From a virus, in the IMG/VR virus record IMGVR_UViG_3300048592_000616, positions 1 through 64,000 of that record: a stretch of 64,000 nt of DNA; one strand, given 5' to 3'. Shown one piece after another: positions 1 to 64,000 of the stretch. The notes beneath the pieces are model-generated. The model had not been told where the DNA came from, searched no databases, and was given only the letters and a program-made list of their open reading frames with translations. Positions within the stretch are counted from its first letter, which is position 1, and each line of letters opens with the position of its first letter. Made by a program: the position numbers and the translations under genes.

Positions 1-360
1 CTATACCAGTACAACTACACCGGGCCGCGGTTCAGCAATGACCACGCCGTGACAATGCGCTCCATATGGAGCAACAGCATGGCCCGCCGCGCTGGGTTTG
101 TGCCCGTTGCTATCGCCGTTGACATCAACGCGCCGGACCCGCAATTGACCGATGACAGTTTGCCGCTTCAGCGCTTGCGTATCCCCGCCGGGTGCGCGGC
201 GTATGTGCTGGAGCATGAGCTGGAGAGTTAGCCATCATCCCGGCGACCGTCAAACCGCCGGAGTTGGGCGCCGCTGTTTCGGCGGCGTATCGGGTGCATA
301 CCAATTGTTGTGATCGAGAAAGGGGTCTGGACAACCCCGAAACAAAACCCGTAACGAGAC

Positions 361-402
361 GGGGGCGGGCTGGGTGCTAAGGCCCGCCCCCCCAGTTTTT
401 TT
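361..402 (+). terminator. Intrinsic terminator-like hairpin
   Basis: gggggcgggct...ggcccgccccc stem followed by agttttttt. Confidence 0.6.
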
Positions 403-414
403 GGAGATGTAATC

Positions 415-996
415 ATGTCTATAGCTTGGCATTTTGTGGGCGAAACACTGAGAGACGGGCGGCCAATCCCGCCTGATGGCGAATGGCTGGAGCATGACGG
501 CGACCTCGTGCTGTGCGAGTCCGGCTTGCACGCCAGCGAGCGCATCATCGACGCGTTGAAATACGCGCCGGGCGGGACCGTCTGCCGGGTGGAACTCGAT
601 GGTGAAATACTGAAAGACGACGACAAGGTTGTTGCCCGCCGCCGCCGCGTTTTGTGGCGCGTTGACGGCGAGGAAGTTTTACAGGCATTTTCCCGGCGCG
701 TGGCGTTGGACGTGGCGCACCTGTGGGATATGCCCGACGTTGTGCGGCAATACCTCGAAACGGGCGACGAATCAAAACGGTCCGCCGCATGGGCCGCCGC
801 ACGGTCCGCCGCACGGTCCGCCGCACGGGACGCCGCATGGGACGCCGCACGGGACGCCGCACGGGCCGCCGCATGGGCCGCCGCATGGGCCGCCGCATGG
901 GCCGCCGCAGGGGACGCCGCATGGGCCGCCGCATGGGACAAATGCAACACATGGCTTGAGGAAATGGTTGAGGCAGAGAAGGAGATGCAATCATGA
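415..996 (+). CDS. Phage hypothetical protein with AAW(A/D)/AAR(S/D) tetrapeptide repeats
   Basis: GGAG RBS; CESGLHAS motif and a 12-bp tandem repeat block, an architecture common in phage proteins. Confidence 0.8.
   Translation: MSIAWHFVGETLRDGRPIPPDGEWLEHDGDLVLCESGLHASERIIDALKYAPGGTVCRVELDGEILKDDDKVVARRRRVLWRVDGEEVLQAFSRRVALDVAHLWDMPDVVRQYLETGDESKRSAAWAAARSAARSAARDAAWDAARDAARAAAWAAAWAAAWAAAGDAAWAAAWDKCNTWLEEMVEAEKEMQS
784..939 (+). repeat. 12-bp coding tandem repeat (gccgcaYggNNc), about 13 units
   Basis: Read directly; in frame within 415..996. Confidence 0.9.
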
Positions 997-1151
997 GCGA
1001 CAACCGCCCCCTAACTTGGTACTACTGGCGCCCCGGCGCGGAAGACAAGTGGTGCTCTTGGCTTGAGACCGACGCGCCGCCCCTGTTTGCGCTGTACGAC
1101 GAGCGGCCGTTGCATGACATCATCCTGAAGCAGATAGCGAAGGAGTGCTAA
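993..1151 (+). CDS. Small hypothetical protein (52 aa, MSDNRPLTWYYW...)
   Basis: ATGA overlap with the upstream stop, AGGAG RBS, fills the gap exactly; too short for the ORF track. Confidence 0.55.
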   Translation: MSDNRPLTWYYWRPGAEDKWCSWLETDAPPLFALYDERPLHDIILKQIAKEC

Positions 1152-1877
1152 GTGGATCGACAAACCTTTGACGCAATGGAACCCAACGCCCGCGCAATGG
1201 TCCAGCATCTTATCGACGCCAGCGATGGCGGTTTGGCGTTGGACGATGTGCCGGACGAGGTGGCGCTGGTCAGTCTGCGCGAACCGACGGAGGCCGAGAA
1301 GGAGTACGGGGCACAGTTGGTCGGCCGTCTGAGAGAGCCTGAAACGTCTGGCCCGCCTCGCTCGAAGCAACGGCCGTTGCGCTCGGCACTGGCGGCCGTC
1401 CAGCACGACATCTGGGCGCACTGGATGCGCTACCTGTTCAGCGTCAGCAACAGGGGAGACGATGGATCGGTGCTGATCCCGGCCGACAAGGTGGAACGCT
1501 GGGAACGCCAGATGTACACCGACTACGATGATCTATCCGAGGAGGAACAGGCCAGCGATCTCGAGCAGGCCGACAAGGTCCTGAGCGTATTCGACGTTGT
1601 GGCCTACGACGCACCTGAATACATGAAAGGGCCGGAATGGGATGAGTGGCTGGAGGATAGCGCGCGCACCTTGGTCGGCGAGGATAAAAGGTGGGGACTA
1701 ATGTCGTCACGCGGCGCGTGCAAGCTGGTCAGCTGGGTCACTATTGCCGACTTGCTGACCCGGCTGCCGGAAGGCGAGCCGTTTGTATTCACCGTCACGG
1801 ATCGGCCGTTGGTCACGTTTGAGCTTGAGCGGCTGGCGCGTCGTGAGGCGCGGTTGGCAAGGGAGGCATATGGCTGA
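1152..1877 (+). CDS. Hypothetical protein with RyR-domain-like segment
   Basis: HDIWAHWMRY...YDDLSEEEQASD resembles phage RyR-repeat proteins; coupled to both neighbours. Confidence 0.55.
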   Translation: MDRQTFDAMEPNARAMVQHLIDASDGGLALDDVPDEVALVSLREPTEAEKEYGAQLVGRLREPETSGPPRSKQRPLRSALAAVQHDIWAHWMRYLFSVSNRGDDGSVLIPADKVERWERQMYTDYDDLSEEEQASDLEQADKVLSVFDVVAYDAPEYMKGPEWDEWLEDSARTLVGEDKRWGLMSSRGACKLVSWVTIADLLTRLPEGEPFVFTVTDRPLVTFELERLARREARLAREAYG

Positions 1878-2559
1878 GCAAACTTACCTGACACGTTACT
1901 TCGACCACCATCTGGGCGGCTCTCTGCCAACGGCAACCGGCGGTCTCCTAAGCGCATGTGCGGTCTGCGGCTTGGATACGGCCGACGATCTGGATGTTAA
2001 CAAGGTGTTACGGCCGACATTCACTGATCGCGATTTGCTGCGCGCGCCGGAGAGCCGGGTATGCTGCCAGTCATGCAGCGCTTACTTCGATCATCAGGAG
2101 CTTCGCCGCGAAAACTGGTGGCTGGCGGCCAAGCATGCCGAAACAATAAGCCGCAAGGCAATTCGACCGTACATCGACCGACTCCTGGCCGAACCGCTGC
2201 CGGAGTCCGGCTACTTTCTGGTGACAACTGCCAAGCGTAAGCATATCGGCTTGCGCGCGCCGCTGAACGTCGCCGGGAACCGCCATTTGAAAGTGCAGTT
2301 TGAGCTAGCCACGCTGGAGATCGACGCGTCGCGTTGGAGCTTGCTAACTGCCGCCTGTGACACCTTGCGTCGCCATCACACTTGGCAGGAAATAACCGGC
2401 GACGGCTACCAGTCCTGGCGGCTGGCCAAATGGCAAGACGCCATTGACGAGTTCGCCGCCGCACGCGATGCCATCCGGCCGTTTTTACGCACGCCATACC
2501 TGGACTTGGTGCAATTCTGTGGCGATCTCGCCGCAAAGGAAGAAGAGGATGCCGACTAA
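1870..2559 (+). CDS. csf1: Type IV CRISPR-associated Csf1 (Cas8-like, Zn-binding)
   Basis: GGAGG RBS and ATG at 1870; CAVCG...TFTDRD...VCCQSC, KRKH..RAPLN and QEITGDGY motifs; first gene of the csf operon. Confidence 0.8.
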   Translation: MAEQTYLTRYFDHHLGGSLPTATGGLLSACAVCGLDTADDLDVNKVLRPTFTDRDLLRAPESRVCCQSCSAYFDHQELRRENWWLAAKHAETISRKAIRPYIDRLLAEPLPESGYFLVTTAKRKHIGLRAPLNVAGNRHLKVQFELATLEIDASRWSLLTAACDTLRRHHTWQEITGDGYQSWRLAKWQDAIDEFAAARDAIRPFLRTPYLDLVQFCGDLAAKEEEDAD

Positions 2560-2971
2560 AGAAGAGTTGACCGTTATCGCCGGTGGGGCGATGGCTGATG
2601 AGTATTATGAGACATGGCTGCTGCTGGTCATTGTCTGGCGCAACATTTGGCGCAATTCGCGCACCGACTGGTCGCGCTACCGGTTGCGCGTCTGGGACAT
2701 GTTCAGTGATCGCGTGCGGTTGTCCGCGCGCATGGGGCGGGGGGTAGACGGTTTCATCTCCGAGATATGCGGCCACTTTCATATCAACGCGCTGGGCGTG
2801 AACAACGATGAGCGCGCGGCCGTCCAGAAACTGCTGGCCCTGCCCGTCGATGACCACCGGCGGATGATGAACCATCTACGAAACAATGCGCCGGTGGTCA
2901 TCGCGTTCCTGCGAATTTATCGTGACGCCGTGCGCGCCGAACTTGAAGGAGAGAGCAATGAAAAAGCGTAA
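2549..2971 (+). CDS. cas11: Type IV-B small subunit, Cas11/Csf4-like
   Basis: About 140 aa, helical, WDMFSDRVRLSAR...FISEIC; lies between csf1 and csf2 with overlapping start/stop. Confidence 0.7.
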   Translation: MPTKEELTVIAGGAMADEYYETWLLLVIVWRNIWRNSRTDWSRYRLRVWDMFSDRVRLSARMGRGVDGFISEICGHFHINALGVNNDERAAVQKLLALPVDDHRRMMNHLRNNAPVVIAFLRIYRDAVRAELEGESNEKA

Positions 2972-3902
2972 CATCATCCGTATTGCCGGTATTGCCACGC
3001 TGTCCGAGCCGCTTATCCACGGCGGCGAACGCAGCGGCGGCACCGTCACCGAGTTTCGCCGTGAAAAAGTCCGCGTAGACGGCGCGTTTGAGTACCTGCC
3101 GGTCTACTCCGGCAATGCCGTGGCCGGTCTGACGCGCGACAACTGCGCCTTCTGGTGCCTGGACCAGTTGCCGAACTTCAGTAAGTTCACCGATCTTCGC
3201 GCGTTCGACTTGCTCACCGGCGGCGGCCATCTAACGGCCGCCAAGGGAGACAAGTACGTCAACCTGTTTGAAGAAGCCGAGCTGCGTGAGATGTTCCCGG
3301 TCATCTCGCTGTTCGGCGGTAGCATCGGTAACCGCATTCTCGGCGGCCGTCTCGACTTCGCTAACTGGGTACCAATCTGTCAGGAGTGGCGCGACTACCT
3401 GCCGGAAGATATCCGGCCGCGGGCCGACGGCGTGTATATGTCCGACTTGTTGCAGGTGCTCAATTGGACGCGGCGCGACGACAAAAAGAACCGCGCCATG
3501 CAGGACCTGATCGACGCCGACACGCTGGCAGACTGGCAGCGTGAGACCGGCGAGCGCACCGAAAACGACGAGGCCGAGACAAGCGGCACGGCGATGTCCA
3601 TGCGCTATGGCTATGAAGCGCTGGCCACCGGCACGGAGTTGTATGTCGAGATGACCTTGCGCAACCCGTCTGATGTGGAACTCGGCGTGTTCTTCGGTGG
3701 TCTGACGTACTTCTACGAACGGCCGAAGATCGGCGGTCGCGGTAGTCGCGGTTGCGGCCGGGTCAGGCTGGACTTGCGCCAGTACAAAGTCACCGGCCCG
3801 GCGCAAATCGAAGAACCGATGGCTATCGGCGCTATGGAAGCGGCCGCCGCGCACTTGGCCGCGCATGAGGTGCAAATTCTGGAGGCGTTCAAGTCACTAT
3901 GA
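2958..3902 (+). CDS. csf2: Type IV CRISPR backbone RAMP protein Csf2 (Cas7)
   Basis: PLIHG, PVYSGNAVAGLTRD, LLTGGG, PVISLFGGS, TRRDD, YEALATGT and G-rich loop IGGRGSRGCG. Confidence 0.9.
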   Translation: MKKRNIIRIAGIATLSEPLIHGGERSGGTVTEFRREKVRVDGAFEYLPVYSGNAVAGLTRDNCAFWCLDQLPNFSKFTDLRAFDLLTGGGHLTAAKGDKYVNLFEEAELREMFPVISLFGGSIGNRILGGRLDFANWVPICQEWRDYLPEDIRPRADGVYMSDLLQVLNWTRRDDKKNRAMQDLIDADTLADWQRETGERTENDEAETSGTAMSMRYGYEALATGTELYVEMTLRNPSDVELGVFFGGLTYFYERPKIGGRGSRGCGRVRLDLRQYKVTGPAQIEEPMAIGAMEAAAAHLAAHEVQILEAFKSL

Positions 3903-4732
3903 ACCACTATGAGCCGTTACGTGTCGTCGCCGAACTGCGCAGCCAGGTGATGGTGGAGCGATGGCCGATGCTGGACGCCGTCATGGCCGCCACGGTGATT
4001 GACGACGGCCAGTCACGCGAACGCGCCCGACAAGCGCGCCGGTACTACTTCTATCTCAAGAACTGCCGCAAACACGGCCGTCAGGAAACCGACGACTGGT
4101 ACCGGAAGAGCGAGAAATATGGTTATATCCCGGAGCCGGTCTGGAACGGCCACTTTCTGCCGCTTGGCGTCTTCGGTCACGGCCTGGAACACGGCGTCTG
4201 GACTTACCGCTGCTCCACGGCCACGCCGGTTGGTGACTATGAGCTGGACACCGTCCACTTCACCAAGCGCATCGACTGGCTTGGTGCGGTGGACTACGTT
4301 CAGGCCGCCGACCGGAAGATAAACATCGGCAAAGGCGCGTTCGTATCGCAGTACATACCGTATCAGACCGTCGCCGTGGAGGCGCTGGAATGGCACATCT
4401 TCGGCGTGGCCGAGGAAGTGGGGGCCATCCTTGACGCTGCGCTGAGCATCGGCAAGAAACGGAGGCGCGGTTACGGGGTCATCAAGCGCTGGCACATCGA
4501 ACAGGCGGCCGACGACGAGTCGGTGTTCACGCGCGACGGCTACCTCGCCCGGCCGGTGCCGGTGGACCTGCTCGATGAGATGCACATTACCGGCGACTTC
4601 GAAAAGGAATTCTGCGGCTTTCGGCCGCCGTATTGGCAATATAAAAACATTCGCACCTGCGCCGTGCGCGGCCGGAGGCAAGACCATGCGTTGGATGAAG
4701 CGCGATCTCAGACCGGTCGCCAACCTGTATAA
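3899..4732 (+). CDS. csf3: Type IV CRISPR RAMP protein Csf3 (Cas5)
   Basis: PLRVVAEL, LDAVMA, IGKKRRRGYG glycine loop, RPVP and RPPYW; follows csf2. Confidence 0.85.
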   Translation: MNHYEPLRVVAELRSQVMVERWPMLDAVMAATVIDDGQSRERARQARRYYFYLKNCRKHGRQETDDWYRKSEKYGYIPEPVWNGHFLPLGVFGHGLEHGVWTYRCSTATPVGDYELDTVHFTKRIDWLGAVDYVQAADRKINIGKGAFVSQYIPYQTVAVEALEWHIFGVAEEVGAILDAALSIGKKRRRGYGVIKRWHIEQAADDESVFTRDGYLARPVPVDLLDEMHITGDFEKEFCGFRPPYWQYKNIRTCAVRGRRQDHALDEARSQTGRQPV

Positions 4733-5384
4733 CGACAAGACGGTAGATCACTTCATTGCCGTCAAACACGCCTGGGCGTGGCAGGCTGTTCGACATCTGC
4801 GGCCGTCACCACGGGTTCTAGAGACAAATGCCGGGTATGGTTGGCTAACAGTAACCTACGGCACGGCCGGAGCGCGGGTGACAGCAATAGACCGCGATGC
4901 TGCCGCAGTCGAGTGTTTGCGCATTAACACAACCGGTTTGGAGACCGTTTGCATCCACGGCGACAACAAGCTTATTGCCGAGCGGCCGCTGGGACCGTTT
5001 GACATCATCGATATCGACGCCACCGCCTCACCGCAACCAATGCTGGATGCGGTTCTCCACCACTACCGGCCGCCAATTCTATTTGTTACCTTCGGCGATG
5101 TGTTGCACTTTCGCCTCAATCGCGGCACCGAACTCAAGTCCGGGTTGGCGCGATATGGCGATACGTGGCGGAACCATCAGCATGAGTTAACACGTGGTGC
5201 ACAGAACTTCGGTGAAGTCATCGGGTTTAATTACATTCGCAGCGCTTGGCCGGATGCCATTTTGTCGGCCTGCCACATCTGGCCGATGACCGGATCGACG
5301 CGGTTGGCCGTTACGCTTGGTACCGATCTTAAGCTGATGACCGTGGATGAGGCGGTTGTGTGGAGCATGGTGCAGCAACAATGA
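4686..5384 (+). CDS. Class I SAM-dependent methyltransferase, Trm1-like
   Basis: GGAGG RBS; motif I VLETNAGYG, AIDRD, FDIIDIDATASP (compare Trm1 FDxIDLDPYGSP). Confidence 0.7.
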   Translation: MRWMKRDLRPVANLYNDKTVDHFIAVKHAWAWQAVRHLRPSPRVLETNAGYGWLTVTYGTAGARVTAIDRDAAAVECLRINTTGLETVCIHGDNKLIAERPLGPFDIIDIDATASPQPMLDAVLHHYRPPILFVTFGDVLHFRLNRGTELKSGLARYGDTWRNHQHELTRGAQNFGEVIGFNYIRSAWPDAILSACHIWPMTGSTRLAVTLGTDLKLMTVDEAVVWSMVQQQ

Positions 5385-6088
5385 TCTACGTGACCCCAGT
5401 GCCACGCGAGCTGCGCGGCCGTCTGACATCTCTGTGCCGCCTCTACGCCTACCCGGCCGAACCGGAAGCCCCGCCCCCGGATGGCTTTGCTATCCTCGAC
5501 AGCGGCGCTTTCGGCCTATCCCAGCGCGGCGAGAAGATGACGCCGCGCTGGATGCGTGGTTTGGCCGAGCACTACCGTCGTCACGGCGGCGAGCGAGTCG
5601 TCTGTATCGCGCCGGACGTGTTCTTGGACCCGGCCGCGACGGTGGCGAACTGGCACTGGTGGCAAAAAGAGCCCGTTGTGACCGTCGCGCCGGTGATCCA
5701 GTTCCGGCACAAGCGCAAGCTGGACGTATACACCGCTATCCAACAAGCCAAAGCCTATGCTCCCGCCCGTCCACCGTTCGTCGCCATATCTAACCCCGGC
5801 CTGCGCGCCGTCGAATGCCGCGACCTGATGCCGGTCATCTGCGCGCAAGTCAGAGCCATCACCGGCGCGAAGTGGCTCCACAACCTCGGCGCGGGCTGGG
5901 ACATGGCCGATATCCACGCCTGGCGCAACCTCGGCTGCTTTGATTCCATCGACTCCATTGCTTACTACACGGCCGCACAAGACGGCATTGACTGGTCCGC
6001 CCGGGGAGCGACCACCTGGCCGGAGCGGGCGGCGCACAATGCATTAGCGGCACAACCAGTTTCCGAAACTGGTCATCAAACCTATTGA
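5381..6088 (+). CDS. tRNA-guanine transglycosylase/DpdA-like TIM-barrel protein
   Basis: ILDSGAF, APDV, PVIQ, HNLGAG and FDSIDS motifs in the TGT-fold order; ATGA-coupled to the methyltransferase. Confidence 0.7.
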   Translation: MIYVTPVPRELRGRLTSLCRLYAYPAEPEAPPPDGFAILDSGAFGLSQRGEKMTPRWMRGLAEHYRRHGGERVVCIAPDVFLDPAATVANWHWWQKEPVVTVAPVIQFRHKRKLDVYTAIQQAKAYAPARPPFVAISNPGLRAVECRDLMPVICAQVRAITGAKWLHNLGAGWDMADIHAWRNLGCFDSIDSIAYYTAAQDGIDWSARGATTWPERAAHNALAAQPVSETGHQTY

Positions 6089-6113
6089 CACTGTACACAC
6101 GGTGGTGTATACT
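6085..6113 (+). promoter_or_regulatory. Sigma70-type promoter
   Basis: TTGACA-17 bp-TATACT, overlapped by a gtacacac...gtgtgtac inverted repeat. Confidence 0.7.
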
Positions 6114-6165
6114 GTGTGTACGGTTAAGCAATCGAGCATGACCGAAGCAAGATAGGAGACACGAA

Positions 6166-6390
6166 ATGCAGGTATACGAGGTTACTTTCAAAGCGAATGA
6201 AGATGGACTCGGCCCGACGCTGAATCTGAAGCTTGATTACGACAAGGGCGAGTGGATGGAGCCGGTTGACACCGACGACGACGGCAATGAAGTATACGCT
6301 ATTTACAGCATATACAGCATTGACCAATTGCTCGACAATGCGCCGAATGTCATCAAGTACATCATCCACGATGAAATAGATGAGGCGTAA
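6166..6390 (+). CDS. Small acidic hypothetical protein
   Basis: AGGAG RBS directly after the promoter. Confidence 0.7.
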   Translation: MQVYEVTFKANEDGLGPTLNLKLDYDKGEWMEPVDTDDDGNEVYAIYSIYSIDQLLDNAPNVIKYIIHDEIDEA

Positions 6391-6403
6391 CAGGAGAAAC
6401 GAA

Positions 6404-6637
6404 ATGGCAAGCAGCGTTTATATTCGAAAAGTTACACAAGGAAAACCGGCCAACCAAACGCTGGTATCGGCCGTTTGTGTCGAAGACGGCGTGGCGGTTG
6501 CACAGTGGTCCTACATCAAGAACGGCAATGGCGGCTTTATCAACGAGCCGCAAGATTTGGTCGGTGCGAGTTTGTCTGAAATTCTCAAGTGTGGCTACCA
6601 TCGAGACATGAGCCTCGCGTTCGAGGACTGGGGCTAA
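6404..6637 (+). CDS. Hypothetical protein
   Basis: AGGAG RBS; TAATG coupling to the next gene. Confidence 0.65.
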   Translation: MASSVYIRKVTQGKPANQTLVSAVCVEDGVAVAQWSYIKNGNGGFINEPQDLVGASLSEILKCGYHRDMSLAFEDWG

Positions 6638-7020
6638 TGGCCCGACCCGACCGATTTTCCATTAGCCTCGGCGCTGACCACGAGCAGCGCCGAGGCGCTT
6701 TGAACGACCTGGCGGCCGATATGCAAGCCATCGGCCGCAACGGGGTGCCGAGCGTCTCGGCGCTCATCTCTGCGCTGGCCGACGCCTACAGCGACCGGCC
6801 GGAGTTGGTGGCGGCCGGGCTGATAGCGCTGCTTGAAGCGGCGCGCGATCCGGCCGAGCGCGACACAGACGGTAACGTTATCCGCGTCCGGTTGTGGCCG
6901 GACCCGGAACGCGAAGACGGCTGGGTCTACGGCGACCCAACAGACTACGACCCGCGCCAAGTGGCGGCGATACGGCCGCCGTATGGCGTGGACTACTATG
7001 ATGAGGATGAAGAAGAATGA
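6637..7020 (+). CDS. Hypothetical protein, possible N-terminal ribbon-helix-helix
   Basis: RFSISL strand followed by helices (VSALISALAD); coupled start. Confidence 0.6.
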   Translation: MARPDRFSISLGADHEQRRGALNDLAADMQAIGRNGVPSVSALISALADAYSDRPELVAAGLIALLEAARDPAERDTDGNVIRVRLWPDPEREDGWVYGDPTDYDPRQVAAIRPPYGVDYYDEDEEE

Positions 7021-7071
7021 CCGGCCCATGTGCGGCCGTGGCCTCGACCGGGCCTGGCGAGTGGCCTCATC

Positions 7072-7090
7072 AGAACACCCGTGCTATAAT
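7072..7090 (+). promoter_or_regulatory. LexA-box-like site overlapping an extended -10
   Basis: AGAAC-accc-GTGCT overlapping TGcTATAAT. Confidence 0.55.
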
Positions 7091-7214
7091 TCTGGTCAAT
7101 AACAAAGCGTCCTGGCGAGTGCGTCAACACTCCCAGGACATGGCGACTGGTATCAGCAGTCACGGAATAGAGTCTAACCGACGCCTCCGCGACTGGCAAC
7201 CGTGGAGGCGTTTC

Positions 7215-7625
7215 ATGTTTTACATTTATGGGTTACGCGAGAAAGGCAGTGATGAGTATCGGTACGTTGGGTCTACGGTCGATATGCAGCGTCGGTGGTG
7301 GGGTCACATCCGAGGCATCGAGAACCCAGAAACGTCCGGGAACCCGCCGCTGTACGAGTGGCTGGGTGGACTATACGGCTTTGAGATGGACTGCCTGGAA
7401 GAAGTCGCCGAAGATCGGCGTGCCAAAGAAGAACGGTGGATCAATAAGCTCCGCGGTGAAGGTCACCGACTATTCAACATCCGGTCCGCGGCCGTTATGG
7501 TGATCGGCATAGCAGATATGTCGAACGAAACCAAGAGGGGTGTCGTCGCGCAGTACCTGGATAAGTTTGGTGACGACCACGATGGGCCTTGGATGAAAGA
7601 GGCCAAATGGGTTTACATCGTCTAA
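7215..7625 (+). CDS. GIY-YIG family endonuclease
   Basis: YIYGL...RYVGST, RRWWGH, KEERWI and LFN motifs. Confidence 0.85.
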   Translation: MFYIYGLREKGSDEYRYVGSTVDMQRRWWGHIRGIENPETSGNPPLYEWLGGLYGFEMDCLEEVAEDRRAKEERWINKLRGEGHRLFNIRSAAVMVIGIADMSNETKRGVVAQYLDKFGDDHDGPWMKEAKWVYIV

Positions 7626-7696
7626 ACCTATACTTGCTCAAATATCCATTATAATAAGTATGACTATCCAAGCAGGGGTGGCTTATCCCCCGCCCT

Positions 7697-8044
7697 ATGG
7701 AGATGACAATGATTCCTGAAAACGATGATGCACCCGACTTTTCGTTTTACGAGATATACAGGCTCGTGTTTGAGCGGCGCAACGCCGCTCACTCTATACC
7801 CGGTGAGATGTATGTCCTGGGCACGTGCCTAGAGGATGCAATGGATCGCTTCAATGCGTATGCCGACCACCGAACGATCAGCACTTGGCGCGGCGAGGTG
7901 GTTGTTATTAGCAGCGTTGGTCGCCTTGGTGACATTGAGGTCATGCACACGCTGGAGACGACGGCCGAAGACGACGCCGCGGATCGACTCCATCCATCCC
8001 CTGCCCGGCCTGCGCCGAAAGGGTCCGCGGTCAGGTCGGGCTAG
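7697..8044 (+). CDS. Hypothetical protein
   Basis: ORF with a GGAG RBS (true start may be 7709); its 3' end runs into a duplicated gene remnant. Confidence 0.55.
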   Translation: MEMTMIPENDDAPDFSFYEIYRLVFERRNAAHSIPGEMYVLGTCLEDAMDRFNAYADHRTISTWRGEVVVISSVGRLGDIEVMHTLETTAEDDAADRLHPSPARPAPKGSAVRSG

Positions 8045-8160
8045 TAATTCGCGTCAACCGCAAGACCGACACCGGCGCGGCCGCAGCGGCATCTACGTCT
8101 GCGACGAGGACATCGCGGGCTGGGCCTTCCTACCTGCGCACATCCCGCCACAAGGAGAAG
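7992..8160 (+). pseudogene. Degenerate copy of the Zn-finger gene 8514..8750
   Basis: 27 bp identical (7992-8018 = 8540-8566) and 17 bp identical (8050-8066 = 8598-8614) at the same 58-bp spacing; no start codon of its own. Confidence 0.7.
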
Positions 8161-8161
8161 C

Positions 8162-8362
8162 ATGAACAATAACTTGCCGGAAATGGTTGGAACCTTTTTT
8201 GTCAACGTGGCGATCATCGGCCTATTGACGGTGCTTCTGTCTGCATTTGCGTGGGGCGTGGTCAACCACCCTGTCCCCACAGCAATTGTCGTAATTGCGG
8301 CGGCCGCGCTCTGGGCGATGATCATTGCCTTTACCCGGCCGCCGAACGATCCAATGATATGA
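8162..8362 (+). CDS. Small two-TM membrane protein
   Basis: AAGGAG RBS; two hydrophobic helices. Confidence 0.65.
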   Translation: MNNNLPEMVGTFFVNVAIIGLLTVLLSAFAWGVVNHPVPTAIVVIAAAALWAMIIAFTRPPNDPMI

Positions 8363-8513
8363 GCACCCCCGTCCCCGCCCCGGCCTGCGCCGACAGCAAC
8401 GCGGCCGCGCCTGCCCCGTCGGGCGCTAGGAGCATCGCTGCCCACACGGAATATACCCGACGTTCGCGACCGAGGAACAGGCGCGACCGTGCCCACAGTA
8501 TACCGGAGAAGTT

Positions 8514-8750
8514 ATGAACACCCAACCGACCCCCACCCTATCCATCCCCTGCCCGGCCTGCGCCGAGAGCGGCCGCGGGCACACCCTGCTCGTCGTCCGC
8601 GTCAACCGCAAGACGGGCACCGAATTCCTGGCCTGCCCGGAGTGGCCGGAGTGCACATATACTCAGCCGATCCCGGAGAGCGTCCTCATGCGCCTCGCCG
8701 GGCAGCCGACGCTGTTCGACACGGCCGCGCCCCAAGGAGAGACCTCATGA
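8514..8750 (+). CDS. Topoisomerase C4-type zinc-ribbon protein
   Basis: CPAC...LVVRVNRKTGTEFLACPEWPECTYT. Confidence 0.8.
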   Translation: MNTQPTPTLSIPCPACAESGRGHTLLVVRVNRKTGTEFLACPEWPECTYTQPIPESVLMRLAGQPTLFDTAAPQGETS

Positions 8751-8944
8751 GCGCCGCCCCCGGCCCCTCAGAGCGAGTCCTGGAGACCGACCGCTGGATC
8801 ATCGACCGGGAAAGCGACGGAACGTATACAGTCGTCGATATGCACGGCCGGTCGGTGCTGACCGGCATCCCGACGATCGAGGACGCCTACGCCGAAACCG
8901 GGCACCCGGCACCGGACGACACCCAGCCGGAGCAAACCCCATGA
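8747..8944 (+). CDS. Hypothetical protein
   Basis: AAGGAG RBS; ATGA overlaps on both sides. Confidence 0.55.
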   Translation: MSAAPGPSERVLETDRWIIDRESDGTYTVVDMHGRSVLTGIPTIEDAYAETGHPAPDDTQPEQTP

Positions 8945-9291
8945 ATGACGACGATAACATCCAGCCCGGCTGCGGCTGCCGCTATGGGCTGATCAGTCTG
9001 CTCATGTTCGCGGCCGCCTTTGGGTTCCTGCTGTTGCTCATCAACGTCGGCCGCGCCGTCTACCCCACCCTCGCGCCGGAGCATCGCAATACGTTCATCT
9101 GGGCGTTCCTGGCCGGGTTGCTCATCTTTGGCGTGGTCAGCGGGGTATCAAAGATCTACGCCGGGCACATGGGTTCAGCCAACGGCAAACAGGTTGTAGC
9201 CGGGCTGGAAGGCGACGGCCGCTCCTGCATCAAGACAGTCATCGGCATCGTCGTGGTCCTGGCGCTCGTGGCGGCCGCGGTGCTGATATGA
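8941..9291 (+). CDS. Three-TM membrane protein
   Basis: Three hydrophobic segments. Confidence 0.65.
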   Translation: MNDDDNIQPGCGCRYGLISLLMFAAAFGFLLLLINVGRAVYPTLAPEHRNTFIWAFLAGLLIFGVVSGVSKIYAGHMGSANGKQVVAGLEGDGRSCIKTVIGIVVVLALVAAAVLI

Positions 9292-9317
9292 CGACAAGCA
9301 GATAACGAGGTTAAAAC

Positions 9318-10493
9318 ATGAAACAAGTAATTGCGACGGAACGAGTTCCGATCAAGCTGTGGCTTGATGACATGGAGGAAGGCGCATTGGCGCAGGCGAG
9401 GAACCTTGCCAACCTGCCGTTTGCCTTCAAGCATATTGCTATCATGCCGGACAGCCACCAGGGGTATGGTATGCCCATTGGCGGCGTTCTGGCGACGCAG
9501 CACTACATCGTCCCCAATGCTGTCGGGGTAGACATCGGCTGCGGCATGTGCGCCGTCAGGACGAACCTGGACCATGTGGAGCGAGACTCGCTTAAGGCTG
9601 TCATGGGGCGCGTGAGGCAGACGGTGCCGGTCGGGTTCAACTCGCACGAGACGGTCCAAAGCATCCCGCTGGAACCGACCGGCAAAGTCAGCGACCTCGT
9701 TCAGCGCCTGTGGGATCAGGCCCTATTCCAGGCCGGGACGCTCGGCGGCGGCAACCACTTCATTGAGTTCCAGGCCGGATCGGACGGCTACGTGTGGATC
9801 ATGATCCATAGTGGATCGCGCGGACTCGGCTTCAAAACGGCCGGGCACTACGCCAAGCTGGCCGAGGAGACCAACACGCGGTACTTCTCATCGGTTGATC
9901 CTAAGCAGGGGTTGTCATTCCTGCCGTTCGACGACGCGGCCGGTCGGCAGTACTTCGAGGACATGAAGTTCTGCACAGAGTACGCCTACCACAACCGCCG
10001 TCTGATGCTGGACAGAATTCAGGAGGCGCTTGCCGAAGTCGTGCCGTCAGTTACGTTCTCGCCGGAGATAAACCTGCCGCACAACTACGCCGCCTTTGAG
10101 AACCACTTCGGGCAGAACGTTATCGTTCATCGGAAGGGCGCGACGCAGGCCAAGGCGGGCCAGGTCGGCATCATCCCCGGCTCACAGGGTTCCGCGTCGT
10201 ACATCGTCGTTGGCAAGGGTAACCCTGACAGCTTTGAGTCCTGTTCGCACGGCGCGGGCCGCCGCATGGGGCGCAACGTGGCGCGAAAGACCTTGGACTT
10301 TGAGGGCGAGACCGAGCGGTTGAATGAGATGGGCGTGCTACACGCCATTCGCGGCGTTGGCGATCTGGATGAGGCCCCCGGTGCATACAAGGACATCGAG
10401 ACGGTGATGCTTAACCAAGAGGACCTGGTCGAGCGCTCGGTTCGGTTGGTGCCGCTGGGCGTCATCAAGAGTTCGGACGGTGGTTATGACTGA
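9318..10493 (+). CDS. rtcB: RtcB family RNA ligase
   Basis: MPDSHQGYGMPIG, VGVDIGCG, GTLGGGNHF, HSGSRG, HN, HRKGA, SCSHGAGR and DEAPGAYK. Confidence 0.95.
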   Translation: MKQVIATERVPIKLWLDDMEEGALAQARNLANLPFAFKHIAIMPDSHQGYGMPIGGVLATQHYIVPNAVGVDIGCGMCAVRTNLDHVERDSLKAVMGRVRQTVPVGFNSHETVQSIPLEPTGKVSDLVQRLWDQALFQAGTLGGGNHFIEFQAGSDGYVWIMIHSGSRGLGFKTAGHYAKLAEETNTRYFSSVDPKQGLSFLPFDDAAGRQYFEDMKFCTEYAYHNRRLMLDRIQEALAEVVPSVTFSPEINLPHNYAAFENHFGQNVIVHRKGATQAKAGQVGIIPGSQGSASYIVVGKGNPDSFESCSHGAGRRMGRNVARKTLDFEGETERLNEMGVLHAIRGVGDLDEAPGAYKDIETVMLNQEDLVERSVRLVPLGVIKSSDGGYD

Positions 10494-11337
10494 CACACCG
10501 GCCGCACAAAGCCGCCAGCTGCGCGAGGTGCGGGTGAGCGTTGACGGCCGTGACGTCGGCATCATCCACCCCACCGACGTCACGATAACGCCACTGCCGG
10601 TGCAGTTCGACGCGGACGTTGCTGACGGTCTTCGGCCGTTCGAGGCGGCCGCGCCGATCTTGGAACCCGTATCGTTTTCAGTGACCAGCCAGATGACGGA
10701 CAAAACGGCTCGCGTGCTGTTTGGTCAAAAGGAGCACAACCCCGTGACTGACTTTATCGACATCACCAACCCGACCGCACTGCAGGCTCACAAAGACGAC
10801 TGGGTCTGCGACGAATACGACCGGCTCTCCGAAGACGTATACGACGCCTATATGGACTCGTTGATCGCCCATATCAGCTACGTCCGCGAGGCTGGGTTGC
10901 GACTGCGCGTGCCCGATCTTCTTTTGCAAGGGCACGATCAAAGCAAGTTCAGCGGCCGAGAGTTCTATGGCTACGCCATGCACTTTCAAGGCGGTGGCGC
11001 ACCGGCCGCGTTCGCGCGGGCATGGCTGCATCACATCCATCACAACCCGCATCATTGGCAGCATTGGCTGTTTGCCGACGGGTTCACGCCGAAAGGCAGC
11101 GACGTCGAGAACGGCGCTGTGCCGATGCCGGGCATGTATGCGCTGGAAATGGTGGCCGACTGGTTGGGCGCTGGCCGGACGTATACGGGATCGTGGGACA
11201 TGACCGAGTGGCTGGAGGTGAACGTGCCGCGCATTCGCGTTCACAGCGCCACGGCCGTTTACCTGGCCAGGATATTGAACGACCTCGGTTACCGTGTGGA
11301 CCCGGCCGCCTTTGGGTCCGCCCTCAAGCAAGGGTAG
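10486..11337 (+). CDS. HD-like metal-binding protein (DUF5662-like) with N-terminal extension
   Basis: HDQSKF, AWLHHIHHNPHHWQHW, EMVADW. Confidence 0.75.
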   Translation: MTDTPAAQSRQLREVRVSVDGRDVGIIHPTDVTITPLPVQFDADVADGLRPFEAAAPILEPVSFSVTSQMTDKTARVLFGQKEHNPVTDFIDITNPTALQAHKDDWVCDEYDRLSEDVYDAYMDSLIAHISYVREAGLRLRVPDLLLQGHDQSKFSGREFYGYAMHFQGGGAPAAFARAWLHHIHHNPHHWQHWLFADGFTPKGSDVENGAVPMPGMYALEMVADWLGAGRTYTGSWDMTEWLEVNVPRIRVHSATAVYLARILNDLGYRVDPAAFGSALKQG

Positions 11338-11340
11338 TCA

Positions 11341-11853
11341 ATGGGACGCTTTTTATTTGCCCTGGTCGGTTGCGTGGGTTTGCTGCTTATTGCGGCTAGT
11401 TCCGTTATCGCCATGCCCGCCGACCCGCCGCCCCCGCCGCCCGCGCGGCCGCCGGGGCTGTTCATCACCGTCTACGACTGGTCGCTGGGCGGCATCAATT
11501 GCAATGAGGACTGCGGGCAGACCTCGCTGACGACGACCGGGCCGGAGTTGTTCGGGTGGACGGCCGCTTGCCCCGTCGCGTGGTTAGGGCACATCAACAC
11601 GACCGTCGTGACGATCTGGGGCCAGGAATACTGGTGTATTGATGCGTTCGGCGACGAAGTCAACCAGCGGCTGACGACGGTCAACGGCCGCCGGGTGTAT
11701 CGCATCGACATCGCCGACAGCCCGCCAGCCGCGCACCCGTGGAACCAGGAGTGGGTGCCGTGGGGCGACTGGTCGAAGGAGTGGCGGCCGATGGCTGAAT
11801 TCAACGAAATTCGCGAAGCGCGACGGGCGGCGACGGCCGTCCTGGGAGACTGA
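11341..11853 (+). CDS. Secreted protein, 3D/RlpA-like domain
   Basis: Signal peptide, Pro linker, ITVYD..GGINC, TAAC, CIDAFG, RIDI. Confidence 0.5.
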   Translation: MGRFLFALVGCVGLLLIAASSVIAMPADPPPPPPARPPGLFITVYDWSLGGINCNEDCGQTSLTTTGPELFGWTAACPVAWLGHINTTVVTIWGQEYWCIDAFGDEVNQRLTTVNGRRVYRIDIADSPPAAHPWNQEWVPWGDWSKEWRPMAEFNEIREARRAATAVLGD

Positions 11854-11859
11854 ACCGGG

Positions 11860-12093
11860 ATGACGGCTCCCGCATTCCCCGACCAGCCGCCGCCCGTGGG
11901 CGAGAGCGACGTGGTCCTGCCAGTGGTGGTGGCCGCGCTGACAGCCCGCGCCGAACAGGGGCGCGTCAAGTACGGCACCTACCTGCGGGTCCGCAACGGC
12001 CGCGACCCGTTGATCGACGCCTGGCAAGAAGCGGCCGACCTGCTGATGTACCTGACCCAGGCCATCATGGAGCGCGACGGTTCGCTGCCGTGA
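11860..12093 (+). CDS. MazG-like/all-alpha NTP pyrophosphohydrolase-like small protein
   Basis: GRVKYGTYL..NGRDPLIDAWQEAADLLMY. Confidence 0.55.
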   Translation: MTAPAFPDQPPPVGESDVVLPVVVAALTARAEQGRVKYGTYLRVRNGRDPLIDAWQEAADLLMYLTQAIMERDGSLP

Positions 12094-12142
12094 CAACGAC
12101 GACGCTTTGCGCTATCGTTGCGGCCACACGGAGGTAGACGCG

Positions 12143-12715
12143 ATGAGACTCAAACTGGTTGGAGTTGCTTTGATGATGTTGGCTGTGCTGGCCGCGTGCG
12201 GCGGCGCGGCCGATGGCGAGGCGTCGGCCGTGGCCACGGTGCCGCCAACGGTTACCGCGCGGCCGACGCCGACCGCGACGCCCGTGCGGCTGCCGGAGAC
12301 GGCCGACGCGCTATGCCGGTGGATCGGCAACCAAATTCTGGTAGAGCCTGACCGGCTGACCGAGTGCGCGGTGGATGACGAACGTGCTTCCAGCGCCTGG
12401 CTGCGGATCGCTTATCGCATGGATCGCGGCGCGATGGACCGGGCGGCGCTGCTGACGGCGGCCGAGGTGTCCGAAATTCTGCACACCCTGACCGAGGTCG
12501 GATACCAGGACTATGCCCGCGTCGAGATCGTCGCCACCTACCCCACCAAGGACAAGTTCGGCAACACCGAGGAGACGGCCGCCTTCCGGGCCGACTGGGC
12601 ACTCTCGACGCTGGACAAAGTGAACTGGGCGGGCATCGACTTCCCGGCGCTGCTGGACCTATCGTCGCCGCCGCGCCTGGAGATGTCTGACGCCTTCGCG
12701 GCCGCCATCCGCTGA
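12143..12715 (+). CDS. Lipoprotein
   Basis: GGAGG RBS; lipobox LAAC; Pro/Thr linker; DKFGN motif. Confidence 0.75.
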   Translation: MRLKLVGVALMMLAVLAACGGAADGEASAVATVPPTVTARPTPTATPVRLPETADALCRWIGNQILVEPDRLTECAVDDERASSAWLRIAYRMDRGAMDRAALLTAAEVSEILHTLTEVGYQDYARVEIVATYPTKDKFGNTEETAAFRADWALSTLDKVNWAGIDFPALLDLSSPPRLEMSDAFAAAIR

Positions 12716-12837
12716 CCCGACTCCCCCCACCCTGCCCCAGGCCGTTTCGCTGTCGCTGAAAATTAGAACATATGTACGCTGCCGGTTTGGCGGCCCGGCC
12801 GCGTTGCGCATCGTTGCCACCAGTTTCCACCAGTTGG

Positions 12838-12886
12838 TTGACAGGCCGTCGCGTTATATGTTATGATGTGGTCATACCAAACGAAC
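12838..12886 (+). promoter_or_regulatory. Promoter family copy A with palindromic operator
   Basis: TTGACA-18-TATGAT with TG extension; TATGA-tgtgg-TCATA; ends in aaacgaac. Confidence 0.75.
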
Positions 12887-12928
12887 AGGGCAGCGCCCCG
12901 CTAGGGCCGAAAGGCAAGGAGACCTGAG

Positions 12929-13171
12929 ATGCAAAACCCAACCGTAGCTTCTGACTTGAGCCGAACCAACGCCGAGCTAACCGTCCGCGCCATGCGGCAC
13001 GCCTCCCCGATGGTCAGCCCGCGAGTATTCGCGGAGGGCAACGAGGAGGACACTTACCGGGTGGACGTGATAGGGTACATGAGCACGACCGGTCACCATA
13101 GCATCGCCATGTGGGCGAAGGGCTTCACCACCGCCCTGGAGATCGCGGCGACGGACATGGTGGCGAAATGA
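12929..13171 (+). CDS. Hypothetical protein
   Basis: AAGGAG RBS after promoter A. Confidence 0.65.
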   Translation: MQNPTVASDLSRTNAELTVRAMRHASPMVSPRVFAEGNEEDTYRVDVIGYMSTTGHHSIAMWAKGFTTALEIAATDMVAK

Positions 13172-13413
13172 GCCAGCTATTGCACGAGGTCGAGCGGGTC
13201 TTTGCCCGCGTGGTCAACAAGGAGATCGGCGGCGGCAACATCGAGGTCTCGATGAACGGCCTGGCCGACGGCCGGATGCAGGTCTGCATATGCGGCCCGC
13301 TGGCCGACGTAGAGGCGGCCGCGCCGGTGCTGGCCGAGACGGGGCTGGCGCTCCTCGACGAGACCGTATTCCCCGACGATCCCGAATTCAAGTACATGCG
13401 CTGGGCTAAGTAG
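13168..13413 (+). CDS. Hypothetical protein
   Basis: ATGA coupling. Confidence 0.6.
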   Translation: MSQLLHEVERVFARVVNKEIGGGNIEVSMNGLADGRMQVCICGPLADVEAAAPVLAETGLALLDETVFPDDPEFKYMRWAK

Positions 13414-13437
13414 GGACCGGCGCGCAAAGGAGACACC

Positions 13438-13695
13438 GTGAGCAGCATTGATCGATACATCGAGGTTTGGAAGGACGGCGACCCGGAGGATACCACCGAG
13501 TGGCTGGTGCTGCTGATGCAAGGCGGCCAGCTGCCGGAGCCGCCGGATGCAGTCGATGTGCTGGGCACCTTCCCCACCCTCAATGAGGCCCGCGCCTTCG
13601 CCGGGCGCGAGGCGGCCGAGCGTGGGCTGGAGGTATTCGAGGAGGACTTGGGCGGCGGGTATCCCCCGGCCGCGTGGGAGGCGCGGCCGTCATGA
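13438..13695 (+). CDS. Hypothetical protein
   Basis: AAGGAG RBS, GTG start. Confidence 0.6.
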   Translation: MSSIDRYIEVWKDGDPEDTTEWLVLLMQGGQLPEPPDAVDVLGTFPTLNEARAFAGREAAERGLEVFEEDLGGGYPPAAWEARPS

Positions 13696-14075
13696 GTCTT
13701 TGCGACTTCCACCAGTGCGACCTGTGTATCTATGTGTCCCCAGCGGGCATTGAGTGCCACGTGGCGGCCGATCGGCGGGTGCAAGAGATAGGACCGGAGC
13801 CGCCCCTGCCCAGCCTGACGGCCGATGACCACGAGTGGGCCGAGTGGCGTCGCCTTTTCCACAAGTACGCCAATGAGATATTCTCGGGCGAGACCCAGCC
13901 CATCGGCGGTCCGCGCGACGGGGAACACCGCACCTTCCAGACGTGGGCCGACTTGCTGGCCTATGTGGGCGACGTGGCGGCCGATGGGTACCGCGTGCCG
14001 GACTGGGTGGTTGGGACTATCCAGAGGGAGGTGGGCAATTCGCCGCAAGCCGCACCGGCCGATAAAATACCCTAG
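13692..14075 (+). CDS. Hypothetical phage protein
   Basis: ATGA coupling; GYRVPDW motif; followed by a hairpin. Confidence 0.6.
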   Translation: MSLCDFHQCDLCIYVSPAGIECHVAADRRVQEIGPEPPLPSLTADDHEWAEWRRLFHKYANEIFSGETQPIGGPRDGEHRTFQTWADLLAYVGDVAADGYRVPDWVVGTIQREVGNSPQAAPADKIP

Positions 14076-14094
14076 CAGACTACTAACTCAAGGC

Positions 14095-14126
14095 CAGAAG
14101 GGCGAGACCGATGTCTCGCCTTTCTG
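14095..14126 (+). terminator. Terminator-like hairpin
   Basis: cagaagggcgagac-cgat-gtctcgcctttctg. Confidence 0.6.
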
Positions 14127-14251
14127 CATCCAGGTCGCGGTTGGGATGTATGACTTTCCGCAACAACCCGACCCTGTGTAATTTTGGCCCGTTTTTTACA
14201 ATGACCACCGCGGCCGTTGTAGCCGAATACACTGCCTGCCCGGTTTGCGTC

Positions 14252-14280
14252 TTGACGGGGCGCGGGCTTTGCGGTAGTGT
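14252..14280 (+). promoter_or_regulatory. Sigma70-type promoter for the repeat RNA
   Basis: TTGACG (14252-57), 17 bp, TAGTGT (14275-80). Confidence 0.65.
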
Positions 14281-14299
14281 ATCGGAGGACTAACCAAGC

Positions 14300-14374
14300 A
14301 AGGCTTGGCATGGCCAGGCAAGGCGGGGCCAGGCCTGGCGGGGCGAGGCCCGGCCTGGCGAGGCCCGGCATGGC
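14300..14374 (+). repeat. Pentanucleotide array with invariant GGC and variable dinucleotide
   Basis: GGC at 14302, 14307 ... 14372 (15 copies, exact 5-nt period); NN = aa,tt,at,ca,aa,gg,ca,ct,gg,ga,cc,ct,ga,cc,at. Confidence 0.95.
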
Positions 14375-14378
14375 AGGG

Positions 14379-14410
14379 AAAAAGGGGACGGCTTTCTGCC
14401 GTCCCCTTTT
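14379..14410. terminator. Bidirectional intrinsic terminator
   Basis: aaaaaggggacggc-tttct-gccgtcccctttt between the repeat RNA and the convergent endolysin. Confidence 0.85.
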
Positions 14411-14416
14411 CGTTTC

Positions 14417-17400
14417 TCACTCCGCGCAGGTGATGACCTGGCGGCGGTTGTCCGGCCGCTGGCCCGGCGCGTGGGCCTCGCTGATCTCGCTGCGCTGGCC
14501 GTCGGCCTTCGTCCAGGTCACCAGCCCGTACATCCGCGAGAAGGTCCACGTCTCCTCGACGCGGCCGTTGGGCAGCAGCCACTGCAAGAGGATGCAGTCC
14601 CCAACGAATATCCCATTGACCATCATTGCCTTCTGCGCGGCCGCCAGGCGGATCGTTGACGGCTGGCGGCGCTCCTCGGTCGTTTGGCAGTCGGCGATCC
14701 GCTGCCAGCGCACGAGCGGGTTACGCGGGAACGTCTCCCCCACGGCCATCCGGCGCGGTGCCCAGACGCTGCCATAGACCCCCGGCGCGCCATAGAGCGT
14801 GTACATCATCCCGCCGCCCGGCGACGTGTCGCGGCCGCGATAGATGGCCTTGTCGTCCGCGCCGAAATGCTCCCACTCGGCCGATAGCTCGTTGCCCTTC
14901 GTCAGGTAGTACCAGCCCGGCCGGTGCGGGTCGCGCTGGGTCTGGTGGCGCGCCTGGCTGCCGCTGCTGTGGCGCACCTCGAAGAGCGGCCCACGGCCGT
15001 CCGGGCCGAGCATCCCGGTCATGTAGGGCAGGAGGTCGATCTTGGTCGGGTCGGGTGGCTGCGGCTCCGGCTTCGGCGGCTGAGGCTTGGGTGGCGTCGG
15101 CGTTGGCGTCGGTGGTTTCGGCGCGGGCAGCGCGTCCTCCGGCCCGACGACGCGGACGGCGTCCCACTCCCCCACCGGCGCGTAGTAGACCAGCGTCTCC
15201 CCGGCCCGGCCGCCCGCGCGGCGGTAGGCATAGCTCACGCCGTCGATGACCTCGCGCTGCTCATCGGAGAGCGGATAGAGACCGTCCTCCAGCATCGCCG
15301 CCTGCAAAGCGAAGGTCGGCGTGTTGGCGATCCCCGGCGCGGCCGTGCCCAGCCGCCACATTGTCTCGGCCAGCGTCGGCGGCCTCGGCTCCGGCACGCC
15401 GCGCGGGATGAGGTACGCGGCCAGGTCGTCCGCCGTGCCGTTGAAGCGGTTCAGGTCGATCCGGGCGCTTGACGCGCCATAGCTCGGCCCGTGGCCGTCG
15501 TTGGCGTACTGCCAGAAGGTCCAGCCCCGGCCGCTGGCCCACGGCTCCGGCACGAGCGGCCGCGTGCCCTTGGTCCAGTTGGCGATCCATAGGTCGAAGG
15601 CCGCGCCCCATTTCGGCGCGCCCAGGGCCGAGCGCCAGTAGCTGTAGTTGGTATAGAGGATCGGCAGCCGGTCGATACCCATCTCGTCGAGGCGTACTTG
15701 CAGGCGCTCCAGGAACTCCAACACAAACGCCGCCCGCTCGGTCACGGTCAGGCCGTTGAAGTTCCCGTCCTCCAGGTCCAGCACCGGCGGTAGGTCGCAG
15801 CCGTGCCGCTCGATGACGGCCGCGAACGTCTCCACCTGCTCCTTGGGCGGATCGAAGAAGTGCAGGTAGTGGTAGAAGCCATAGGGTAGCCCGGCCGCCA
15901 TCGCCGCCGGGGCATACTCGTCCACCCGCTCGTCCTGGTGCTTGCCATACGACGCGCGGATGAAGGCGAAGTCAACCTTGGCGGCCGCCTTGCCAAAGTC
16001 CATCGCCCCCTGCCACTTGGAGACGTCGATCCCGATGACCTCGCCGCCCGGCTCCGGCTTCGGCGGTTCGGGCTTCGGCGGTTCCGGCGCGGGCGGTTCG
16101 GGTTCGGTGACGGCCGCGCGCAGGGACCAGCCGTCCAGGAAGAAATTGTTGGAAATGCCCCACTCGGCCGACATGTGGACGGCCAGCTTGAGCGGCCCGC
16201 CGCCGTGGGTGAAGGCGGTCGATATCTCGCGGTAGACCGGCCCGGTCGCGGCCGCAGGCCAGATGTCCAGCGGCCCGGCGACGGCCTGGTCGTTGACCTT
16301 GAGCGTATAGCGCGCCGAGTTGGTCTCCACCCGGTAGTCGCGCTTCTTGTCCGTCATGCGGTAGAAGTCCAGCCAGCCGCGCCACGTGAACACGTACCGA
16401 CCAGCCGGTAGGTCGGGGAACTCCTGGACCAGGCGCGCCCAGAACGGTCGCCCGCCCGCGAACAGCTTGTAACACCACTGCCCATCGCGGATGAACCGCG
16501 CCGCCTCGTCGGCCGGTAGCTGCGCGGCCGACTTGTGGACGCCCTCCGGCTCGCCATACGCCTGGCCGGAGATCGGCGACTTGCCCGTATTCCAGGCGAA
16601 GCGCCAGCCGCGCGGCTGCTGGCTGGACTGGCTGATGTCGTCCCAGCCGCCCTCAAAGCCGGGGTTGGCGAGTAGCTCGGCCGTGCCCGGCGTGGGTGGC
16701 TTCGGCGGGTCCACCGGCGACGGCGTTGGCGCGTTGTCTTTGATGCGGTCCAGCAGGGCAACCTCGACGGCCGTGCCGGAGATGTCCCACTCCTTCCACA
16801 CGCCCACGCTCCCCACCGTAAACACGGCCGCGCCGACCACATAGTCATCCTCGCGGATGCGCCGGTCATACCAGGCCAGCATGTCGGCGTACTTCTGTGG
16901 GTCCAGACCCATCGCCCGCCATGACCCCACCGGCGCGCCCTTCGGCGTCACCGAGGCCACATCGTCACACCCGGCCTCGGTGATGATGAGCTGCGTGTCC
17001 CCCAGTCCGGCCGGGGCCAACACCGTGTCCCACACGTAGCGATAGCGCAGGGCAGCCCAGCCCCAGGGATAAGAGCGGTCAGGGCGGCCGTGCCACACAT
17101 CGGCCGTCAGGTTGCCGTTGGCGTCCACCTGTTTCCAGCCTACCCCATAGTCGGCCTCGTAGCCCATGTACTCGTGGAGGGCGATGTAGTGGCCGTTGTC
17201 GCGGGCGTGGCGAACGGCCGGGAGCAGATGAGGCCAGATGTCCATGCTTGGCGTGCCCACGGCGAAGCTGAAGTTGGCCCGCTTCTTGCCGATGGACTCA
17301 TACAGCTTCATCATCTCGATGCAGTAGGCGCTGTACCAGGCCGCCTCATTCGCGTTGTCCGGGGGTATCTCGTTGTCATCCTCCCACACGTCAATGCGCG

Positions 17401-17701
17401 GGTTGGCGGTGTAGCGGTTGACCCGCGGCCGGTTAGCCCCGGCGTAGATGTCGGTCTGCGCCGCGAACCGCACCGCGGCCGCGGCCTTCGGCGTCTCGCC
17501 GCGGTGCATCAGCGCCTTCCAGTCGGTCAACCCCAGGGCGTCGTCCTGCTGGTCCAGCTTGCCGACAACGAGCGGACCGGCCGGGACAGACGATGACGCC
17601 CCCAGCCCCATCGGGTCGAACTTGTAGAGCACCGGCCCGGCCCCGATCCACTTTGCCAGACCGGGCGAACCGATAAAGTGCGGCCCCAGCTTACTTGACA
17701 T
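14417..17701 (-). CDS. Multidomain endolysin (GH25 lysozyme, N-terminal GH-like barrel, CBM-like domain)
   Basis: GIDVSKWQG, YGFYHY, PPVLDLE, LWIA, WTFWQY and IDLN; LHEY/ITEAG and LLANPGFE domains; Pro-rich linkers; GGAGG RBS before ATG 17701. Confidence 0.85.
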   Translation of the reverse strand: MSSKLGPHFIGSPGLAKWIGAGPVLYKFDPMGLGASSSVPAGPLVVGKLDQQDDALGLTDWKALMHRGETPKAAAAVRFAAQTDIYAGANRPRVNRYTANPRIDVWEDDNEIPPDNANEAAWYSAYCIEMMKLYESIGKKRANFSFAVGTPSMDIWPHLLPAVRHARDNGHYIALHEYMGYEADYGVGWKQVDANGNLTADVWHGRPDRSYPWGWAALRYRYVWDTVLAPAGLGDTQLIITEAGCDDVASVTPKGAPVGSWRAMGLDPQKYADMLAWYDRRIREDDYVVGAAVFTVGSVGVWKEWDISGTAVEVALLDRIKDNAPTPSPVDPPKPPTPGTAELLANPGFEGGWDDISQSSQQPRGWRFAWNTGKSPISGQAYGEPEGVHKSAAQLPADEAARFIRDGQWCYKLFAGGRPFWARLVQEFPDLPAGRYVFTWRGWLDFYRMTDKKRDYRVETNSARYTLKVNDQAVAGPLDIWPAAATGPVYREISTAFTHGGGPLKLAVHMSAEWGISNNFFLDGWSLRAAVTEPEPPAPEPPKPEPPKPEPGGEVIGIDVSKWQGAMDFGKAAAKVDFAFIRASYGKHQDERVDEYAPAAMAAGLPYGFYHYLHFFDPPKEQVETFAAVIERHGCDLPPVLDLEDGNFNGLTVTERAAFVLEFLERLQVRLDEMGIDRLPILYTNYSYWRSALGAPKWGAAFDLWIANWTKGTRPLVPEPWASGRGWTFWQYANDGHGPSYGASSARIDLNRFNGTADDLAAYLIPRGVPEPRPPTLAETMWRLGTAAPGIANTPTFALQAAMLEDGLYPLSDEQREVIDGVSYAYRRAGGRAGETLVYYAPVGEWDAVRVVGPEDALPAPKPPTPTPTPPKPQPPKPEPQPPDPTKIDLLPYMTGMLGPDGRGPLFEVRHSSGSQARHQTQRDPHRPGWYYLTKGNELSAEWEHFGADDKAIYRGRDTSPGGGMMYTLYGAPGVYGSVWAPRRMAVGETFPRNPLVRWQRIADCQTTEERRQPSTIRLAAAQKAMMVNGIFVGDCILLQWLLPNGRVEETWTFSRMYGLVTWTKADGQRSEISEAHAPGQRPDNRRQVITCAE

Positions 17702-17816
17702 GGCATCCTCCCACGGCCGCTGCGAGGCGGCCACTGTCTCCCCCTGCTCCCGTCGTCAATTCCCGTCTGTCGCTCGAATTCATGACATCCACCTCCGGCC
17801 GATATTGTATCACAAC

Positions 17817-17855
17817 GGTTGCGGATGGTTGCGAAGTCGGCCGGTTGGTTGCGGA
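17817..17855. promoter_or_regulatory. GGTTGC-N4-GGTTGC direct-repeat site upstream of the endolysin -10
   Basis: ggttgc-ggat-ggttgc...; minus-strand TGaTACAAT at about 17804-17812; similar over about 39 bp to 44379-44417. Confidence 0.6.
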
Positions 17856-17947
17856 TTTGGGCAGCGGCCGCCCGGCACATGAACCTTACCTATACGAAGG
17901 AACAGACCGCAACCGGCGCGAACCGGGAAGTTGATGGTTGCAGTTGG

Positions 17948-17994
17948 TTGACAAGGGGTGCAGGTTATGGTATGATACTGTCATACTAAACGAC
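17948..17994 (+). promoter_or_regulatory. Promoter family copy B with palindromic operator
   Basis: TTGACA-17-TATGAT; GTATGA-tactg-TCATAC. Confidence 0.8.
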
Positions 17995-18020
17995 AGGCAC
18001 CCGCCCTAAAGGAGACCGAG

Positions 18021-18368
18021 ATGAGCCAGTTTTTCTACACCATAGCTTCCTACCGCAGCGTTGATGAGTTGAGCGGCCGTGAGGCGGCGCAGATCGCCGA
18101 TGAGAATTGCACCGACTGCCACGGCGAAGGCCGGTACTACCAGGACGGCGACTGGGTGCCGTGGGGCAACGGCTGGGACAAGACCCCCGATGGCTACTGC
18201 ATCTGCGGGTGTGTCGCCGAGGCATGGGAGACCATGGCCGCGGAACTGAGCGAATTCGAGGACACCTGCGACGATGACGGCCCGTGGTCGCCGCGGATGC
18301 TGTACCTGATGGAGCGGTACGGTGATGAGGAGCAGCAGGCGGCCGCCCGCGCCCTGCTGACCGCGTAG
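18021..18368 (+). CDS. Cys-rich hypothetical protein
   Basis: AAGGAG RBS; CTDC...CICGC. Confidence 0.65.
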   Translation: MSQFFYTIASYRSVDELSGREAAQIADENCTDCHGEGRYYQDGDWVPWGNGWDKTPDGYCICGCVAEAWETMAAELSEFEDTCDDDGPWSPRMLYLMERYGDEEQQAAARALLTA

Positions 18369-18452
18369 CAGTTTCGGGGCGGCCCCTGCGGACCGCCCCA
18401 CCCTATCAACCCAGCGGCCGCGGGCGGCCGCACAACAACAACGGAGGCAACG

Positions 18453-18674
18453 ATGGTTTTCAAGTATTGGTTCGACTTTGTAGTGACCGATGAGAACGGC
18501 GAGGAGTACGCCGCCTTGTTCCCGGTTGACATTGAGGCGTCTTCGGCGACGATGGCCGAGGCCCAGATGGCCGCCCTGTGGCGACATCACCTGTTGCCCG
18601 TGCTCCCGTCCGGCCGCGTGGGCGGCGGCTACTATCGCGAGGGCGAGTTGCCGGAGGGGTTCGAAGATGACTAG
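18453..18674 (+). CDS. Hypothetical protein
   Basis: GGAGG RBS. Confidence 0.6.
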   Translation: MVFKYWFDFVVTDENGEEYAALFPVDIEASSATMAEAQMAALWRHHLLPVLPSGRVGGGYYREGELPEGFEDD

Positions 18675-18921
18675 GGCAACCGAGTGGCGCGAGTGCAAGG
18701 ACGACCGCGACTGGGTGACCGTCGCCAAGCGCAAGGGGTACGAGGTCCGGTCGGGCAAGGGATCGCATACGTGCCTGGAGGTTAACGGCCGAAGCATCCC
18801 TGTTCCCAAAGGCGAGACGCGCAAGGGGACCAAGTCGTCTATCCTGCGGTCGCTGGCCGCAGCGGGGGCGATGGTCTTCGCCGGGTTCCTGGTGTTTACG
18901 ATGCTGGCCACGGTCGCGTGA
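18667..18921 (+). CDS. HicA-like protein with C-terminal TM helix
   Basis: KRKGYEVRSGKGSH...IPVP...KGTKSSILR, then a hydrophobic tail. Confidence 0.7.
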   Translation: MTRATEWRECKDDRDWVTVAKRKGYEVRSGKGSHTCLEVNGRSIPVPKGETRKGTKSSILRSLAAAGAMVFAGFLVFTMLATVA

Positions 18922-18933
18922 CCGAGGCATGAG

Positions 18934-18961
18934 AGAAGCCGCTCCAACGAGCGGCTTTTTT
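18934..18961 (+). terminator. Intrinsic terminator
   Basis: aagccgctc-caac-gagcggctttttt. Confidence 0.85.
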
Positions 18962-18972
18962 GTTGGCCGTTA

Positions 18973-19002
18973 TTGACAGTTGTTAAGGCGTGCCGTTATA
19001 AT
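18973..19002 (+). promoter_or_regulatory. Consensus sigma70 promoter
   Basis: TTGACA-18-TATAAT. Confidence 0.75.
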
Positions 19003-19051
19003 TCCAAGTGGGTGTGGTGTAAGCGGCCGCCCGGCCGCGGAGGGTAGAGAA

Positions 19052-19255
19052 TTGGATAACGACGCAGCAGACGACGTAGACGACGGCCGTATGGTGACGG
19101 TCAGCATTTCGGTGGATCAGTCGCTGGTGGACGCTCTGGACGACGAGAAGCGCCGCCAGGACCGTTCGCGCTCGTGGATCGTGCGTCAGGCCATCGCGCA
19201 GTATCTCGAGAAGCAACAGAGCCGCCGAGCGCCGGAGGGTCCGCGCCATGCGTAA
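19052..19255 (+). CDS. CopG/ribbon-helix-helix regulator
   Basis: VTVSISVDQSLVDALD...RSRSWIVRQAIAQYL; TTG start with GGAGG (alternative ATG at 19091). Confidence 0.8.
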   Translation: MDNDAADDVDDGRMVTVSISVDQSLVDALDDEKRRQDRSRSWIVRQAIAQYLEKQQSRRAPEGPRHA

Positions 19256-19628
19256 GGACGGCACGCTCCTACTGGTCTTGTTGGCCCTGGCGCTGGCCGG
19301 GCTGGGGATGATGAGCTTCTCGGCCCGCGGCGCGGCGCAGGACAGCTACACCTACGAGTCGCTCCCCAAGTCCGGCTACCAGATGGTCATAACCTCGCGC
19401 ACGACCGCGGCGGCCGATGACGGCGGCGGTCGCCTGTTGCTGTTGGGCGTGGGGCTGATGGCGTCGGTCGTCGTGTTTCTCGGCGGCTCGCTGTTGGCGA
19501 TGAACGGCGGGGCGAAGGTCTTGAAGGAGTTTCGGCTGACGCGCCGCGCCCAGCGCCGGTCGTCCCGCGCCCCGGCCGCGCCCGGTCGCCTGCCCGCCCT
19601 GCCGTCGCTGTACGAGGACACACCATGA
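19248..19628 (+). CDS. Membrane protein
   Basis: Two hydrophobic helices; coupled to neighbours. Confidence 0.65.
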   Translation: MRKDGTLLLVLLALALAGLGMMSFSARGAAQDSYTYESLPKSGYQMVITSRTTAAADDGGGRLLLLGVGLMASVVVFLGGSLLAMNGGAKVLKEFRLTRRAQRRSSRAPAAPGRLPALPSLYEDTP

Positions 19629-21250
19629 CGCGCAGCCGCCTCCTCGCGCTACTGACGTTGTTGGCGCTGTTGGGCGTCGGCTGCGGCGGCGCGGCGACAA
19701 CCACTCCCGGCCAACAGCCGCCGATGGTCTTCTACTCCGACCAGGCGGCCGTCGATGCCCAGGCGACGCTGGCGGTCTACGCTTTCCAGGTGACGGCCGT
19801 CGCCCAGGCCACCCAGGAGGCCCAGCAGCGGGCCGTGGAGGCGACCAGGGCTGTCCAGCAGGCAACGGCCGACGCGCAGGCCATCGCGGCCCAACAAGCC
19901 ACCGCCCAGGCCGTCCAGGCCACGTCTACGGCGCAGTCTATGGCGATGGTCGCCACGGCGACGGCCGATGCGCTGTCGGCGCAGGCCACGGTGCAGGCGC
20001 TGACCATCGACGCCACGCGACAGTCGGCGGCCATCGTGGCCACGGCGTCGGCCGAGCAGCGCGCCGCCGATGCCGAGCAGCAGCTGGTGGCGGCCGAGAT
20101 GGCGCGCCTCCAGGTCGAGCAGCAGGCCCGGCAGGCGGCCGTTGAGCGGGCGCGCATGCTGAACCAGATGTTGCCCTGGGGCATTGCGGCGACGGTGCTG
20201 GCGATGCTGGCCGTCGTGGGCGCGGTGCTGTGGCGGATCATCACCCAGGCCCGGCCGCAGCAGGCGGGCGATATGTGGCTGGCCTATGTGGACGGACGCC
20301 CGCACGTCATCGACGTCACGCCGTCGGCCGGGCGGCTGAGTTCGCCCCGCCCGCAGCTCCCGGCGACGACGGGGACCGACAACGACGCCGAGGCGGTGCC
20401 GCTGCTGCGGCCGTCGCGCGGTCATGCCATGTTCGCCGGGCCGACGGGATCGGGCAAGTCCACGGCCATGCGCTACTTCCTGGAGCCGCGGCCGCACGTG
20501 GTCGTCATCGACCCGCACAGTATGCCCGGCGACTGGCCCGGCGCGACGGTGATCGGCGCGGGCCGGAACTTCGACCAGATACAGGGCTACATGCAGTCGA
20601 TGCAGTCGCTGCTGGCCGACCGCTATGAGCAACGCGCCGAGGGCGTGCGCGACTTTGAGAGTATCACCGTCGCCGTGGACGAGATGCCCGCCATCGTGGC
20701 CGCGCTCGGCCGGTCCATCGAGGACATGTGGAAGGAGTGGCTGCGCGAGGGGCGCAAGGTGGGCCTGGACCTGCTCATCTCCACCCAGTCCCTGCGCGTC
20801 AAGACGCTGGGCATTGAGGGCGAGGGCGACCTGCGCGAAAATTTCGCGCTTGTGCTGGCCCTGGGGCAGACGGCGCTACGCGAGTTCCCGGCCCAGGCCC
20901 AGGGGATGCGCTGGCCCGCCGTGATGTACACCCCGCAAAGCGGCCCGCGCCCGGTCATCATCCCGCAAATGCCGGAGACGGCCGTCTCGGTCGCCAACGG
21001 TAACGGCCACACCCGCCCGCCCGTCCGCGAGTGGCCGGTGATCTTGCCCGCCCCGACCAACGACCCCAACAACGTCACGCCGGAAATGCGTCGGCAGATC
21101 GTCCGGCTGGGCCAGATGGGCCACTCCATCTCGGCCATCCAGCGCGCCGTCTTCCCGACCTACTCCAGCAGCGGCGGCCATGCCTTTGCCCGCATCAAGG
21201 ACATCCTGCAGGCCGAAGGCGTTCTGGAGCCGTCCTCGTCGGCCGACTGA
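19625..21250 (+). CDS. Membrane-anchored FtsK/HerA-superfamily ATPase
   Basis: Lipobox-like LGVGC, A/T/Q-rich stalk, TM helix, Walker A GPTGSGKST, VIDPH, VAVDE, REGRKVG, STQS, C-terminal HTH-like segment. Confidence 0.8.
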   Translation: MTRSRLLALLTLLALLGVGCGGAATTTPGQQPPMVFYSDQAAVDAQATLAVYAFQVTAVAQATQEAQQRAVEATRAVQQATADAQAIAAQQATAQAVQATSTAQSMAMVATATADALSAQATVQALTIDATRQSAAIVATASAEQRAADAEQQLVAAEMARLQVEQQARQAAVERARMLNQMLPWGIAATVLAMLAVVGAVLWRIITQARPQQAGDMWLAYVDGRPHVIDVTPSAGRLSSPRPQLPATTGTDNDAEAVPLLRPSRGHAMFAGPTGSGKSTAMRYFLEPRPHVVVIDPHSMPGDWPGATVIGAGRNFDQIQGYMQSMQSLLADRYEQRAEGVRDFESITVAVDEMPAIVAALGRSIEDMWKEWLREGRKVGLDLLISTQSLRVKTLGIEGEGDLRENFALVLALGQTALREFPAQAQGMRWPAVMYTPQSGPRPVIIPQMPETAVSVANGNGHTRPPVREWPVILPAPTNDPNNVTPEMRRQIVRLGQMGHSISAIQRAVFPTYSSSGGHAFARIKDILQAEGVLEPSSSAD

Positions 21251-21271
21251 CCTTATTTCTCGGCCAGGGGG

Positions 21272-21313
21272 TTGACCTGACGGCTGAACTACTGTAGTAT
21301 GCTTATATCGTAC
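21272..21313 (+). promoter_or_regulatory. Promoter with variant operator
   Basis: TTGACC-17-TAGTAT; AGTATGC-ttata-TCGTACT. Confidence 0.6.
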
Positions 21314-21354
21314 TGATAGCAAGGCGAGACAAACGACACAGGAGAACAACACCT

Positions 21355-21696
21355 ATGAGTAGCTATTACACCCGCGCCACGAAGCGCGGACGCGGCACCG
21401 GGCCGACGGCCCGAACGACGATCAGCGGCGACGCGGCAGACTTCCTCTTCCTGCTGCTTTACAGCCGCGGGCTAAACAGCGTGTCCGGCGGCGTGCAGCT
21501 CGTCATGGACGACCTGCTGCAGGGCAACGCGGACGCGCAGCGATACTATGACGCCGCCGAGGCCATGGTCGCCAACGCGGTCGAGATGTGGGCGGCCGAG
21601 AACGGCGGCGAGGAACCGGACCGCAGCCAGCTGTGGCGCTTCATCTCCGACAACCTGGATCGGGTGATGACGTCGGTCAAGGAGACGGCCGACTGA
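21355..21696 (+). CDS. Hypothetical protein
   Basis: AGGAG RBS after the promoter. Confidence 0.65.
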   Translation: MSSYYTRATKRGRGTGPTARTTISGDAADFLFLLLYSRGLNSVSGGVQLVMDDLLQGNADAQRYYDAAEAMVANAVEMWAAENGGEEPDRSQLWRFISDNLDRVMTSVKETAD

Positions 21697-21792
21697 CCCC
21701 GACTCCCACCCCGACTCAAGTCCGACCCGACCCCGACCCCGACTCCGACTGGCCCGACCCCGGCCAACGGCCGTCGGGGTCGGGGTCTTTTT
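21696..21792. repeat. CCGAC(C/T) hexamer-like repeats ending in a terminator hairpin
   Basis: About 8 ccgac units, then complementary gtcggggtcggggtc and a T-run. Confidence 0.65.
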
Positions 21793-21918
21793 GTTATAGC
21801 AGCCCATTGACACGCCAAGTTTGCCCTGCTACCATAAGACTGAACTCACGTGCGCCCACTGTGCGCACAATGTGTATACAATGTGTGTGTGCACTCACTA
21901 CCAAGACGGAGGCAACAA

Positions 21919-22728
21919 GTGAAGGTTAAGATCATTGCAGTGACCAATAACAAAGGTGGCGTCGGTAAATCGACGACGGCCGGGAATGTCGCGGCTGCTC
22001 TCTCCGAGCGGGGGCCGACGCTCATCGTCGATCTTGATCCGCAGGGCAACATGAGTGACTTCTTCGGGGTCAGGGATCGCGTTGGGGATCGGTGCGTCAG
22101 CCGGTTACTGTTGGGACAGGCAACATTGCGGGAAAGCGTTGTCTCGCTGGATCGGCCGGAGGATGGACTAAACCGGCCGCGCCTGTTTCTGCTACCGGCT
22201 AGTGCGGACCTGGAGGAGGCCGGTGAGTCGTTGATCCTCGCGGACTATCAGGCCGCGCGACGCCCCGGCAGTAGAGCGGTCCCGCTAAAGAACTGTCTGA
22301 GCCACTGGTTGGCATCGGCCACGGACGTTTTTCAGTACATCGTCATTGACTGCCCGCCGAAGCTCGACGTGTTGAAAGCGGCCGTTTACCACTTCGCCCA
22401 AGCGTTGGTGGTTCCTACCAAGCCTGACCATTTGAGCATGGTTGGCGTCCGGCAACACACCGAGGACCTGGAGCGTTATCGCGCCGATGGAGCCACGGCT
22501 CGTCTTCGCTACATCTTGCCGACGATGGTTCAGCCGCGGCAAGTCATGGACCGGCAGATGCTGATCGAGTTGATCTCGGTCTACGGTCGGGATCGCATTG
22601 CCGCCCCTATCCCCCTGGCCGTCGCCGTCAAGGAGAGCAGCGGCAGCGGTGGACGCACGATATTCGAGTATCAACCGGATCACGCAGCCGCCAAGGCGTA
22701 TAAGCACCTGGCCGGGAGACTTGCCTGA
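21919..22728 (+). CDS. parA: ParA family partition ATPase
   Basis: NNKGGVGKSTT, DLDPQGN, IDCPP; GGAGG RBS with GTG start. Confidence 0.92.
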   Translation: MKVKIIAVTNNKGGVGKSTTAGNVAAALSERGPTLIVDLDPQGNMSDFFGVRDRVGDRCVSRLLLGQATLRESVVSLDRPEDGLNRPRLFLLPASADLEEAGESLILADYQAARRPGSRAVPLKNCLSHWLASATDVFQYIVIDCPPKLDVLKAAVYHFAQALVVPTKPDHLSMVGVRQHTEDLERYRADGATARLRYILPTMVQPRQVMDRQMLIELISVYGRDRIAAPIPLAVAVKESSGSGGRTIFEYQPDHAAAKAYKHLAGRLA

Positions 22729-23042
22729 TGGATAACCTCTTAGACCAACTCGATAACACCAAGCCAACATCTAGGCAGTTTGACAAGACCGTCTCGACAG
22801 CCAGCGCCACGGCCGTAAAAGCGGCCGTCGGCAGCAAAGGTGCCACCGAAAAGCGAAAGACGATCTATCTCGCCCCGGAGGTGCAGGAATACATCCAGCA
22901 AACGGCTGACGATCTGGGCATTGGCGTGATGGCTTGCTATCGCTTTCTTTTGGTTCTCGGCCTTGAGGCTGTCCAGAATGGGCGGCGGCCGGAAGTGGTA
23001 TCCGTCTCTTCTCGACTGACGACCGACGACTGGCGGCCGTAG
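22728..23042 (+). CDS. Small partition adaptor (type Ib ParG-like)
   Basis: Directly follows parA; disordered N-terminus, then an RKTIYL strand and two helices. Confidence 0.6.
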   Translation: MDNLLDQLDNTKPTSRQFDKTVSTASATAVKAAVGSKGATEKRKTIYLAPEVQEYIQQTADDLGIGVMACYRFLLVLGLEAVQNGRRPEVVSVSSRLTTDDWRP

Positions 23043-23047
23043 ACAAG

Positions 23048-23077
23048 CAAAAGGGCCACCTCGCGGTGGCCCTTTTG
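23048..23077. terminator. Bidirectional terminator
   Basis: caaaagggccacc-tcgc-ggtggcccttttg. Confidence 0.8.
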
Positions 23078-23330
23078 GTGGGGCCGGGCGACCCCACTAT
23101 ACCAACGAACGAACCTTTAGCCGACGGAGGCAGAAGATTCAGGACCACTATACCAGACATCCCCCACCCCCGCCAACCGCATATCATGAGTGCCGCATGA
23201 GTTAAACATTAGCGGCGGGTTATTTTCTGCTATCATGCGGGTCAACGACGATCACACGCTGGAACTTTGTGAAACCGATGGCAACCGAACGGAGGGAAAC
23301 CGATTTGGACAACAAAGGTGAAAGTAAGTT

Positions 23331-23549
23331 ATGGGCCTACAAGGAGTTTCGGTCCCGACGCAACAGCGTGGCCAGTTAGGGGCGAACTGTCGGGAGGCAT
23401 GTTGTTTGGAGACGCTCCAAACGATCTTGACCGCGAGGGAGTTAACGGGGCTGATCGAGCGCCGGGAAAAGACCGCCCAGCTGCAGGCGGCGGTCCTGGC
23501 TGCAAGGGAACGTTTATCGGACGAGTTTGAGAAGTATCGTTTGAACTGA
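23331..23549 (+). CDS. Small hypothetical protein
   Basis: ORF upstream of the regulator; weak support. Confidence 0.4.
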   Translation: MGLQGVSVPTQQRGQLGANCREACCLETLQTILTARELTGLIERREKTAQLQAAVLAARERLSDEFEKYRLN

Positions 23550-23601
23550 GCCGGGGCGGGAGGGAAGCCCACCTTGGCGACAGTGAAAGCAGGGGGTATC
23601 A

Positions 23602-24306
23602 ATGAAGGTTCTGATCGTGGACTCCAACGCGGAGTTCGCAAAGATGGTGGCGGCCGGATTACAGATGTTCGGCCACACGGCCGACGTGGCCCTGACCGCC
23701 GATGAAGCACTGACGCACTTAGCCTCCCTCGAATATTCAATGGTCGTCGTCGGCCTCCCATCGGCCGCCGCGTTTCTCCGCAAGGCCAAGCAGGTCGATG
23801 TCACGTTGTCGGCCGTTGTGTTGGGCCTGTCGCCCAGCGTGGCCGACGTGGTCGAGGTCCTGCGCGGCGGACCCAACGCCCTGGCCATCGACTACATCGT
23901 CAAGCCCGAGCCGCACCTGATCCGGCGCGTGGCTGAGGACATCGACGCCTACTTCACGCGGCTCCATGTGGGCGAGCTGATGGTAGACCGGAAGCTGCGG
24001 CGCGCGTACTGGGCCGGGGAAGAGCTGCAACTGTCGCCGGTCGAGCACGCCATCCTGACCACCTTCGCGATGAAGCCCTGGCAGGACATCACCTACGAGG
24101 AGCTGGCGCAGGCCGTTTACGAGAAGCCCGTCGCCCACGGCCGGGCCATGCGGATGTTGCGCGCGCCGCTTTCCCGGCTCCGCACCAAGCTCTCGGCTGC
24201 GGCCGGGCGGGATGTCATCATCTACGGCTACAACGACGGCAACCGCTTGATCCCGTCATCGCCGCTGTACAAGACGGCGACGGCCGTCACCGACCCAGCC
24301 CCTTAA
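23602..24306 (+). CDS. OmpR-family response regulator with degenerate receiver
   Basis: MKVLIVDS, DYIVKP, LSPVEHAIL, SRLRTKL; no Asp at the end of beta-3 (MVVVGL). Confidence 0.8.
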   Translation: MKVLIVDSNAEFAKMVAAGLQMFGHTADVALTADEALTHLASLEYSMVVVGLPSAAAFLRKAKQVDVTLSAVVLGLSPSVADVVEVLRGGPNALAIDYIVKPEPHLIRRVAEDIDAYFTRLHVGELMVDRKLRRAYWAGEELQLSPVEHAILTTFAMKPWQDITYEELAQAVYEKPVAHGRAMRMLRAPLSRLRTKLSAAAGRDVIIYGYNDGNRLIPSSPLYKTATAVTDPAP

Positions 24307-24506
24307 CCAGCGCCCGGACCAGCACCGGGCGCTGGTCTTTCACCGCTCCCTATTGACATTTGACGTTGGCCGTATTATCATGCGTTTCTGCCGGTTCCTG
24401 ATGGTTGCTAAACCAACACCAGGGATCGACGGGCGGGACCCACAGTAATTGACCTGTTGTTTCAGCATCACTTCCTCGACGGCCCGCTAATAACAATTGT
24501 TAGTGC

Positions 24507-24534
24507 TTGACAAAAGGCCGCTGCGATGTATGAT
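24507..24534 (+). promoter_or_regulatory. Promoter of the rep operon
   Basis: TTGACA-16-TATGAT; palindrome taacaattgtta just upstream. Confidence 0.6.
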
Positions 24535-24542
24535 GATGTAGC

Positions 24543-24645
24543 AAAGAAAAACCCGCTGGTCTGGAAAACAGGCGGGTCTCTTTTGCGAAAACTATAACCG
24601 GGTGCCGGAGGGTTTCACGTTCCTGGCAGCCCGTTGTTGGACGTT
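24543..24645 (-). ncRNA. Putative counter-transcribed antisense RNA in the rep leader
   Basis: Minus-strand TTGACA (24680-75), 17 bp, TGcTATCAT (24657-52); hairpin and U-tract at 24543-24584. Confidence 0.6.
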
Positions 24646-24701
24646 GCGAGAATGATAGCATGCGGCGTCCTCTCTGTCAAGCAATTTCTTAAGGAGACGC
24701 C

Positions 24702-25937
24702 ATGCGCGACGACGGTACAACTACCTTTGTTCGGATGCCCGACAGCTTCGGGTTCACCCAGGTTCCCAACCCAACCGTATACGACGGCCGCCTGCCCTTC
24801 GAGGCGCTGGGCCTGCTGACGCTGCTTCTAGCGAAGTGCGAGCTGGCCGCCAACCGCGGCGGCCGGTGGGAGATACGCAACCGGCACCTGTACGCGATCT
24901 GCAAGGAGCGCAGCGGCTGGGGCCGGGAGAAGACCGACAAGCTGCTGGCGACCTTGACCCGGCTCGGCTACCTGGTCAGCGAGTGCCACCGCGACGGCGG
25001 CCGCTTCGCCTGGACGCGGACGCTCTACAGTTGCCCGATCCTCAACGTCGAGTACATGGCGACGGCCGAGGGCGCGGCGTTTCGCCAGGAGGTCGTCGGC
25101 CGTCACGGCACGGCCAAGGTGGCGCTGCTGGAGGATATCGCCACCGCATACGGCAAACCCGTAGACGGTGGGGACGCCACCATATACGGCTCCACCGGGT
25201 ACGGTGAACCAGTAGATATAACACAGACTCTTAATAACACAGATGATCATATACGCGCGCGCGAGGAAGCGACCGAAGACGCCGCGCCCGAACAAACCGA
25301 ACCGGCCCGACCGGCGGCCGCCTCCAAACCCGAACAAACCGAAGAAGTCGAACAAACCGAACCCGTCTTCACGGCCGAGATGGCCTACCTCGTCAACGCT
25401 TTGGTGGATGTGACCGGCCTGCGGGCGCGGACGGCGCGGGGCGGGTGGACGCGAGCCTTCGAGGAGAGCCACGTCCCGCTGGCCCGCGAGCTGGCGGCCG
25501 CCGGGGTGACGCCCGACCAGGTGCGGGCGTGGTACGGCGATCCGGCCGGGTACTGGTACGCCGGGGACTGGCGCAGCCACGACCGGCTCGGCAAGCCGGT
25601 GCAGCCGCGGCACTGGCAGATCGAGGAGACCTACGGCCGGGCGGAGACGTGGACGGCGGCCGAGGCGAGGCCGGAGCTGGCGCAGCGCCCGCGCGGCGAG
25701 AGCGAGGGCGCGACCCAGTGGGAGCAGGTCTACAACGGCCTGCGGCGCTACGGGTTCCGCAAGTATAGCCAGTGGCGCGACGGCCTCGATGAACGGGCAC
25801 AGCGGGCCGTCTCGGCCATCGGCGGGAGCAACCTGGCGGAGACGCCGGAGAAGGAGATGAACCCGGCCGGGTACAACACCGCCCGCCGGCGGTTCCTGGA
25901 CTTGTACAACGGCGGCACCCTGGCCGCTGCGGACTGA
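24702..25937 (+). CDS. Phage replication initiator (N-terminal wHTH)
   Basis: FTQVPN...LPFEALGLLTLLL, LTRLGYL; internal iterons; directly upstream of dnaB. Confidence 0.75.
   Translation: MRDDGTTTFVRMPDSFGFTQVPNPTVYDGRLPFEALGLLTLLLAKCELAANRGGRWEIRNRHLYAICKERSGWGREKTDKLLATLTRLGYLVSECHRDGGRFAWTRTLYSCPILNVEYMATAEGAAFRQEVVGRHGTAKVALLEDIATAYGKPVDGGDATIYGSTGYGEPVDITQTLNNTDDHIRAREEATEDAAPEQTEPARPAAASKPEQTEEVEQTEPVFTAEMAYLVNALVDVTGLRARTARGGWTRAFEESHVPLARELAAAGVTPDQVRAWYGDPAGYWYAGDWRSHDRLGKPVQPRHWQIEETYGRAETWTAAEARPELAQRPRGESEGATQWEQVYNGLRRYGFRKYSQWRDGLDERAQRAVSAIGGSNLAETPEKEMNPAGYNTARRRFLDLYNGGTLAAAD
25147..25362. repeat. Probable origin iterons inside the initiator gene
   Basis: tacggNNNacc-like repeats, AT-rich patch with ataacacaga x2, and cgaacaaaccgaa at 25289, 25331 and 25349. 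Confidence 0.55.
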
Positions 25938-25975
25938 ACGAACGAACATAGGCAACGACGGAGGCAACGAAACTC

Positions 25976-27364
25976 ATGGCAGGATACAACGGACACGGCG
26001 CGGCGACGGCCGCTATGCCGGTCATTGAAGACAAACTCCCCCCGCACAACCTCGACGCCGAGGCGGCCGTGCTGGGATCGATCCTGATCGACCCCGACTG
26101 CCTGCTGGAGCTGACCCCCTTCTTGCGGCCGGAGGACTTTTACCGGATGGCCCACCGCTGGGTGTATGAGGCCCTGGTGGCGATGGCCGAGCGTGGCGAG
26201 CCGGTGGACTTTCTGACGATCGCATCAGAGATGACCCGGCGTGGGCAGTTGGCGGAGATCGGCGGTGAACCGGCGCTGATCCAGATGATCAACGAGGTGC
26301 CCACGTCGGTCAATGCCGAGCACTACGGCCGTCTGGTGGCCGATGCCGGGCAGCGTCGCCGGATGATCGACGCCGCCGGGCGCGTGGCCAAGCTGGCCTA
26401 CGACGAAGACCTGCCGGTGGATGAGATGGTGTCGCGGGCCGAGGCGGCCGTCTTCGCCGCTTCGGCCGGGCTGGCCTATGAGACGGTCCAGACGGCCGCT
26501 ATGGCGATGGGCCATCTGTACGATGTGACGATGGAGCGTCACGCCAACCCCGACCGCCTGGTGGGCCTGCCGACCGGGCTGCTCGACCTGGACCGGATAT
26601 TAGGCGGGTTCAAGCGGTCGGACATGATCACCCTGGCGGCGCGGCCGGGCATGGGCAAGACCGCGCTGGCGCTGGGGACGGCGCTGCACACCGCCCACCG
26701 GCTGGGCAAGCGCGTGGCGCTGTTTAACCTGGAGATGTCGGCCGAACAACTGACGCGGCGGTTGGTGGCGATGGAGGCTGACCTGCCGTATGGCGACATC
26801 GAGAAGGGGCATCTGGGACCGGCCGAGATGGAGCGGTTCACGCGGGCCGTCGGCGAGCTGTCACGGGACCGGCTGTGGATCGACGCCACGTCGGGGCTGT
26901 CGCTGCCGCAGATCGCCTCGCGTTGCCGCCGCCTGTACGCCGAGTACGGACTGGACCTGATCATCATCGACTACATCGGCCTGATCCAGACCGCGACCGG
27001 CGAAAAGTTCTTCTCGTCCAACGACCGCATCTCAGCCATCTCCCAGGGAGTCAAGCGGCTGGCGAGCGAGTTGGATACCCCGGTGCTGGCCCTGTCGCAG
27101 CTCAACCGCGGGGTGGAGGCGCGCAGTGACAAGCGGCCGATGCTGGCCGACCTGCGCGACAGTGGCGCTATCGAGCAGGACAGTGACGTCGTGATCTTCA
27201 TCTACCGCGACGACTACTACAACCCGGAGACCAGCGACCGGCCGAACGTGGCCGAGATCATCGTCGCCAAGCACCGCAACGGCCAGACCGGCGACGCCGA
27301 AGCGTTCTGGCACGCCCCGCGCGCCGCGTTTAAGAACCTGGAAAAGCGCGGCATCACGCTGTGA
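25976..27364 (+). CDS. dnaB: Replicative DNA helicase
   Basis: PHNLDAEAAVLG, ARPGMGKT, LEMS, IIDY, LSQLNR, DLRDSGAIEQD, AKHRNG. Confidence 0.97.
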   Translation: MAGYNGHGAATAAMPVIEDKLPPHNLDAEAAVLGSILIDPDCLLELTPFLRPEDFYRMAHRWVYEALVAMAERGEPVDFLTIASEMTRRGQLAEIGGEPALIQMINEVPTSVNAEHYGRLVADAGQRRRMIDAAGRVAKLAYDEDLPVDEMVSRAEAAVFAASAGLAYETVQTAAMAMGHLYDVTMERHANPDRLVGLPTGLLDLDRILGGFKRSDMITLAARPGMGKTALALGTALHTAHRLGKRVALFNLEMSAEQLTRRLVAMEADLPYGDIEKGHLGPAEMERFTRAVGELSRDRLWIDATSGLSLPQIASRCRRLYAEYGLDLIIIDYIGLIQTATGEKFFSSNDRISAISQGVKRLASELDTPVLALSQLNRGVEARSDKRPMLADLRDSGAIEQDSDVVIFIYRDDYYNPETSDRPNVAEIIVAKHRNGQTGDAEAFWHAPRAAFKNLEKRGITL

Positions 27365-27419
27365 TCGCGGATTGGGGATTGACGGCCAGTTTACATGTGT
27401 GGTATGATACGGTAACACT

Positions 27420-27686
27420 ATGACGACAGCCAAGCAGCTCCCTACTCGCGAATCCACGCCGACCGGCCGGTATCTGAAGGCCCAGCGGATGGTGTTGATC
27501 CAGATCGACGCCCTGCGCGACGACGTGCGCCGGACGTTCCCGTGGGACCCGCAGGCGGTCGGGTATAGCGAGGCGTACACCGCCAAGCTGGGCGCGTCGT
27601 TGGAGCGGCTGGAAGCGCAGATCGCCGAGATGCGCATGAAGCTGATGGCATTTGAGAATTCACAACACGACGGAGGCAAGCAGTGA
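27420..27686 (+). CDS. Hypothetical protein, possibly leaderless
   Basis: TTGACG...TGgTATGAT promoter immediately upstream. Confidence 0.55.
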   Translation: MTTAKQLPTRESTPTGRYLKAQRMVLIQIDALRDDVRRTFPWDPQAVGYSEAYTAKLGASLERLEAQIAEMRMKLMAFENSQHDGGKQ

Positions 27687-28900
27687 GTACATTTTTGTTG
27701 GACCAGTTAGCCGAGAGAGCGGCCGCTGAGGCAGCCGCGGCCCACGAGGCACTTCTGGCGGAACGCGCGGCCAAGCGCGAGGCGGCGGCCGAGCACATCG
27801 ACACGTTGATCCCTGATGAGGTTCTCGCCGGGCTGGAGATCGAGGAGGACGGTACGTACTGGCGCTCGGATCGCGGCGGGGCGCAGACGGCCGACCTTGA
27901 CAAGCTGGTGTTGCGGCTGCGGCCGAACACCTGGCGCAAGGAGATCGGCGAGTTGCCGTGGCTGTACCTGTGGGCGACGGAGGACGGCGGCGAGTCACCG
28001 AGCGTGTATCTGTCCAACGTGCAGCCCGGCGACCGTTACAGCGCCAAGCGACTGCGGCTGACCAATGCCGACCAGTGGGCCAACGACGCCGACCTGGCCG
28101 ACATCGTGGCGGCCGTGTACGCAGTGTACAACGACAGGGTGGCCCGGCACGACGCCCAGGCCGAGAAGGAGCGTCAGCAGGCCATCGCCAGCGCCCGGCG
28201 CACGCTCGAGACCAAAGCCACGTGGGATTGGCGCGGGGTACGGTACGACGCCTTGAAAGGGCTGAACCGGCTGAAGGAAGTGGACCCGGACCGGGCGGCC
28301 GAATATGATGCCGACTATGCCGCGTTCATCGAGTGGGCGGACAAGGCGCAGGCCGAGGAAGAAGCCGAAGCGGCCAAAAAGCGCGCCGCCTGGGACGTGT
28401 ACAAAGAGGCGTATGCCAAGTGGGACGCGGAAAAGACCGCGGTGCTCGATGAGTACGCCCGGGCGCTGCAAGCGGTGGCCGAGAAGTACAACCGGGAGTA
28501 CAAGGTGTGGACGCTGGAGTACGGCGTGGTCGCGACCGACGATGACCTCGAAGAATTCATCACCACGGACAAAGTCAGAGTGACCGACGCCGAGGGCGCG
28601 CCCCTGACGGCCGACACGGTGTGGCATGTTCTTCACTACGGCACGATCTTGGATCGTCGCTTCGCGCACCCGGTCAGTCTGGATGGCCCCGAAATTCGCC
28701 AGAGCCGCGACGGCTACCATCCGACAGTTGACATCTCGCCGTTGTCTTGGGTTCGGGTCTCGGTCTTGCCGACTGATGAGGCGGCCGCCTCAGCGGATAT
28801 CCAGGACATCCCGCGCCCGGACGTGTCGCCGGAGCCGGTGAACCCGGACGGCCAGACGCAAAGCGAACTCGACTACAGCATGGCAGCGAACCGCTATTAG
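27683..28900 (+). CDS. Hypothetical coiled-coil protein
   Basis: 405-aa ORF with GGAGG RBS. Confidence 0.75.
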   Translation: MSTFLLDQLAERAAAEAAAAHEALLAERAAKREAAAEHIDTLIPDEVLAGLEIEEDGTYWRSDRGGAQTADLDKLVLRLRPNTWRKEIGELPWLYLWATEDGGESPSVYLSNVQPGDRYSAKRLRLTNADQWANDADLADIVAAVYAVYNDRVARHDAQAEKERQQAIASARRTLETKATWDWRGVRYDALKGLNRLKEVDPDRAAEYDADYAAFIEWADKAQAEEEAEAAKKRAAWDVYKEAYAKWDAEKTAVLDEYARALQAVAEKYNREYKVWTLEYGVVATDDDLEEFITTDKVRVTDAEGAPLTADTVWHVLHYGTILDRRFAHPVSLDGPEIRQSRDGYHPTVDISPLSWVRVSVLPTDEAAASADIQDIPRPDVSPEPVNPDGQTQSELDYSMAANRY

Positions 28901-28986
28901 GCATCGGCCCAACGCGCAAGCCAAGGAAGCCGCCGACTCCAGCGGCTTCCTTGGCCCCACAAACCAACGACGGAGGTTAACCCATC

Positions 28987-29172
28987 ATGTTCCAGATCAC
29001 TCACACCATCACCGTGACATTCGCCCGGCGAACCGGCCGGGGCAAGTCGGTCTATGTCTTTGACGGCCGCGGCGCGCAGGCGACCTACGGCATGAGCCGC
29101 GACGTGCGGCGTCGCTACGCCCTGAACTGCCACGGCGGCCGCGGCCCGGTGTTCACGTTTCGCTACTATTGA
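28987..29172 (+). CDS. Small basic hypothetical protein
   Basis: GGAGG RBS. Confidence 0.55.
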   Translation: MFQITHTITVTFARRTGRGKSVYVFDGRGAQATYGMSRDVRRRYALNCHGGRGPVFTFRYY

Positions 29173-29261
29173 TCGTTGACAACCGGCCTGTTTTTATGGC
29201 ACTATGTAGGAACCAACCGCAACGAACGACAACCCAAATTCACCCAGGAGGTTAGCATGTC

Positions 29262-29513
29262 ATGTCCGCGCAATCACTATTCATTCTGAGGATCAACAAG
29301 TCCACGGGACTCGGCACGGCCGTGTGCCTCGACGGCCCCAAGTACACCCTGTCCTTCCCGGCCGCCCTGGCGCTGCTGGGCCATCTCCGCGACGAAGCAG
29401 CCATCCGTTGCAGCCTGTTCACCGACACGGACGAAACCTTCGTGATCGAGCAGCTCAACAACTACGGCGGCCTGCTGGAAGATGCGTCAGCCATGATCGA
29501 GGTGGGGCAATGA
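29262..29513 (+). CDS. Hypothetical protein
   Basis: AGGAGG RBS; TTGACA promoter upstream. Confidence 0.55.
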   Translation: MSAQSLFILRINKSTGLGTAVCLDGPKYTLSFPAALALLGHLRDEAAIRCSLFTDTDETFVIEQLNNYGGLLEDASAMIEVGQ

Positions 29514-29695
29514 CCACTTCAACCGCCAAGCAAGCCCTGTTGGAGGCCGTGGCCGAGGCGATCCAGAACGCTTTGACGGCCGTCGAGCTGCAGGAGATCA
29601 TGGACGGCCCGGTGTGGTACGGCGACGCCATTCGCCACTCGCTGGAGTCGGTCGAGGCGGCCGTGGCCGCCTATGTGGAGGCCGCCCATGCCTAA
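29510..29695 (+). CDS. Hypothetical protein
   Basis: ATGA coupling. Confidence 0.55.
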   Translation: MTTSTAKQALLEAVAEAIQNALTAVELQEIMDGPVWYGDAIRHSLESVEAAVAAYVEAAHA

Positions 29696-30011
29696 CCACG
29701 AGCTGCACACCGGTTTGCTGTTCCTGGCCGAGGATAAGGCCACACCGACGGCCGCGGACAAGGCGCGGGCGGCCTGCGTGGCGTTTGTCGCCAAGTACGG
29801 CACGCAACCGGCGCTGGTCCAGATGCACCCGGCGCAAGCGGCCGAGATCGCCGACGGCTCCGTTTTTTTGGAAAGCGCGGTTCCTGACGGTTGCAACGTG
29901 CCGGTCGAAGGATCGCCCCGCGTGGCCTATCGGGACTATGTGCTGGTCATCGGCCCGGTGCCGGGCAAGACCCAGATCGACTATCAAAACACACATGGGG
30001 AGGTTCGCTGA
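29688..30011 (+). CDS. Hypothetical protein
   Basis: GGAGG RBS; coupled. Confidence 0.55.
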   Translation: MPNHELHTGLLFLAEDKATPTAADKARAACVAFVAKYGTQPALVQMHPAQAAEIADGSVFLESAVPDGCNVPVEGSPRVAYRDYVLVIGPVPGKTQIDYQNTHGEVR

Positions 30012-30736
30012 TGCAAACAGTGATGATCGACGGCCGCGGTGTGCGGCACTACATCGAGAACGGCCGGGCGCTGTGCGGCAAGATCGCCGACCACCTGGCC
30101 GAGTGCAACCCGGAGCGCTACGGCCGTCTGTGCGAGGCGTGCGCCGCCGTCATCGACGACGGGGGCAACGCGGCCGACTACGACTACGGCCGTGTGCCGA
30201 GCCGCAACGGCAACGGCCGCGTCTGGGTCGGCGGCAACGTGGCTAACGCCAAGGTGAGGCTGGCAGACAACGACCCGACGCAGAACTTCCGCACAGTGTA
30301 CGCGCGCGAGGCTCGCGATCTGATGCCCCACCTGGAGCACCCGGAGACGGGGCATCGCTACACGTTTTGCAGTCGTCCGGCCGGGGATGAGGCCAACGCC
30401 GCCCTTGGCATTTACTGCGACATCTGCCTCGCCAAGGCGGCCGCGTACTGGCAGACCCTGACGCCGTTTGACGAGATCGAGGCGGGGAGCATCGTGCGCT
30501 GGAACGGAAGCGTTAAGGGCTTCGTCTCGCACCGCGACGGCGAGGTCTTTTTGACCACCGACGCGGGCGTTGAGAAGCGGATAGCGTCGCCGGTGGCCGA
30601 GCGTGCGGCGCTGCTGCTGGGCCCCGAAGTCGTCGATGCTATCGCCCTGCGCGCTCTGGCCGATGCGCCGCAGATGGTCAACCGGTTGCTGGTGGAGATG
30701 GGCCACTCGGCGGCCGTTCCCGTGGAGGCCGAGTGA
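30011..30736 (+). CDS. Hypothetical protein with Cys/His motifs
   Basis: TGATG coupling; ALCG...CEAC, FCS...CDIC. Confidence 0.6.
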   Translation: MQTVMIDGRGVRHYIENGRALCGKIADHLAECNPERYGRLCEACAAVIDDGGNAADYDYGRVPSRNGNGRVWVGGNVANAKVRLADNDPTQNFRTVYAREARDLMPHLEHPETGHRYTFCSRPAGDEANAALGIYCDICLAKAAAYWQTLTPFDEIEAGSIVRWNGSVKGFVSHRDGEVFLTTDAGVEKRIASPVAERAALLLGPEVVDAIALRALADAPQMVNRLLVEMGHSAAVPVEAE

Positions 30737-30966
30737 TGGCCGCGCCCACCAACTACCAGCTTCTGTGGGCGGCCACGAATGCCGTGACCGCCCTGCGCCA
30801 CACGGACCCCAAGACGGCCGCGTTCGGGGCGGCCGTGGATGCGGCGCAGACCGCGGTTCGCGAGATGGACGACTTCGCGGCCGAAGATGACAACGAGTAC
30901 CTGCGGGTGACGGCCTATCGGCTGCGCAAGGTCATCGACGAGATCGCCCAGGGGGTGACCGCGTGA
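30736..30966 (+). CDS. Hypothetical protein
   Basis: Coupled ORF with GGAGG RBS. Confidence 0.55.
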   Translation: MAAPTNYQLLWAATNAVTALRHTDPKTAAFGAAVDAAQTAVREMDDFAAEDDNEYLRVTAYRLRKVIDEIAQGVTA

Positions 30967-31793
30967 AGCGGCTCCCCACGGCCGGACAAGGCACCATCTG
31001 GCACGGCGACTGTCTGGACCTGCTGCGCCATGTGCCGGGCGGCAGCGTCTCGTTGATTTGCACCAGCCCGCCGTATCCTAAGATGAAGGGCTTCGACCTT
31101 GACGGGGAGCAGTGGCTGGATTGGTTCGTCGGCTGGGCCGACACGGCCGTCGCCGCGATGAAGCCCAACGGGGTCTTTGTGCTGAACATTTGGTTCGGCC
31201 GGGAAGACGACGGCTTCGCCGGGTCAGGGATGTTCGAGATTCCGCGCCTGGCCGAGTCGTTGGGGTTGCGCTTGCTGGACACCTACATTTATGCCAAGCC
31301 CAACCCGGCTCCGAACGGGCCATTGACTTACTGCGACCCGCCGGGGTGGGAACCGATCTGGGTGTTCACCAATGCCCGCGATCCGCGCGACGTGACGTTC
31401 AACCCTTACCGCAAGGCATATGCGGCCAAGTCGCTGCGGGCCAACGGTGCGGTGTATACGACGCGTTCCCAGTCGGCCGATGCCCATCCGAAGGGCGCGC
31501 GGCAGACAACGCTAATGACCATGAGCAAGAGCGCCGACCAGAACCGGCCGAAGGCCAAGGGTATCAGCTTCCCGCGCGATCTGCCGCGCCGGTTCATCGG
31601 CCAGTATACAAACCCCGGTGAGTTGGTTCTGGACCCGTTTGCCGGAGTAGGGACCACCGTGCGCGTCGCGGTAGAGATGGGGCGCGCCGGTCTGGGTATT
31701 GAGATCGACGAAGACGAGGCGGCCAAGGCCCGCGAGTGGATCGCGGAGCCAATGCAGGGTTCGTTGCTGAAGAAGGTACCTGATGTTCATTGA
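30963..31793 (+). CDS. DNA N4-cytosine/N6-adenine methyltransferase (beta class)
   Basis: GDC, TSPPY, VLDPFAGVGTT, GIEID. Confidence 0.9.
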   Translation: MKRLPTAGQGTIWHGDCLDLLRHVPGGSVSLICTSPPYPKMKGFDLDGEQWLDWFVGWADTAVAAMKPNGVFVLNIWFGREDDGFAGSGMFEIPRLAESLGLRLLDTYIYAKPNPAPNGPLTYCDPPGWEPIWVFTNARDPRDVTFNPYRKAYAAKSLRANGAVYTTRSQSADAHPKGARQTTLMTMSKSADQNRPKAKGISFPRDLPRRFIGQYTNPGELVLDPFAGVGTTVRVAVEMGRAGLGIEIDEDEAAKAREWIAEPMQGSLLKKVPDVH

Positions 31794-32892
31794 CGACGCC
31801 GAACTGGAACGGGAGTATCACCCGGCCGCCCAGCTACTCCCGATGATGGAAGGTGATGATTACGCCGCTTTCCGCGACGATATCAACGCCCACGGCCTGT
31901 TGGAACCGATCTGGCTTTCCGAGGACGGCCGTATCCTAGACGGCCGCAACCGGCATCGCGCTTGCCTCGACCTGGGCATCGCGCCCGTCTTCCGCACATA
32001 CACCGGCGACAGTCCGACGGCCTTTGCCCTCAGCCTCAACGCGCACCGGCGACACCTGACGGCCAGCCAACGCGCAGTGCTGGCTGTCGCGGCCCTGCCG
32101 GGGCTGGAGGCTGACGCGAAGGCACGCCAATCCCACGGCCGTACCGCGCCCGGCCGAACGCTCCCGGCAATCTTGCCGGAAGCGTTCCCTGACGGCGGCG
32201 AGGCCCGCGAGCAGGCAGCGGCCATAGTGGGGGCAAGCGCTCGCTATGTCAGCGACGCCAAGCGCCTGGCGGCAGAAGCGCCGGACCTGCTGGAAAGCGT
32301 GCGCGTTGGGGGCATGACGATCCCCCAGGCCAAGCGCGAACTGGTGGCCCGCGAACGCCGCGACGCCCCGCCGCTGCCGACGGACAAGTACCGCGTTCTC
32401 TACGCCGACCCGCCCTGGAGCTATGGCAACAGCGGCATCATTGGCGACACCGACCATTACGGGCGCGTCGGCCGTCATTACCCGTCGATGACCATCGCGG
32501 AGCTGTGCGCCCTGCCGATCCGCGACATGGTCGAAGACAACGCGGTACTCTTTATGTGGGTGACGTCGCCGCTCCTGGCCGAGTGCTTTGAGGTCATCCG
32601 CGCCTGGGGCTTCACCTACAAGACCTCGTTCGTCTGGGACAAGGTGCGGCACAACTTCGGCCACTACAACAGCGTCCGCCACGAGCTGCTGCTGGTGTGC
32701 ACCCGCGGCAGTTGCACGCCGGACGCCCCGACGCTCTACGACAGCGTCCAGACCATCGAGCGCTCCGACGTCCACAGTGAAAAGCCGGAGGCGTTCCGGG
32801 AGATCATCGACGCCCTGTATCCCCACGGCCGTCGCCTGGAGTTATTCGCCCGGCGCGACGCCGCGGGCTGGGAGACCTGGGGTAATGAGTAA
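31783..32892 (+). CDS. ParB-N domain fused to MT-A70 methyltransferase
   Basis: ILDGRNRHRAC, RRHLTASQRA; YADPPW, HSEKP, RLELFAR, WGNE. Confidence 0.9.
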   Translation: MFIDDAELEREYHPAAQLLPMMEGDDYAAFRDDINAHGLLEPIWLSEDGRILDGRNRHRACLDLGIAPVFRTYTGDSPTAFALSLNAHRRHLTASQRAVLAVAALPGLEADAKARQSHGRTAPGRTLPAILPEAFPDGGEAREQAAAIVGASARYVSDAKRLAAEAPDLLESVRVGGMTIPQAKRELVARERRDAPPLPTDKYRVLYADPPWSYGNSGIIGDTDHYGRVGRHYPSMTIAELCALPIRDMVEDNAVLFMWVTSPLLAECFEVIRAWGFTYKTSFVWDKVRHNFGHYNSVRHELLLVCTRGSCTPDAPTLYDSVQTIERSDVHSEKPEAFREIIDALYPHGRRLELFARRDAAGWETWGNE

Positions 32893-33367
32893 CGCACAGG
32901 CGCTGGCCGCCAGCCGCGCAGCCTACAACAACGGCTACTACGCCGACAAGCTCCAGCAGGGGCTGGAGTTTCAGGATGTCGTCACGGCCGCCCTGTACCA
33001 GCGCGGGATCGTCGTCGTGGGCTATGCCAGCCGCCGCTACCAGCGCGAGAAGGGCGAGAACATGCTGGGGGCGGAGATCAAGCGCGACGGTCGCTTTCGG
33101 GAGACCGGCAACCTGTACTTCGAGACGGCCGAGAAGTCACACCCCGACAACCCGCGCTATGTGCCGTCCGGCTGCTACCGCGAGGACAACTCGTGGTTGT
33201 ACGTGATCGGCGACGAGCGGACGGTCTACATCTTCCCGACCGCCTACCTGGTCAAGCTGCTGCCGCGCTACAAGTCGGTCAAGACCCCGACCTCGCTGGG
33301 GCACCTGATGCCCATTGAGGAGGCCGAGAAATACTGCATCCGGCGCATTGACCTGGACGCCGACTGA
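32885..33367 (+). CDS. Putative PD-(D/E)xK nuclease-like partner of MT-A70
   Basis: GLEFQD, EIKRD, TGNLYFE. Confidence 0.55.
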   Translation: MSNAQALAASRAAYNNGYYADKLQQGLEFQDVVTAALYQRGIVVVGYASRRYQREKGENMLGAEIKRDGRFRETGNLYFETAEKSHPDNPRYVPSGCYREDNSWLYVIGDERTVYIFPTAYLVKLLPRYKSVKTPTSLGHLMPIEEAEKYCIRRIDLDAD

Positions 33368-33383
33368 TGTTTTTGCCCCGGCC

Positions 33384-33399
33384 GGTTCCGAACGGTTGC
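33384..33399. promoter_or_regulatory. GGTTCC-N4-GGTTGC direct-repeat site
   Basis: Identical 16-mer to 44379-44394. Confidence 0.6.
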
Positions 33400-33464
33400 G
33401 GCCGGGGGTAGATGAAGCGAACGATGAACACAACGAACGAACATAGCCAACAAGGAGACATTCG

Positions 33465-33614
33465 ATGAACGTATCATGGATCGTAGCGGGCGTGGCCCTG
33501 GGGGCCATCCTATTTGTAACCCTGGGGGTCAGTGGGGCCGTGGCCGCGGCCGTGCTCATCGTGGGGATCGGCTTCGTCGCCGCCCAGGCGACGGGGGAGG
33601 GGGACCATGTTTGA
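33465..33614 (+). CDS. Small membrane protein (49 aa)
   Basis: AAGGAG RBS; MNVSWIVAGVALGAILF...; too short for the ORF track. Confidence 0.55.
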   Translation: MNVSWIVAGVALGAILFVTLGVSGAVAAAVLIVGIGFVAAQATGEGDHV

Positions 33615-33801
33615 GTTTCTATTCTTGGTCGCCAAGATCGGCGCGCTGGGCACGGCCGCGGCGTTCGTCGCCTCGTTCGCGCTCGACATTATCAACGGCG
33701 ACTGGGGCCGCCGCATGATGGAGGTGGTGCTGACGTTGGGCGCGCTGACGGCCGTGTGCGCGGCCGGGATGGTGTTGACGGTCGCACTGGAGGCCGGATG
33801 A
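33607..33801 (+). CDS. Small two-TM membrane protein
   Basis: GGAGG RBS; MFEFLFLV... Confidence 0.55.
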   Translation: MFEFLFLVAKIGALGTAAAFVASFALDIINGDWGRRMMEVVLTLGALTAVCAAGMVLTVALEAG

Positions 33802-34262
33802 ACGGTATAACCCCGGTCGCACCCCCGCCCCGGTTTGAATGGGACCTGATGTCGCCCTACGATGCGGCCGATGCCGCGTACTACCAGCGGTACATCGTCC
33901 CGATGGACGCGATGGGCAAGCCCCGGCCGCGCGTCACCTCGCGCGGGACGTACCACACCGACCGATACACTCGCTGGCGGGCTGAGTTCGAGCACCACTT
34001 TGGGCCGATGACCGTCGAGCCGCCGTGGGCGCTGCGCGCGGTGGTCGTGCGCCGAATGCCCAAGTCGTGGAGCAAGAAGAAGCGGGCCGAGATGGACGGC
34101 ACGCCCTGCCAGACCACACCCGACGCCGACAACGCGGCCGGGGCGATCATGGACGTGCTGTTCGGCCAGGACAACTCGGTCGTCTTCCTGGAGGTGATCA
34201 AATTGTGGGGCGAGGAAGCCTACATGGACGTTGAGGTCTGGCACGTCGGGGCGCACCATTGA
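33798..34262 (+). CDS. rusA: RusA family Holliday junction resolvase
   Basis: GKPRPR, PKSWSKKK, PDADN...DVL..QDNSV. Confidence 0.85.
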   Translation: MNGITPVAPPPRFEWDLMSPYDAADAAYYQRYIVPMDAMGKPRPRVTSRGTYHTDRYTRWRAEFEHHFGPMTVEPPWALRAVVVRRMPKSWSKKKRAEMDGTPCQTTPDADNAAGAIMDVLFGQDNSVVFLEVIKLWGEEAYMDVEVWHVGAHH

Positions 34263-34630
34263 ACACCTGGGGGGTCCTGAATCAACTGCGCCACGGCCGC
34301 ATTCAACAACGACCCATCGACGGCTTTCACTACACCGCCGCCAGCGGCACGGTCGTGCCGGATGAGAGCGTGTTCGCGGCCGTCGGCGCGGGATATGCGG
34401 ACATCAGTCCCGACCTGCGCTGGGTGTCCATGACCGTCGCCGGGGAGAACTACTGGCTGGAGAACGGCCCGGCCGACATGGTCGGCACCTGCGAGTGCCC
34501 GTGTCACGTCGAGCCGCGTGTGGCGCAGCTCTACCCGGTGGACATGCAACGCGCCGGATCGCGGTTGACCCTGGTATGCGGGGTGTGTCGCGTGGCGCTC
34601 AAAGAAGAGGAGCGCCGCCGTGTCCAGTAA
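34259..34630 (+). CDS. Hypothetical protein
   Basis: Coupled ORF; CECPCH...CGVC. Confidence 0.5.
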   Translation: MNTWGVLNQLRHGRIQQRPIDGFHYTAASGTVVPDESVFAAVGAGYADISPDLRWVSMTVAGENYWLENGPADMVGTCECPCHVEPRVAQLYPVDMQRAGSRLTLVCGVCRVALKEEERRRVQ

Positions 34631-34850
34631 GCGCCGGTTGCGCCGCCGCTCCTGCGAGGGCAAGAAGGCTTACGCGACGGCCGTCGAAGCCGAGGCGGCC
34701 GCCAAGCGACTGCGGGGCGCGTTCTGGACATCGCGCTATCGGTCATACAAGTGCCAGTTCTGCGGCCGGTGGCACGCCGGTCGCGCCTCGAACAAGGACT
34801 ACCAGGCTATGCGCGCCGACCAGGCCAACCGGGCCAAGCGCAACGGTTAG
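34620..34850 (+). CDS. Small Zn-binding phage protein
   Basis: CEGKKAY...YKCQFCGRWH. Confidence 0.65.
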   Translation: MSSKRRLRRRSCEGKKAYATAVEAEAAAKRLRGAFWTSRYRSYKCQFCGRWHAGRASNKDYQAMRADQANRAKRNG

Positions 34851-34859
34851 CAAGCCCTA

Positions 34860-35336
34860 TTGGCGACTGACAAGGAAGAAGGTAAAATGGATCGCGATAT
34901 GCAACCAACAGGAACCGCCGACAACAGCAGCGACGCGCCGAGGATGCACCGAACGACCGAGCGCGTGTGGCGCTACATCTGCAAGTTCGCCACGGCCTAT
35001 CACGGGCGAGTGCCGACGTTGCGGCGCATCGCCGCGGCCGTGGGGCTGGCGTCGACCAACACCGCACATGTTCACATGCAGAAGCTGGTCAAGTTGGGGT
35101 TGTTGGGGAAGGACGATGTGGGCTACTACATCGAGGGCGCGGTGGTGCTGTTGCCGCCGCCGCACGGTGGGGAGACATGGGCCGACATCGTGGAGACACA
35201 TCTGGACTGGGAAGACCTGGCTAACCGGCTCGAGGCGCTGGAGGCACGGGTCACGGCCGACGCCGAGGCGCGCCGCAAGGACGCCGAGATGCTCCCGTTC
35301 ATCACGGCCGCGACGCCGTTGCCGGGGGTGAACTGA
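34860..35336 (+). CDS. LexA-type DNA-binding domain protein lacking the peptidase domain
   Basis: RVWRYI...PTLRRIAAAVGLASTNTAHVHMQKLVKLGLL; true start probably 34887. Confidence 0.75.
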   Translation: MATDKEEGKMDRDMQPTGTADNSSDAPRMHRTTERVWRYICKFATAYHGRVPTLRRIAAAVGLASTNTAHVHMQKLVKLGLLGKDDVGYYIEGAVVLLPPPHGGETWADIVETHLDWEDLANRLEALEARVTADAEARRKDAEMLPFITAATPLPGVN

Positions 35337-35857
35337 TGTCCATTGACTGGAGGGTGCGGACGCTGGGCGAATACGTCGCCACAACCGGATACGACCGTTG
35401 CAAGACCTGCGGCCAGTGGGTCTATAACTCGGCGCGCCAGGTACACGACAAGAATTGTCAGATCGTCTTCGACGCCTGGGGCACGCCGGAGGAGATGTTG
35501 GCCCTGTGGCGCGCCGACCCGACGATAACCGTTGCCACGCTGATGGTCCCGATCCCCGGCGTCGCGCCGAGCTACATGGTCAGCCGCCTGCACTACGCGG
35601 GCATGGAGAGACACGAGCTGGCGAATCGGTACGGCGGGGCGTTCTACGTCAAGGGTCGCCCCCGGAAGAAGGCCAGGAAGAGGGACCCCAACACCTGCAA
35701 GCGGTGCGAGGTGTTGTTGTCAGTCACCGGCCGGGCCGACGGCCGCAAGGACTTGTGCCCGATGTGCGCCGAAGAGATCGGGACGTCGCGCTGGAAGGAA
35801 GCGCCCGCCAAGACCCGCGCCGGTAGGACAAAGCGTCAGGCGGAGACGGCCGGATGA
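35336..35857 (+). CDS. Zn-finger hypothetical protein
   Basis: CKTC, CKRC and CPMC. Confidence 0.6.
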   Translation: MSIDWRVRTLGEYVATTGYDRCKTCGQWVYNSARQVHDKNCQIVFDAWGTPEEMLALWRADPTITVATLMVPIPGVAPSYMVSRLHYAGMERHELANRYGGAFYVKGRPRKKARKRDPNTCKRCEVLLSVTGRADGRKDLCPMCAEEIGTSRWKEAPAKTRAGRTKRQAETAG

Positions 35858-35885
35858 CCAACGACGGGCAGCGGGGTGACTTTGT

Positions 35886-35912
35886 AGCACAAATGTTCGG
35901 CAGTGCTATAAT
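35886..35912 (+). promoter_or_regulatory. LexA-box-like site with extended -10
   Basis: AGCAC-aaat-GTTCG, then TGcTATAAT. Confidence 0.55.
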
Positions 35913-35934
35913 GGGCCTACCTCCTGTGGATGTA

Positions 35935-35981
35935 TGGGGCGGCCGTTCTCTTCCCTCCGTGACGGCCGCCCCGTCTTTTTT
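35935..35981 (+). terminator. Intrinsic terminator
   Basis: ggggcggccgt...acggccgcccc-gtctttttt. Confidence 0.75.
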
Positions 35982-36214
35982 CTTCAGCCCACGCCAACCA
36001 GACGCACAGCAGAACATATGTCTATTCGTATAGCCATTGGACACTATGCTTTGTTGGCGTTCAACAAGACCAAGAAAAAACCAAACGAAGGTCAGTGAAT
36101 TTTGGAGGAAGGTAGATGATCACGGAGGGCAGCGGTACTAGCGGGGGTAAGCAGTGTAACCGGCGCGGCGACGTCATGTAGGGGACGACCGGCCGGTAAG
36201 GGGGGTAAGCCACG

Positions 36215-36931
36215 ATGGCGACATTGACGAAGGAAGAACAGGCGCGTATTGAAGCCGAGGCTGAGAAGCTGGCAATGGCGACGACGCTGGCGACGGCCGA
36301 CGATCTCCAGGCGGCCGTCGATTCATGGGTGACGACGCTGAGCGGTGGGGCCAAGCGTCGCTCGACGTTGTTGGCTGTGGCGGCCGGTGAGGTCAACGGG
36401 CAGTCGCGCAACGAGATATTCAGCCGCAAGGACGTGGTCAACATCCGCACCTTCTACCATGCCGACAAGGGGTACTTCAACGACCCGGAGTTTCGGCTGG
36501 CGCTGGAGGTGGTCACGCGGCTGTACCGGCGCTGGGAGGCGTTGGAGACAACGCGCTTCCTGGCCGAGCGGCAGGCGGCGTTCCGCGAGAAGACCTTCAA
36601 GACGGCCGACAAGATGCTGGAGCGGGCGCAAGAGATGTTGGAGTTCCCGCTGCGGCGGACGGAGAAGTCCGAAGACGGTCAGACCGTCATCATCCAACCG
36701 GCCGCCTGGAACCTCGGCAACGTGCCCGGCCTGGTCACGACGGCCGACAAGGTGGGCCGTCTCGCGCTGGGGATGGAGGGCGAACGCGCGGCCGTAGACC
36801 TGACATGGGCCGAAGCGCTGCCGGACGGGATCACCGTCGAGGAGGCCGAGGAGGCCAAGCGGCAGTTTGCCAAGCTGCTGGCGGCGCAGTCGCTGCGTGC
36901 GGCCGACGAAGGCGACGAGGACAGCGAGTAA
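36215..36931 (+). CDS. Putative terminase small subunit
   Basis: HTH-like N-terminus, long helices, VGRLALG; lies upstream of terL. Confidence 0.5.
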   Translation: MATLTKEEQARIEAEAEKLAMATTLATADDLQAAVDSWVTTLSGGAKRRSTLLAVAAGEVNGQSRNEIFSRKDVVNIRTFYHADKGYFNDPEFRLALEVVTRLYRRWEALETTRFLAERQAAFREKTFKTADKMLERAQEMLEFPLRRTEKSEDGQTVIIQPAAWNLGNVPGLVTTADKVGRLALGMEGERAAVDLTWAEALPDGITVEEAEEAKRQFAKLLAAQSLRAADEGDEDSE

Positions 36932-37029
36932 GATGGTCAAGTCGGTCTCAGCGCGCTTACCTGCATTGAAAGACCCACATTTGCGACTATTTCGCAAATA
37001 CGGCCGTTTCGTGATGGAAAAATGGTGAG

Positions 37030-37275
37030 ATGACCGTCCGCTACAACCGCAACCAGCGCCGATGGTGGGCCGACGACGGCCGGTGGACCGTCTGGGAGAA
37101 CCGACGGCCGATCGAGGGCGGCATGGGCGGGTACACGGCCGTGGACTACGTGAATAACGATGTGTGGCGCGGGCTACTGACGCTGGGCGAGGCCCTGGTG
37201 ACGGTCGCCCCGGCCGACGACGTGCAAGCGGCGCTGGCTTTGACATTCCCCAAGGAGACAGAGAGCGATGGATGA
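37030..37275 (+). CDS. Hypothetical protein
   Basis: ORF coupled to the next gene. Confidence 0.5.
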   Translation: MTVRYNRNQRRWWADDGRWTVWENRRPIEGGMGGYTAVDYVNNDVWRGLLTLGEALVTVAPADDVQAALALTFPKETESDG

Positions 37276-37639
37276 CAGTGCGCAGTTTGAGTACGACGTG
37301 GTGTGGCAGTTGGCCGAGCTGAACCGCCGACTGAACGCCGATCTGCAACGGGAGCGCGTCCGGCGCATCGCGGCCGAGACGGTGCTGGCGCAGAACGGCA
37401 TCGAGATCGCCCGCATCCGCTACGGCGGTGAGGAGGTCGAACACGGCGACCCGGTGACGGTCGTCGCCGTGGAGCGGGAGAGCGACGGGGCCGACGACCG
37501 GCCGCTGCCGGAGGCGCAGTACGAGACGGCCGACGGCGACGGGTACACCGAGGCGATCAACCGGGGTGACGTGGACCCCACGTGGCCGGGTGCGCCCGCC
37601 TTCCTCGAAGAGCTGAAGCGGGCCGGGGTGGTGTGGTGA
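37268..37639 (+). CDS. Hypothetical protein
   Basis: AAGGAG RBS. Confidence 0.55.
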   Translation: MDDSAQFEYDVVWQLAELNRRLNADLQRERVRRIAAETVLAQNGIEIARIRYGGEEVEHGDPVTVVAVERESDGADDRPLPEAQYETADGDGYTEAINRGDVDPTWPGAPAFLEELKRAGVVW

Positions 37640-37784
37640 TGGGCAAGAATGGACATGATAGCAAAATTCCAGTGCCGCCAAGCCCAAACACGACAGAGAT
37701 AAGGACCGGCGGGGCGGTTGGTTGGGAGCTGGCCGTGCTGGTTGCCGTGGCGCTAATGGTGTTGAAGATGCTGGGGGCGTGGTG

Positions 37785-38411
37785 ATGGGTGGCGGCGACA
37801 TGGTCAGCGGCGCGCCCGCGGCCGTCAACGGCGGCCTCATTGTCGGCCGGGAGCTGCGCGAGTTGGTCATGGAGGCCATCGACCTGGCGATACCCACTCA
37901 GAAGCGGACCAACAACGTGCCCTCGTGGGGGCTGGGACCGGCCGGGTACGACGTGCGGTTGCGGCAGTTGATGGTGCGGCAGTTCGCCCTCGCCGACCCC
38001 GGCGAGGCGGCCGATCCGCAGCTCATCGACCCGATGGACGACAGCCAGGGACCGTACATCTCGCTGCCCATCGGCGTCGCCAAAGACGGCCGCGACTACG
38101 TGATCATCAGCCCCCGCGCGGCCGTGTATGCCGAGACGGTCGAGGCGTTCGACATCCCCGACGACGTGCTCGTCCTGCCGGTCGGCAAGTCCACCTACAC
38201 CCGGCACGGGCTGGCGCTGCTGGCGACGCCGTTTGAACCGGGCTGGCGCGGCTGGCCGCGGGTGACACTGGTCAACACCACCGACCGGCCGATCAAGTAT
38301 TACCTCGGCGGCGGCGGGATGCAGTGTCTGTTCTTCCGCGTCCCCGGCGCGACGGCCTACGACGGCCGTTATCAGGATCAGCAACCGACCCAGGATGGCC
38401 GAAGCGCGTAA
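37785..38411 (+). CDS. dcd: dCTP deaminase
   Basis: GLGPAGYDVRL, GKSTYTRHG, TPFEPGWRG, YDGRYQDQ. Confidence 0.85.
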   Translation: MGGGDMVSGAPAAVNGGLIVGRELRELVMEAIDLAIPTQKRTNNVPSWGLGPAGYDVRLRQLMVRQFALADPGEAADPQLIDPMDDSQGPYISLPIGVAKDGRDYVIISPRAAVYAETVEAFDIPDDVLVLPVGKSTYTRHGLALLATPFEPGWRGWPRVTLVNTTDRPIKYYLGGGGMQCLFFRVPGATAYDGRYQDQQPTQDGRSA

Positions 38412-41175
38412 CTTGCTGGACCCCGCGGCGTGGAAGGATCGAGCGGCCTACGACCGCTGGATGGCCGAGGCGCGCGCCGATGCCGCGGCGTTGAAGTCCA
38501 CCGGCTGGCGACCGGCGGCCGACAACTGGCGCAAGCGCATCCCGGCCATCTTCGCGCCGTATCTGTGGCACCCGTTCTCCGATCCCCACATCGAGCTGTG
38601 GGACTGGGCGGCGGCCGTTGAGCGCGACACGTCCCCGCGGCCGTTCGTGGCCATCTGGCCACGGGGTAGGGGCAAGTGCCTGGACGGAGATACTCCGATA
38701 CAAATGGCCGACGGGCAGCGAGTCCCCATCCGGGACGTCCAGGTGGGAGATCGCGTCGTATCATGGGACGCGGCCGCGGGAGACTTTGCGCCACGGCCCG
38801 TCACCCGGAAATGGGATAGCGGCAGCAAGCCATGCATTCGCGTGAAAACGACGACGCGCGAGATTACGCTTACTCCGGCGCATCGAGTGCTTACTTTCAA
38901 CGGATGGAAAACGGCCGGGGAGCTTGAGCCCGGGGATCGCATTGCCTCACCAAGGAGGATACCGCTTGAGCGGGCGGCGGCGCGACCGATTGAGGAAGCC
39001 AAGCTGCTGGCCTATATGATCGCCGAGGGTGGCTGCGGGCCAAATGCCGGCACTCCACTTTTTACAAATTTTGACGAGCCGGTCGTGGAAGACTCTAAGC
39101 GATGCGCGGCGGCCGTTGGGCTTACCGTGAACGACAGGGCGCGACAGGGGCATTACAGCCTGACGAATGGTGGTTTGCAATGGACGAAAGATCAAGGGAT
39201 CGCGGGACATCTGGCATTGACGAAGCGCGTCCCTCAGTGGGTATTCGGGCAGCCGGAAGCGCATCGCTGGGCCTTCTTATCGGCCATGATGGATACCGAT
39301 GGCTGGTTCTCCTGTGACCGTGGCGGGATTACCCTCGCTAACGAGGGACTTATTGATGACCTGCGGACGATATTTCTATCGGTCGGCATTTACGGGAACG
39401 TTATATTTAAGAAGAACGACTTCGCCAGCGCGTGGCAGTTTGAGATGGATCAGGAGTGCCTGTCGCTTGCCCTTCACAAAATGGTGATGATAAACAAGAC
39501 CGGTCGGTTGAGGGAGGTGCTCAAAACCAATCGCTATAGCTTGATCGATACATACCCCAAAGAGATACTCCGAAACTTACCGAAGGGGATGAATCGCGCG
39601 TTGCGAAATAAGTATGGGCTGCGGGCGACGACGTCGTACGCCGTAACGCGGCCGAAACTGCGGCGGGCCATCAAAGCCTTCCCTCTTGATCGGTGGGTTC
39701 AACTTGAGAGCCAGCCTATATTTTGGGACGCGGTCTCGTCAATCGAGGAGGCCGGAACCCGGCCGACTTATGATATCGAGGTGGCCGGTACTCACAACAT
39801 GATCAGCGGCGGGCTGATCACTCATAACAGCACGGCGGCCGAAATGGTCACGGTGGACTGGGGTGGCCGGGGGGCGCGACGGTACATCCTATACTGCAGC
39901 GAGACGCAGGACCAGGCCGACAAACACATCGCCACCATCCAGCGCATGCTCGAGCGCGAGGCGGCCGAAGCGTACCCCAACTCCGTCGGGCGGCCGCGCA
40001 TCGGCAAGCACGGCAGCAAGACGTGGCGGCGCGAGGTGATGACCACAGTCTCAGGGTTCACGGTCGAGGCCATCGGTCTCGACAAAGCCGTTCGGGGACA
40101 GAAGATCGACTGGGCGCGACCGGACGGGATCATCCTCGACGACGTGGACGCCCGGCACGACACCGAGAACGCCGTCCGCAAGAAGATCGAGACGATCACC
40201 GGCAGCATCCTCCCGGCCGGTGCGTCCAACTGCGCGGTGCTGTTCGTGCAGAACCTCATTCATGAGAACAGCATCGCCCACATGCTCAGCAAGCGGCCGG
40301 GCACGCCCGGCGCGGCCGACTTTTTGGCCAACCGCATCATCAGCGGCCCCCACCCGGCGATGGAAGGGTTGCAGTACGAGTACCAGGCCGACGCCGAGGA
40401 AGGGCGGCACTGGGTGATCACGGCCGGTCGCTCGCTGTGGCGCGGGTTCGATGTGGCCGTGTGCCAGGAGGAGATCAACCGCGCCGGGCCGACATCGTTT
40501 GAGTTGGAGAGCCAGCACGAGGTCGATACGGCCGATCCGCAGGCGCTGCTGACGCCGGAGCAGCTCGACGCGACGCGGGTGTTCACCCAGCCCGACCTGG
40601 CGCGCATCGTCATCGGCGTGGACCCATCGGGCGGCACCGGCCAAGTCGGCATCGTCGGAGTGGGAACGGCCGTGCTGGGCAAGGTGACGCACGGGTACAC
40701 CGTCGCCGACAACTCGACTCCGGCGGGGACGGGATCGGCCGAGTGGGCGGCGGCCGTGTTGCGGCTGTACTACGCCCTCGGGGCCGACGCCGTCGTCGTC
40801 GAGACGAACTTCGGCGGCGACATGGCGGCCGAGAACATCCGCGCCGTCCGGTTGACCGGGCCGGACGGGGAGCTGCTCGTGGATGGGAAAGACGTGGCTA
40901 TCGTCCAGGTGTGGGCCAGCCGGGGCAAGGAAGTCCGGGCGCAACCCGTGGCCACGCTGTTCCAGCTCGGCAAGGCCCACCACGTCGGCCACTACCCGGA
41001 GCTGCAGAAACAGTGGACGCGCTGGGTGCCGGGGACCAAGCCCAGCCCGGACCGGATGGACGCCGAGGTGTGGGGGTATACGTACCTCATGCTGGGCGAA
41101 GGGATCAAGGGGAGCGGCGAACGGCCGACGGCCAGCAAGGGGCGCGTCGTCAGGGCCGAAGACCTGTTTGGGTAA
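38395..41175 (+). CDS. terL: Terminase large subunit with intein
   Basis: PRGRGK/S Walker A, IILDD, IGVDPS, VETNFGG, RGKEVRA, SPDRMDA. Confidence 0.92.
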   Translation: MAEARNLLDPAAWKDRAAYDRWMAEARADAAALKSTGWRPAADNWRKRIPAIFAPYLWHPFSDPHIELWDWAAAVERDTSPRPFVAIWPRGRGKCLDGDTPIQMADGQRVPIRDVQVGDRVVSWDAAAGDFAPRPVTRKWDSGSKPCIRVKTTTREITLTPAHRVLTFNGWKTAGELEPGDRIASPRRIPLERAAARPIEEAKLLAYMIAEGGCGPNAGTPLFTNFDEPVVEDSKRCAAAVGLTVNDRARQGHYSLTNGGLQWTKDQGIAGHLALTKRVPQWVFGQPEAHRWAFLSAMMDTDGWFSCDRGGITLANEGLIDDLRTIFLSVGIYGNVIFKKNDFASAWQFEMDQECLSLALHKMVMINKTGRLREVLKTNRYSLIDTYPKEILRNLPKGMNRALRNKYGLRATTSYAVTRPKLRRAIKAFPLDRWVQLESQPIFWDAVSSIEEAGTRPTYDIEVAGTHNMISGGLITHNSTAAEMVTVDWGGRGARRYILYCSETQDQADKHIATIQRMLEREAAEAYPNSVGRPRIGKHGSKTWRREVMTTVSGFTVEAIGLDKAVRGQKIDWARPDGIILDDVDARHDTENAVRKKIETITGSILPAGASNCAVLFVQNLIHENSIAHMLSKRPGTPGAADFLANRIISGPHPAMEGLQYEYQADAEEGRHWVITAGRSLWRGFDVAVCQEEINRAGPTSFELESQHEVDTADPQALLTPEQLDATRVFTQPDLARIVIGVDPSGGTGQVGIVGVGTAVLGKVTHGYTVADNSTPAGTGSAEWAAAVLRLYYALGADAVVVETNFGGDMAAENIRAVRLTGPDGELLVDGKDVAIVQVWASRGKEVRAQPVATLFQLGKAHHVGHYPELQKQWTRWVPGTKPSPDRMDAEVWGYTYLMLGEGIKGSGERPTASKGRVVRAEDLFG
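38677..39828 (+). mobile_element. Intein with LAGLIDADG homing endonuclease (384 aa)
   Basis: Starts CLDGDT, TPAHRV block B, YMIAEG and AMMDTDG motifs, ends YDIEV...ITHN/S; lower GC than flanks. Confidence 0.93.
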
Positions 41176-41179
41176 ACCA

Positions 41180-41365
41180 ATGACGAAGACAACGGAAACA
41201 GACCTTTACAACGAAGCACTCGCGGCCGCGGACCGGCTGCGGGCATTCATACAGGACCGATACGCCACGAAGTCAGTGACCCGGAAGAGCGCGGCCGAAC
41301 TGCGCGATCTCATCCGGGCAGTCGATGCACTCCTGGCGGTCCTACCGGATGACCAGCAGCAGTGA
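41180..41365 (+). CDS. Hypothetical protein
   Basis: Small ORF following terL. Confidence 0.5.
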   Translation: MTKTTETDLYNEALAAADRLRAFIQDRYATKSVTRKSAAELRDLIRAVDALLAVLPDDQQQ

Positions 41366-41594
41366 TGACATCTTCGGCGGCAACCGCGCGCCGGTCGCGG
41401 TTACCCACGGCAAGCCCGCGGCCGCGCGGCCGCCGCGCAAACCGGCCACCCGCGAGGAGAAGCTGGAGAAGTTCCTGCGGCGCATCGCTGGGTTGCAACC
41501 CGGCCGGTACGTCATCGTGATCACCGTTTCAGCCACGGGCCTCCAGGACTGGAGCGTACAAGAAACAGGCAAAGTAGAAGGAGACAACATCTGA
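41349..41594 (+). CDS. Hypothetical protein
   Basis: Overlapping-coupled ORF. Confidence 0.5.
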   Translation: MTSSSDDIFGGNRAPVAVTHGKPAAARPPRKPATREEKLEKFLRRIAGLQPGRYVIVITVSATGLQDWSVQETGKVEGDNI

Positions 41595-41953
41595 TGGCAG
41601 AAGGAACCGTGAAACTTATCAAAGACAGCGCCGGGCTGCGGACGGCCGGGGGGCGCGTGCTCCTCGACAGCGACGGACTGCATACGGCCGGGTTCCGGCT
41701 CGACCGTATGCTGGGGGAGGGTCCGTTCCCGCTCCCGGTGCGGGATGTGGTCGTCAAGGACATCTGGCCGGAGACGCGCCGGATCGTCTTCTGGGCGACG
41801 CAACCGGCGCTGGAGACCATCCGCGCCCGCGAGTTCGGCCGCCTGCGGCCGTGGGACCCGGAAGTGACCAGCCTGTGGGGTCTGGACGTATCGCCACTGT
41901 ACGACTTCGACGCGGTGGCCGACTACATCCAGCGCCTGGAAGACGGAGAGTAA
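41594..41953 (+). CDS. Hypothetical protein
   Basis: AAGGAG RBS; TGATG coupling. Confidence 0.6.
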   Translation: MAEGTVKLIKDSAGLRTAGGRVLLDSDGLHTAGFRLDRMLGEGPFPLPVRDVVVKDIWPETRRIVFWATQPALETIRAREFGRLRPWDPEVTSLWGLDVSPLYDFDAVADYIQRLEDGE

Positions 41954-42159
41954 CCAATGGCATCAAGAGTCAAACCAAGCAAGAAGCGCAAGACCCCGCG
42001 GCCGACCCGCCCGCCGCCACCACGTCCGACCCCGCGCCCGACGACCCGCCCGCCGCCTAGCGCCGCCCCACACTGTATTACCATTGTATTACCCGCCGAC
42101 GGCCGCTTATACGGCCGTCGGCGGGTTGCGTTTGGGGCAGGGCGGCCGGTTGCAGTTGG

Positions 42160-42207
42160 TTGACGGTTTGCGCGTTACGTGATATGATACGGGCATACTT
42201 AACGAAC
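42160..42207 (+). promoter_or_regulatory. Promoter family copy C with operator
   Basis: TTGACG-17-TATGAT; TATGA-tacgg-GCATAC; aacgaac. Confidence 0.75.
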
Positions 42208-42234
42208 GGCCGGGCGGCCGACTGGAGATAACCG

Positions 42235-42621
42235 ATGGCGAAGAAAACCTACACGATCCCTTTCCAAAACGGCACAACCCGCGTTGTGACCATGAGCGCC
42301 GTGGTTGGCGACGAGGTCTTTGGGGTGCACCGCAGCATCGACCGCAAGAAGGGCTGGACCCTGACACACCTACCGACCGGCCTCAAGCTGGCCTACCTCG
42401 ATCTCAAGCGGACGGCCGTGGGCTGTGCGGAGAACCTGCTCCAGGAAGTGCCGGACGTGGACTGGTCGCTGGCCGACGGAGACGAGATGGTCGGTCGATA
42501 CGGCCGTGACTTGAACGGCGCGGCCTACATCGTGAAGTGCTGGGAGGACGGCCGGATAACGGAGCCGATCACCGTCAAGCAGGCCAAGACCTGGGCCGAG
42601 AACCGGAACCCGCTGGGGTAG
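42235..42621 (+). CDS. Hypothetical phage protein
   Basis: WTLTHLPTG motif; GGAG RBS. Confidence 0.7.
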   Translation: MAKKTYTIPFQNGTTRVVTMSAVVGDEVFGVHRSIDRKKGWTLTHLPTGLKLAYLDLKRTAVGCAENLLQEVPDVDWSLADGDEMVGRYGRDLNGAAYIVKCWEDGRITEPITVKQAKTWAENRNPLG

Positions 42622-42656
42622 CAAGTTAGTTCATAATAACCCATAAGGAGATACCG

Positions 42657-43607
42657 ATGAGTGACCTAGACTTTTTCAATGATGCGGCCGTAGACCCGGC
42701 CTTGTACGAAGCGGAGAAGGCCGTGCGCGTGTCCTTCCCGACGATCAGCTGGCAGGGGCAGCACGGCAGCCCCATCGTGGGCACGTGGGCGCTCGACGAC
42801 AACGGCGGGGAGTTGCCCGGCCCGTTCTGGCGACGGGAGAAGGTCCAGTTTGGCGGCAACCCCAACAGCCCGTATGTGGACGCGATGCTGACCGAGCGCC
42901 TGCGCTGCTGCGTCCTGGGATTCCGGCAGCGGTGGTCGGCGACCGACCCCAACGGCACGGTCCACTGCTACCCCGACGCCACGCCGCCCAACCAGCGGCC
43001 GCAGGGACGGCCGCAGAGTCACCTGCAAGTGGCCGTGACCATGCCCGGCGACCCGACGGCCGTCTATGCCCTCGGCCTGAACGGCCCCAGCAAGACTAAG
43101 CCGTTCCTCAATGAGAACGACGGGGCGGAGAACGCCATGCCGCTCGGTGTGTGGCCTCGCCTGCGCCGCTATGCGGCGGCCGCCAGTGAGCAGCAGGGCC
43201 AGCGCATCCCGGCGCTGTGCACGTGGTGGATCGACCTCGTGCCTCACCGGGCCGCGGCCGGATCGCCCCGCGCCGGGGAGTTCATCTACGTCACCGAGGG
43301 CACCACGAAGGTCGCCCACATGCTGCCCTACGTGGCCGACCTGCGCACCGACCGCGACAAGGGCGGCGATGCCAACGACGGCACGGTCCACCACCCGCGC
43401 ACGCGCTTTGTCGGCCGTGACTTGTTCACCGAGTATCAGCGCATCTACAAGGCGACGATCCGCGACTGGGCGGCCGAGTGGGATACGGCGTACACGGCCG
43501 AGCCGGAGGAAGACGGCGGCCCCTACCCGCCCGCCCCGGCCGCGTCCGGTCCCAGCCCTGCCGGACGACGGCCGTCGCCGCCGGAGCCGCCCGACGACTG
43601 GCTGTAG
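42657..43607 (+). CDS. Hypothetical protein, possibly ssDNA-binding
   Basis: AAGGAG RBS; Pro-rich linker and acidic-aromatic tail DDWL. Confidence 0.65.
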   Translation: MSDLDFFNDAAVDPALYEAEKAVRVSFPTISWQGQHGSPIVGTWALDDNGGELPGPFWRREKVQFGGNPNSPYVDAMLTERLRCCVLGFRQRWSATDPNGTVHCYPDATPPNQRPQGRPQSHLQVAVTMPGDPTAVYALGLNGPSKTKPFLNENDGAENAMPLGVWPRLRRYAAAASEQQGQRIPALCTWWIDLVPHRAAAGSPRAGEFIYVTEGTTKVAHMLPYVADLRTDRDKGGDANDGTVHHPRTRFVGRDLFTEYQRIYKATIRDWAAEWDTAYTAEPEEDGGPYPPAPAASGPSPAGRRPSPPEPPDDWL

Positions 43608-43687
43608 GCAGTAAACCCGGCCGCCCGGCCCCCGCCAAACAGCAACATTTTGTAGACCAATTTATGAGATGTTGCTGTTTTTGTGTC

Positions 43688-43721
43688 GTTATGTGGTATG
43701 ATATGTGCATACTAAACGAAC
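43688..43721 (+). promoter_or_regulatory. Promoter family copy D with operator
   Basis: TGgTATGAT; GTATGA-tatgt-GCATAC; taaacgaac. Confidence 0.7.
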
Positions 43722-43758
43722 GGGCACGGACCCGAAATTCAGACGGAGGTTAACTCTC

Positions 43759-44277
43759 ATGGCAACCAGATCATACGTCATCTTCCACAATGCGGCCGAA
43801 GGGTTCTACACCGGCGCGTACATCCACTGGAGCGGCGCGCCGTTGCCGGGGGACTGGGTGGGCGGCATCCTGCAGGACCACTATCAGGACCCGGCCAAAA
43901 TTCGCAAGGCCATCGCCCTGGGGTCATGCAGCATCCTGGCGGCCGATCCCGGCGACGAGGCCCACCCCTTCGAGGCGGCCAACGACTACGCGGATCGTGG
44001 GGTCAGCACGTACTACCGCCGCGACCGGGGGGATGCGTGGGACCACACGGCCCCGCAGTGGTCGGGCGACTTGTACCCGATGCTGAACACGGCCTTGGAG
44101 GGGATGGGCTGCGAGTACGTCTACCTGTGGACGGACCGGGGCGATGGCCCGCAGTGGTACTGGGCGGCGCTGTGCTGGGGCGACGTGTACGATGCGGAGT
44201 CGGTGCTGGACTGGGAGCCGCTCGGTCCGCACCTGGCGGCCGTCATTGCCGAAGAGGCGGCGCGGGACCAGATGTAA
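43759..44277 (+). CDS. Conserved phage hypothetical protein
   Basis: MATRS...YIHWSG...EYVYLW; GGAGG RBS. Confidence 0.7.
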   Translation: MATRSYVIFHNAAEGFYTGAYIHWSGAPLPGDWVGGILQDHYQDPAKIRKAIALGSCSILAADPGDEAHPFEAANDYADRGVSTYYRRDRGDAWDHTAPQWSGDLYPMLNTALEGMGCEYVYLWTDRGDGPQWYWAALCWGDVYDAESVLDWEPLGPHLAAVIAEEAARDQM

Positions 44278-44348
44278 CCCCCACCGCCCCCGGCGGCCGC
44301 CTGGAGAACGGCCGCCGGGGGCGCACCCCGTCAATTTGTTGAATCATT

Positions 44349-44417
44349 GGATCAATGCTATAATTGATCCCGTCGCAAGGTTCCGAACGGTTGCAGAGTC
44401 GGCCGGTCGGTTCCCCA
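44349..44417 (+). promoter_or_regulatory. Late promoter region
   Basis: TGcTATAAT inside palindrome ggatcaat...attgatcc, followed by the GGTTCC-gaac-GGTTGC motif. Confidence 0.6.
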
Positions 44418-44474
44418 GACGGTAACTGAATCATTTCGCCGGGCCATCATACCCGGCCGACGCCAGGACCACAG

Positions 44475-44510
44475 AAACACGGCACACCCTCAAGGTGTGC
44501 CGTGTTTTTT
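44475..44510 (+). terminator. Terminator in the leader of the capsid operon
   Basis: aaacacggcacacc-ctcaa-ggtgtgccgtgtttttt. Confidence 0.8.
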
Positions 44511-44545
44511 GTTTCCGGGTGAGCGAAGGGAACAGGGGGAAGTGA

Positions 44546-46873
44546 ATGAGTAGCAAGCAGAAGTTTCGCGAAGTCGTCGATGACGGCGTTTCGCTGCTTG
44601 AACAGACGGCCGATCGGCCGGGCCGACGCATTCGGGCTATCGGCGCGGTCGCGGACGTCGTCAACCGTAACGGGCGGCGCTATTCCTCAAGTGTACTCCG
44701 GGAGGCGGTCGAGCGGGCGCAAGCCAAGCTGAGCCGCTCCCTCGGTCACGGGAATGCACTCCTCGGTGAGGCCGACCATCCGCAAGACAACCGGCCGCGT
44801 GTACTGCTGACTGTGGTGAAGTGGGAGGACATTCAGTTCAACGAGACGACCCGTCAAGTTGAACTGGAGGGCCGTCTCATCGAGTCCAGCGCAGGCCGCG
44901 ATCTCTTGGCTTTGATGGATGCGGAGCTTTACCCCGGCGTGTCGCTGCGCGGCTACGGGACCAGTGACTGGGTAGACGGGGACGACGGCGCGCTCGTCGA
45001 GGAAGTGACTTGGCTGGAGTTGACCGGGTTTGACCTGGTCTTCGAGCAGAGTTTCCCCGAGGCGGCCGTGACGGTCCTGGAGCAGTCCGAAGAGAAAAAC
45101 CAAGACGAGATCGAGGAAGGGGAGTCCAACATGGAAAAGAATGTGCAAGACCCGGTGGCCGAGCAGGCCGCCGCAGTTCCGGTCGTTCAGGATACGGAAC
45201 TGGCTCGGAAGATGACCGAGACGATGGAAAAGGCCCAGGCGGCCGAGAAGGCCCAGGCTGACGCTGAGAAGGCGCTGGCTGAGGCGAAGGCCCGCGAGGC
45301 CAAGCTGGCCGAGGAGAAGGCGGCGCTGGAAGCGGTGCGCGCTGAACTGGAGAAGGCGCAGCGCGAGCGCGAGATCGCCGAGGCGATCACCGAGGCCACG
45401 GCCAAGCTGCCGTATAGCCAGGCCATTAACGGCCGACTGACCGAAGCGGTGAAGGCCGCGCAGCCGCAGACGGCCGAGGCCGTGGCGGCCCTGGTCGAGG
45501 CCAAGCGCGCCGAGTACGACGCTATCGTCGCCGCGGCCCGCGTGACGGCGCAGGGCGGCATCGCCGTTCTGGGTCCGGTGTTTGAGCGCGAGACGGGTCA
45601 GCCGGAGTTCGCTGTGCCCGCCTACCAGCTGCAGGAGCAGATGGTCGCCCGCGGCCGTGCTGCCAAGCGCAACCTGGCGCAGGATGCGACGCGCGGCGGC
45701 CTGATGGCCCGCCAGATGCTGGAGTCGTTCGACAAGGCGTACCGCACGCAGTTGATCCAGGAGTCCAATGACCTGCGCCAGTGGCAGGAAGCGGAGTCCA
45801 CGACCGATCTGAACCTGCCCTACTCGGTGATGCGGACCATCATCCCCGAGGTGTACGCCGAACTGGTGGCCGCCAACGTCTTCGACGTGGCCACCATCGA
45901 GAACAGCCCGGCGCGGCTGTACTTCGAGAACTACGCCGCCGAGTCCGGCGCGGCCCCGGCCATCGTGGACGAGGTTGTGACGGCCGCTTTGGGTGGCTGG
46001 GTTGCCCTGGCCAACAAGCGCATTCGCCCCGGCACGGTGGTCCTGACCAACTCCGGCGCGACGGTGACCTACGTCGAGAACACCGACTACGTGGTGGACT
46101 ACGCCAACGGCCGTCTGTACGCGCTGACCGGCGGGGCCATCACCAACTCGCAGTCGCTGAAGATCGACTACACCTACGAGAAGGTGCGCGGCGGCGAGGG
46201 CGCGGGCATCCAGCGCGGCAAGGGCCAACTGTCCTTCCAGACCATCGAGACGGCCGCCGACCGGCTGGCCGCTCTGGTCAACGACGAGGCGATGACCTTC
46301 GCCCGAACGCAGCTGGGCTGGGACGCGATGACGCGGACCATGGCGATGCTGACCCGCGAAATTCGCGAGTACATCGACCAGGGCATGATCCGTCTGGCCG
46401 TGGCCAACGCCATTGTCTCCGGCAACTCCGGCGGCACGTGGACGGCCTCGGGCGCGGACTACGGCGATCTGGTCGAGAAGCTGGGCACGGCCAAGGTGGC
46501 GGTCGAGAACGACTTCTACATGCCCGCCTACTTCCTGATGAGCAAGACCAACGCCGACCGCCTGTCCAACTGGACCGGCCTGACCCGCGACGGTTTCCCC
46601 GACGCGGTGCTGGGCGCGGCCGGTTTCGCCAACATGCAGATCAAGGGCCTGCCGGTGTTCTCCAGCGTCCACATGCCGGACAGCGTGATCGTTGTCGGCC
46701 ACCCGGAACTGGTGCAGCACCGCGTGCTGGCCTCCAAGCCGCTGCATCTGGAAGGTCCGTTCCAGGGCTATTCCAGCGGCAACGTGACCGCGGCCAAGGA
46801 ATGGTACGCGGAAGAGTACAACGCCACCGTGAGCCTGATCCCCAACAAGGGCGGGTTCGTCAAGGTCGCGTAG
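44546..46873 (+). CDS. Prohead protease-scaffold-major capsid fusion protein
   Basis: NRNGRRY, GEADHP, GVSLRGYG and GFDLV (T4 gp21-like protease), A/E/K coiled coil, then an HK97-like capsid region. Confidence 0.85.
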   Translation: MSSKQKFREVVDDGVSLLEQTADRPGRRIRAIGAVADVVNRNGRRYSSSVLREAVERAQAKLSRSLGHGNALLGEADHPQDNRPRVLLTVVKWEDIQFNETTRQVELEGRLIESSAGRDLLALMDAELYPGVSLRGYGTSDWVDGDDGALVEEVTWLELTGFDLVFEQSFPEAAVTVLEQSEEKNQDEIEEGESNMEKNVQDPVAEQAAAVPVVQDTELARKMTETMEKAQAAEKAQADAEKALAEAKAREAKLAEEKAALEAVRAELEKAQREREIAEAITEATAKLPYSQAINGRLTEAVKAAQPQTAEAVAALVEAKRAEYDAIVAAARVTAQGGIAVLGPVFERETGQPEFAVPAYQLQEQMVARGRAAKRNLAQDATRGGLMARQMLESFDKAYRTQLIQESNDLRQWQEAESTTDLNLPYSVMRTIIPEVYAELVAANVFDVATIENSPARLYFENYAAESGAAPAIVDEVVTAALGGWVALANKRIRPGTVVLTNSGATVTYVENTDYVVDYANGRLYALTGGAITNSQSLKIDYTYEKVRGGEGAGIQRGKGQLSFQTIETAADRLAALVNDEAMTFARTQLGWDAMTRTMAMLTREIREYIDQGMIRLAVANAIVSGNSGGTWTASGADYGDLVEKLGTAKVAVENDFYMPAYFLMSKTNADRLSNWTGLTRDGFPDAVLGAAGFANMQIKGLPVFSSVHMPDSVIVVGHPELVQHRVLASKPLHLEGPFQGYSSGNVTAAKEWYAEEYNATVSLIPNKGGFVKVA

Positions 46874-46949
46874 TCTCGCCTCTGACATCTGATCGCCCGG
46901 CGGCCGGTTGCACACCGATCGGCCGCCGGGTTTGGAGAGTCCAACCACC

Positions 46950-47360
46950 ATGCAATATGTGACCGTAACCAACCCGACCGATGGCCTGCTGATGCTGGCC
47001 GGGGCGTATCTGTTCCCCGGCGAGTCGCGGGCGGTGCATCCGGCGCTGGCCGCGCAGGCCCTCGCCGACAGCCCCGCCCTGGTCATCGTGGACGCGGAAC
47101 CATCTCTGGCTGGGGAGCCGGAAGACACTGACGGCGACAAGACGGCCGATGACAAGACGACCGACGACGAGACGGCCGACGACGAGACGGCCGACGACGA
47201 GACGGCCGACGACGAGACGGCCGACGAGAACGCGCCGGAGTTGACGGCGCTGGCGTCGCTGTCGAAGGCGGAGCTGGTCGTGCTGGCCGAGGAAAAGGGT
47301 CTCGAGGTCGGCCGGGCCACGAAGTCGGAGATCATCGAACTGATCGAAGCGGCCGAGTAA
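46950..47360 (+). CDS. Acidic virion-associated protein with C-terminal HeH/Rho-N-like motif
   Basis: DDETA repeats; LSKAELVVLAEEKGL...TKSEIIELI. Confidence 0.65.
   Translation: MQYVTVTNPTDGLLMLAGAYLFPGESRAVHPALAAQALADSPALVIVDAEPSLAGEPEDTDGDKTADDKTTDDETADDETADDETADDETADENAPELTALASLSKAELVVLAEEKGLEVGRATKSEIIELIEAAE
47136..47228 (+). repeat. 15-bp coding tandem repeat (gacgagacggccgac)
   Basis: About 6 units read directly. Confidence 0.85.
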
Positions 47361-47372
47361 GCAGGTCTCTCT

Positions 47373-48026
47373 ATGACGACCCTGACGGCATTGACAGCGC
47401 AGTTGGCGGCGAGTGTCCCGGCGAAGGGCGGGGTGCCGACGACGGCGCAATACGAGCAGGCGATCAAGGATGCGGCGGCCGATCTGGGCCGCCGCTGTCC
47501 GCGTCGGCTGGTCGGCGTGCTGTCCGTTGTGCCCGGCACGGCGACGTATGCCCTACCGGCCGGGTTCCGCAAGATGATCCGGCTCGACCGCCTGACGGGC
47601 GGCACGGTCCGGCGCGACGCCTCCGGGATGCTGGTGCCGTTCTCGATGTCCTTCACCGAGGATACGGTGATCGACAACGGGCAGATCACGTTCTTCCCGA
47701 CGCCGCAATACACGCTGGATCGCCAGTTCATCTACATGGCCGGGTTCCCGTATGACGGCGGCAGCGACGCCTTTCTCGGCCTGCCCGACGACTACGAGGG
47801 CGCGCTGATGCTCAAGGCGCAGGCGGTGCTGCTGCGGCAGATGGGCAACGGCTCGGCCGGTGGCTTCGCCTACCAGATCGGCGACGTGCGGGTGGACAAG
47901 AAGGACGCGGGGTCGTCCTACAGCACCCAGGCGGCGACGGCCGAGGATGCGTACCTGGCGGCCGTGGCGGCCATCAACGGCAAGGTCGGCGTGCGCGGCG
48001 ACTACCGGCCCGAGGAGTACCTATGA
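47373..48026 (+). CDS. Head-tail adaptor
   Basis: GTATYALP, FFPTP, YQIGDVRV; position after the capsid gene. Confidence 0.6.
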   Translation: MTTLTALTAQLAASVPAKGGVPTTAQYEQAIKDAAADLGRRCPRRLVGVLSVVPGTATYALPAGFRKMIRLDRLTGGTVRRDASGMLVPFSMSFTEDTVIDNGQITFFPTPQYTLDRQFIYMAGFPYDGGSDAFLGLPDDYEGALMLKAQAVLLRQMGNGSAGGFAYQIGDVRVDKKDAGSSYSTQAATAEDAYLAAVAAINGKVGVRGDYRPEEYL

Positions 48027-48346
48027 CGCTGACGGCGCAGGACCTGGCGACCATTGCCGACGATGTGGCCGCCATCGTCGATGAGTACGGCTTCATGGCC
48101 GTCTCGCGGCGCGGCGGGGTGACGATGCCCGCCCAGAAGGTGCGCGTGGCACTCTCCGGCCCCGGCGGCCGCAAGGAGGGCGCGTACACCCAGCAGGCGA
48201 TGGCCCAGGCGACCATTGTCGGCGCGGCCGGTCTGGACATTCAGGTGGACGACGTCTGGCTGATCAACGACGCGCGCTATCGGGTGGTATTGGTCCACCC
48301 GGATCGGCGCGCCTTCGTCCAGGCGCAGGCGGAGCTGGAGCAGTAG
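48023..48346 (+). CDS. Head closure protein
   Basis: LDIQVDD...RYRVV; size and position. Confidence 0.6.
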   Translation: MTLTAQDLATIADDVAAIVDEYGFMAVSRRGGVTMPAQKVRVALSGPGGRKEGAYTQQAMAQATIVGAAGLDIQVDDVWLINDARYRVVLVHPDRRAFVQAQAELEQ

Positions 48347-48348
48347 CA

Positions 48349-49749
48349 ATGGCGAGCATGCTGGATCGCATTCGCAAGGTGCTGGTCAGTGGCGAGTCGG
48401 TCCCGCCCAACACCAGCCGGGAGATCAGCCCGCCCCACCGGCCGTCGTCGCTCTACGAGCAGTTCGCGGCGGCGCAGGGCCGCACGGCCGTGATCCGCGA
48501 GTGCCGCGAGATGTACCAGACCGACCCGCGCGCCAAGGCGGCGCTGACGGCCCTGGCGCGGGATGTGGTCAATAGCGGCTTCGGCATCACCGTGACCGAA
48601 GGCCCGCGCGCCGAAGAGGCGCAGCAGATAGCCATCGACACGATCCGTCGCCTGCGACTGGAGCGGGAGCTGGCCCGGTGGATACGGATGACGGCCAAGG
48701 AGGGCGATACGTATCTGGAGTTGGGCATCAGCCGCGACGCGGAGATCGTCGAGATCACGCGCAAGCCGACGCTGCAGATGGTCCGTCTTAGTGATGAGTT
48801 CGACCGCTTCCCTGACCCGCTGCAGGCGTTCGCCTGGGGCGACACGATGACTATCGCCGTCGGCCGTGTGCCCGACGATGCCGTTGTGTTCCCGCAGTTT
48901 CTCATCGTCCACGCCCGCTGGGACCATGACACCAACAGCCGCTACGGGTCGCCGGAATTCGAGTCAGCGCTGGGCGCGTGGAAGCGGGTGCGCGAGGGCG
49001 AGCGGGACGTGGCCGTGCGCCGCAAGACGCGGGCCGGGGTGCGTTACCAGCACTCGCTCATCGGCGCGTCACTTGAAGAGGTGGAAGCCTACAAGGAAGC
49101 GAACCGCGACGTGCTGGACGCGCCGTTCGCGGCCGTGGCCGACTATTTCAACAATTTCGACGGCGGCATTAAGGTCATCGAGGGTGACGCCCGGCTGGGG
49201 GAGATGGGCGACATCGAGCACCATTTGCAGACGTGGTCGGCCGCGTCGTCGGTGCCGCTGGAGCTGCTGGCCTACGGCGCGAGTTTGAACCGCGACGTGC
49301 TCGGCGACAAGCGCGAGCAGTACGCCGAAACCCTGGCGCAAATACGCGAGTGGGCAGCCGATGAACTCATTCTGCCGATCATCGAGCGGCAATGGCTGCT
49401 GGCGGGCATTCTGCCGGAGAGCTACACGTACAGCGTCAACTGGCCGCAGAAGGACACCATGACGCCGGAACAGTGGAAGGCGCTGGCCGAGGCGACGCAG
49501 GCGATGCTGTTCTCCGGTTGGTCATGGGAGGCCATCTGGGCCGCCGTCTCGCGGTATCTGCCGCCGACGATGACCCTGGAGGCCCTGCGCGGCGAGTTGC
49601 CGGCCACCCCCGCCCCTGATGCCGACCCGGCCGATGATGACGCGGCCGACATAGAAGCGACGGCCGAGGCGATGCGGCTGGCTCACCGGGACACGACCGA
49701 TGCGGTCAACGCGCTTGTGACGCGGCTGGGGGAGGCGTTCGGTGTTTAA
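48349..49749 (+). CDS. Portal protein
   Basis: KEGDTYLE, IVHAR...YGSP, VPLELL; 466 aa; precedes the Mu gpF-like gene. Confidence 0.8.
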   Translation: MASMLDRIRKVLVSGESVPPNTSREISPPHRPSSLYEQFAAAQGRTAVIRECREMYQTDPRAKAALTALARDVVNSGFGITVTEGPRAEEAQQIAIDTIRRLRLERELARWIRMTAKEGDTYLELGISRDAEIVEITRKPTLQMVRLSDEFDRFPDPLQAFAWGDTMTIAVGRVPDDAVVFPQFLIVHARWDHDTNSRYGSPEFESALGAWKRVREGERDVAVRRKTRAGVRYQHSLIGASLEEVEAYKEANRDVLDAPFAAVADYFNNFDGGIKVIEGDARLGEMGDIEHHLQTWSAASSVPLELLAYGASLNRDVLGDKREQYAETLAQIREWAADELILPIIERQWLLAGILPESYTYSVNWPQKDTMTPEQWKALAEATQAMLFSGWSWEAIWAAVSRYLPPTMTLEALRGELPATPAPDADPADDDAADIEATAEAMRLAHRDTTDAVNALVTRLGEAFGV

Positions 49750-50734
49750 CACGGCCGTCAGCCCCATCTCTGCCCACGGCGGCCCGGCCACGCGCCGGGC
49801 GCTGGCGCTGTATCTCGAGGATGCGGCCGCTGTGGAGCGTCGTCTGGCGGTGGACGCGGTGTTGCCGCGCTTCGAGAAGCAGGTTGCCCGATGGTTCATG
49901 GCCCAGGGCCGGACCGTCGTCAAGGCGCTGTCTACGATGGCCGACCGCTTTGACCGCAACGCGGCCGAGGTGGCCGCCATGCGCGGTGTCCTCGACGAGC
50001 AGGCCGGGTCAGACGTTCGGCCGCTACGGGAGGACCTGAGTCCGGCCGAGTGGGAGTTCCTGCTGGCGCAAGCGATGTTCGAGGACTATCCCGACTGGCT
50101 GGCCTGGCCGGACAACACGCAGCCCCCGCCCGGCAGCCCATCGGCGCTGAGCGCCATTCTGGTGGGCTTCATGGCCGCCGCGTTTTTGTCGGGGGCGGAG
50201 TCGGTAGTCATCGGCTCGCCGATAGCGCAGATCGACACGCGGTTTGGCTTCGGCTCGGACGACGCGCAGGCGTACGCCCGCAACCGGGCGGCCGCGCGGG
50301 TGACGGGCATTAACGAGACGACGCGGGCTGAGCTGAACCGGATGATCGCCACGGCCGTTCGCGAGGGCGCGGACTGGAAGAAGCTGGGCAAGCAGATCGA
50401 GGGTAAGTTCGCCGACTTCGCCGGGCCGCCGCTGTTCCCGTCCAAAAAGTTCCGCAGCCGCGCCCAGGCCGTCGCCGCCTACGAGATCGGCGACGCCTAC
50501 GAGGGTGGCCAGTGGGCGCGCATTGAACGGCAGCGCGCCCTGGGCGATGCGTTCGAGAAGAAGTGGCTTAATGCCGGGGACGGCAAGGTTCGCCCGGCGC
50601 ATGTGGTCAACGGCCGGGCCGACTGGGTGCCGATGGACAACGCCTTTCCGGGCGACGGGGCCATGCGGCCGCCGACGGACCCCGGATGCCGCTGTACGCT
50701 GATCTGGCGACGGGTGGTCGCCGGGGCGGGGTAA
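49742..50734 (+). CDS. Minor head protein (Mu gpF/SPP1 gp7-like)
   Basis: INETTR, KKWLNAGDGKVRPAH, DPGCRC. Confidence 0.85.
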   Translation: MFNTAVSPISAHGGPATRRALALYLEDAAAVERRLAVDAVLPRFEKQVARWFMAQGRTVVKALSTMADRFDRNAAEVAAMRGVLDEQAGSDVRPLREDLSPAEWEFLLAQAMFEDYPDWLAWPDNTQPPPGSPSALSAILVGFMAAAFLSGAESVVIGSPIAQIDTRFGFGSDDAQAYARNRAAARVTGINETTRAELNRMIATAVREGADWKKLGKQIEGKFADFAGPPLFPSKKFRSRAQAVAAYEIGDAYEGGQWARIERQRALGDAFEKKWLNAGDGKVRPAHVVNGRADWVPMDNAFPGDGAMRPPTDPGCRCTLIWRRVVAGAG

Positions 50735-50736
50735 CG

Positions 50737-50967
50737 ATGTCGGTGACGATCATGATCGACGACCAGTACGCAACTGTTCACCGCCTGGAGTGGTCCGGCC
50801 CGCCGATACTGCGGGCGCTGTTGCAGGCTACGACGGCCGACGCCGGATGCTTTGAGGGCCGCAGCGACGCCGACCGCGCCGCGGCCGATGATGCGGTGCT
50901 GTACTTCCAGACGATGGGCTTTGAGGCGTCGGTCGTCACCGAGGAGGACATCCCGTGGCTAAATTAG
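50737..50967 (+). CDS. Hypothetical protein
   Basis: Small gap-filling ORF. Confidence 0.5.
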   Translation: MSVTIMIDDQYATVHRLEWSGPPILRALLQATTADAGCFEGRSDADRAAADDAVLYFQTMGFEASVVTEEDIPWLN

Positions 50968-51347
50968 GCAACGGTGGCGTAACCATCGAGTGGACGAAGA
51001 CGCCGGAGATGGCGGCCGCGAAGGCGCGGCGCATCGGCGAGGCGATGAAGACCGGGGCCTACCGGGCGATGGTTGACATGGCGCGCGAGTCGGAAGCGTG
51101 GATGAAGGAGAACCGCTCCTGGAACGACATCACCGGCGATGCGCGCAAGGGTCTTATTGCCGCCGCGGACCGGATCGGGGACACGACGACGCTTCTGGTC
51201 ATGGGGCACCAGGTGAGTTACGGCATCTATCTGGAGAAGGCCCACGGCGGCCGGTATGCCGTCATCGTTCCGGCCGTTTACTGGACCATCCCGCGCTTGC
51301 AGGACAAGTTGGCGGGTGAGTTGCGGAGGGCGCTGGGTGGCATCTAA
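50955..51347 (+). CDS. HK97 gp10-like tail completion protein
   Basis: WNDITGDAR, VSYGIYLE, RYAVIVP. Confidence 0.75.
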   Translation: MAKLGNGGVTIEWTKTPEMAAAKARRIGEAMKTGAYRAMVDMARESEAWMKENRSWNDITGDARKGLIAAADRIGDTTTLLVMGHQVSYGIYLEKAHGGRYAVIVPAVYWTIPRLQDKLAGELRRALGGI

Positions 51348-51756
51348 CGCTGACCGGATCGCCGATGTGCTGCGGGCCGATGTGGACCTGACGGCGCTGC
51401 TGGACGGCGGGATACACCGCAAGTCGGAGATCACGCGCCAGAACGCGGCCGACGCCTTTGATGACTTCGGTCAGATCAAGGGGACGGCGCTGGTGAAGTC
51501 GGATGGGGAGTTCCCCGCTGGACCCGGCGGCCGGGCGGCCGTGGAGGGGGTCTCGGTCTATTTGTACCACCGGGACAACCTCGACCTGCTGGGAACGGCG
51601 CTGGAGCGGGTGCTCGCGCTGGTGGACCGGACGCAGATCGTCGGGGCCTTCTTCGAGGCCCGCACGTCGTATGTGTCCGGCGAGTTGGAAGACCAGGCGC
51701 TGGGCTGCCCGATGCGCCAGGTGCGGTTTGACGTCACGAAGTCAAGGTGGCGCTAA
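51337..51756 (+). CDS. Tail terminator protein
   Basis: LRADVDLTALLDGGI; position. Confidence 0.6.
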   Translation: MASNADRIADVLRADVDLTALLDGGIHRKSEITRQNAADAFDDFGQIKGTALVKSDGEFPAGPGGRAAVEGVSVYLYHRDNLDLLGTALERVLALVDRTQIVGAFFEARTSYVSGELEDQALGCPMRQVRFDVTKSRWR

Positions 51757-51770
51757 TTTTTGCCCGGCGC

Positions 51771-51786
51771 GGTTGCAGACGGTTGC
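51771..51786. promoter_or_regulatory. GGTTGC-N4-GGTTGC direct-repeat site
   Basis: Flanks also resemble 33370-33422. Confidence 0.6.
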
Positions 51787-51817
51787 GGCGGGTGAGTAGA
51801 GCGAACGGGAGAACGAT

Positions 51818-52153
51818 ATGGCAAGGACAGCGGTAACAGTGGAATTGATGCCCACGGCCGGGGGCGCGGCGACGTATACGGCCGCCAACGCTGACGGTCA
51901 CAAGGCGGTCTGGTCGAAGGACCTATTTTTGCACGTGAAGGCACCGCAGAACCGGGCGATCACCATCTTGACGCCGGGGATGGTCGATGGGTTGGCTATC
52001 GCCGACCGCGTCGCCACGCCGGTCCCGGTCGGGGGTGAGTTGTTCATCCCGCTGGGGCGGTCGGCGTATGTCCAGGCAGACGGCTACGTCTACTGGGACT
52101 ACGACGCGGTGACCTCGACGACGGTGGCTGTGCAGCGGCTGGGAGTCGGCTAA
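51818..52153 (+). CDS. Structural protein
   Basis: Beta-rich, VDGLAIADR; located in the tail cluster. Confidence 0.6.
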   Translation: MARTAVTVELMPTAGGAATYTAANADGHKAVWSKDLFLHVKAPQNRAITILTPGMVDGLAIADRVATPVPVGGELFIPLGRSAYVQADGYVYWDYDAVTSTTVAVQRLGVG

Positions 52154-52611
52154 TGGCTGGCAAGAAGCAAGACAAAGACACGGTGTTGGTGCGCGCGGCC
52201 GTGGGGCCGTGGGTCCGCATGGTCGGCGAGTACGAGTTTTCGGAGGCGACGGGCTGGGTGCAGGCGGTTGACCTGGAGACAGCGGCCAACCTGCTGACCT
52301 ACCCGACGCCGAACTACTTTCTGGCGGAGCGGCCGTCGGCAGCCATCCGGCAGCGGATCGCCGACATCCTGGGCATCGGGGTGGACAACATTGTCTGGCC
52401 CGCCGGGGGCGGTGAGGCCGAGACGAAGGCGGAGCCGCTTCTGCGAGACATCGTCGGTGAGCGTGAGGCCGAGTTCGCGGCGCTGGGAGTGACGTCGGTT
52501 CCCGCGCTGGCGGCGTTGGACGAGGAAGGGATCGAGCGGTTGGCGACCGGCAGCGGGGCCAGCCGGGAAGAGGTCAAGGGCTGGGTCGCGGAGGCGGCCG
52601 GTCAATTATAG
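52153..52611 (+). CDS. Hypothetical protein with HhH-like C-terminus
   Basis: VGEREAEFAALGVTSVPALA. Confidence 0.6.
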   Translation: MAGKKQDKDTVLVRAAVGPWVRMVGEYEFSEATGWVQAVDLETAANLLTYPTPNYFLAERPSAAIRQRIADILGIGVDNIVWPAGGGEAETKAEPLLRDIVGEREAEFAALGVTSVPALAALDEEGIERLATGSGASREEVKGWVAEAAGQL

Positions 52612-52650
52612 ACAGTCGCCACAGAGCGATGGGGAAAAGGGAGTTGAATC

Positions 52651-53181
52651 ATGGCAAATGCAGCGTACGGTAGTTTTGTGTTCGGTCTGCGTGACCTCAA
52701 GGTCACCAACCTGGCCGGGACCTTGCAGGAGGACCTGCTGGGCGGTCAGGAGTTGAGCTTCAAGCCGGAGTTCCGCGGCGGGGAGCAGTATGGCGATGAC
52801 CGTCTGTTGTCGGTCATCTCGTTCATCGTTGGCGGCACGGCCGATGTCACGGCCGGAGCGCTGTCCAGCGCGGCCATGGCGATCATGTTCGGCCGGACGT
52901 TGACCGTGGGCGGAACGTCGCCGAACGAGACCACGACGATGAAGCTGAGCGCGGGCGACAACATGCCCTACTTCAAGTTGTACGGCCAAAGCGTCAGCGA
53001 GAACGGGGACGGCCTGCATGTCCTGCTGGCGAAGTGCAAGGTGATGAGCGGTGGGGCGGTGGAGCTGCGCGAGAACGGCTTCTACTCCCCGTCGTTCTCC
53101 CTGCGCGTGGTGGACGACGGCACCAACGGCGTGGCCCGCATCATCCAGAACGAGACGGCGACGACGCTGCCGACCAGCTAG
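52651..53181 (+). CDS. Major tail (tube) protein
   Basis: FGLRDLKV, YGDD, PYFKLYG, LAKCK. Confidence 0.75.
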   Translation: MANAAYGSFVFGLRDLKVTNLAGTLQEDLLGGQELSFKPEFRGGEQYGDDRLLSVISFIVGGTADVTAGALSSAAMAIMFGRTLTVGGTSPNETTTMKLSAGDNMPYFKLYGQSVSENGDGLHVLLAKCKVMSGGAVELRENGFYSPSFSLRVVDDGTNGVARIIQNETATTLPTS

Positions 53182-53235
53182 TGTAACCGGACCCTGCGCC
53201 TGCGAGGGCGCGGGGTCGGGCCAAAGGGAGCATCT

Positions 53236-53688
53236 ATGTCCGAACGACTGGAAGCGGCCAGGGCGGCCCTGTTCAAGGAGATGGAGGTCCACTTCGGGTC
53301 GATCCTGATCCGGCAGGTGGACCTCCACGACCTGTTGCTGACGGGCGGCATCCCCGTGCCGCTCATCGCGGAGGTGGACGGCAAGTTCAAGGACCTGGCC
53401 GACGACGAGCAACGCCTGACGCCGGAGGCGATCCAGAAGGTCATGCCTTATCTGGATCGGGTGGTCATTGCGGCCGTCGTCGATCCACCGATCACCCAGC
53501 ACGGCGGCGAGGACAGCCTGCCGGTCAACGTCTTCTTCGCCACGGAGAAGCTCATCATTGCCGCCGCAGCGACGCCGGGGTCGTCGCTGGGACCTTTTCG
53601 TACGGGACAGCAAGAACCTGCTGGAACTGCACTGGCTGGCGACGACGTATCACCAGCGGCCGAGCCAGATACTGGGGATCACCAATAG
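53236..53688 (+). CDS. Tail assembly chaperone (G)
   Basis: Between the tube and tape measure genes; AVVDPP motif. Confidence 0.7.
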   Translation: MSERLEAARAALFKEMEVHFGSILIRQVDLHDLLLTGGIPVPLIAEVDGKFKDLADDEQRLTPEAIQKVMPYLDRVVIAAVVDPPITQHGGEDSLPVNVFFATEKLIIAAAATPGSSLGPFRTGQQEPAGTALAGDDVSPAAEPDTGDHQ

Positions 53689-53851
53689 CTGGGAGGCGTA
53701 CCAGTTGGACTATGTGACGCTCATCACCGCCCAACGCGCCGCCCAGGAGGCGCGGGAGACCCCGCCGTCCGTGGCCGACAAGCGGCCGGGCGAGACGCTG
53801 CCTGACGGCCGCAAAGTCGGCAGTTGGCGCATGTTGGCCGGAGGCGACTAA
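53597..53851 (+). CDS. Frameshifted chaperone extension (T)
   Basis: +1 frame FVRDSKNLLELHWLATTYHQRPSQILGI..AYQLD, beginning at CCT TTT CGT; no start codon of its own. Confidence 0.65.
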   Translation, partial: FVRDSKNLLELHWLATTYHQRPSQILGITNSWEAYQLDYVTLITAQRAAQEARETPPSVADKRPGETLPDGRKVGSWRMLAGGD

Positions 53852-53856
53852 CCACC

Positions 53857-56800
53857 ATGACGACAGTCATCGAAGTTGACGGCAAAATTCGCCTAGACTC
53901 CAGCGACGTCGAGAAGGGCGCGAAGAAGGCCGAGAAGTCGCTGCTGAACATCGGCAAGGTCGCCAACCCCAACCTGGCGGCGCTGGGCCTGACCGTCGGC
54001 AGCGTCGGTCTGGCGCTGGGCACGGTCGCCAAGGCGGCCGAGATGGCCTACTCGACCATCAAAGAGGGCGCGGCGCTGGAGCTGGCCCGCAGCCGCTTCG
54101 ACAACCTGACGGCCAGCATCGGCACCACGGCCGACTCGCTGTTGGGTAAATTGCGCGAGGCGACCGGGGGCATGATCTCCGATGCCGAGTTGATCGCCTC
54201 GGCGACCGACATGATGAACCTCGGCTTCGCCAAGACCGAGGACCAGGCGGTGAGACTGACGTCCGTCGCGGGTCAGCTGGGCTGGAACATGCAACAGCTA
54301 ACGCTGACGCTCGCCAACCAGTCCACCATGCGCCTGGATGCCTTGGGGCTGTCGGTCGAGGAGGTCACCGGCCGCTTCAAGGAGCTAAAGGCTTCGGGGA
54401 TGGCCGCGCAGGACGCCTTCCAGATGGCGGTCATCGAGGCCGGTGAGAAGAAGCTGGAACTGCTGGGCAGCGCGGCCGAGACGTCGGCCGGCAAGTTGCA
54501 AAAGTTCGAGGCGGGCTGGGCCAACTCGACCAACGCCATGAAGATCGCGGCCGTGCAGTTGGCCGACAACATCGGACTGATCGAGTCATTGAGCAATGTC
54601 ACGTCGGGCCTGGCGCGTTCCACCGGGTTTTCCGATGAGCTGGACCGGGCGCTCCAGAACCGCATCATCACCCTCGAACGCTATGAGGAGCTTCGCAACA
54701 CGTCGCGGGGGTCGAACATTAACCACCGCACCGGCGAGATCATCGACGTCGGCGCGTTTGACCAGCTAGACCTGCTGTACAAGCTGAAAGAGGCGCTCGA
54801 CAACGCGGCCATCAGCCGCGAGCGCTACAACGAACTCGTCGAGGCCAGCGCGACGGCCGAGGGCTACAAGGCGGCCCAGCTCGAGGTCGATACGCTGATC
54901 ATCTTGAAGGCCGCGCTGGACGAGGCGGCCATCAGTCAGGAGCGGTACAACGAACTGGTGCTAATGGCCCAGGGGGGCAACACCGAAGGCGCGACCCGGC
55001 AGCTCGAACTCCAAACGCAGATCAACAAGCTGTACGAGAACGGCGCTATCTCCCTGGCCGCCTACATCCGCATGACGGCCGGTCTAAAAACCAACACGGC
55101 CGCCGTCGCCGCAGAGGTCAGCGGCTACACGTCGCAGCTTCGCGGCAACGCCGAGGAGATGGCGCACCTGGGCGGGGAGACCCACAAAGCGGCCGGTGAG
55201 ATATGGGACTGGCGCGAGTACGTCGGGCAGACGGCCGAAGAGACCCGCGCCTTTGAGGCGGCCCTGGCCGACGCCGCTTTCGCCCAGGAGGTCGTCGCCG
55301 CCCGCGCCCGCATGGCCGCCGAGGCCGTCACCGCGCTGTCGGTCGCCTTCAACTCCATTTCGGCCGACTACATGAATGACCTGCCCGGCGCAGACGACCC
55401 GCTCGTCACGCCGGAGCGGCAGGTGTCCTTCGTCGTCGCCGGGCCGACCAACGACCAGACAGCGCTCCTCCAGGAGTACCAAGACCTGTATGACAAGGCG
55501 GCCGACAAGGTCCGCGACCTGACCAACGGGATCGGCACCTTCGGGATGGAGCAGGACAAGGTCAACGATGCCCTCGAAGAGGCCAACGCCGAGATGGCCT
55601 ACTACGGCGGGCTGATGGAGCCGCTGCGCTCCATCCCGACCGAGGTCGGCACGGCGCAGCAGGGCATGACGGTCAACGTCAACGCGGCGCGGACGGCGCT
55701 CTTCGAGCAGGCGCAGGCGGCCGGGGCCAACGCCCCGGCGCTGGTAGCGCTTGGCGTCGCCACGGGGCAGATGACCGAGGCCCAGGGCGAGGCGGCGCTC
55801 AAGGCGGCCGCACTGTTCGCCCGCATCCAGGAGCTAGGCGTCCTCATTGCCGGGGGCATGTCCATCGACGTGGCGATGAACCTGCTGGACTCGTTTATTG
55901 CCCAGATGAACGGTGAGTTCATCCCCACGACCGGCGACATCCCGCCCGCCATGGCCGACGCCAAGGAGGCCGTGGGCGAGTTTGGGGACTCGGCCAACGA
56001 CGCCGAGGAGGACACGCGCGGCCTCAAGGAAGCCGTCGATGAGTACAACGGCACCGAGGCCACGGCCTACCTCTACCTGGACGACGACAAAGCCTGGACC
56101 GACCTCGATACGCTCAACGCGGCGCTGGAGGCTTACGGTCACTCCAGCTATACCGCTTACCTGGACACAGTGGTCAACCCGCCGAACAACAATGGCGGCG
56201 GCGGGGGCGGCGGTGGGGGTGGGACCGGCGACGATCCCGACCCGGTCCGCGACGACCGCAGCGTCGGCGGCGGCAAGGGGGGTGCCAAGTCGCCCATCGC
56301 GCAGTACCGGGAGCTAGGGCGGGCGCTGGGCGCGGCGATGGTTGGCGGGATCGAGCGGGAGTTGGTGGACGGGCAGAACACCGTCGCCAAGCAGATCGTG
56401 GCCCTGGGTAACAGCGCCAGTCGCTTGTTCAACAGCTTCATGAGCGCCATGCCGGACCTGTCGCCGGATATCGACAAGGCGTCCGACGCTTTGCAGACGG
56501 CCGTGGACGCCCTCGCGCCGTTCTGGAGCGATACGGTCATCGACAACATCAATGACATGGACCCGGCGCAGGCGGCCGAGGCGCTGCGTAACCTGCGGGC
56601 GCGCAGCGTCTACCAGAACAACCCGGAGGCCAAGCGACGACTGGAGGAGGCGATCCGGCTGGCCGACGAGCGCAACCGCCTGGAGGCCGAGTACGCCGAA
56701 CAGCAGAAGAAAATTCTCGAATACCAGGAGCGCCAAGCGCAGCTTTCCTTCCTGCAAACGCAGCTGGAGCTATTGCAACTCATCCGGGACAACGGCCTGG

Positions 56801-57171
56801 ACGCCAACATCCTGGCCGGGTTGACGCTGGGCCTCGACGCCGACATGGATAGCCTGATGGCGGTCATGATGGAGGTCATGCAGTCCATCATCGGCGCGGC
56901 CGAGGAGGAGCTTGGTATCCACTCGCCATCCACCGTCTTCGCGGAGATCGGGCACCAGATGATGGCCGGGCTGGAGAAGGGCATCCGGGGCGGCGGCGAC
57001 ATGGCCTCGATGTTCCTGGGCAAGGACCTGTACCGCAGCGCCGACATGCTGCGCGCGGCGGTCGCCAACAACTACAACAACCGCAACCTCTATATCTACG
57101 GTGGCGTGAGCGTGCATCGCGACACGCCGTTCAGTTCGTTCATTGAGGAGTTATACGGGGTGTCACAATGA
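53857..57171 (+). CDS. Tail tape measure protein
   Basis: 1104 aa, Ala-rich; LDALGL and LGIHSPSTVF motifs. Confidence 0.88.
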   Translation: MTTVIEVDGKIRLDSSDVEKGAKKAEKSLLNIGKVANPNLAALGLTVGSVGLALGTVAKAAEMAYSTIKEGAALELARSRFDNLTASIGTTADSLLGKLREATGGMISDAELIASATDMMNLGFAKTEDQAVRLTSVAGQLGWNMQQLTLTLANQSTMRLDALGLSVEEVTGRFKELKASGMAAQDAFQMAVIEAGEKKLELLGSAAETSAGKLQKFEAGWANSTNAMKIAAVQLADNIGLIESLSNVTSGLARSTGFSDELDRALQNRIITLERYEELRNTSRGSNINHRTGEIIDVGAFDQLDLLYKLKEALDNAAISRERYNELVEASATAEGYKAAQLEVDTLIILKAALDEAAISQERYNELVLMAQGGNTEGATRQLELQTQINKLYENGAISLAAYIRMTAGLKTNTAAVAAEVSGYTSQLRGNAEEMAHLGGETHKAAGEIWDWREYVGQTAEETRAFEAALADAAFAQEVVAARARMAAEAVTALSVAFNSISADYMNDLPGADDPLVTPERQVSFVVAGPTNDQTALLQEYQDLYDKAADKVRDLTNGIGTFGMEQDKVNDALEEANAEMAYYGGLMEPLRSIPTEVGTAQQGMTVNVNAARTALFEQAQAAGANAPALVALGVATGQMTEAQGEAALKAAALFARIQELGVLIAGGMSIDVAMNLLDSFIAQMNGEFIPTTGDIPPAMADAKEAVGEFGDSANDAEEDTRGLKEAVDEYNGTEATAYLYLDDDKAWTDLDTLNAALEAYGHSSYTAYLDTVVNPPNNNGGGGGGGGGGTGDDPDPVRDDRSVGGGKGGAKSPIAQYRELGRALGAAMVGGIERELVDGQNTVAKQIVALGNSASRLFNSFMSAMPDLSPDIDKASDALQTAVDALAPFWSDTVIDNINDMDPAQAAEALRNLRARSVYQNNPEAKRRLEEAIRLADERNRLEAEYAEQQKKILEYQERQAQLSFLQTQLELLQLIRDNGLDANILAGLTLGLDADMDSLMAVMMEVMQSIIGAAEEELGIHSPSTVFAEIGHQMMAGLEKGIRGGGDMASMFLGKDLYRSADMLRAAVANNYNNRNLYIYGGVSVHRDTPFSSFIEELYGVSQ

Positions 57172-59159
57172 AGATCGTGAGTTTCGGCGGGTTGGCTTTG
57201 AATAACGCCACCTACACCGCCAGTTTCCCCACCTCCTACCAGCAGCCCGGCCGCGAGGTGGCCTATGCCAGCCGCCACGGCCGCCCGCCCATCGCCACGG
57301 CCATCAACTACACCGTGTTTGCGCTGCCGCCGCTGGAGGTCGCCATTGACGGCGTGGGGGTCGATGTGGACGCGGCGCGCCGGGCGCTGTTCGCGGCGTT
57401 TGACACGCGGCGCGAGGCGCGGGCGCTGGTCATCTCCGACGATAACGGCAGCAACGAGCGGTTCCTGATGTGCATCTGCCGCCAGCCGGATCAGGTCATG
57501 GGCAAGGGTGCGTTCTCTTTCGCGTTCTCCCTCCTGGCGGCCGAGGAGCAGGAGTTCGCCAGCGTCCAGGAGACGGTGGATACCTGGAACCTGACCGCCA
57601 GCGGCCAGACGCGGATGCTGACCGTCACCGGCGACCTGGACACCGACCCGATCTACGAGATCACCCCCACGACCGCCAAGAGCGGCAGCAACCTCACCGA
57701 GCGCCAGTTCGCGGCCGTGCGCTGGTATGGCACGGCGACGAAGGGCTGGCCGGTGGACATCACCAACGCCTCGTTCGACACGGCAGCGCTGGTGACGGCG
57801 GGCAAGGTGTCAGCCGCGAGCAACATCACGGTGTTCGTCAACGGCGTTGAGGTGCGACGCTGGATCGTCGGCTTTAACACGACCACGACGAAGGTCTGGG
57901 TCAACCTCGACTTCGAGGCCGGTCGCCAGAACCGGCTGTCCGGCTGGGACGGGGAGGCCGAGCGACCGCTCTCGTCCGGGGACGAGCCGACGTCGCTGAT
58001 CTTGCGCGAGAGCATCGACCAGTGGCCGGAGACCGGCATCCTGATGATCGGCACCGAGCTATTCACCTATAAAGGCCGCGACCCAGGCCGCGCCACGCTG
58101 CTCGGCGTAGCGCGGGCGCGGCACGGCAGCACGGCCGGGGCGCACTCCAGCGGCGCGTCCTGTATCGCGATCCAGAACAACATCATCATTGCCTATGGCC
58201 CGGGGACGACCAACAAGACCGAGTTCACCGAGGACACGATCCCGCTCGGCAACGGGTACTACAGCTACGACGCGCGCAAGCCGATGATCGACCTCACCGC
58301 CAGCAGCAATGCGTCGTGGAAGTGGACGACCTTCGGTGAGGCATCCAACCCGCGCGCGGCGGAGTGGGACAATGTCTTGACGACCTTTGGGCATTCGCTA
58401 TTTAGTGACCCGACGTCCGGCACCCTGGTGTCGCCTTTCGAGAACATCGGTATCCGCATTGACGACGACGAGTTAAGCGGCATCTCGCGCTGGACCATGC
58501 CCCTGGCACGGCCGGTCATCTCCTTTGGCGTGGTTGGCGTGGGGAAGATAATGCGATCGCTAGGGCGCTCCCAGACCCCAGCCGACTACTGGGGGATCAA
58601 CTTCGTAACTGCGGACAGCACCGGTTCGGAGCGCACGGCGTTCTCGCTGCCGCAGCCGACCGTACCAGAGGGGGGACCTATCGACGCGGGCGCGGGTAGT
58701 ATCACCCTGGTCAAGAACTACAGCGGGACGACCACGCCGCTCTCCCCACACGAGGCCGGGCGCACGCTGTCCCTCAAGGCGTTTGGCCGGGGCGCGATGT
58801 CCATCTACTTGTCCGAGGTAAGGGTCGGCTTCGGCAACGGCGCGAATGACGACATGACCGTCACCCTGTACCCGCCCGCCACGATGTATGACGCCAACAC
58901 CCAACTGACCAACGTCACGACCGGCGAAACGCTGACTATCCGGCTGCCGATGGAGCCCGGCAAGACGCTGGTCATAGACACCCAGCGGTACACCGTGACG
59001 TATGACAACGGCGGGACGAACCAGTATCAGGCCGTCCGGCGCAATAGCGCGCGCCCTGAATGGCTGCGACTCGTGCCGGGGACGAATTTGCTACGGGTGA
59101 CAGAGCCGGGCCTGACGGGCCTGACACTGACCACCCGCTGGCGAGAGGTATACCGCTAA
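57168..59159 (+). CDS. Distal tail protein (Dit-like, with insertions)
   Basis: Follows the tape measure; WLRLVPGTN C-terminus; GTELFTY..ARARHGSTA insert. Confidence 0.7.
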   Translation: MKIVSFGGLALNNATYTASFPTSYQQPGREVAYASRHGRPPIATAINYTVFALPPLEVAIDGVGVDVDAARRALFAAFDTRREARALVISDDNGSNERFLMCICRQPDQVMGKGAFSFAFSLLAAEEQEFASVQETVDTWNLTASGQTRMLTVTGDLDTDPIYEITPTTAKSGSNLTERQFAAVRWYGTATKGWPVDITNASFDTAALVTAGKVSAASNITVFVNGVEVRRWIVGFNTTTTKVWVNLDFEAGRQNRLSGWDGEAERPLSSGDEPTSLILRESIDQWPETGILMIGTELFTYKGRDPGRATLLGVARARHGSTAGAHSSGASCIAIQNNIIIAYGPGTTNKTEFTEDTIPLGNGYYSYDARKPMIDLTASSNASWKWTTFGEASNPRAAEWDNVLTTFGHSLFSDPTSGTLVSPFENIGIRIDDDELSGISRWTMPLARPVISFGVVGVGKIMRSLGRSQTPADYWGINFVTADSTGSERTAFSLPQPTVPEGGPIDAGAGSITLVKNYSGTTTPLSPHEAGRTLSLKAFGRGAMSIYLSEVRVGFGNGANDDMTVTLYPPATMYDANTQLTNVTTGETLTIRLPMEPGKTLVIDTQRYTVTYDNGGTNQYQAVRRNSARPEWLRLVPGTNLLRVTEPGLTGLTLTTRWREVYR

Positions 59160-59720
59160 GTGGAAACCATCACTTTATTCCCCACGGCCAGCGCTCATGA
59201 CGCCCGCGAGATAGGTACCGGCGTGGTGTCGGTGAGCGACACCGAACTCATTCTAACCTCGGGTCTGCATTGGTCCGGTCTGTGGGTTGACGCGACGGCC
59301 TATGCGAGCGACCTGCCCGGCAAGGTAACGGCGGCCACGTTGCATTACTACCCCAGGGGCACCGGGTATGACACACCCAACTTGACATGGTATGGGGAGG
59401 CTGCGAACTCTGCCGCAGTCTTTACCACGGCCGACTATAACATCAGCAGCCGCACGCCGACTGCGGCCAGCGCATCCGATGTGGGATCAAGTGTGGGAGG
59501 TGGGAAGCGCAGCATCGACATAACAAGCATTGTCCAAGAGATCACGTCGCTGCCGGGGTGGAGTGGGCCAATTGCCCTGCAAGGCGATTGTGCTGGCGGC
59601 GTCAACTTGCGCATCTATGCCCACGACAACGGTTCAAGTATCTGGAGTGTGGAGATCGAATACCAGAGCGGCAATTTGGCCGCCCTTATGAGCGCCGACC
59701 GGCGCAGGAGAGTGCAATAG
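59160..59720 (+). CDS. Tail-associated beta-sandwich protein
   Basis: DITSIVQEITSLPGW motif. Confidence 0.6.
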   Translation: METITLFPTASAHDAREIGTGVVSVSDTELILTSGLHWSGLWVDATAYASDLPGKVTAATLHYYPRGTGYDTPNLTWYGEAANSAAVFTTADYNISSRTPTAASASDVGSSVGGGKRSIDITSIVQEITSLPGWSGPIALQGDCAGGVNLRIYAHDNGSSIWSVEIEYQSGNLAALMSADRRRRVQ

Positions 59721-60568
59721 TGACTCAGTACTTGAGTTCAACTTCCGGCAGTATCGTCATGGGGCCGTTCCAAAGCATCACCGACGGATCGCTCATGACC
59801 GGGCTGGCCGGGAGCATCACTGTCTACCGCATCACACCAAACGGGCGAGTGGCGCGAGACAGCACTGGCACCATCACCCACCTCGGAGGCGCATGGTACA
59901 ACGTGCCGCTGTCGAGCGTAGACCTCACCCGAAGCCCCGCAAACTCCCTGAACGTGACGTTCTCGGCCGTCGCAACCGGGGCGGCCCCGGTCTGGCATGA
60001 ATGCTTGCTGTTCACCTCGGATTGGCATGCTGCGATGTTCGGCGGCTCTCGCCTCAAAACGGAGCTTGCCTCCATCGCCTGGGACGGACCGCTGGTTCCC
60101 GACTACATAGTGAACCTCGTAAACGCGTTTGACGGCGTGACCGGCTACGACTTTCCCGGCAGCTCTATCGATGCCAACGTGTACCAGATCAACTACAACA
60201 CCTCTGCCGCGCAGAACTTGCGCAAAGCCTACGACGGTGCGACCGGCTACGCCCACCCGTTCAACACATACCCGGCCAACGTCACGTCGATCAACGGATC
60301 GGCGACGGCCGCGGCTGTCCTGCGGCGGGCCAACGAAGCGCCAGTTATCAGCGTGGTCGCGGCGGGGTCCCCGACCTCGACGGCGTTCCCGGTCTCTCTC
60401 GGCGGCACCTATGGCACCGGTGCGCTCATCGGCCGAATCGTTTACTTTACGACCGGCGCGCGCACGGGGTGTTCGCAGGTCATCTCGGCGTCCACCTCGA
60501 CGCTCATCACCCTGGCGTCGGCGCTGCCCGGCGCGCCCGGTGTAGGTGACGCCTTCATCATCGTCTAA
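59720..60568 (+). CDS. Minor tail/structural protein
   Basis: AGGAG RBS with GTG start; APGVGDAFII end. Confidence 0.6.
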   Translation: MTQYLSSTSGSIVMGPFQSITDGSLMTGLAGSITVYRITPNGRVARDSTGTITHLGGAWYNVPLSSVDLTRSPANSLNVTFSAVATGAAPVWHECLLFTSDWHAAMFGGSRLKTELASIAWDGPLVPDYIVNLVNAFDGVTGYDFPGSSIDANVYQINYNTSAAQNLRKAYDGATGYAHPFNTYPANVTSINGSATAAAVLRRANEAPVISVVAAGSPTSTAFPVSLGGTYGTGALIGRIVYFTTGARTGCSQVISASTSTLITLASALPGAPGVGDAFIIV

Positions 60569-61734
60569 TGGCCGACCTACTGTACATCCGTCGTCGCCGA
60601 ATCGGTGGGGTGACGGAATTCCCCAAGGACTACCTCATCGTCCTGCCGCGGCCGGTCACGCCGATCTACGGCAGGGAGATCAGCGACCGCCGGGTGGGCC
60701 TGGCACCGATCCGCACCCTTATCGGCGACGCCAATTCCGGGACATTGCTGGGGGAGATCGCCGCCGACTTGCAGCACGTCTCTTGGCTGATCAGCCGTCA
60801 CGGCGACGCGGAGTTCGTTCTGCCGTCCAACGACCCCGCTGTGCGCTCCGGCCTTATCCAGCCCGGCCGCCGGATCGCGCTGGAGATCGACAACGGCCTG
60901 CCGGTATGGGGCGGGGTGATCGACGTACCCACCGACAACGACGGGCTAACGACGACTTGGCGGGCCTATGAGTCCAGCTACTTGCTGCGCTCTCGCTACA
61001 CCGGCCGCCACGTCAAGTTCGCCAAGGTGACGGCGGGCGGCGTGGTCAGCGCGCTCATGACGGCCGCCAATGCGGGCGCGCTGTCCGGGATCGTGCTGAT
61101 CGTCCATGACAGCGGCGAGACGACGATCACCCAGGAGTACCACCTGGAGGCGCTCTACGACGTATTCGAGCGGGACATCTGGCCGCTGCTGGAGTTCCGC
61201 ATGACGCCGGTCGTCACCGACTCGATCTCGTTCATCATGGAGGTCGGGGTGCGGATCGGCCGCGACGTTTCCGGGCGCGTGGCGCTGGTGCAGGGGGTCA
61301 ACACCGACCGGCCGAAGGTCACGACCCAGGGGCCGATCATCAACCACCTCACCTACGCGGCCGGGGACGGGGCATGGGACCCGTCGGCCAACGACGCTCG
61401 CGCCGTGGTCACCGTCTTGGACGACAGGAGCATCAAACGCTATGGCCTGCGCCAGGGTGTCCATATCGCCAGCGTCAACGACGCGCCGACGTTGGAGAAA
61501 ATGGCGACGGCAGACCTGGCCGAGATGCGCGAACCTTACCGGGCTATCTCGCTTAGTGCGCTTAACCTGCCACCGGCAACCTTCGGTGACTACCAGGTCG
61601 GCGACACGGTGAGTGTCGAGTTATTCGGCGAGTATGGGATGGGCGGCGGCGATGACAGGACCGCCCGTGTGTTGGGACGAGAGTTTCGGCCGGCCGACGG
61701 TGTCTGCCGCCTGATCCTCGCCAACAACCGATAG
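60568..61734 (+). CDS. Minor tail/baseplate hub protein
   Basis: VWGGVI, SIKRYGLRQ, YQVGDTV. Confidence 0.7.
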   Translation: MADLLYIRRRRIGGVTEFPKDYLIVLPRPVTPIYGREISDRRVGLAPIRTLIGDANSGTLLGEIAADLQHVSWLISRHGDAEFVLPSNDPAVRSGLIQPGRRIALEIDNGLPVWGGVIDVPTDNDGLTTTWRAYESSYLLRSRYTGRHVKFAKVTAGGVVSALMTAANAGALSGIVLIVHDSGETTITQEYHLEALYDVFERDIWPLLEFRMTPVVTDSISFIMEVGVRIGRDVSGRVALVQGVNTDRPKVTTQGPIINHLTYAAGDGAWDPSANDARAVVTVLDDRSIKRYGLRQGVHIASVNDAPTLEKMATADLAEMREPYRAISLSALNLPPATFGDYQVGDTVSVELFGEYGMGGGDDRTARVLGREFRPADGVCRLILANNR

Positions 61735-61744
61735 GGAGCTACAC

Positions 61745-61975
61745 ATGAATGCACGAGGATCAAGGCGGATCGACCGGGTGGCGATCCCGGACAACATCAT
61801 CGACCAAATGGAAACGCTCAAGCGCCAGGTGGCCGAGCTACGTCGGCGCACCATCACCCCGCCCAGCACGACGCCGACCGTCCGGCGCACGGCCGAGGAC
61901 GGTCGGGTATTCCAACTGCAAAGCATAGAGCTACGCGGCCGTTCGCACTACTTCTGGTCGGAGGTGAGCGAGTGA
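61745..61975 (+). CDS. Small tail-associated protein
   Basis: GGGAG RBS; short coiled coil. Confidence 0.55.
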   Translation: MNARGSRRIDRVAIPDNIIDQMETLKRQVAELRRRTITPPSTTPTVRRTAEDGRVFQLQSIELRGRSHYFWSEVSE

Positions 61976-64000
61976 CAACTTACTACGTCAACGCCGGACC
62001 CAGCGGTAACAACAGCAACGACGGCCGGTCCTCCGGGTCACCCTGGAAGACGCTGAGTAAGGCGGCAAGCTCCATCAGCAACGGCGATACCGTCAAGATC
62101 GCACCGGGCACCTACTCCGAACGCCTGACAATCCGCACCCCGAACTCGACTTGGGAGCACGACGGCACTGCCGGGACGGTCTATATCGAGGGCGGCTATA
62201 CCAACACGACCGCCTGGAGGAACAACAACCAGACCTACCGGCCGGACCAAGGCAGCTGGGGGACGGGCACATGGAACGCCGGTGGATACCAAAACCTCGT
62301 GAACATCGAGGCCAGCGGGGTGACGCTCAACGGCAAGACCAAGTACGGCATTGTCATTAGATATGCGCCGGGCGAGGGGCTTCAGACAACGTTGGACGGC
62401 CACGACGCGATCATCAAGTTCGTACACGTGGACTACTGCTACGGCGGCGGCTGGCGCATCTTCAGTAATGACACCTTGGTCGAAGATTGCGCCTGTACGC
62501 GGTGCGGCCTGCAGTTGTTTGACCCGGATTCCCTCGCCGTCGGACCGGCGGGCGTCCCCGTTGCGTTTCTGGTGGCCCAAACCGACATCAATCACAGAAC
62601 CGAGCGGGTTACCGTGCGTCGCGTCATTTCCCAATGCAACTGGGGGGAGGGTATCGCGGCGGGCTTCGGCTCAATAGATGTCGTCGTCGAGTCCTGCGAG
62701 AGTTCCACGAACTACCATCTGGCCTTCTATGCCAACTGCGGCCGTGACGCCACCTTTCGGAACAACATCGCCTGGTGGGACGCCGCCGCATCCGACTTTA
62801 CGGGATCCAGCGGTGATACCGCAGACGGGTTCGTGTTTGGCGATGAGAGCAAGCGGCTGGCTAGCAGCGACCTGCCCTCCTTATCCGCAAGGTATTACAA
62901 CAACATCGCCATCGGGGTTCGTCGCGGTTTTCAGATACGAAACAACGGCAGCAACTACAGAACGCAGGTCGACGGTTTGTACTTCGGGTTCAACACCATT
63001 ATTGCCACCGCCGACGCCAAATTCGCCATTGACCTTGGAGGCGCACCCCCCAACGCCAACCCGAAGGCGCTCATCGAAAACAACGTCATCGAGGTGCTGG
63101 GGGGCGCGGTGACGGCGAAGGGGACGGACAAATACACCTTCCGCAACAACGTTTGGCGTAGCACCCCGCCGTCCTCGGCAAGAGGGGCGGGCGATGTCTA
63201 CGCTAACCCTCGGCTAACCAACCCCAACTTCACCTTGCCCGCCACGAATTGCAACAAGAAGGGGGCATCCTTCACGCCGGTCAGCATCCGTAACAGCATC
63301 CAGTTCGCCCAGTTGCAATCCACTAGCCCGGCGATCAACAAAGCCGCGTCCGGGTCGGCCGGGGGCGTCACCCCGCCATCCGTGACGACTGACATCTCCG
63401 GCGCGGCGCGCGGCGCGGCGCGGGACTGTGGCGCGTGGGAGTTCGGCGGGACGCCTACCGACCCGGGCGACGAGTTGACCGCCAACTTCTCGCAGTCGGC
63501 CACATCGGGCGAGGTGCCGCTGACGGTCAACTTCGTGGATACCAGCGTCAGCACCGGCACCAAGACCGCCTGGTTGTGGGACTTCGGGAACGGCGCGACA
63601 TCGACCGTGCAGAACCCGACCTACGTCTATAGCACGCCGGGGGTCTACACGCCGAGCCTGACGGTCTACGACAACAACGGCCTGCAGGCGACCAAGACGG
63701 GATCGCCGATCACCGTCATCCCGGCCACGGAACCGCCCAGCGGCGGCGGGAGCGGCGGCGTGGCGGCCGCGCGGGCGACGACGCGCACCTCGACCGGCAG
63801 CCAGACGATCACCGGCCTGGGCACCAAGACGCCGCTGGCGCTGCTGTTCATCTTATCCGGCGCGCCGACGGTGGGCACGCAGGCCGATAACGCGCACCTG
63901 TGTATCGGCGTGTGGACGCCCGCCGCGCAGTACGCCCAAGTCATTGGCGGTCGCGACAACGTGGCGGCCATCGACGACCGCAGCGGCCACGTCGTCGGCA
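61972..64000 (+). CDS. Tail spike/depolymerase-like protein: right-handed beta-helix plus PKD domain (truncated at window end)
   Basis: Translated by eye: TTYYVN..GNNSNDG...PWKTLSKA...GDTV.IAPGTY, YNNI/ENNV repeats, DCGAWEF, PLTVNF...WLWDFGNG...NPTYVY..PGVY. Confidence 0.8.
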   Translation, partial: MTTYYVNAGPSGNNSNDGRSSGSPWKTLSKAASSISNGDTVKIAPGTYSERLTIRTPNSTWEHDGTAGTVYIEGGYTNTTAWRNNNQTYRPDQGSWGTGTWNAGGYQNLVNIEASGVTLNGKTKYGIVIRYAPGEGLQTTLDGHDAIIKFVHVDYCYGGGWRIFSNDTLVEDCACTRCGLQLFDPDSLAVGPAGVPVAFLVAQTDINHRTERVTVRRVISQCNWGEGIAAGFGSIDVVVESCESSTNYHLAFYANCGRDATFRNNIAWWDAAASDFTGSSGDTADGFVFGDESKRLASSDLPSLSARYYNNIAIGVRRGFQIRNNGSNYRTQVDGLYFGFNTIIATADAKFAIDLGGAPPNANPKALIENNVIEVLGGAVTAKGTDKYTFRNNVWRSTPPSSARGAGDVYANPRLTNPNFTLPATNCNKKGASFTPVSIRNSIQFAQLQSTSPAINKAASGSAGGVTPPSVTTDISGAARGAARDCGAWEFGGTPTDPGDELTANFSQSATSGEVPLTVNFVDTSVSTGTKTAWLWDFGNGATSTVQNPTYVYSTPGVYTPSLTVYDNNGLQATKTGSPITVIPATEPPSGGGSGGVAAARATTRTSTGSQTITGLGTKTPLALLFILSGAPTVGTQADNAHLCIGVWTPAAQYAQVIGGRDNVAAIDDRSGHVVG

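Follow-up and report, generated by a model that had tools for sequence, protein, structure and literature searches.

A phage-borne, array-less type IV-B-like csf operon with a predicted guanine transglycosylase in place of CysH

INTRODUCTION

What might an array-less Cas complex do on a phage when the gene accompanying it encodes a predicted base-exchange enzyme? In passages of PMC8175902, a CysH-like gene is called strictly conserved or ubiquitous in type IV-B. The operon considered here has instead a gene for a protein with the fold of tRNA-guanine transglycosylase (TGT) and DpdA, preceded by a methyltransferase gene. It lies in a 64,000-nucleotide stretch of viral DNA, positions 1 to 64,000 of record IMGVR_UViG_3300048592_000616, which we call the window. 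An initial annotation had proposed that two nucleic-acid-modifying enzymes serve as accessories of the Csf complex and had offered a sponge for host crRNA as the alternative.

RESULTS

The csf operon and its phage

The source record comprises 73,423 b (73 kb; CheckV completeness, 72%) and encodes a terminase, a head protease, a head morphogenesis protein, a tape measure protein, an endolysin, and DnaB. We conclude that the source of the window is a phage. Between positions 1870 and 6088 of the + strand, all six overlapping open reading frames (ORFs) of the initial annotation were confirmed, with csf1-cas11-csf2-csf3 running into a methyltransferase gene and a TGT-fold gene. csf1 (1870 to 2559) encodes a type IV Cas8-like large subunit of 229 amino acids with a Cys-rich N-terminal part, and cas11 (2549 to 2971), which overlaps csf1 by 11 nt, encodes a type IV small subunit of 140 amino acids. 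The type IV Cas7 backbone subunit of 314 amino acids is encoded by csf2 (2958 to 3902; 14-nt overlap with cas11), and the type IV Cas5 of 277 amino acids is encoded by csf3 (3899 to 4732), which is joined to csf2 by an ATGA overlap. The methyltransferase gene (4686 to 5384; 232 amino acids) has an alternative start at 4695, as in the database copy P0179, and shares an ATGA overlap with the TGT-like gene (5381 to 6088; 235 amino acids). That neighboring genes overlap at their stops and starts suggests translational coupling across the operon. An upstream ORF (1152 to 1877, + strand; 241 amino acids), the stop of which overlaps the csf1 start, is probably cotranscribed with the csf operon. It is outside the conserved module; it matched no family at threshold in Pfam, NCBIfam, PHROGs, or PADLOC and had no homologue among 27 related viral loci. 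Directly 3′ of the TGT-like stop, a near-consensus sigma-70-like promoter (6085 to 6113, + strand; TTGACA-17-TATACT, 11 of 12 matches) appears to mark the 3′ boundary of the operon. The site is a consensus match only; the region has 3 such sites, where shuffled sequence would be expected to give 3.4.

The identity of the csf set was given by PADLOC type IV models. Csf2 and Csf3 matched Csf2_0_IV (2.9e-57) and Csf3_0_IV (8e-36) over their full length as well as phrog_22746 (4.8e-45) and phrog_34599 (1e-18), respectively, and Csf1 matched Csf1_0_IV over residues 29 to 208 (1.4e-23). Cas11 matched Cas11_1_IV (4.2e-10) and Cas11_0_IV (3.3e-8) and was 51% identical to the corresponding ORF of the related locus L003; csf1 homologues adjoin the TGT-like gene in related loci. 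The NCBIfam models for Csf1 (TIGR03114, 3.9e-11), Csf2 (TIGR03115, 5.3e-18), and Csf3 (TIGR03116, 4e-12) were all matched under cut-off, at 43 to 65 bits, far short of the curated equivalog cut-offs of 130 to 140.

The same four effector genes stand in the same order in the type IV-B examples of Skermania phage SPI1 (Orf40-44), Rhodococcus pREL1, and the Mycobacterium sp. JS623 complex, the Csf2 proteins of which are 27 to 34% identical to that of the window (34% for SPI1 Orf42). Like the window operon, type IV-B is borne by mobile elements and is without an array, Cas6, adaptation module, or helicase. Type IV-B differs in having a CysH-like gene, in place of which the window has the TGT-fold enzyme and an added methyltransferase, and in the equivalog cut-offs, of which the window proteins fall short. 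The whole 73,423-b record had 0 matches to PAPS_reduct (cysH), Cas1, Cas6f, Cas6e, and Helicase_C_2 (DinG-type helicase) and held no CRISPR-like repeats or array, such that neither cysH nor an array lies in the rest of the record and the absence of cas1, cas6, and dinG, seen at first in the window, extends throughout. A guide RNA, an array, a mini-array, and a riboswitch were looked for, and none was found.

A minimal transglycosylase fold

The TGT-like protein gave an AF2 model of high confidence (pLDDT, 96.6; pTM, 0.93), and all 50 of its best 50 Foldseek matches in the PDB were tRNA-guanine transglycosylases, the best of them with TMq values of 0.57 to 0.64 at about 14% identity. The best viral matches were phage proteins named "queuine tRNA-ribosyltransferase" (E, 2.5e-7), which we take to be of the kind now known as DNA transglycosylases (DpdA), and TGT and DpdA clusters of the Atlas were matched with TM values of 0.70 to 0.77. 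No HMM of Pfam (TGT and DpdA included), PHROGs, or PADLOC was matched, and no solved structure was matched by sequence. A weak profile alignment to TGT (E, 0.013) placed LDSGAF on the TGT motif DSGGFQ and FDSIDS on FDCV. Within the TGT-like family D191 is invariant and D40 nearly so, and both align with the aspartates of these two motifs; Q107 and SNPGL align with VQGG and GGL, and the invariant D79 falls a few residues off the DEC aspartate. The DSG-x-F, VQ, G-x-G, and D-x-x-D motifs of bacterial TGT and archaeal ArcTGT, the best solved-structure match, align with the window protein, and their C-terminal zinc subdomain and PUA domains are missing. In the protein no cysteines are conserved that could bind zinc, and the subdomain by which TGT and DpdA bind zinc and nucleic acid is absent. 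We predict that the 235-amino-acid protein is a guanine/7-deazaguanine transglycosylase. Its family is small and sharply bounded, with 129 representatives reaching an E value of at most 1e-3 in a set of 1.84 billion proteins. Neither 50,697 GenBank phage records nor 72,556 plasmids gave a match to the protein; the carriers are uncultured phages.

Linkage to csf genes and exchange with CysH

Relatives of the TGT-like gene came from 27 loci in a viral, 6 in a MAG, and 78 in a metagenome collection, and with the window the resulting 112 loci were dereplicated at 90% identity into 70 clusters. Of the 70 clusters, 64 had at least one csf gene adjoining the TGT-like gene, and the remaining 6 were contigs of 2.2 kb or less. 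Among the 37 clusters with a contig at least 5 kb long, 33 contained csf1, csf2, and csf3 together; two clusters with contigs of at least 10 kb (L036 and L094) had no more than partial csf sets. Over 42 full modules the TGT-like gene followed csf3 (19 modules), lay in the csf2/csf3 gap (14), preceded csf1 (4), or occupied the csf1/cas11 gap (4) or the csf3/csf1 gap (1). Phages of five or more bacterial phyla contained such modules, and nothing further in the flanks was common across lineages. We conclude that the TGT-like gene is conserved within csf operons, as the signature accessory of the module.

A Csf2-based scan of viral loci returned 37, of which 11 were of the TGT type, 24 were of the CysH type, and 2 were truncated. 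Of the 24 CysH-type loci, 23 had the CysH-like gene in the csf2/csf3 gap, and Pfam verified PAPS_reduct in 4 of 4 CysH-type genes tested. No locus among the 37 had both a TGT-like and a CysH-like gene in the operon, and in a quick Csf2 tree 4 CysH-linked rows were interleaved among 43 TGT-linked rows. Hence, the enzyme placed by the initial annotation in the accessory slot does exchange position with CysH: the two genes alternate in one slot, csf2-csf3, in sister phage operons. We conclude that the system is a variant of type IV-B with a guanine transglycosylase in place of CysH. No description of such a variant was found in the literature searched.

A lineage-specific methyltransferase

The second enzyme is a Trm1-like class I S-adenosylmethionine (SAM) protein. 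Its best PDB fold match was the tRNA m2,2G26 methyltransferase Trm1 (3axs; E, 6e-9; TMq, 0.62; AF2 pLDDT, 87.8), and its matches to Pfam TRM (6e-4) and to NCBIfam Trm1 (8.6e-6) fell under cut-off; PADLOC mad2 was matched at 3e-8. Of Trm1 the protein retains just the Rossmann half, with 232 amino acids against a 376-position profile. Trm1-like genes occurred in 4 of the 70 clusters, and in the three beyond that of the window a homologous methyltransferase adjoins the TGT-like gene; the family comprises only 6 clusters among 5.8 billion proteins. The proposal of two accessory enzymes thus held for the transglycosylase and failed for the methyltransferase as a coequal partner. We conclude that the Trm1-like methyltransferase is a recurrent but minor, lineage-specific add-on and not part of the core module. 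The window protein may also be impaired or divergent, because its motif IV reads DIDATASP where relatives read DPSG, DPFG, or DPYG.

Genes of 7-deazaguanine chemistry

Inside or beside the modules, QueT was found in 4 clusters, YhhQ/Vut_1 in 5, and the preQ0 synthase QueC in 3, together 12 of the 70, and a CxxCxxCC/YkgJ-family (DpdM-like) protein was found in 5 of the 70. QueT and COG1738/YhhQ are given in the abstract of PMC11130926 as the sole two known Q-precursor transporter families, and DpdM is a metal-binding dPreQ1 methyltransferase and YkgJ homologue with a CxxxCxxCC motif (PMC10516641, in part). Because such genes recur in the modules, their content points to 7-deazaguanine chemistry. 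Against this, none of QueT, YhhQ, QueC, FolE, or QueD was found in the record of the window, and no more than 12 of the 70 clusters have a Q-precursor gene. Among 28 virus records FolE and QueD numbered 0 and QueC 1, with a full preQ0 pathway in none.

Neighboring enzymes suggest substrates of both kinds. Trm1-like proteins and an RtcB RNA ligase 3 kb downstream in the window (phrog_1075, 1.7e-114) would point to RNA, and Mom-like and YkgJ/DpdM-like proteins in related loci, of DNA-modifying families, would point to DNA, as would a T4 beta-glucosyltransferase-like family. The last of these is a language-model lead only.

DISCUSSION

The best overall explanation, to which we give a probability of about 0.6, is a self-contained phage-borne module in which a type IV-B-like Csf1-Cas11-Csf2-Csf3 ribonucleoprotein (RNP) works with a minimal TGT/DpdA-fold guanine transglycosylase to exchange bases for phage protection. 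The Csf filament would assemble on RNA and present nucleic acid to the transglycosylase, most likely DNA paired with the bound RNA or else the bound RNA itself. The enzyme would then replace guanine with preQ0 or preQ1, a 7-deazaguanine base either made by the host or salvaged. In the phage of the window the Trm1-like protein might methylate this base after its insertion, or else a guanine close by, much as DpdM does in phage pathways already described. Phage nucleic acid would probably be shielded in this way from host defenses. That Csf proteins and transglycosylase form a functional module is very probable, and a 7-deazaguanine is the likely exchanged base. The balance tips slightly toward DNA over RNA as the substrate, and sequence-specific guidance by RNA seems doubtful. 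RNA guidance or scaffolding, the substrate, and binding of the enzyme to the Csf complex are all points that we infer.

Modification of RNA by the same components is an unlikely alternative. Here the Csf filament would bind tRNA or small RNAs, from the host or from the phage, and the TGT-like and Trm1-like enzymes would modify guanines there, for example such that tRNAs are reprogrammed or guarded against anticodon nucleases. The nearest characterized folds, TGT and Trm1, are indeed those of tRNA enzymes, RtcB is encoded nearby, and the lack of a full preQ0 pathway in all 28 virus records is consistent with a need for the base that is small and targeted. Against this, the best viral fold matches are presumably DpdA-kind DNA transglycosylases, the zinc subdomain with which TGT acts on tRNA is missing from the TGT-like protein, and the Mom, DpdM-like, and glucosyltransferase-like neighbors belong to DNA-modifying families. 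In favor of an RNA substrate, and counting against the main explanation, type IV-B complexes are reported to bind heterogeneous RNA, including small RNA (PMC7937560 and PMC8175902, in part).

Quite improbable is a Csf-recruited interference effector, by which the TGT-fold protein would remove or exchange bases in competitor or host DNA, damaging or silencing it in a conflict between mobile elements of the kind proposed for other type IV systems. Specific base insertion is instead argued for by the QueT, YhhQ, QueC, and DpdM-like genes, and a nuclease partner is absent. Genes for Cas6f or Cas6e in 7 of the 70 clusters suggest that some lineages have a defined RNA that is processed, yet no arrays or mini-arrays were found near 8 Cas6-bearing or related loci. 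A link of type IV systems to plasmid competition is reported in passages of PMC7038947. Finally, the idea that the Csf complex is a host crRNA sponge (an anti-CRISPR) beside two unrelated enzymes suits an array-less cluster on a phage and was raised by Pinilla-Redondo et al., who call it unlikely (PMC7038947, in part), but it gained nothing from the data and is disfavored as highly improbable, since a sponge needs no enzyme, queuosine-precursor transporter, or QueC and leaves unexplained a TGT-like gene that lies inside csf operons at varying positions across phyla and alternates with CysH.

The Csf-transglycosylase module resembles the DpdA systems (bDpdA with DpdB; DpdA1-4; DpdM, DpdN, and DpdL) in its TGT-type barrel and in the association with QueC, Q-precursor transporters, and YkgJ/DpdM-like proteins, and the adjacency of DpdA2 and DpdM is paralleled by the transglycosylase-methyltransferase pair of the window. 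In contrast, the TGT-like protein does not match Pfam DpdA, is far smaller, lacks conserved zinc cysteines, occurs without FolE or QueD in the 28 virus records, and has the Csf complex as its partner, whereas DpdA has DpdB or none. The CRISPR-associated transposons, in which a nuclease-free Cas effector is paired with another enzyme, are alike in outline. So, in outline only, is type IV-A with DinG, a nuclease-free RNP with one dedicated accessory enzyme (PMC8175902, in part); the accessory here is, by prediction, a base-exchange enzyme. The window methyltransferase holds the place of DpdM beside the transglycosylase, and the two folds are unrelated, DpdM being metal binding and YkgJ-like (PMC10516641, in part). 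The five DpdA subfamilies are not described with Cas genes in that source, the main text of which contains "CRISPR" 0 times. The pairing of TGT-like and csf genes, recurrent in many uncultured phages, is a chemical clue to the role of array-less type IV-B.

A type IV csf operon in a tailed phage

The window covers positions 1 to 64,000 of an IMG/VR virus record that is 73,423 b long, was estimated by CheckV to be 72% complete, and belongs to a tailed phage that encodes terminase, head protease, head morphogenesis protein, tape measure, endolysin, and DnaB, as well as ParA and an N6/N4 DNA methylase. Near one end, six plus-strand ORFs with overlapping stops and starts occupy positions 1870 to 6088. 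PADLOC type IV models matched the first four, namely csf1 (1870-2559; 1.4e-23), cas11 (2549-2971; 4.2e-10), csf2 (2958-3902; 2.9e-57), and csf3 (3899-4732; 8e-36), and these are followed by a gene for a class I SAM enzyme whose best HMM and PDB fold match was Trm1 (4686-5384; here, the methyltransferase) and by a gene for a 235-aa protein with a predicted TGT/DpdA fold (5381-6088; here, the TGT-like protein). The overlapping ORFs and the PADLOC matches confirm the six-gene cluster described in the initial annotation. An unrelated 241-aa ORF on the same strand (1152-1877) overlaps the csf1 start, and a near-consensus promoter-like site lies just after the last stop of the module. That site, 3′ of the operon, is overlapped by a palindrome, GTACACAC...GTGTGTAC (6085-6130), which could be an operator.

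The window Csf1, Csf2, and Csf3 proteins also matched their NCBIfam equivalogs at 4e-11 to 5e-18, with scores of 43.1, 65.4, and 46.2 bits that did not reach the cut-offs of 140, 130, and 140 bits, respectively. Csf2 of Skermania phage SPI1 likewise falls under the NCBIfam cut-off (79 bits); the Orf40-43 genes of this phage plus the PAPS-reductase gene Orf44 make it a relative of the CysH type, that is, one with a PAPS-reductase (CysH-like) gene in its csf operon. We consider the sequence-based identification of the four Cas genes to be sound, and csf1, cas11, csf2, and csf3 form a single cluster, as in type IV-B.

Type IV-B loci lack an array, Cas6, adaptation genes, and a DinG/RecD helicase. 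No CRISPR-like repeats were found across the 73.4-kb record (72% complete), and Cas1, Helicase_C_2 (DinG-type), Cas6f, and Cas6e each gave 0 matches in the whole of it. The PAPS-reductase domain PF01507 also gave 0 matches in the whole record, so the linkage to cysH that marks type IV-B is missing here. The reported absence of cas1, cas6, DinG, cysH, and an array from the window thus holds, and whole-record searches extend it to 9.4 kb past the window. No tRNA genes were found within the window.

The region gave zero blastn matches among GenBank phages. Window positions 1 to 12000 have a GC content of 0.56-0.63 and a GC3 of 0.61-0.78, compared with a GC of 0.60-0.68 and a GC3 of about 0.8-0.9 for most of the remaining genome, and the early region, module included, may have been acquired separately. 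The early region also encodes a DUF7666 protein (415-996), within which a 12-nt tandem repeat in 12 registers (753-963) codes for an alanine/tryptophan-rich, AAWxAAR-like unit, and a GIY-YIG endonuclease (7017-7625) that is possibly a homing endonuclease. An RtcB-type RNA ligase gene (phrog_1075, 1.7e-114) followed by a DUF5662 gene (9318-11337) lies 3 kb downstream of the module, placing an RNA-repair function near two tRNA-enzyme-like genes. Elsewhere in the window are a minus-strand gene for a 1,105-aa protein with an endolysin-like central domain (14417-17734), nearly all other genes being on the opposite strand; a terminase large subunit that is unusually long, at 926 aa, with an N-terminal extension (38395-41175); and a 775-aa protein in which a head-maturation protease domain is combined with an Ig-like domain (44546-46873).

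The TGT-like protein has a predicted transglycosylase fold

Searches of Pfam (E of 1 or better), PHROGs, and PADLOC gave zero matches to the TGT-like protein, hence none to PF01702 (TGT) or PF23859 (DpdA), and nothing meaningful emerged when the family profile was searched against PDB sequences, the best match being picornavirus VP3 (E of 0.43). Structure prediction with AF2 from a 43-sequence alignment reached a pLDDT of 96.6, and the top 50 Foldseek matches in the PDB were all tRNA-guanine transglycosylases (best E, 7e-5). In BFVD, the best E was 2.5e-7 and the best viral matches were phage "queuine tRNA-ribosyltransferases," while the ESM Atlas placed TGT and DpdA clusters at a TM of 0.70 to 0.77. 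The predicted structure has the TGT-type barrel fold, and the TGT-fold protein of the initial annotation is borne out. A misannotated glycoside hydrolase barrel was considered and rejected, as the Foldseek ranking was exclusively TGT and the gene is linked to csf genes in 64/70 clusters of related loci (see below).

Profile-profile alignment of the family with six bona fide TGTs was weak (E of 0.013) yet coherent, pairing LDSGAF with DSGGFQ, PVIQ with VQGG, SNPGL with GGL, HNLGAGW with MGVG, and FDSIDS with DMFDCV. The catalytic aspartates of TGT, as in the Zymomonas enzyme, are the acid/base of DSGGFQ and the nucleophile of FDCV. The same weak alignment (E of 0.013) places on them D40, which is at least 90% conserved, and D191, which is invariant, respectively. 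The barrel is common to the TGT/DpdA superfamily, but the zinc-binding subdomain is absent, the protein stopping near TGT position 292/373, as is any match to Pfam TGT or DpdA; moreover, no cysteine is invariant or nearly invariant among the 43 family sequences.

The family comprises 123 relatives in a set of 5.8 billion proteins, none with a Pfam domain. In a set of 1.84 billion proteins, it has 129 representatives at an E no worse than 1e-3, and scores drop sharply at the family edge. The ten weakest family-profile matches belong to no Pfam family, so no sequence bridge leads to DpdA, and a six-frame search of the phage record for DpdA itself gave 0 matches at an E of 1 or better. GenBank phages and PLSDB plasmids yielded no member of the family, and the module has no cultured representative among them.

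The TGT-like gene is linked to csf genes

Locus scans with the family alignment gave 27 viral, 6 MAG, and 78 metagenome loci, and the resulting 112 loci (window included; individual loci carry L-numbers) formed 70 clusters at 90% identity, the ORFs of which were searched with HMMs built iteratively from the window proteins. A csf gene adjoins the TGT-like gene in 64/70 clusters, and the remaining six consist of contigs no longer than 2.2 kb. Contigs of at least 5 kb were available for 37 clusters, and csf1, csf2, and csf3 occur together in 33 of these; of the other four, L045/46 and L057 are cut by contig ends, and L036 and L094 look partial. The TGT-like gene shifts in position among 42 full modules: 19 have it at the end, 14 have it between csf2 and csf3, 4 at the start, 4 between csf1 and cas11, and 1 between csf3 and csf1. 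The flanks contained no further gene common across lineages. Chance adjacency of the TGT-like and csf genes is rejected by the 64/70 linkage, and such linkage, together with a shifting position and no other common flanking gene, is what one would expect of a functional module under selection. The MAG contigs that carry the module are labeled Bacteroidota, Chloroflexota (two), Pseudomonadota, Bacillota, and Spirochaetota. We conclude that the TGT-type module is widespread in uncultured phages.

Four loci (L008, L011, L012, and L022) have csf2 ORFs of 420 to 457 aa, about 130 aa longer than others, and the ORF caller found no separate cas11 in them, which suggests a putative Cas11-Csf2 fusion. 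Two csf3-like genes per module occur in L087/L088 and in L156-L158, that is, in one TGT-type and one CysH-type lineage. Complex prediction for Csf1, Csf3, and the TGT-like protein (alignments A6, A7, and A1) scored 0.00 against a mark of 0.32 and is uninformative either way.

The TGT-like gene occupies the place of cysH

Taylor et al. describe CysH as strictly conserved in type IV-B (PMC8175902), and plasmids pREL1 and RHOApd carry a PAPS-reductase gene beside their csf genes. A locus scan with a narrower Csf2 alignment (A3) returned three known contigs only, and the reciprocal scan (alignment A8), which covers one Csf2 subclade only, returned 37 viral loci, of which 11 were TGT type, 24 were CysH type, and 2 were cut off. 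The PAPS-reductase gene sits between csf2 and csf3 in 23/24 CysH-type loci, and the same place holds the TGT-like gene in sister operons with Csf2 proteins 40 to 46% identical. Both genes occurred within one operon in 0/37 loci of this subclade scan. Pfam PAPS_reduct was confirmed in 4/4 CysH-type genes examined; among 28 TGT-type virus records, it was found in the operon in 0/28 and elsewhere in 3/28. Moreover, in a quick Csf2 tree search with long branches and four CysH-linked rows only, those rows were interleaved with 43 TGT-linked rows, and well-supported branches forced at least three changes. We conclude from the shared slot, the lack of loci with both genes, and the interleaved tree that the TGT-like and CysH proteins fill one functional slot as alternatives to each other. 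CysH-type phage loci L135, L140, L156-L158, and L160 have, near the first PAPS-reductase-like gene, another that is longer (about 350 to 440 aa).

TGT-type operons are associated with queuosine-precursor genes

Q-precursor genes were found in 12/70 clusters overall. Inside TGT-type operons, QueT occurred in 4 clusters (Pfam, 1e-27 to 1e-40), YhhQ/Vut_1 in 5, and QueC in 3, Pfam Vut_1 corresponding to COG1738. QueT and COG1738/YhhQ are reported to be the sole two transporter families known for queuosine precursors (PMC11130926; PMC5372724). No Q-related genes were detected in the CysH-type loci of the Csf2-subclade scan. Among the 28 virus records, QueT was present in 6/28, Vut_1 in 2/28, and QueC in 1/28, and FolE and QueD were found in 0/28, 7 of which are at least 90% complete, so these phages appear to depend on base made by the host or salvaged. 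Such reliance would fit a limited, targeted use of the base better than whole-genome replacement. In the phage 7-deazaguanine DNA pathway, genes for preQ0 synthesis (FolE, QueD, QueE, and QueC) or for precursor salvage adjoin the transglycosylase, whereas the window's record is without FolE, QueD, QueC, QueT, and Vut_1 (0 matches each to QueC, QueT, Vut_1, PTPS, and GTP_cyclohydroI).

Other genes inside TGT-type operons encode a CxxCxxCC (YkgJ-family) protein in 5 clusters, a Mom-family protein in 2, and Trm1-like methyltransferases in 4. A 310-aa family was found inside 9 clusters, and the ESM Atlas groups it with T4 beta-glucosyltransferase-like proteins, which is a lead only. Cui et al. describe DpdM, a validated dPreQ1 methyltransferase, as homologous to YkgJ and bearing a CxxxCxxCC motif (PMC10516641).

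The methyltransferase is a recurrent decoration

The family of the window methyltransferase, METHYLTRANSFERASE, is tiny, with 6 clusters, and methyltransferase-family scans of viral and metagenome contigs gave zero relatives. Its scores were 19.5 bits for Pfam Trm1 (PF02005; cut-off, 27) and 24.8 bits for NCBIfam Trm1 (cut-off, 568), and it matched the Trm1 profile only at positions 75-173/376, without the two-domain architecture. AF2 gave a pLDDT of 87.8, and the best PDB fold match was Trm1 3axs (E of 6e-9), many other class I methyltransferases scoring almost equally. Motif IV of Trm1 reads D-P-F-G. The window methyltransferase has a divergent D-A-T-A, and its close relatives have DPSG or DPAG, while the motif is DPFG in homologues from L060 and L055 and DPYG in that from L063. 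Three more clusters have a homologous methyltransferase gene immediately next to the TGT-like gene, at differing positions, and hhalign gave a 97% probability for the window family versus the L060 group and 99.9% for the L060 versus the L063 groups. Two members of the methyltransferase family, P0182 and P0184, are tied to TGT-like and Csf2 proteins only by longest contigs of the same size (30,800 and 109,627), which is no more than suggestive.

Of the recurring methyltransferase/TGT linkage proposed earlier, the TGT part stood, whereas a methyltransferase was present in only 4/70 clusters. The proposal that two nucleic-acid-modifying enzymes occupy the accessory slot was right in its core and overstated the methyltransferase. 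We conclude that the methyltransferase lies outside the core and recurs as a decoration, like the genes for DpdM-like, Mom-like, and glycosyltransferase-like proteins.

Cas6 genes and the search for a guide RNA

Cas6 was seen inside the operon in 7/70 TGT-type clusters, as Cas6f in 5 (L014, L068, L070, L073, and L084) and Cas6e in 2 (L034 and L112). No repeat array or mini-array was found within the fetched flanks of these Cas6-bearing loci; thus, no arrays were seen even near Cas6, and a guide source was not found. Rfam searches at gathering score of the window and five related loci gave no riboswitch or other relevant RNA. Some 115 nt are conserved ahead of the gene for the 310-aa family (L014:6985-7110, with equivalents in L068, L073, L030, L031, L061, L114, and L005). 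This segment was considered as a candidate RNA and dropped because it aligns like coding sequence; it is probably a small ORF under the ORF length cut-off. Separately, a skipping-rope RNA (RF02924, 57 bits) was seen at L033:11895-11972, on an Anaerolinea MAG contig with a TGT-type module.

Discussion

We conclude that a predicted minimal guanine transglycosylase, associated with Cas proteins and placed in the CysH slot, defines a variant of type IV-B and that this variant is new. None of the literature searched connects type IV-B or Csf proteins with transglycosylase, DpdA, deazaguanine, queuosine, or QueT. Pinilla-Redondo et al. and Shmakov et al. do not use the words "transglycosylase" or "queuine" in their main texts, although supplementary tables of the type IV surveys might list TGT-like neighbors, and CRISPR is not mentioned in the main text of Cui et al. 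(PMC10516641).

In the mechanism that we infer, the Csf filament would bind RNA and offer DNA, or the bound RNA itself, to the transglycosylase, which has no nucleic-acid-binding subdomain of its own and would swap guanine for preQ0 or preQ1, after which a neighboring enzyme would decorate the exchanged product. On a bolder and less probable reading, the Csf ribonucleoprotein would use the RNA bound to it to bring the minimal DpdA-like enzyme to complementary DNA, where guanine would be exchanged for 7-deazaguanine at RNA-specified sites, a natural form of RNA-guided epigenetic writing. Because CysH-like and TGT-like proteins alternate in one slot, this reading would also make type IV-B systems as a class RNA-directed base modifiers and not interference systems. 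We give this reading as a whole about one chance in four.

Reviews treat the uncharacterised CysH-like accessory as key to the function of type IV-B (PMC8175902). Here, the CysH slot holds an enzyme family of well-understood chemistry, and supply genes for 7-deazaguanine precursors occur in related loci, which together make type IV-B function directly assayable. Should the complex use RNA to steer the enzyme, the system would amount to a base exchanger guided by RNA in nature, and the DpdA transglycosylases would gain a sixth, Cas-dependent branch.

Follow-up and report, generated by a model that had tools for sequence, protein, structure and literature searches.

What kind of RNA is encoded by fifteen GGC triplets that follow one another at an exact 5-nt period in a phage genome, which protein could use it, and against what? 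The array that raises these questions lies on an activated-sludge contig. Our analysed window covers positions 1-64,000 of an IMG/VR record of 73,423 nt with a G+C content of 65%, which is labelled 'linear' and rated 72% complete by CheckV. The contig belongs to a tailed phage, based on genes for terminase, a portal-like protein, a protease, and major tail, tape-measure and distal tail proteins; genes for DnaB, ParA, RusA, methyltransferases and RtcB are also found. No close relatives among isolated phages were detected by megablast with positions 11000-18000 or by blastn with positions 13400-14450, and just three distant records were found for the portal-like protein. The array is located between convergent genes: small plus-strand ORFs ending at 14075 on one side, and on the other a minus-strand gene ending at 14417 (stop codon 14417-14419), whose product of 1,105 aa contains a GH25 domain. 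The reading towards which we lean, with somewhat better than even confidence, is that the array is a solo vrRNA of the VIPR type, which would use a Vipr protein provided in trans to silence the vipr gene of a rival.

The coordinates of the features are presented in Table 1. The initial annotation had described a sigma70-type promoter, a leader, 15 GGC units and a terminator, all of which were recovered in place and with an identical series of dinucleotides. The promoter-like site consists of a -35-like TTGACG (14252-14257) and a -10-like TAGTGT (14275-14280); the latter agrees with TATAAT at 3/6 positions and is a weak element. Neither the promoter, owing to this -10, nor the terminator was called by a consensus scanner. 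A similar layout (TTGACA, 17 nt, TAGAGT) directly precedes the array-vipr unit of another viral locus, L154, and a leader alignment showed nothing shared besides the -35 element.

Table 1. Positions of the cassette, its parts and the other features discussed, in window coordinates
Feature	Position	Strand	Remarks
csf1, cas11, csf2/Cas7, csf3/Cas5 (type IV-B-like module)	1783-4732		PADLOC
Cys-rich 127-aa ORF directly upstream	13692-14075	+	Perhaps a companion of the cassette
Entire cassette (promoter-like site, leader, array and terminator)	14202-14418	+	Absent from the related X3 contig
Promoter-like site: TTGACG, 17-nt spacer, TAGTGT	14252-14280	+	Letters read directly; promoter function predicted
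Short leader	14287-14299	+	Placed by spacing; start assumed about 7 nt past the -10
Repeat array, 15 exact NN-GGC units	14300-14374	+	Read directly
Terminal degenerate unit AGGGA (16th)	14375-14379	+	Read directly
3' tail and intrinsic terminator	14380-14410	+	A run, 9-bp G+C-rich stem, loop, T run

The dinucleotides that precede the GGC triplets are AA TT AT CA AA GG CA CT GG GA CC CT GA CC AT, and nine different ones are present among the 15 units. The published caller defines a unit as GGY followed by NN (Methods of bioRxiv 10.64898/2026.10.15.759431); applied to the array it also returns 15 units with 30 informative bases, and the guide then reads TT AT CA AA GG CA CT GG GA CC CT GA CC AT AG. 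The degenerate unit AGGGA that closes the array is also the last unit of the arrays of a complete 100-kb viral record (G001) and of locus L015, while AAGGA closes those of L154 and L009. Concerning the 3' end, the hairpin has a stem formed by 14384-14392 and 14398-14406, a TTTCT loop, and TTTT directly after it; the fold of 14372-14415 has an energy of -25.5 kcal/mol (z = -4.3), and 0/200 shuffled sequences were as stable. The cassette tail aligns with the first part of the tail of the second array of L015; it has no close homologues. The hairpin may be just a terminator. Counting the A and T runs as part of the stem leaves too few T's 3' of the hairpin.

Neither strand of the window has another run of at least five exact NNGGY units, and the array is the sole run of more than five units in the 73,423-nt contig, where the runner-up matches at 5/8 units. 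The longest exact run in 200 first-order Markov genomes was of 3 units in 82 genomes, 4 in 108, 5 in 7 and 6 in 3. Both strands have ORFs of 99 to 166 aa that overlap the array; since GGC at a 5-nt period cycles through all three codon phases, the array is not the product of protein constraint. No Rfam family matched anywhere in the window at gathering thresholds. CRISPR direct repeats are about 23-50 nt in length with unique spacers between them, and a CRISPR array was rejected for this locus because the period is 5 nt and a repeat-spacer structure is absent.

The known RNAs of this form are the vrRNAs of the VIPR systems, to which the initial annotation had likened the array. As described in PMC13142463, vrRNAs contain 9-16 YNNGG repeats and a 3' tail; each GGY is bound by a Vipr protomer of some 20 kDa, and the NN pair with DNA in such a way that every third base is skipped. 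VIPR systems are mostly phage-borne and are divided there into seven types, some of which have a single vrRNA (PMC13142463); their structural basis is the subject of bioRxiv 10.64898/2026.04.26.720927. Compared with these descriptions, the array agrees with canonical VIPR in repeat form, number of units, transcript size (predicted for our locus), phage carriage and the one-base-skip code. The annotation's proposal that GGC is a scaffold held by one subunit per unit, with the NN positions as the code, is likewise the arrangement given in PMC13142463. Unlike canonical VIPR, as far as described there, the contig has neither a vipr nor a recognisable vap gene, and it has a single guide as opposed to a guide array beside the protein genes.

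The absence of vipr was established with profiles built from other array loci. A scan of IMG/VR for runs of at least 10 GGCNN units gave at least 135 stretches, from which the Vipr sequences were taken. Among the matches listed, 57/68 stretches of at least 3 kb have a homologue of a protein of about 190 aa within 2 kb of the array, and 24/67 shorter stretches contain such a homologue. The reference for these homologues, which are found beside arrays in at least 81 loci (57 long and 24 short), is a 187-aa ORF of G001; in that record a ParB-like ORF sits between two arrays, and behind them comes the 187-aa ORF, which has a RAMP-like N-terminus and a glycine-rich C-terminus. A 41-sequence alignment of array-adjacent proteins (A2) matched PDB entry 36pp, 'SUSP1 Vipr protein', over its full length with an E-value of 4e-38, so the array-adjacent protein of about 190 aa is assigned to the Vipr family; the same alignment matched no Pfam family. 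When ORFs flanking the arrays were clustered blindly, those reading into the arrays merged into two low-complexity clusters and Vipr was not isolated. HMMs of the small array-flanking clusters gave nothing meaningful against the contig, and ARAGORN found no tRNA genes on L015 and L019.

In a six-frame search of the 73-kb contig with the Vipr profile, the best E-values were 0.3-0.5, compared with 7e-46 for the control, G001. A second profile search, with A2, gave 0 matches (control G001, 3.9e-43). Vipr is absent from 14 kb upstream to 59 kb downstream of the array, on a contig rated 72% complete, and because the contig is without a vipr gene the protein would have to come in trans. Also, among the matches listed, ten further array-bearing records have no vipr throughout, two of which are rated complete; phages that have the guide alone are thus not uncommon in this sample.

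The array could instead be the distal guide of a complete VIPR system, with its own vipr (and vap) on the missing part of the genome and perhaps still aimed at a rival. This is conceivable, although we consider it rather unlikely. It would agree with the 'linear' label and the CheckV rating of the record, and VIPR-positive phages are also described as having guides against the VIPR components of rivals (bioRxiv 10.64898/2026.10.15.759431). The distances speak against it, given that in most of the long loci listed vipr is found within 2 kb of the array and here it is found on neither flank; the ten vipr-free records demonstrate that guide-only phages exist; and a phage with its own vipr of the clade identified below would target itself, unless that gene were recoded.

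The Cys-rich 127-aa ORF that ends upstream of the cassette is a possible, rather than an established, companion. Its relatives comprise 2 proteins in a large protein collection, one of which is the ORF product itself, and two weak 30-residue matches in IMG/VR; Pfam, PHROG, NCBIfam and PADLOC gave no match. It was considered as a hidden Vipr, but nothing ties its structural model (pLDDT 82.5) to RAMP proteins. Foldseek against PDB returned E-values above 1 and nothing at 0.001 or below, the best VIA Z-score was 4.4 among 48,161 chains, and TM-scores in the ESM Atlas did not exceed 0.38.

Returning to the solo vrRNA, the sequence spelled by the guide was searched for as a gapped pattern: the code corresponds to the 5' portion of vipr genes, and the exact pattern has 0 matches in the collections searched. 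Exact targets of 14 units and of the 3' 11 units were absent from the viral, genome and metagenome collections, as was the pattern with three units left open. There are no self-targets on the contig at up to 3 mismatches, and with skips of 0-3 bases the best self-match is 19-20/32, at the same level as shuffled guides. Against 515 kb of fetched VIPR loci, the one-base skip alone rises above the controls: it reaches 24/32, compared with a maximum of 23 in 100 unit shuffles. The contiguous reading and the other gap lengths that had been put forward (skips of 0, 2 and 3) stay at 20-21/32 in these loci, which is control level. In 1000 unit shuffles a score of at least 24 was reached 4 times, and the guide read backwards scores 20. 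No other array among the fetched loci has the same specificity.

The best matches in these 515 kb lie in vipr genes and never in arrays or tails. All vipr ORFs that score at least 20 (7/7) are matched at one N-terminal motif and in frame; the peptides at the matched site are MLMHNGRLANPLDPAT, LLMHNGEMADPLNPMT and LLMHNGRMSDPCDPMT. The footprint of the guide on vipr is x-L-M-H-N-G-x-L-x-D-P-L-D-P-M, in frame and with the skipped base on the wobble position. The published scorer, applied to 72 vipr genes that were gathered blind to the guide, gave a best identity of 24/30 = 0.80; this value was reached by guides with permuted bases in 1/2000 trials and by Markov surrogates in 0/200. A relaxed pattern of 21 guide bases was found at 6 places in IMG/VR, representing 4 distinct sequences. 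All six are inside vipr ORFs, in frame and beside arrays, a result which is partly circular since the pattern left open positions already seen to vary in vipr; the best of them, in L154, has an identity of 26/30 = 0.87.

Within the Vipr family the match is confined to one part. Each of the 120 relatives of the L015 Vipr N-terminus permits 20-26/32 guide bases (control maximum 23), and the site lies at residue offsets 12-27 in 118/120. Two proteins of this clade come from sources named as Piscicoccus intestinalis and a Streptomyces strain. The best 120 relatives of the whole Vipr profile permit at most 19/32, inside the control range of 18-23, so the fit does not extend to the family as a whole. 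The same motif is again the best site, in frame, in four isolated actinophages or prophages, with only 19-21/32. The same scoring was applied to 14 other solo arrays: 12 gave p above 0.1, so the method does not assign vipr matches to arrays indiscriminately, and the remaining two were L050 (p about 0.04) and L068 (p about 0.005).

The vipr matches are densest in the 3' units of the guide, and R-loop formation is described as starting at the 3' units (bioRxiv 10.64898/2026.04.26.720927). The histidine of the motif aligns with H17 of the SUSP1 Vipr, a residue that reads G1 of the scaffold according to the same preprint (bioRxiv 10.64898/2026.04.26.720927). The best real vipr sites mismatch the guide at 4 to 7 of the 30 informative bases; in PMC13142463 most of the top natural vrRNA targets are perfect, and disturbed NN pairing abolished silencing.

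Since the code spells vipr, the most likely function of the guide is the shutdown of the VIPR system of a rival. The cassette would be transcribed between its own promoter and terminator into an RNA of about 125 nt. One Vipr protomer would grip each GGC, and the 15 NN pairs would be presented to DNA with every third base skipped. The Vipr would be supplied in trans, most probably by a rival, phage or prophage, that shares the cell. The guide spells codon positions 1 and 2 of a conserved N-terminal stretch of Vipr; the rival's own protein, once loaded, would be parked on early codons of the very gene that encodes it, and the rival's VIPR system would be shut down. The anatomy of the cassette, the lack of vipr on the contig, the match of the code and the presence/absence difference between relatives were observed; that the cassette is transcribed, that a foreign Vipr loads the RNA and that vipr is repressed are inferences.

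The RNA could act without a DNA target of its own, as a sponge that soaks up 15 protomers of a rival's Vipr or as a decoy that diverts them to harmless sites, in which case its likeness to vipr would be secondary. The fact that a perfect target was not found in the viral, genome and metagenome collections would be expected of such an RNA. A pure sponge, however, needs no vipr match, and the one observed lies in frame, has its skips on the wobble position and exceeds three kinds of null; we therefore regard this as improbable.

Positions 13600-14800 were compared with contigs from four sludge or wastewater metagenome runs. Two of the runs (X1 and X2) contain the locus itself. On contigs of 5,998 nt and 3,880 nt from X1 and X2, an array stretch is 41/43 identical to 14330-14372. 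A contig of 6,508 nt from another sludge metagenome (X3) matches 14063-14201 and 14419-14800 with about 87-95% identity and skips exactly 14202-14418, having 31 other letters there instead. The right edge of the cassette abuts the stop codon of the convergent gene. Based on this relative, the promoter-array-terminator unit is a discrete presence/absence difference. The X3 contig also differs further upstream, with 92 nt in place of 13619-14062, which includes most of the 127-aa ORF.

The array could also be what is left of a former VIPR locus, in decay and without present function. Such a remnant could explain the missing vipr and the modest identity of the best known targets (0.80-0.87). Decay is nevertheless hard to reconcile with GGC scaffolds that are intact in 15/15 units, or with an intact promoter-like site and terminator packed tightly around the array, and the relative differs by a sharply bounded indel, which sits among otherwise unrelated convergent genes and is no scar inside a VIPR locus. 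We hold this reading to be as doubtful as that of a sponge.

The window also contains a type IV-B-like csf module (PADLOC E-values: Csf1 2e-23, Cas11 8e-10, Csf2 3.8e-57, Csf3 8e-36; the NCBIfam matches are below cut-offs). As the initial annotation had it, the window has no RAMP genes other than csf2 and csf3: both are identified by NCBIfam and PADLOC, and the profile search adds no Vipr. The module resembles type IV-B CRISPR-Cas as described in PMC7937560 in having csf1, cas11, csf2 and csf3 without an array: no CRISPR-like repeats were found at 4600-9400 nor in the tandem-repeat list. It differs in the cysH-like gene that associates with type IV-B (PMC7937560), which was not found by Pfam or NCBIfam among the neighbouring ORFs tested (415-9291). 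The sole viral relative of the module is in G001, which shares it at 42-65% amino-acid identity and little else over the 60 kb compared.

That the phage's own Csf complex takes the cassette RNA as its guide is very improbable indeed. In its favour, csf2 and csf3 are the contig's sole RAMP genes, CRISPR-like repeats are missing from their vicinity, PMC7937560 treats the natural RNA of type IV-B complexes as an open question and G001 has GGY/NN arrays as well. Against it, the arrays of G001 are directly followed by a canonical Vipr, at a distance of 16 kb from the csf genes of that record, Skermania phage SPI1 possesses a Csf2-like gene yet shows no array over the 49.7 kb covered (its first 6 kb fall outside), 0/49 other array-bearing viral records have a Csf2 match (control G001 found), a 6-nt Csf2 register (deduced from the source and not stated there) would not fit a 5-nt repeat, and vipr genes already explain the code. 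There is no evidence that connects the csf genes to the array RNA. If Csf did load a GGY/NN RNA, the locus would join VIPR guides and CRISPR-Cas effectors in a present-day phage.

The solo vrRNA directed at a rival's vipr belongs to a known kind of system. Virus-borne mini-CRISPR arrays and RNA anti-CRISPRs follow a related logic, in which a mobile element brings only an RNA and borrows the effector protein; unlike these, the cassette has a 5-nt GGY/NN scaffold, a different protein family and a non-contiguous code. Phage 'dummy' crRNAs are mentioned in the Discussion of bioRxiv 10.64898/2026.10.15.759431. VIPR has been the subject of three 2026 preprints, and solo guides against the vipr genes of rivals have been in print since October 2026, where the text deals with enterobacterial phages only. 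According to that report, 346 VIPR-null Enterobacteriaceae phages carry 1-2 solo vrRNAs (bioRxiv 10.64898/2026.10.15.759431). Some of these guides target early vipr codons, nearly 90% of the vipr-targeting guides are wobble-aligned, and the solo guides arose by deletion of a 1,114-bp vipr-vap1 segment from a VIPR locus (bioRxiv 10.64898/2026.10.15.759431).

Our cassette resembles these SUSP1-family solo vrRNAs, as far as they are described there, in being a GGY/NN guide without vipr (over the 73,423 nt covered of an incomplete contig) and in matching early vipr codons with the skip on the wobble position, at the identity of at least 0.8 that was used in that report. It differs from them in its carrier, an activated-sludge contig of 65% G+C with no close isolated-phage relative. 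There is also a difference in genomic setting: in contrast to the deletion scar reported for the SUSP1 family, the unit is flanked by unrelated convergent genes, carries a promoter-like site and a terminator of its own, and is lacking in a relative. The tail is a plain hairpin, unlike the pseudoknot tail reported for the SUSP1 clade. What is new is therefore the phage lineage, the self-contained position between unrelated genes and the plain hairpin tail. Among the matches listed for the VIPR literature from 2025, supplements aside, there are no such guides in high-G+C or actinobacterial phages.

On the reading of a solo vrRNA, the same tactic would be present in an unrelated high-G+C activated-sludge phage, the earlier cases being enterobacterial, SUSP1-like and predictions only, and the Vipr clade that it would target includes actinobacterial proteins (Piscicoccus, Streptomyces). 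The guide is packaged as a promoter-guide-terminator cassette of about 217 bp that is present in one phage and absent from a relative. This supports the generality of the tactic and the gain and loss of guides as small modules. The cassette guide and codons 1-30 of a vipr gene of the L154 or L015 type form a testable pair. Finally, the hairpin of the cassette, with its flanking A and T runs, could also terminate the convergent minus-strand gene.

The runs X1 and X2, two sludge or wastewater metagenomes in which the locus itself occurs, each contain a further contig (5,998 nt and 3,880 nt) with a multi-guide array, its depth being roughly fourfold that of the locus. This array was compared with window 14322–14372; one stretch of it is identical to window 14330–14372 at 41/43 positions, against a best likeness to the same guide stretch of 34/40 for the IMG/VR arrays among the matches listed. 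The stretch is the part of the guide code which spells Q-L-G-D-P-L-D-P-M. A guide near-identical to that of the cassette may thus be present in a full VIPR locus nearby.

Arrays without a vipr gene in the same record are also found elsewhere. Among the matches listed, 10 array-bearing IMG/VR viral records have no Vipr match over the whole record (loci L012, L023, L027, L038, L050, L056, L064, L068, L070 and L079), and two of the 10 are rated 100% complete; on these sequences, guide-only phages seem to be common beyond enterobacterial phages too. L068, a 12-unit solo array in the provirus record G042 (rated complete), provides a second guide-only record: the array matches a vipr gene at 20/24 positions (p about 0.005), and no vipr was found anywhere in G042.

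The positions of the other features of the window are presented in the table below. The csf module and the 242-aa ORF are common to the window and G001, a complete viral record of 100 kb, with 42–65% amino-acid identity; Skermania phage SPI1 has only a Csf2-like protein in common with the module (33%). No CRISPR array, cas6 or dinG accompanies the module in the window, and no cysH is detectable. Concerning the 127-aa ORF upstream of the cassette, its structure model is confident (pLDDT 82.5), and fold, family and Atlas comparisons gave no match. The relative which lacks the cassette (a 6,508-nt contig of run X3) also lacks most of this ORF.

Further features of the window and their positions
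Feature	Window position	Remarks
12-nt tandem repeat CCGCCGCATGGG	782–937	13 copies, 91% matches; within DUF7666 ORF (415–996)
csf1-cas11-csf2-csf3	1783–4732	type IV-B-like module, carried by the phage
242-aa ORF	5360–6088	counterpart in G001
88-nt direct repeat	7987–8074 and 8535–8622	81% identity, copies 548 nt apart
RtcB RNA ligase, then DUF5662 protein	9318–11337	RtcB: Pfam E 3e-107
127-aa ORF	13692–14075	conserved N-terminal Cys/His cluster
541-aa P-loop protein	19625–21250	weak AAA_22 and PADLOC mad8 matches

The RtcB and DUF5662 proteins may form a repair module which counters tRNA- or RNA-cleaving defences. The 88-nt direct repeat is located in an ORF-poor stretch of lower G+C, with the csf module on one side and rtcB on the other. 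The CCGCCGCATGGG repeats lie inside an ORF and thus constitute a coding repeat of four residues. A relative of the 541-aa protein is found about 3 kb from the L046 arrays (31% identical, 157 aa aligned, E 4e-12).

In the provirus record of L015 (1950–2290, minus strand), two arrays lie ahead of vipr; a hairpin with a T-loop-like GGTTCGACTCC precedes each of them and another such hairpin follows the second, this last one being enclosed by an acceptor-like stem. ARAGORN called no tRNA at L015:1950–2290. The hairpins look like tRNA-like minihelices, which might act as processing signals. A tail similar to that of L015 is present in L019.
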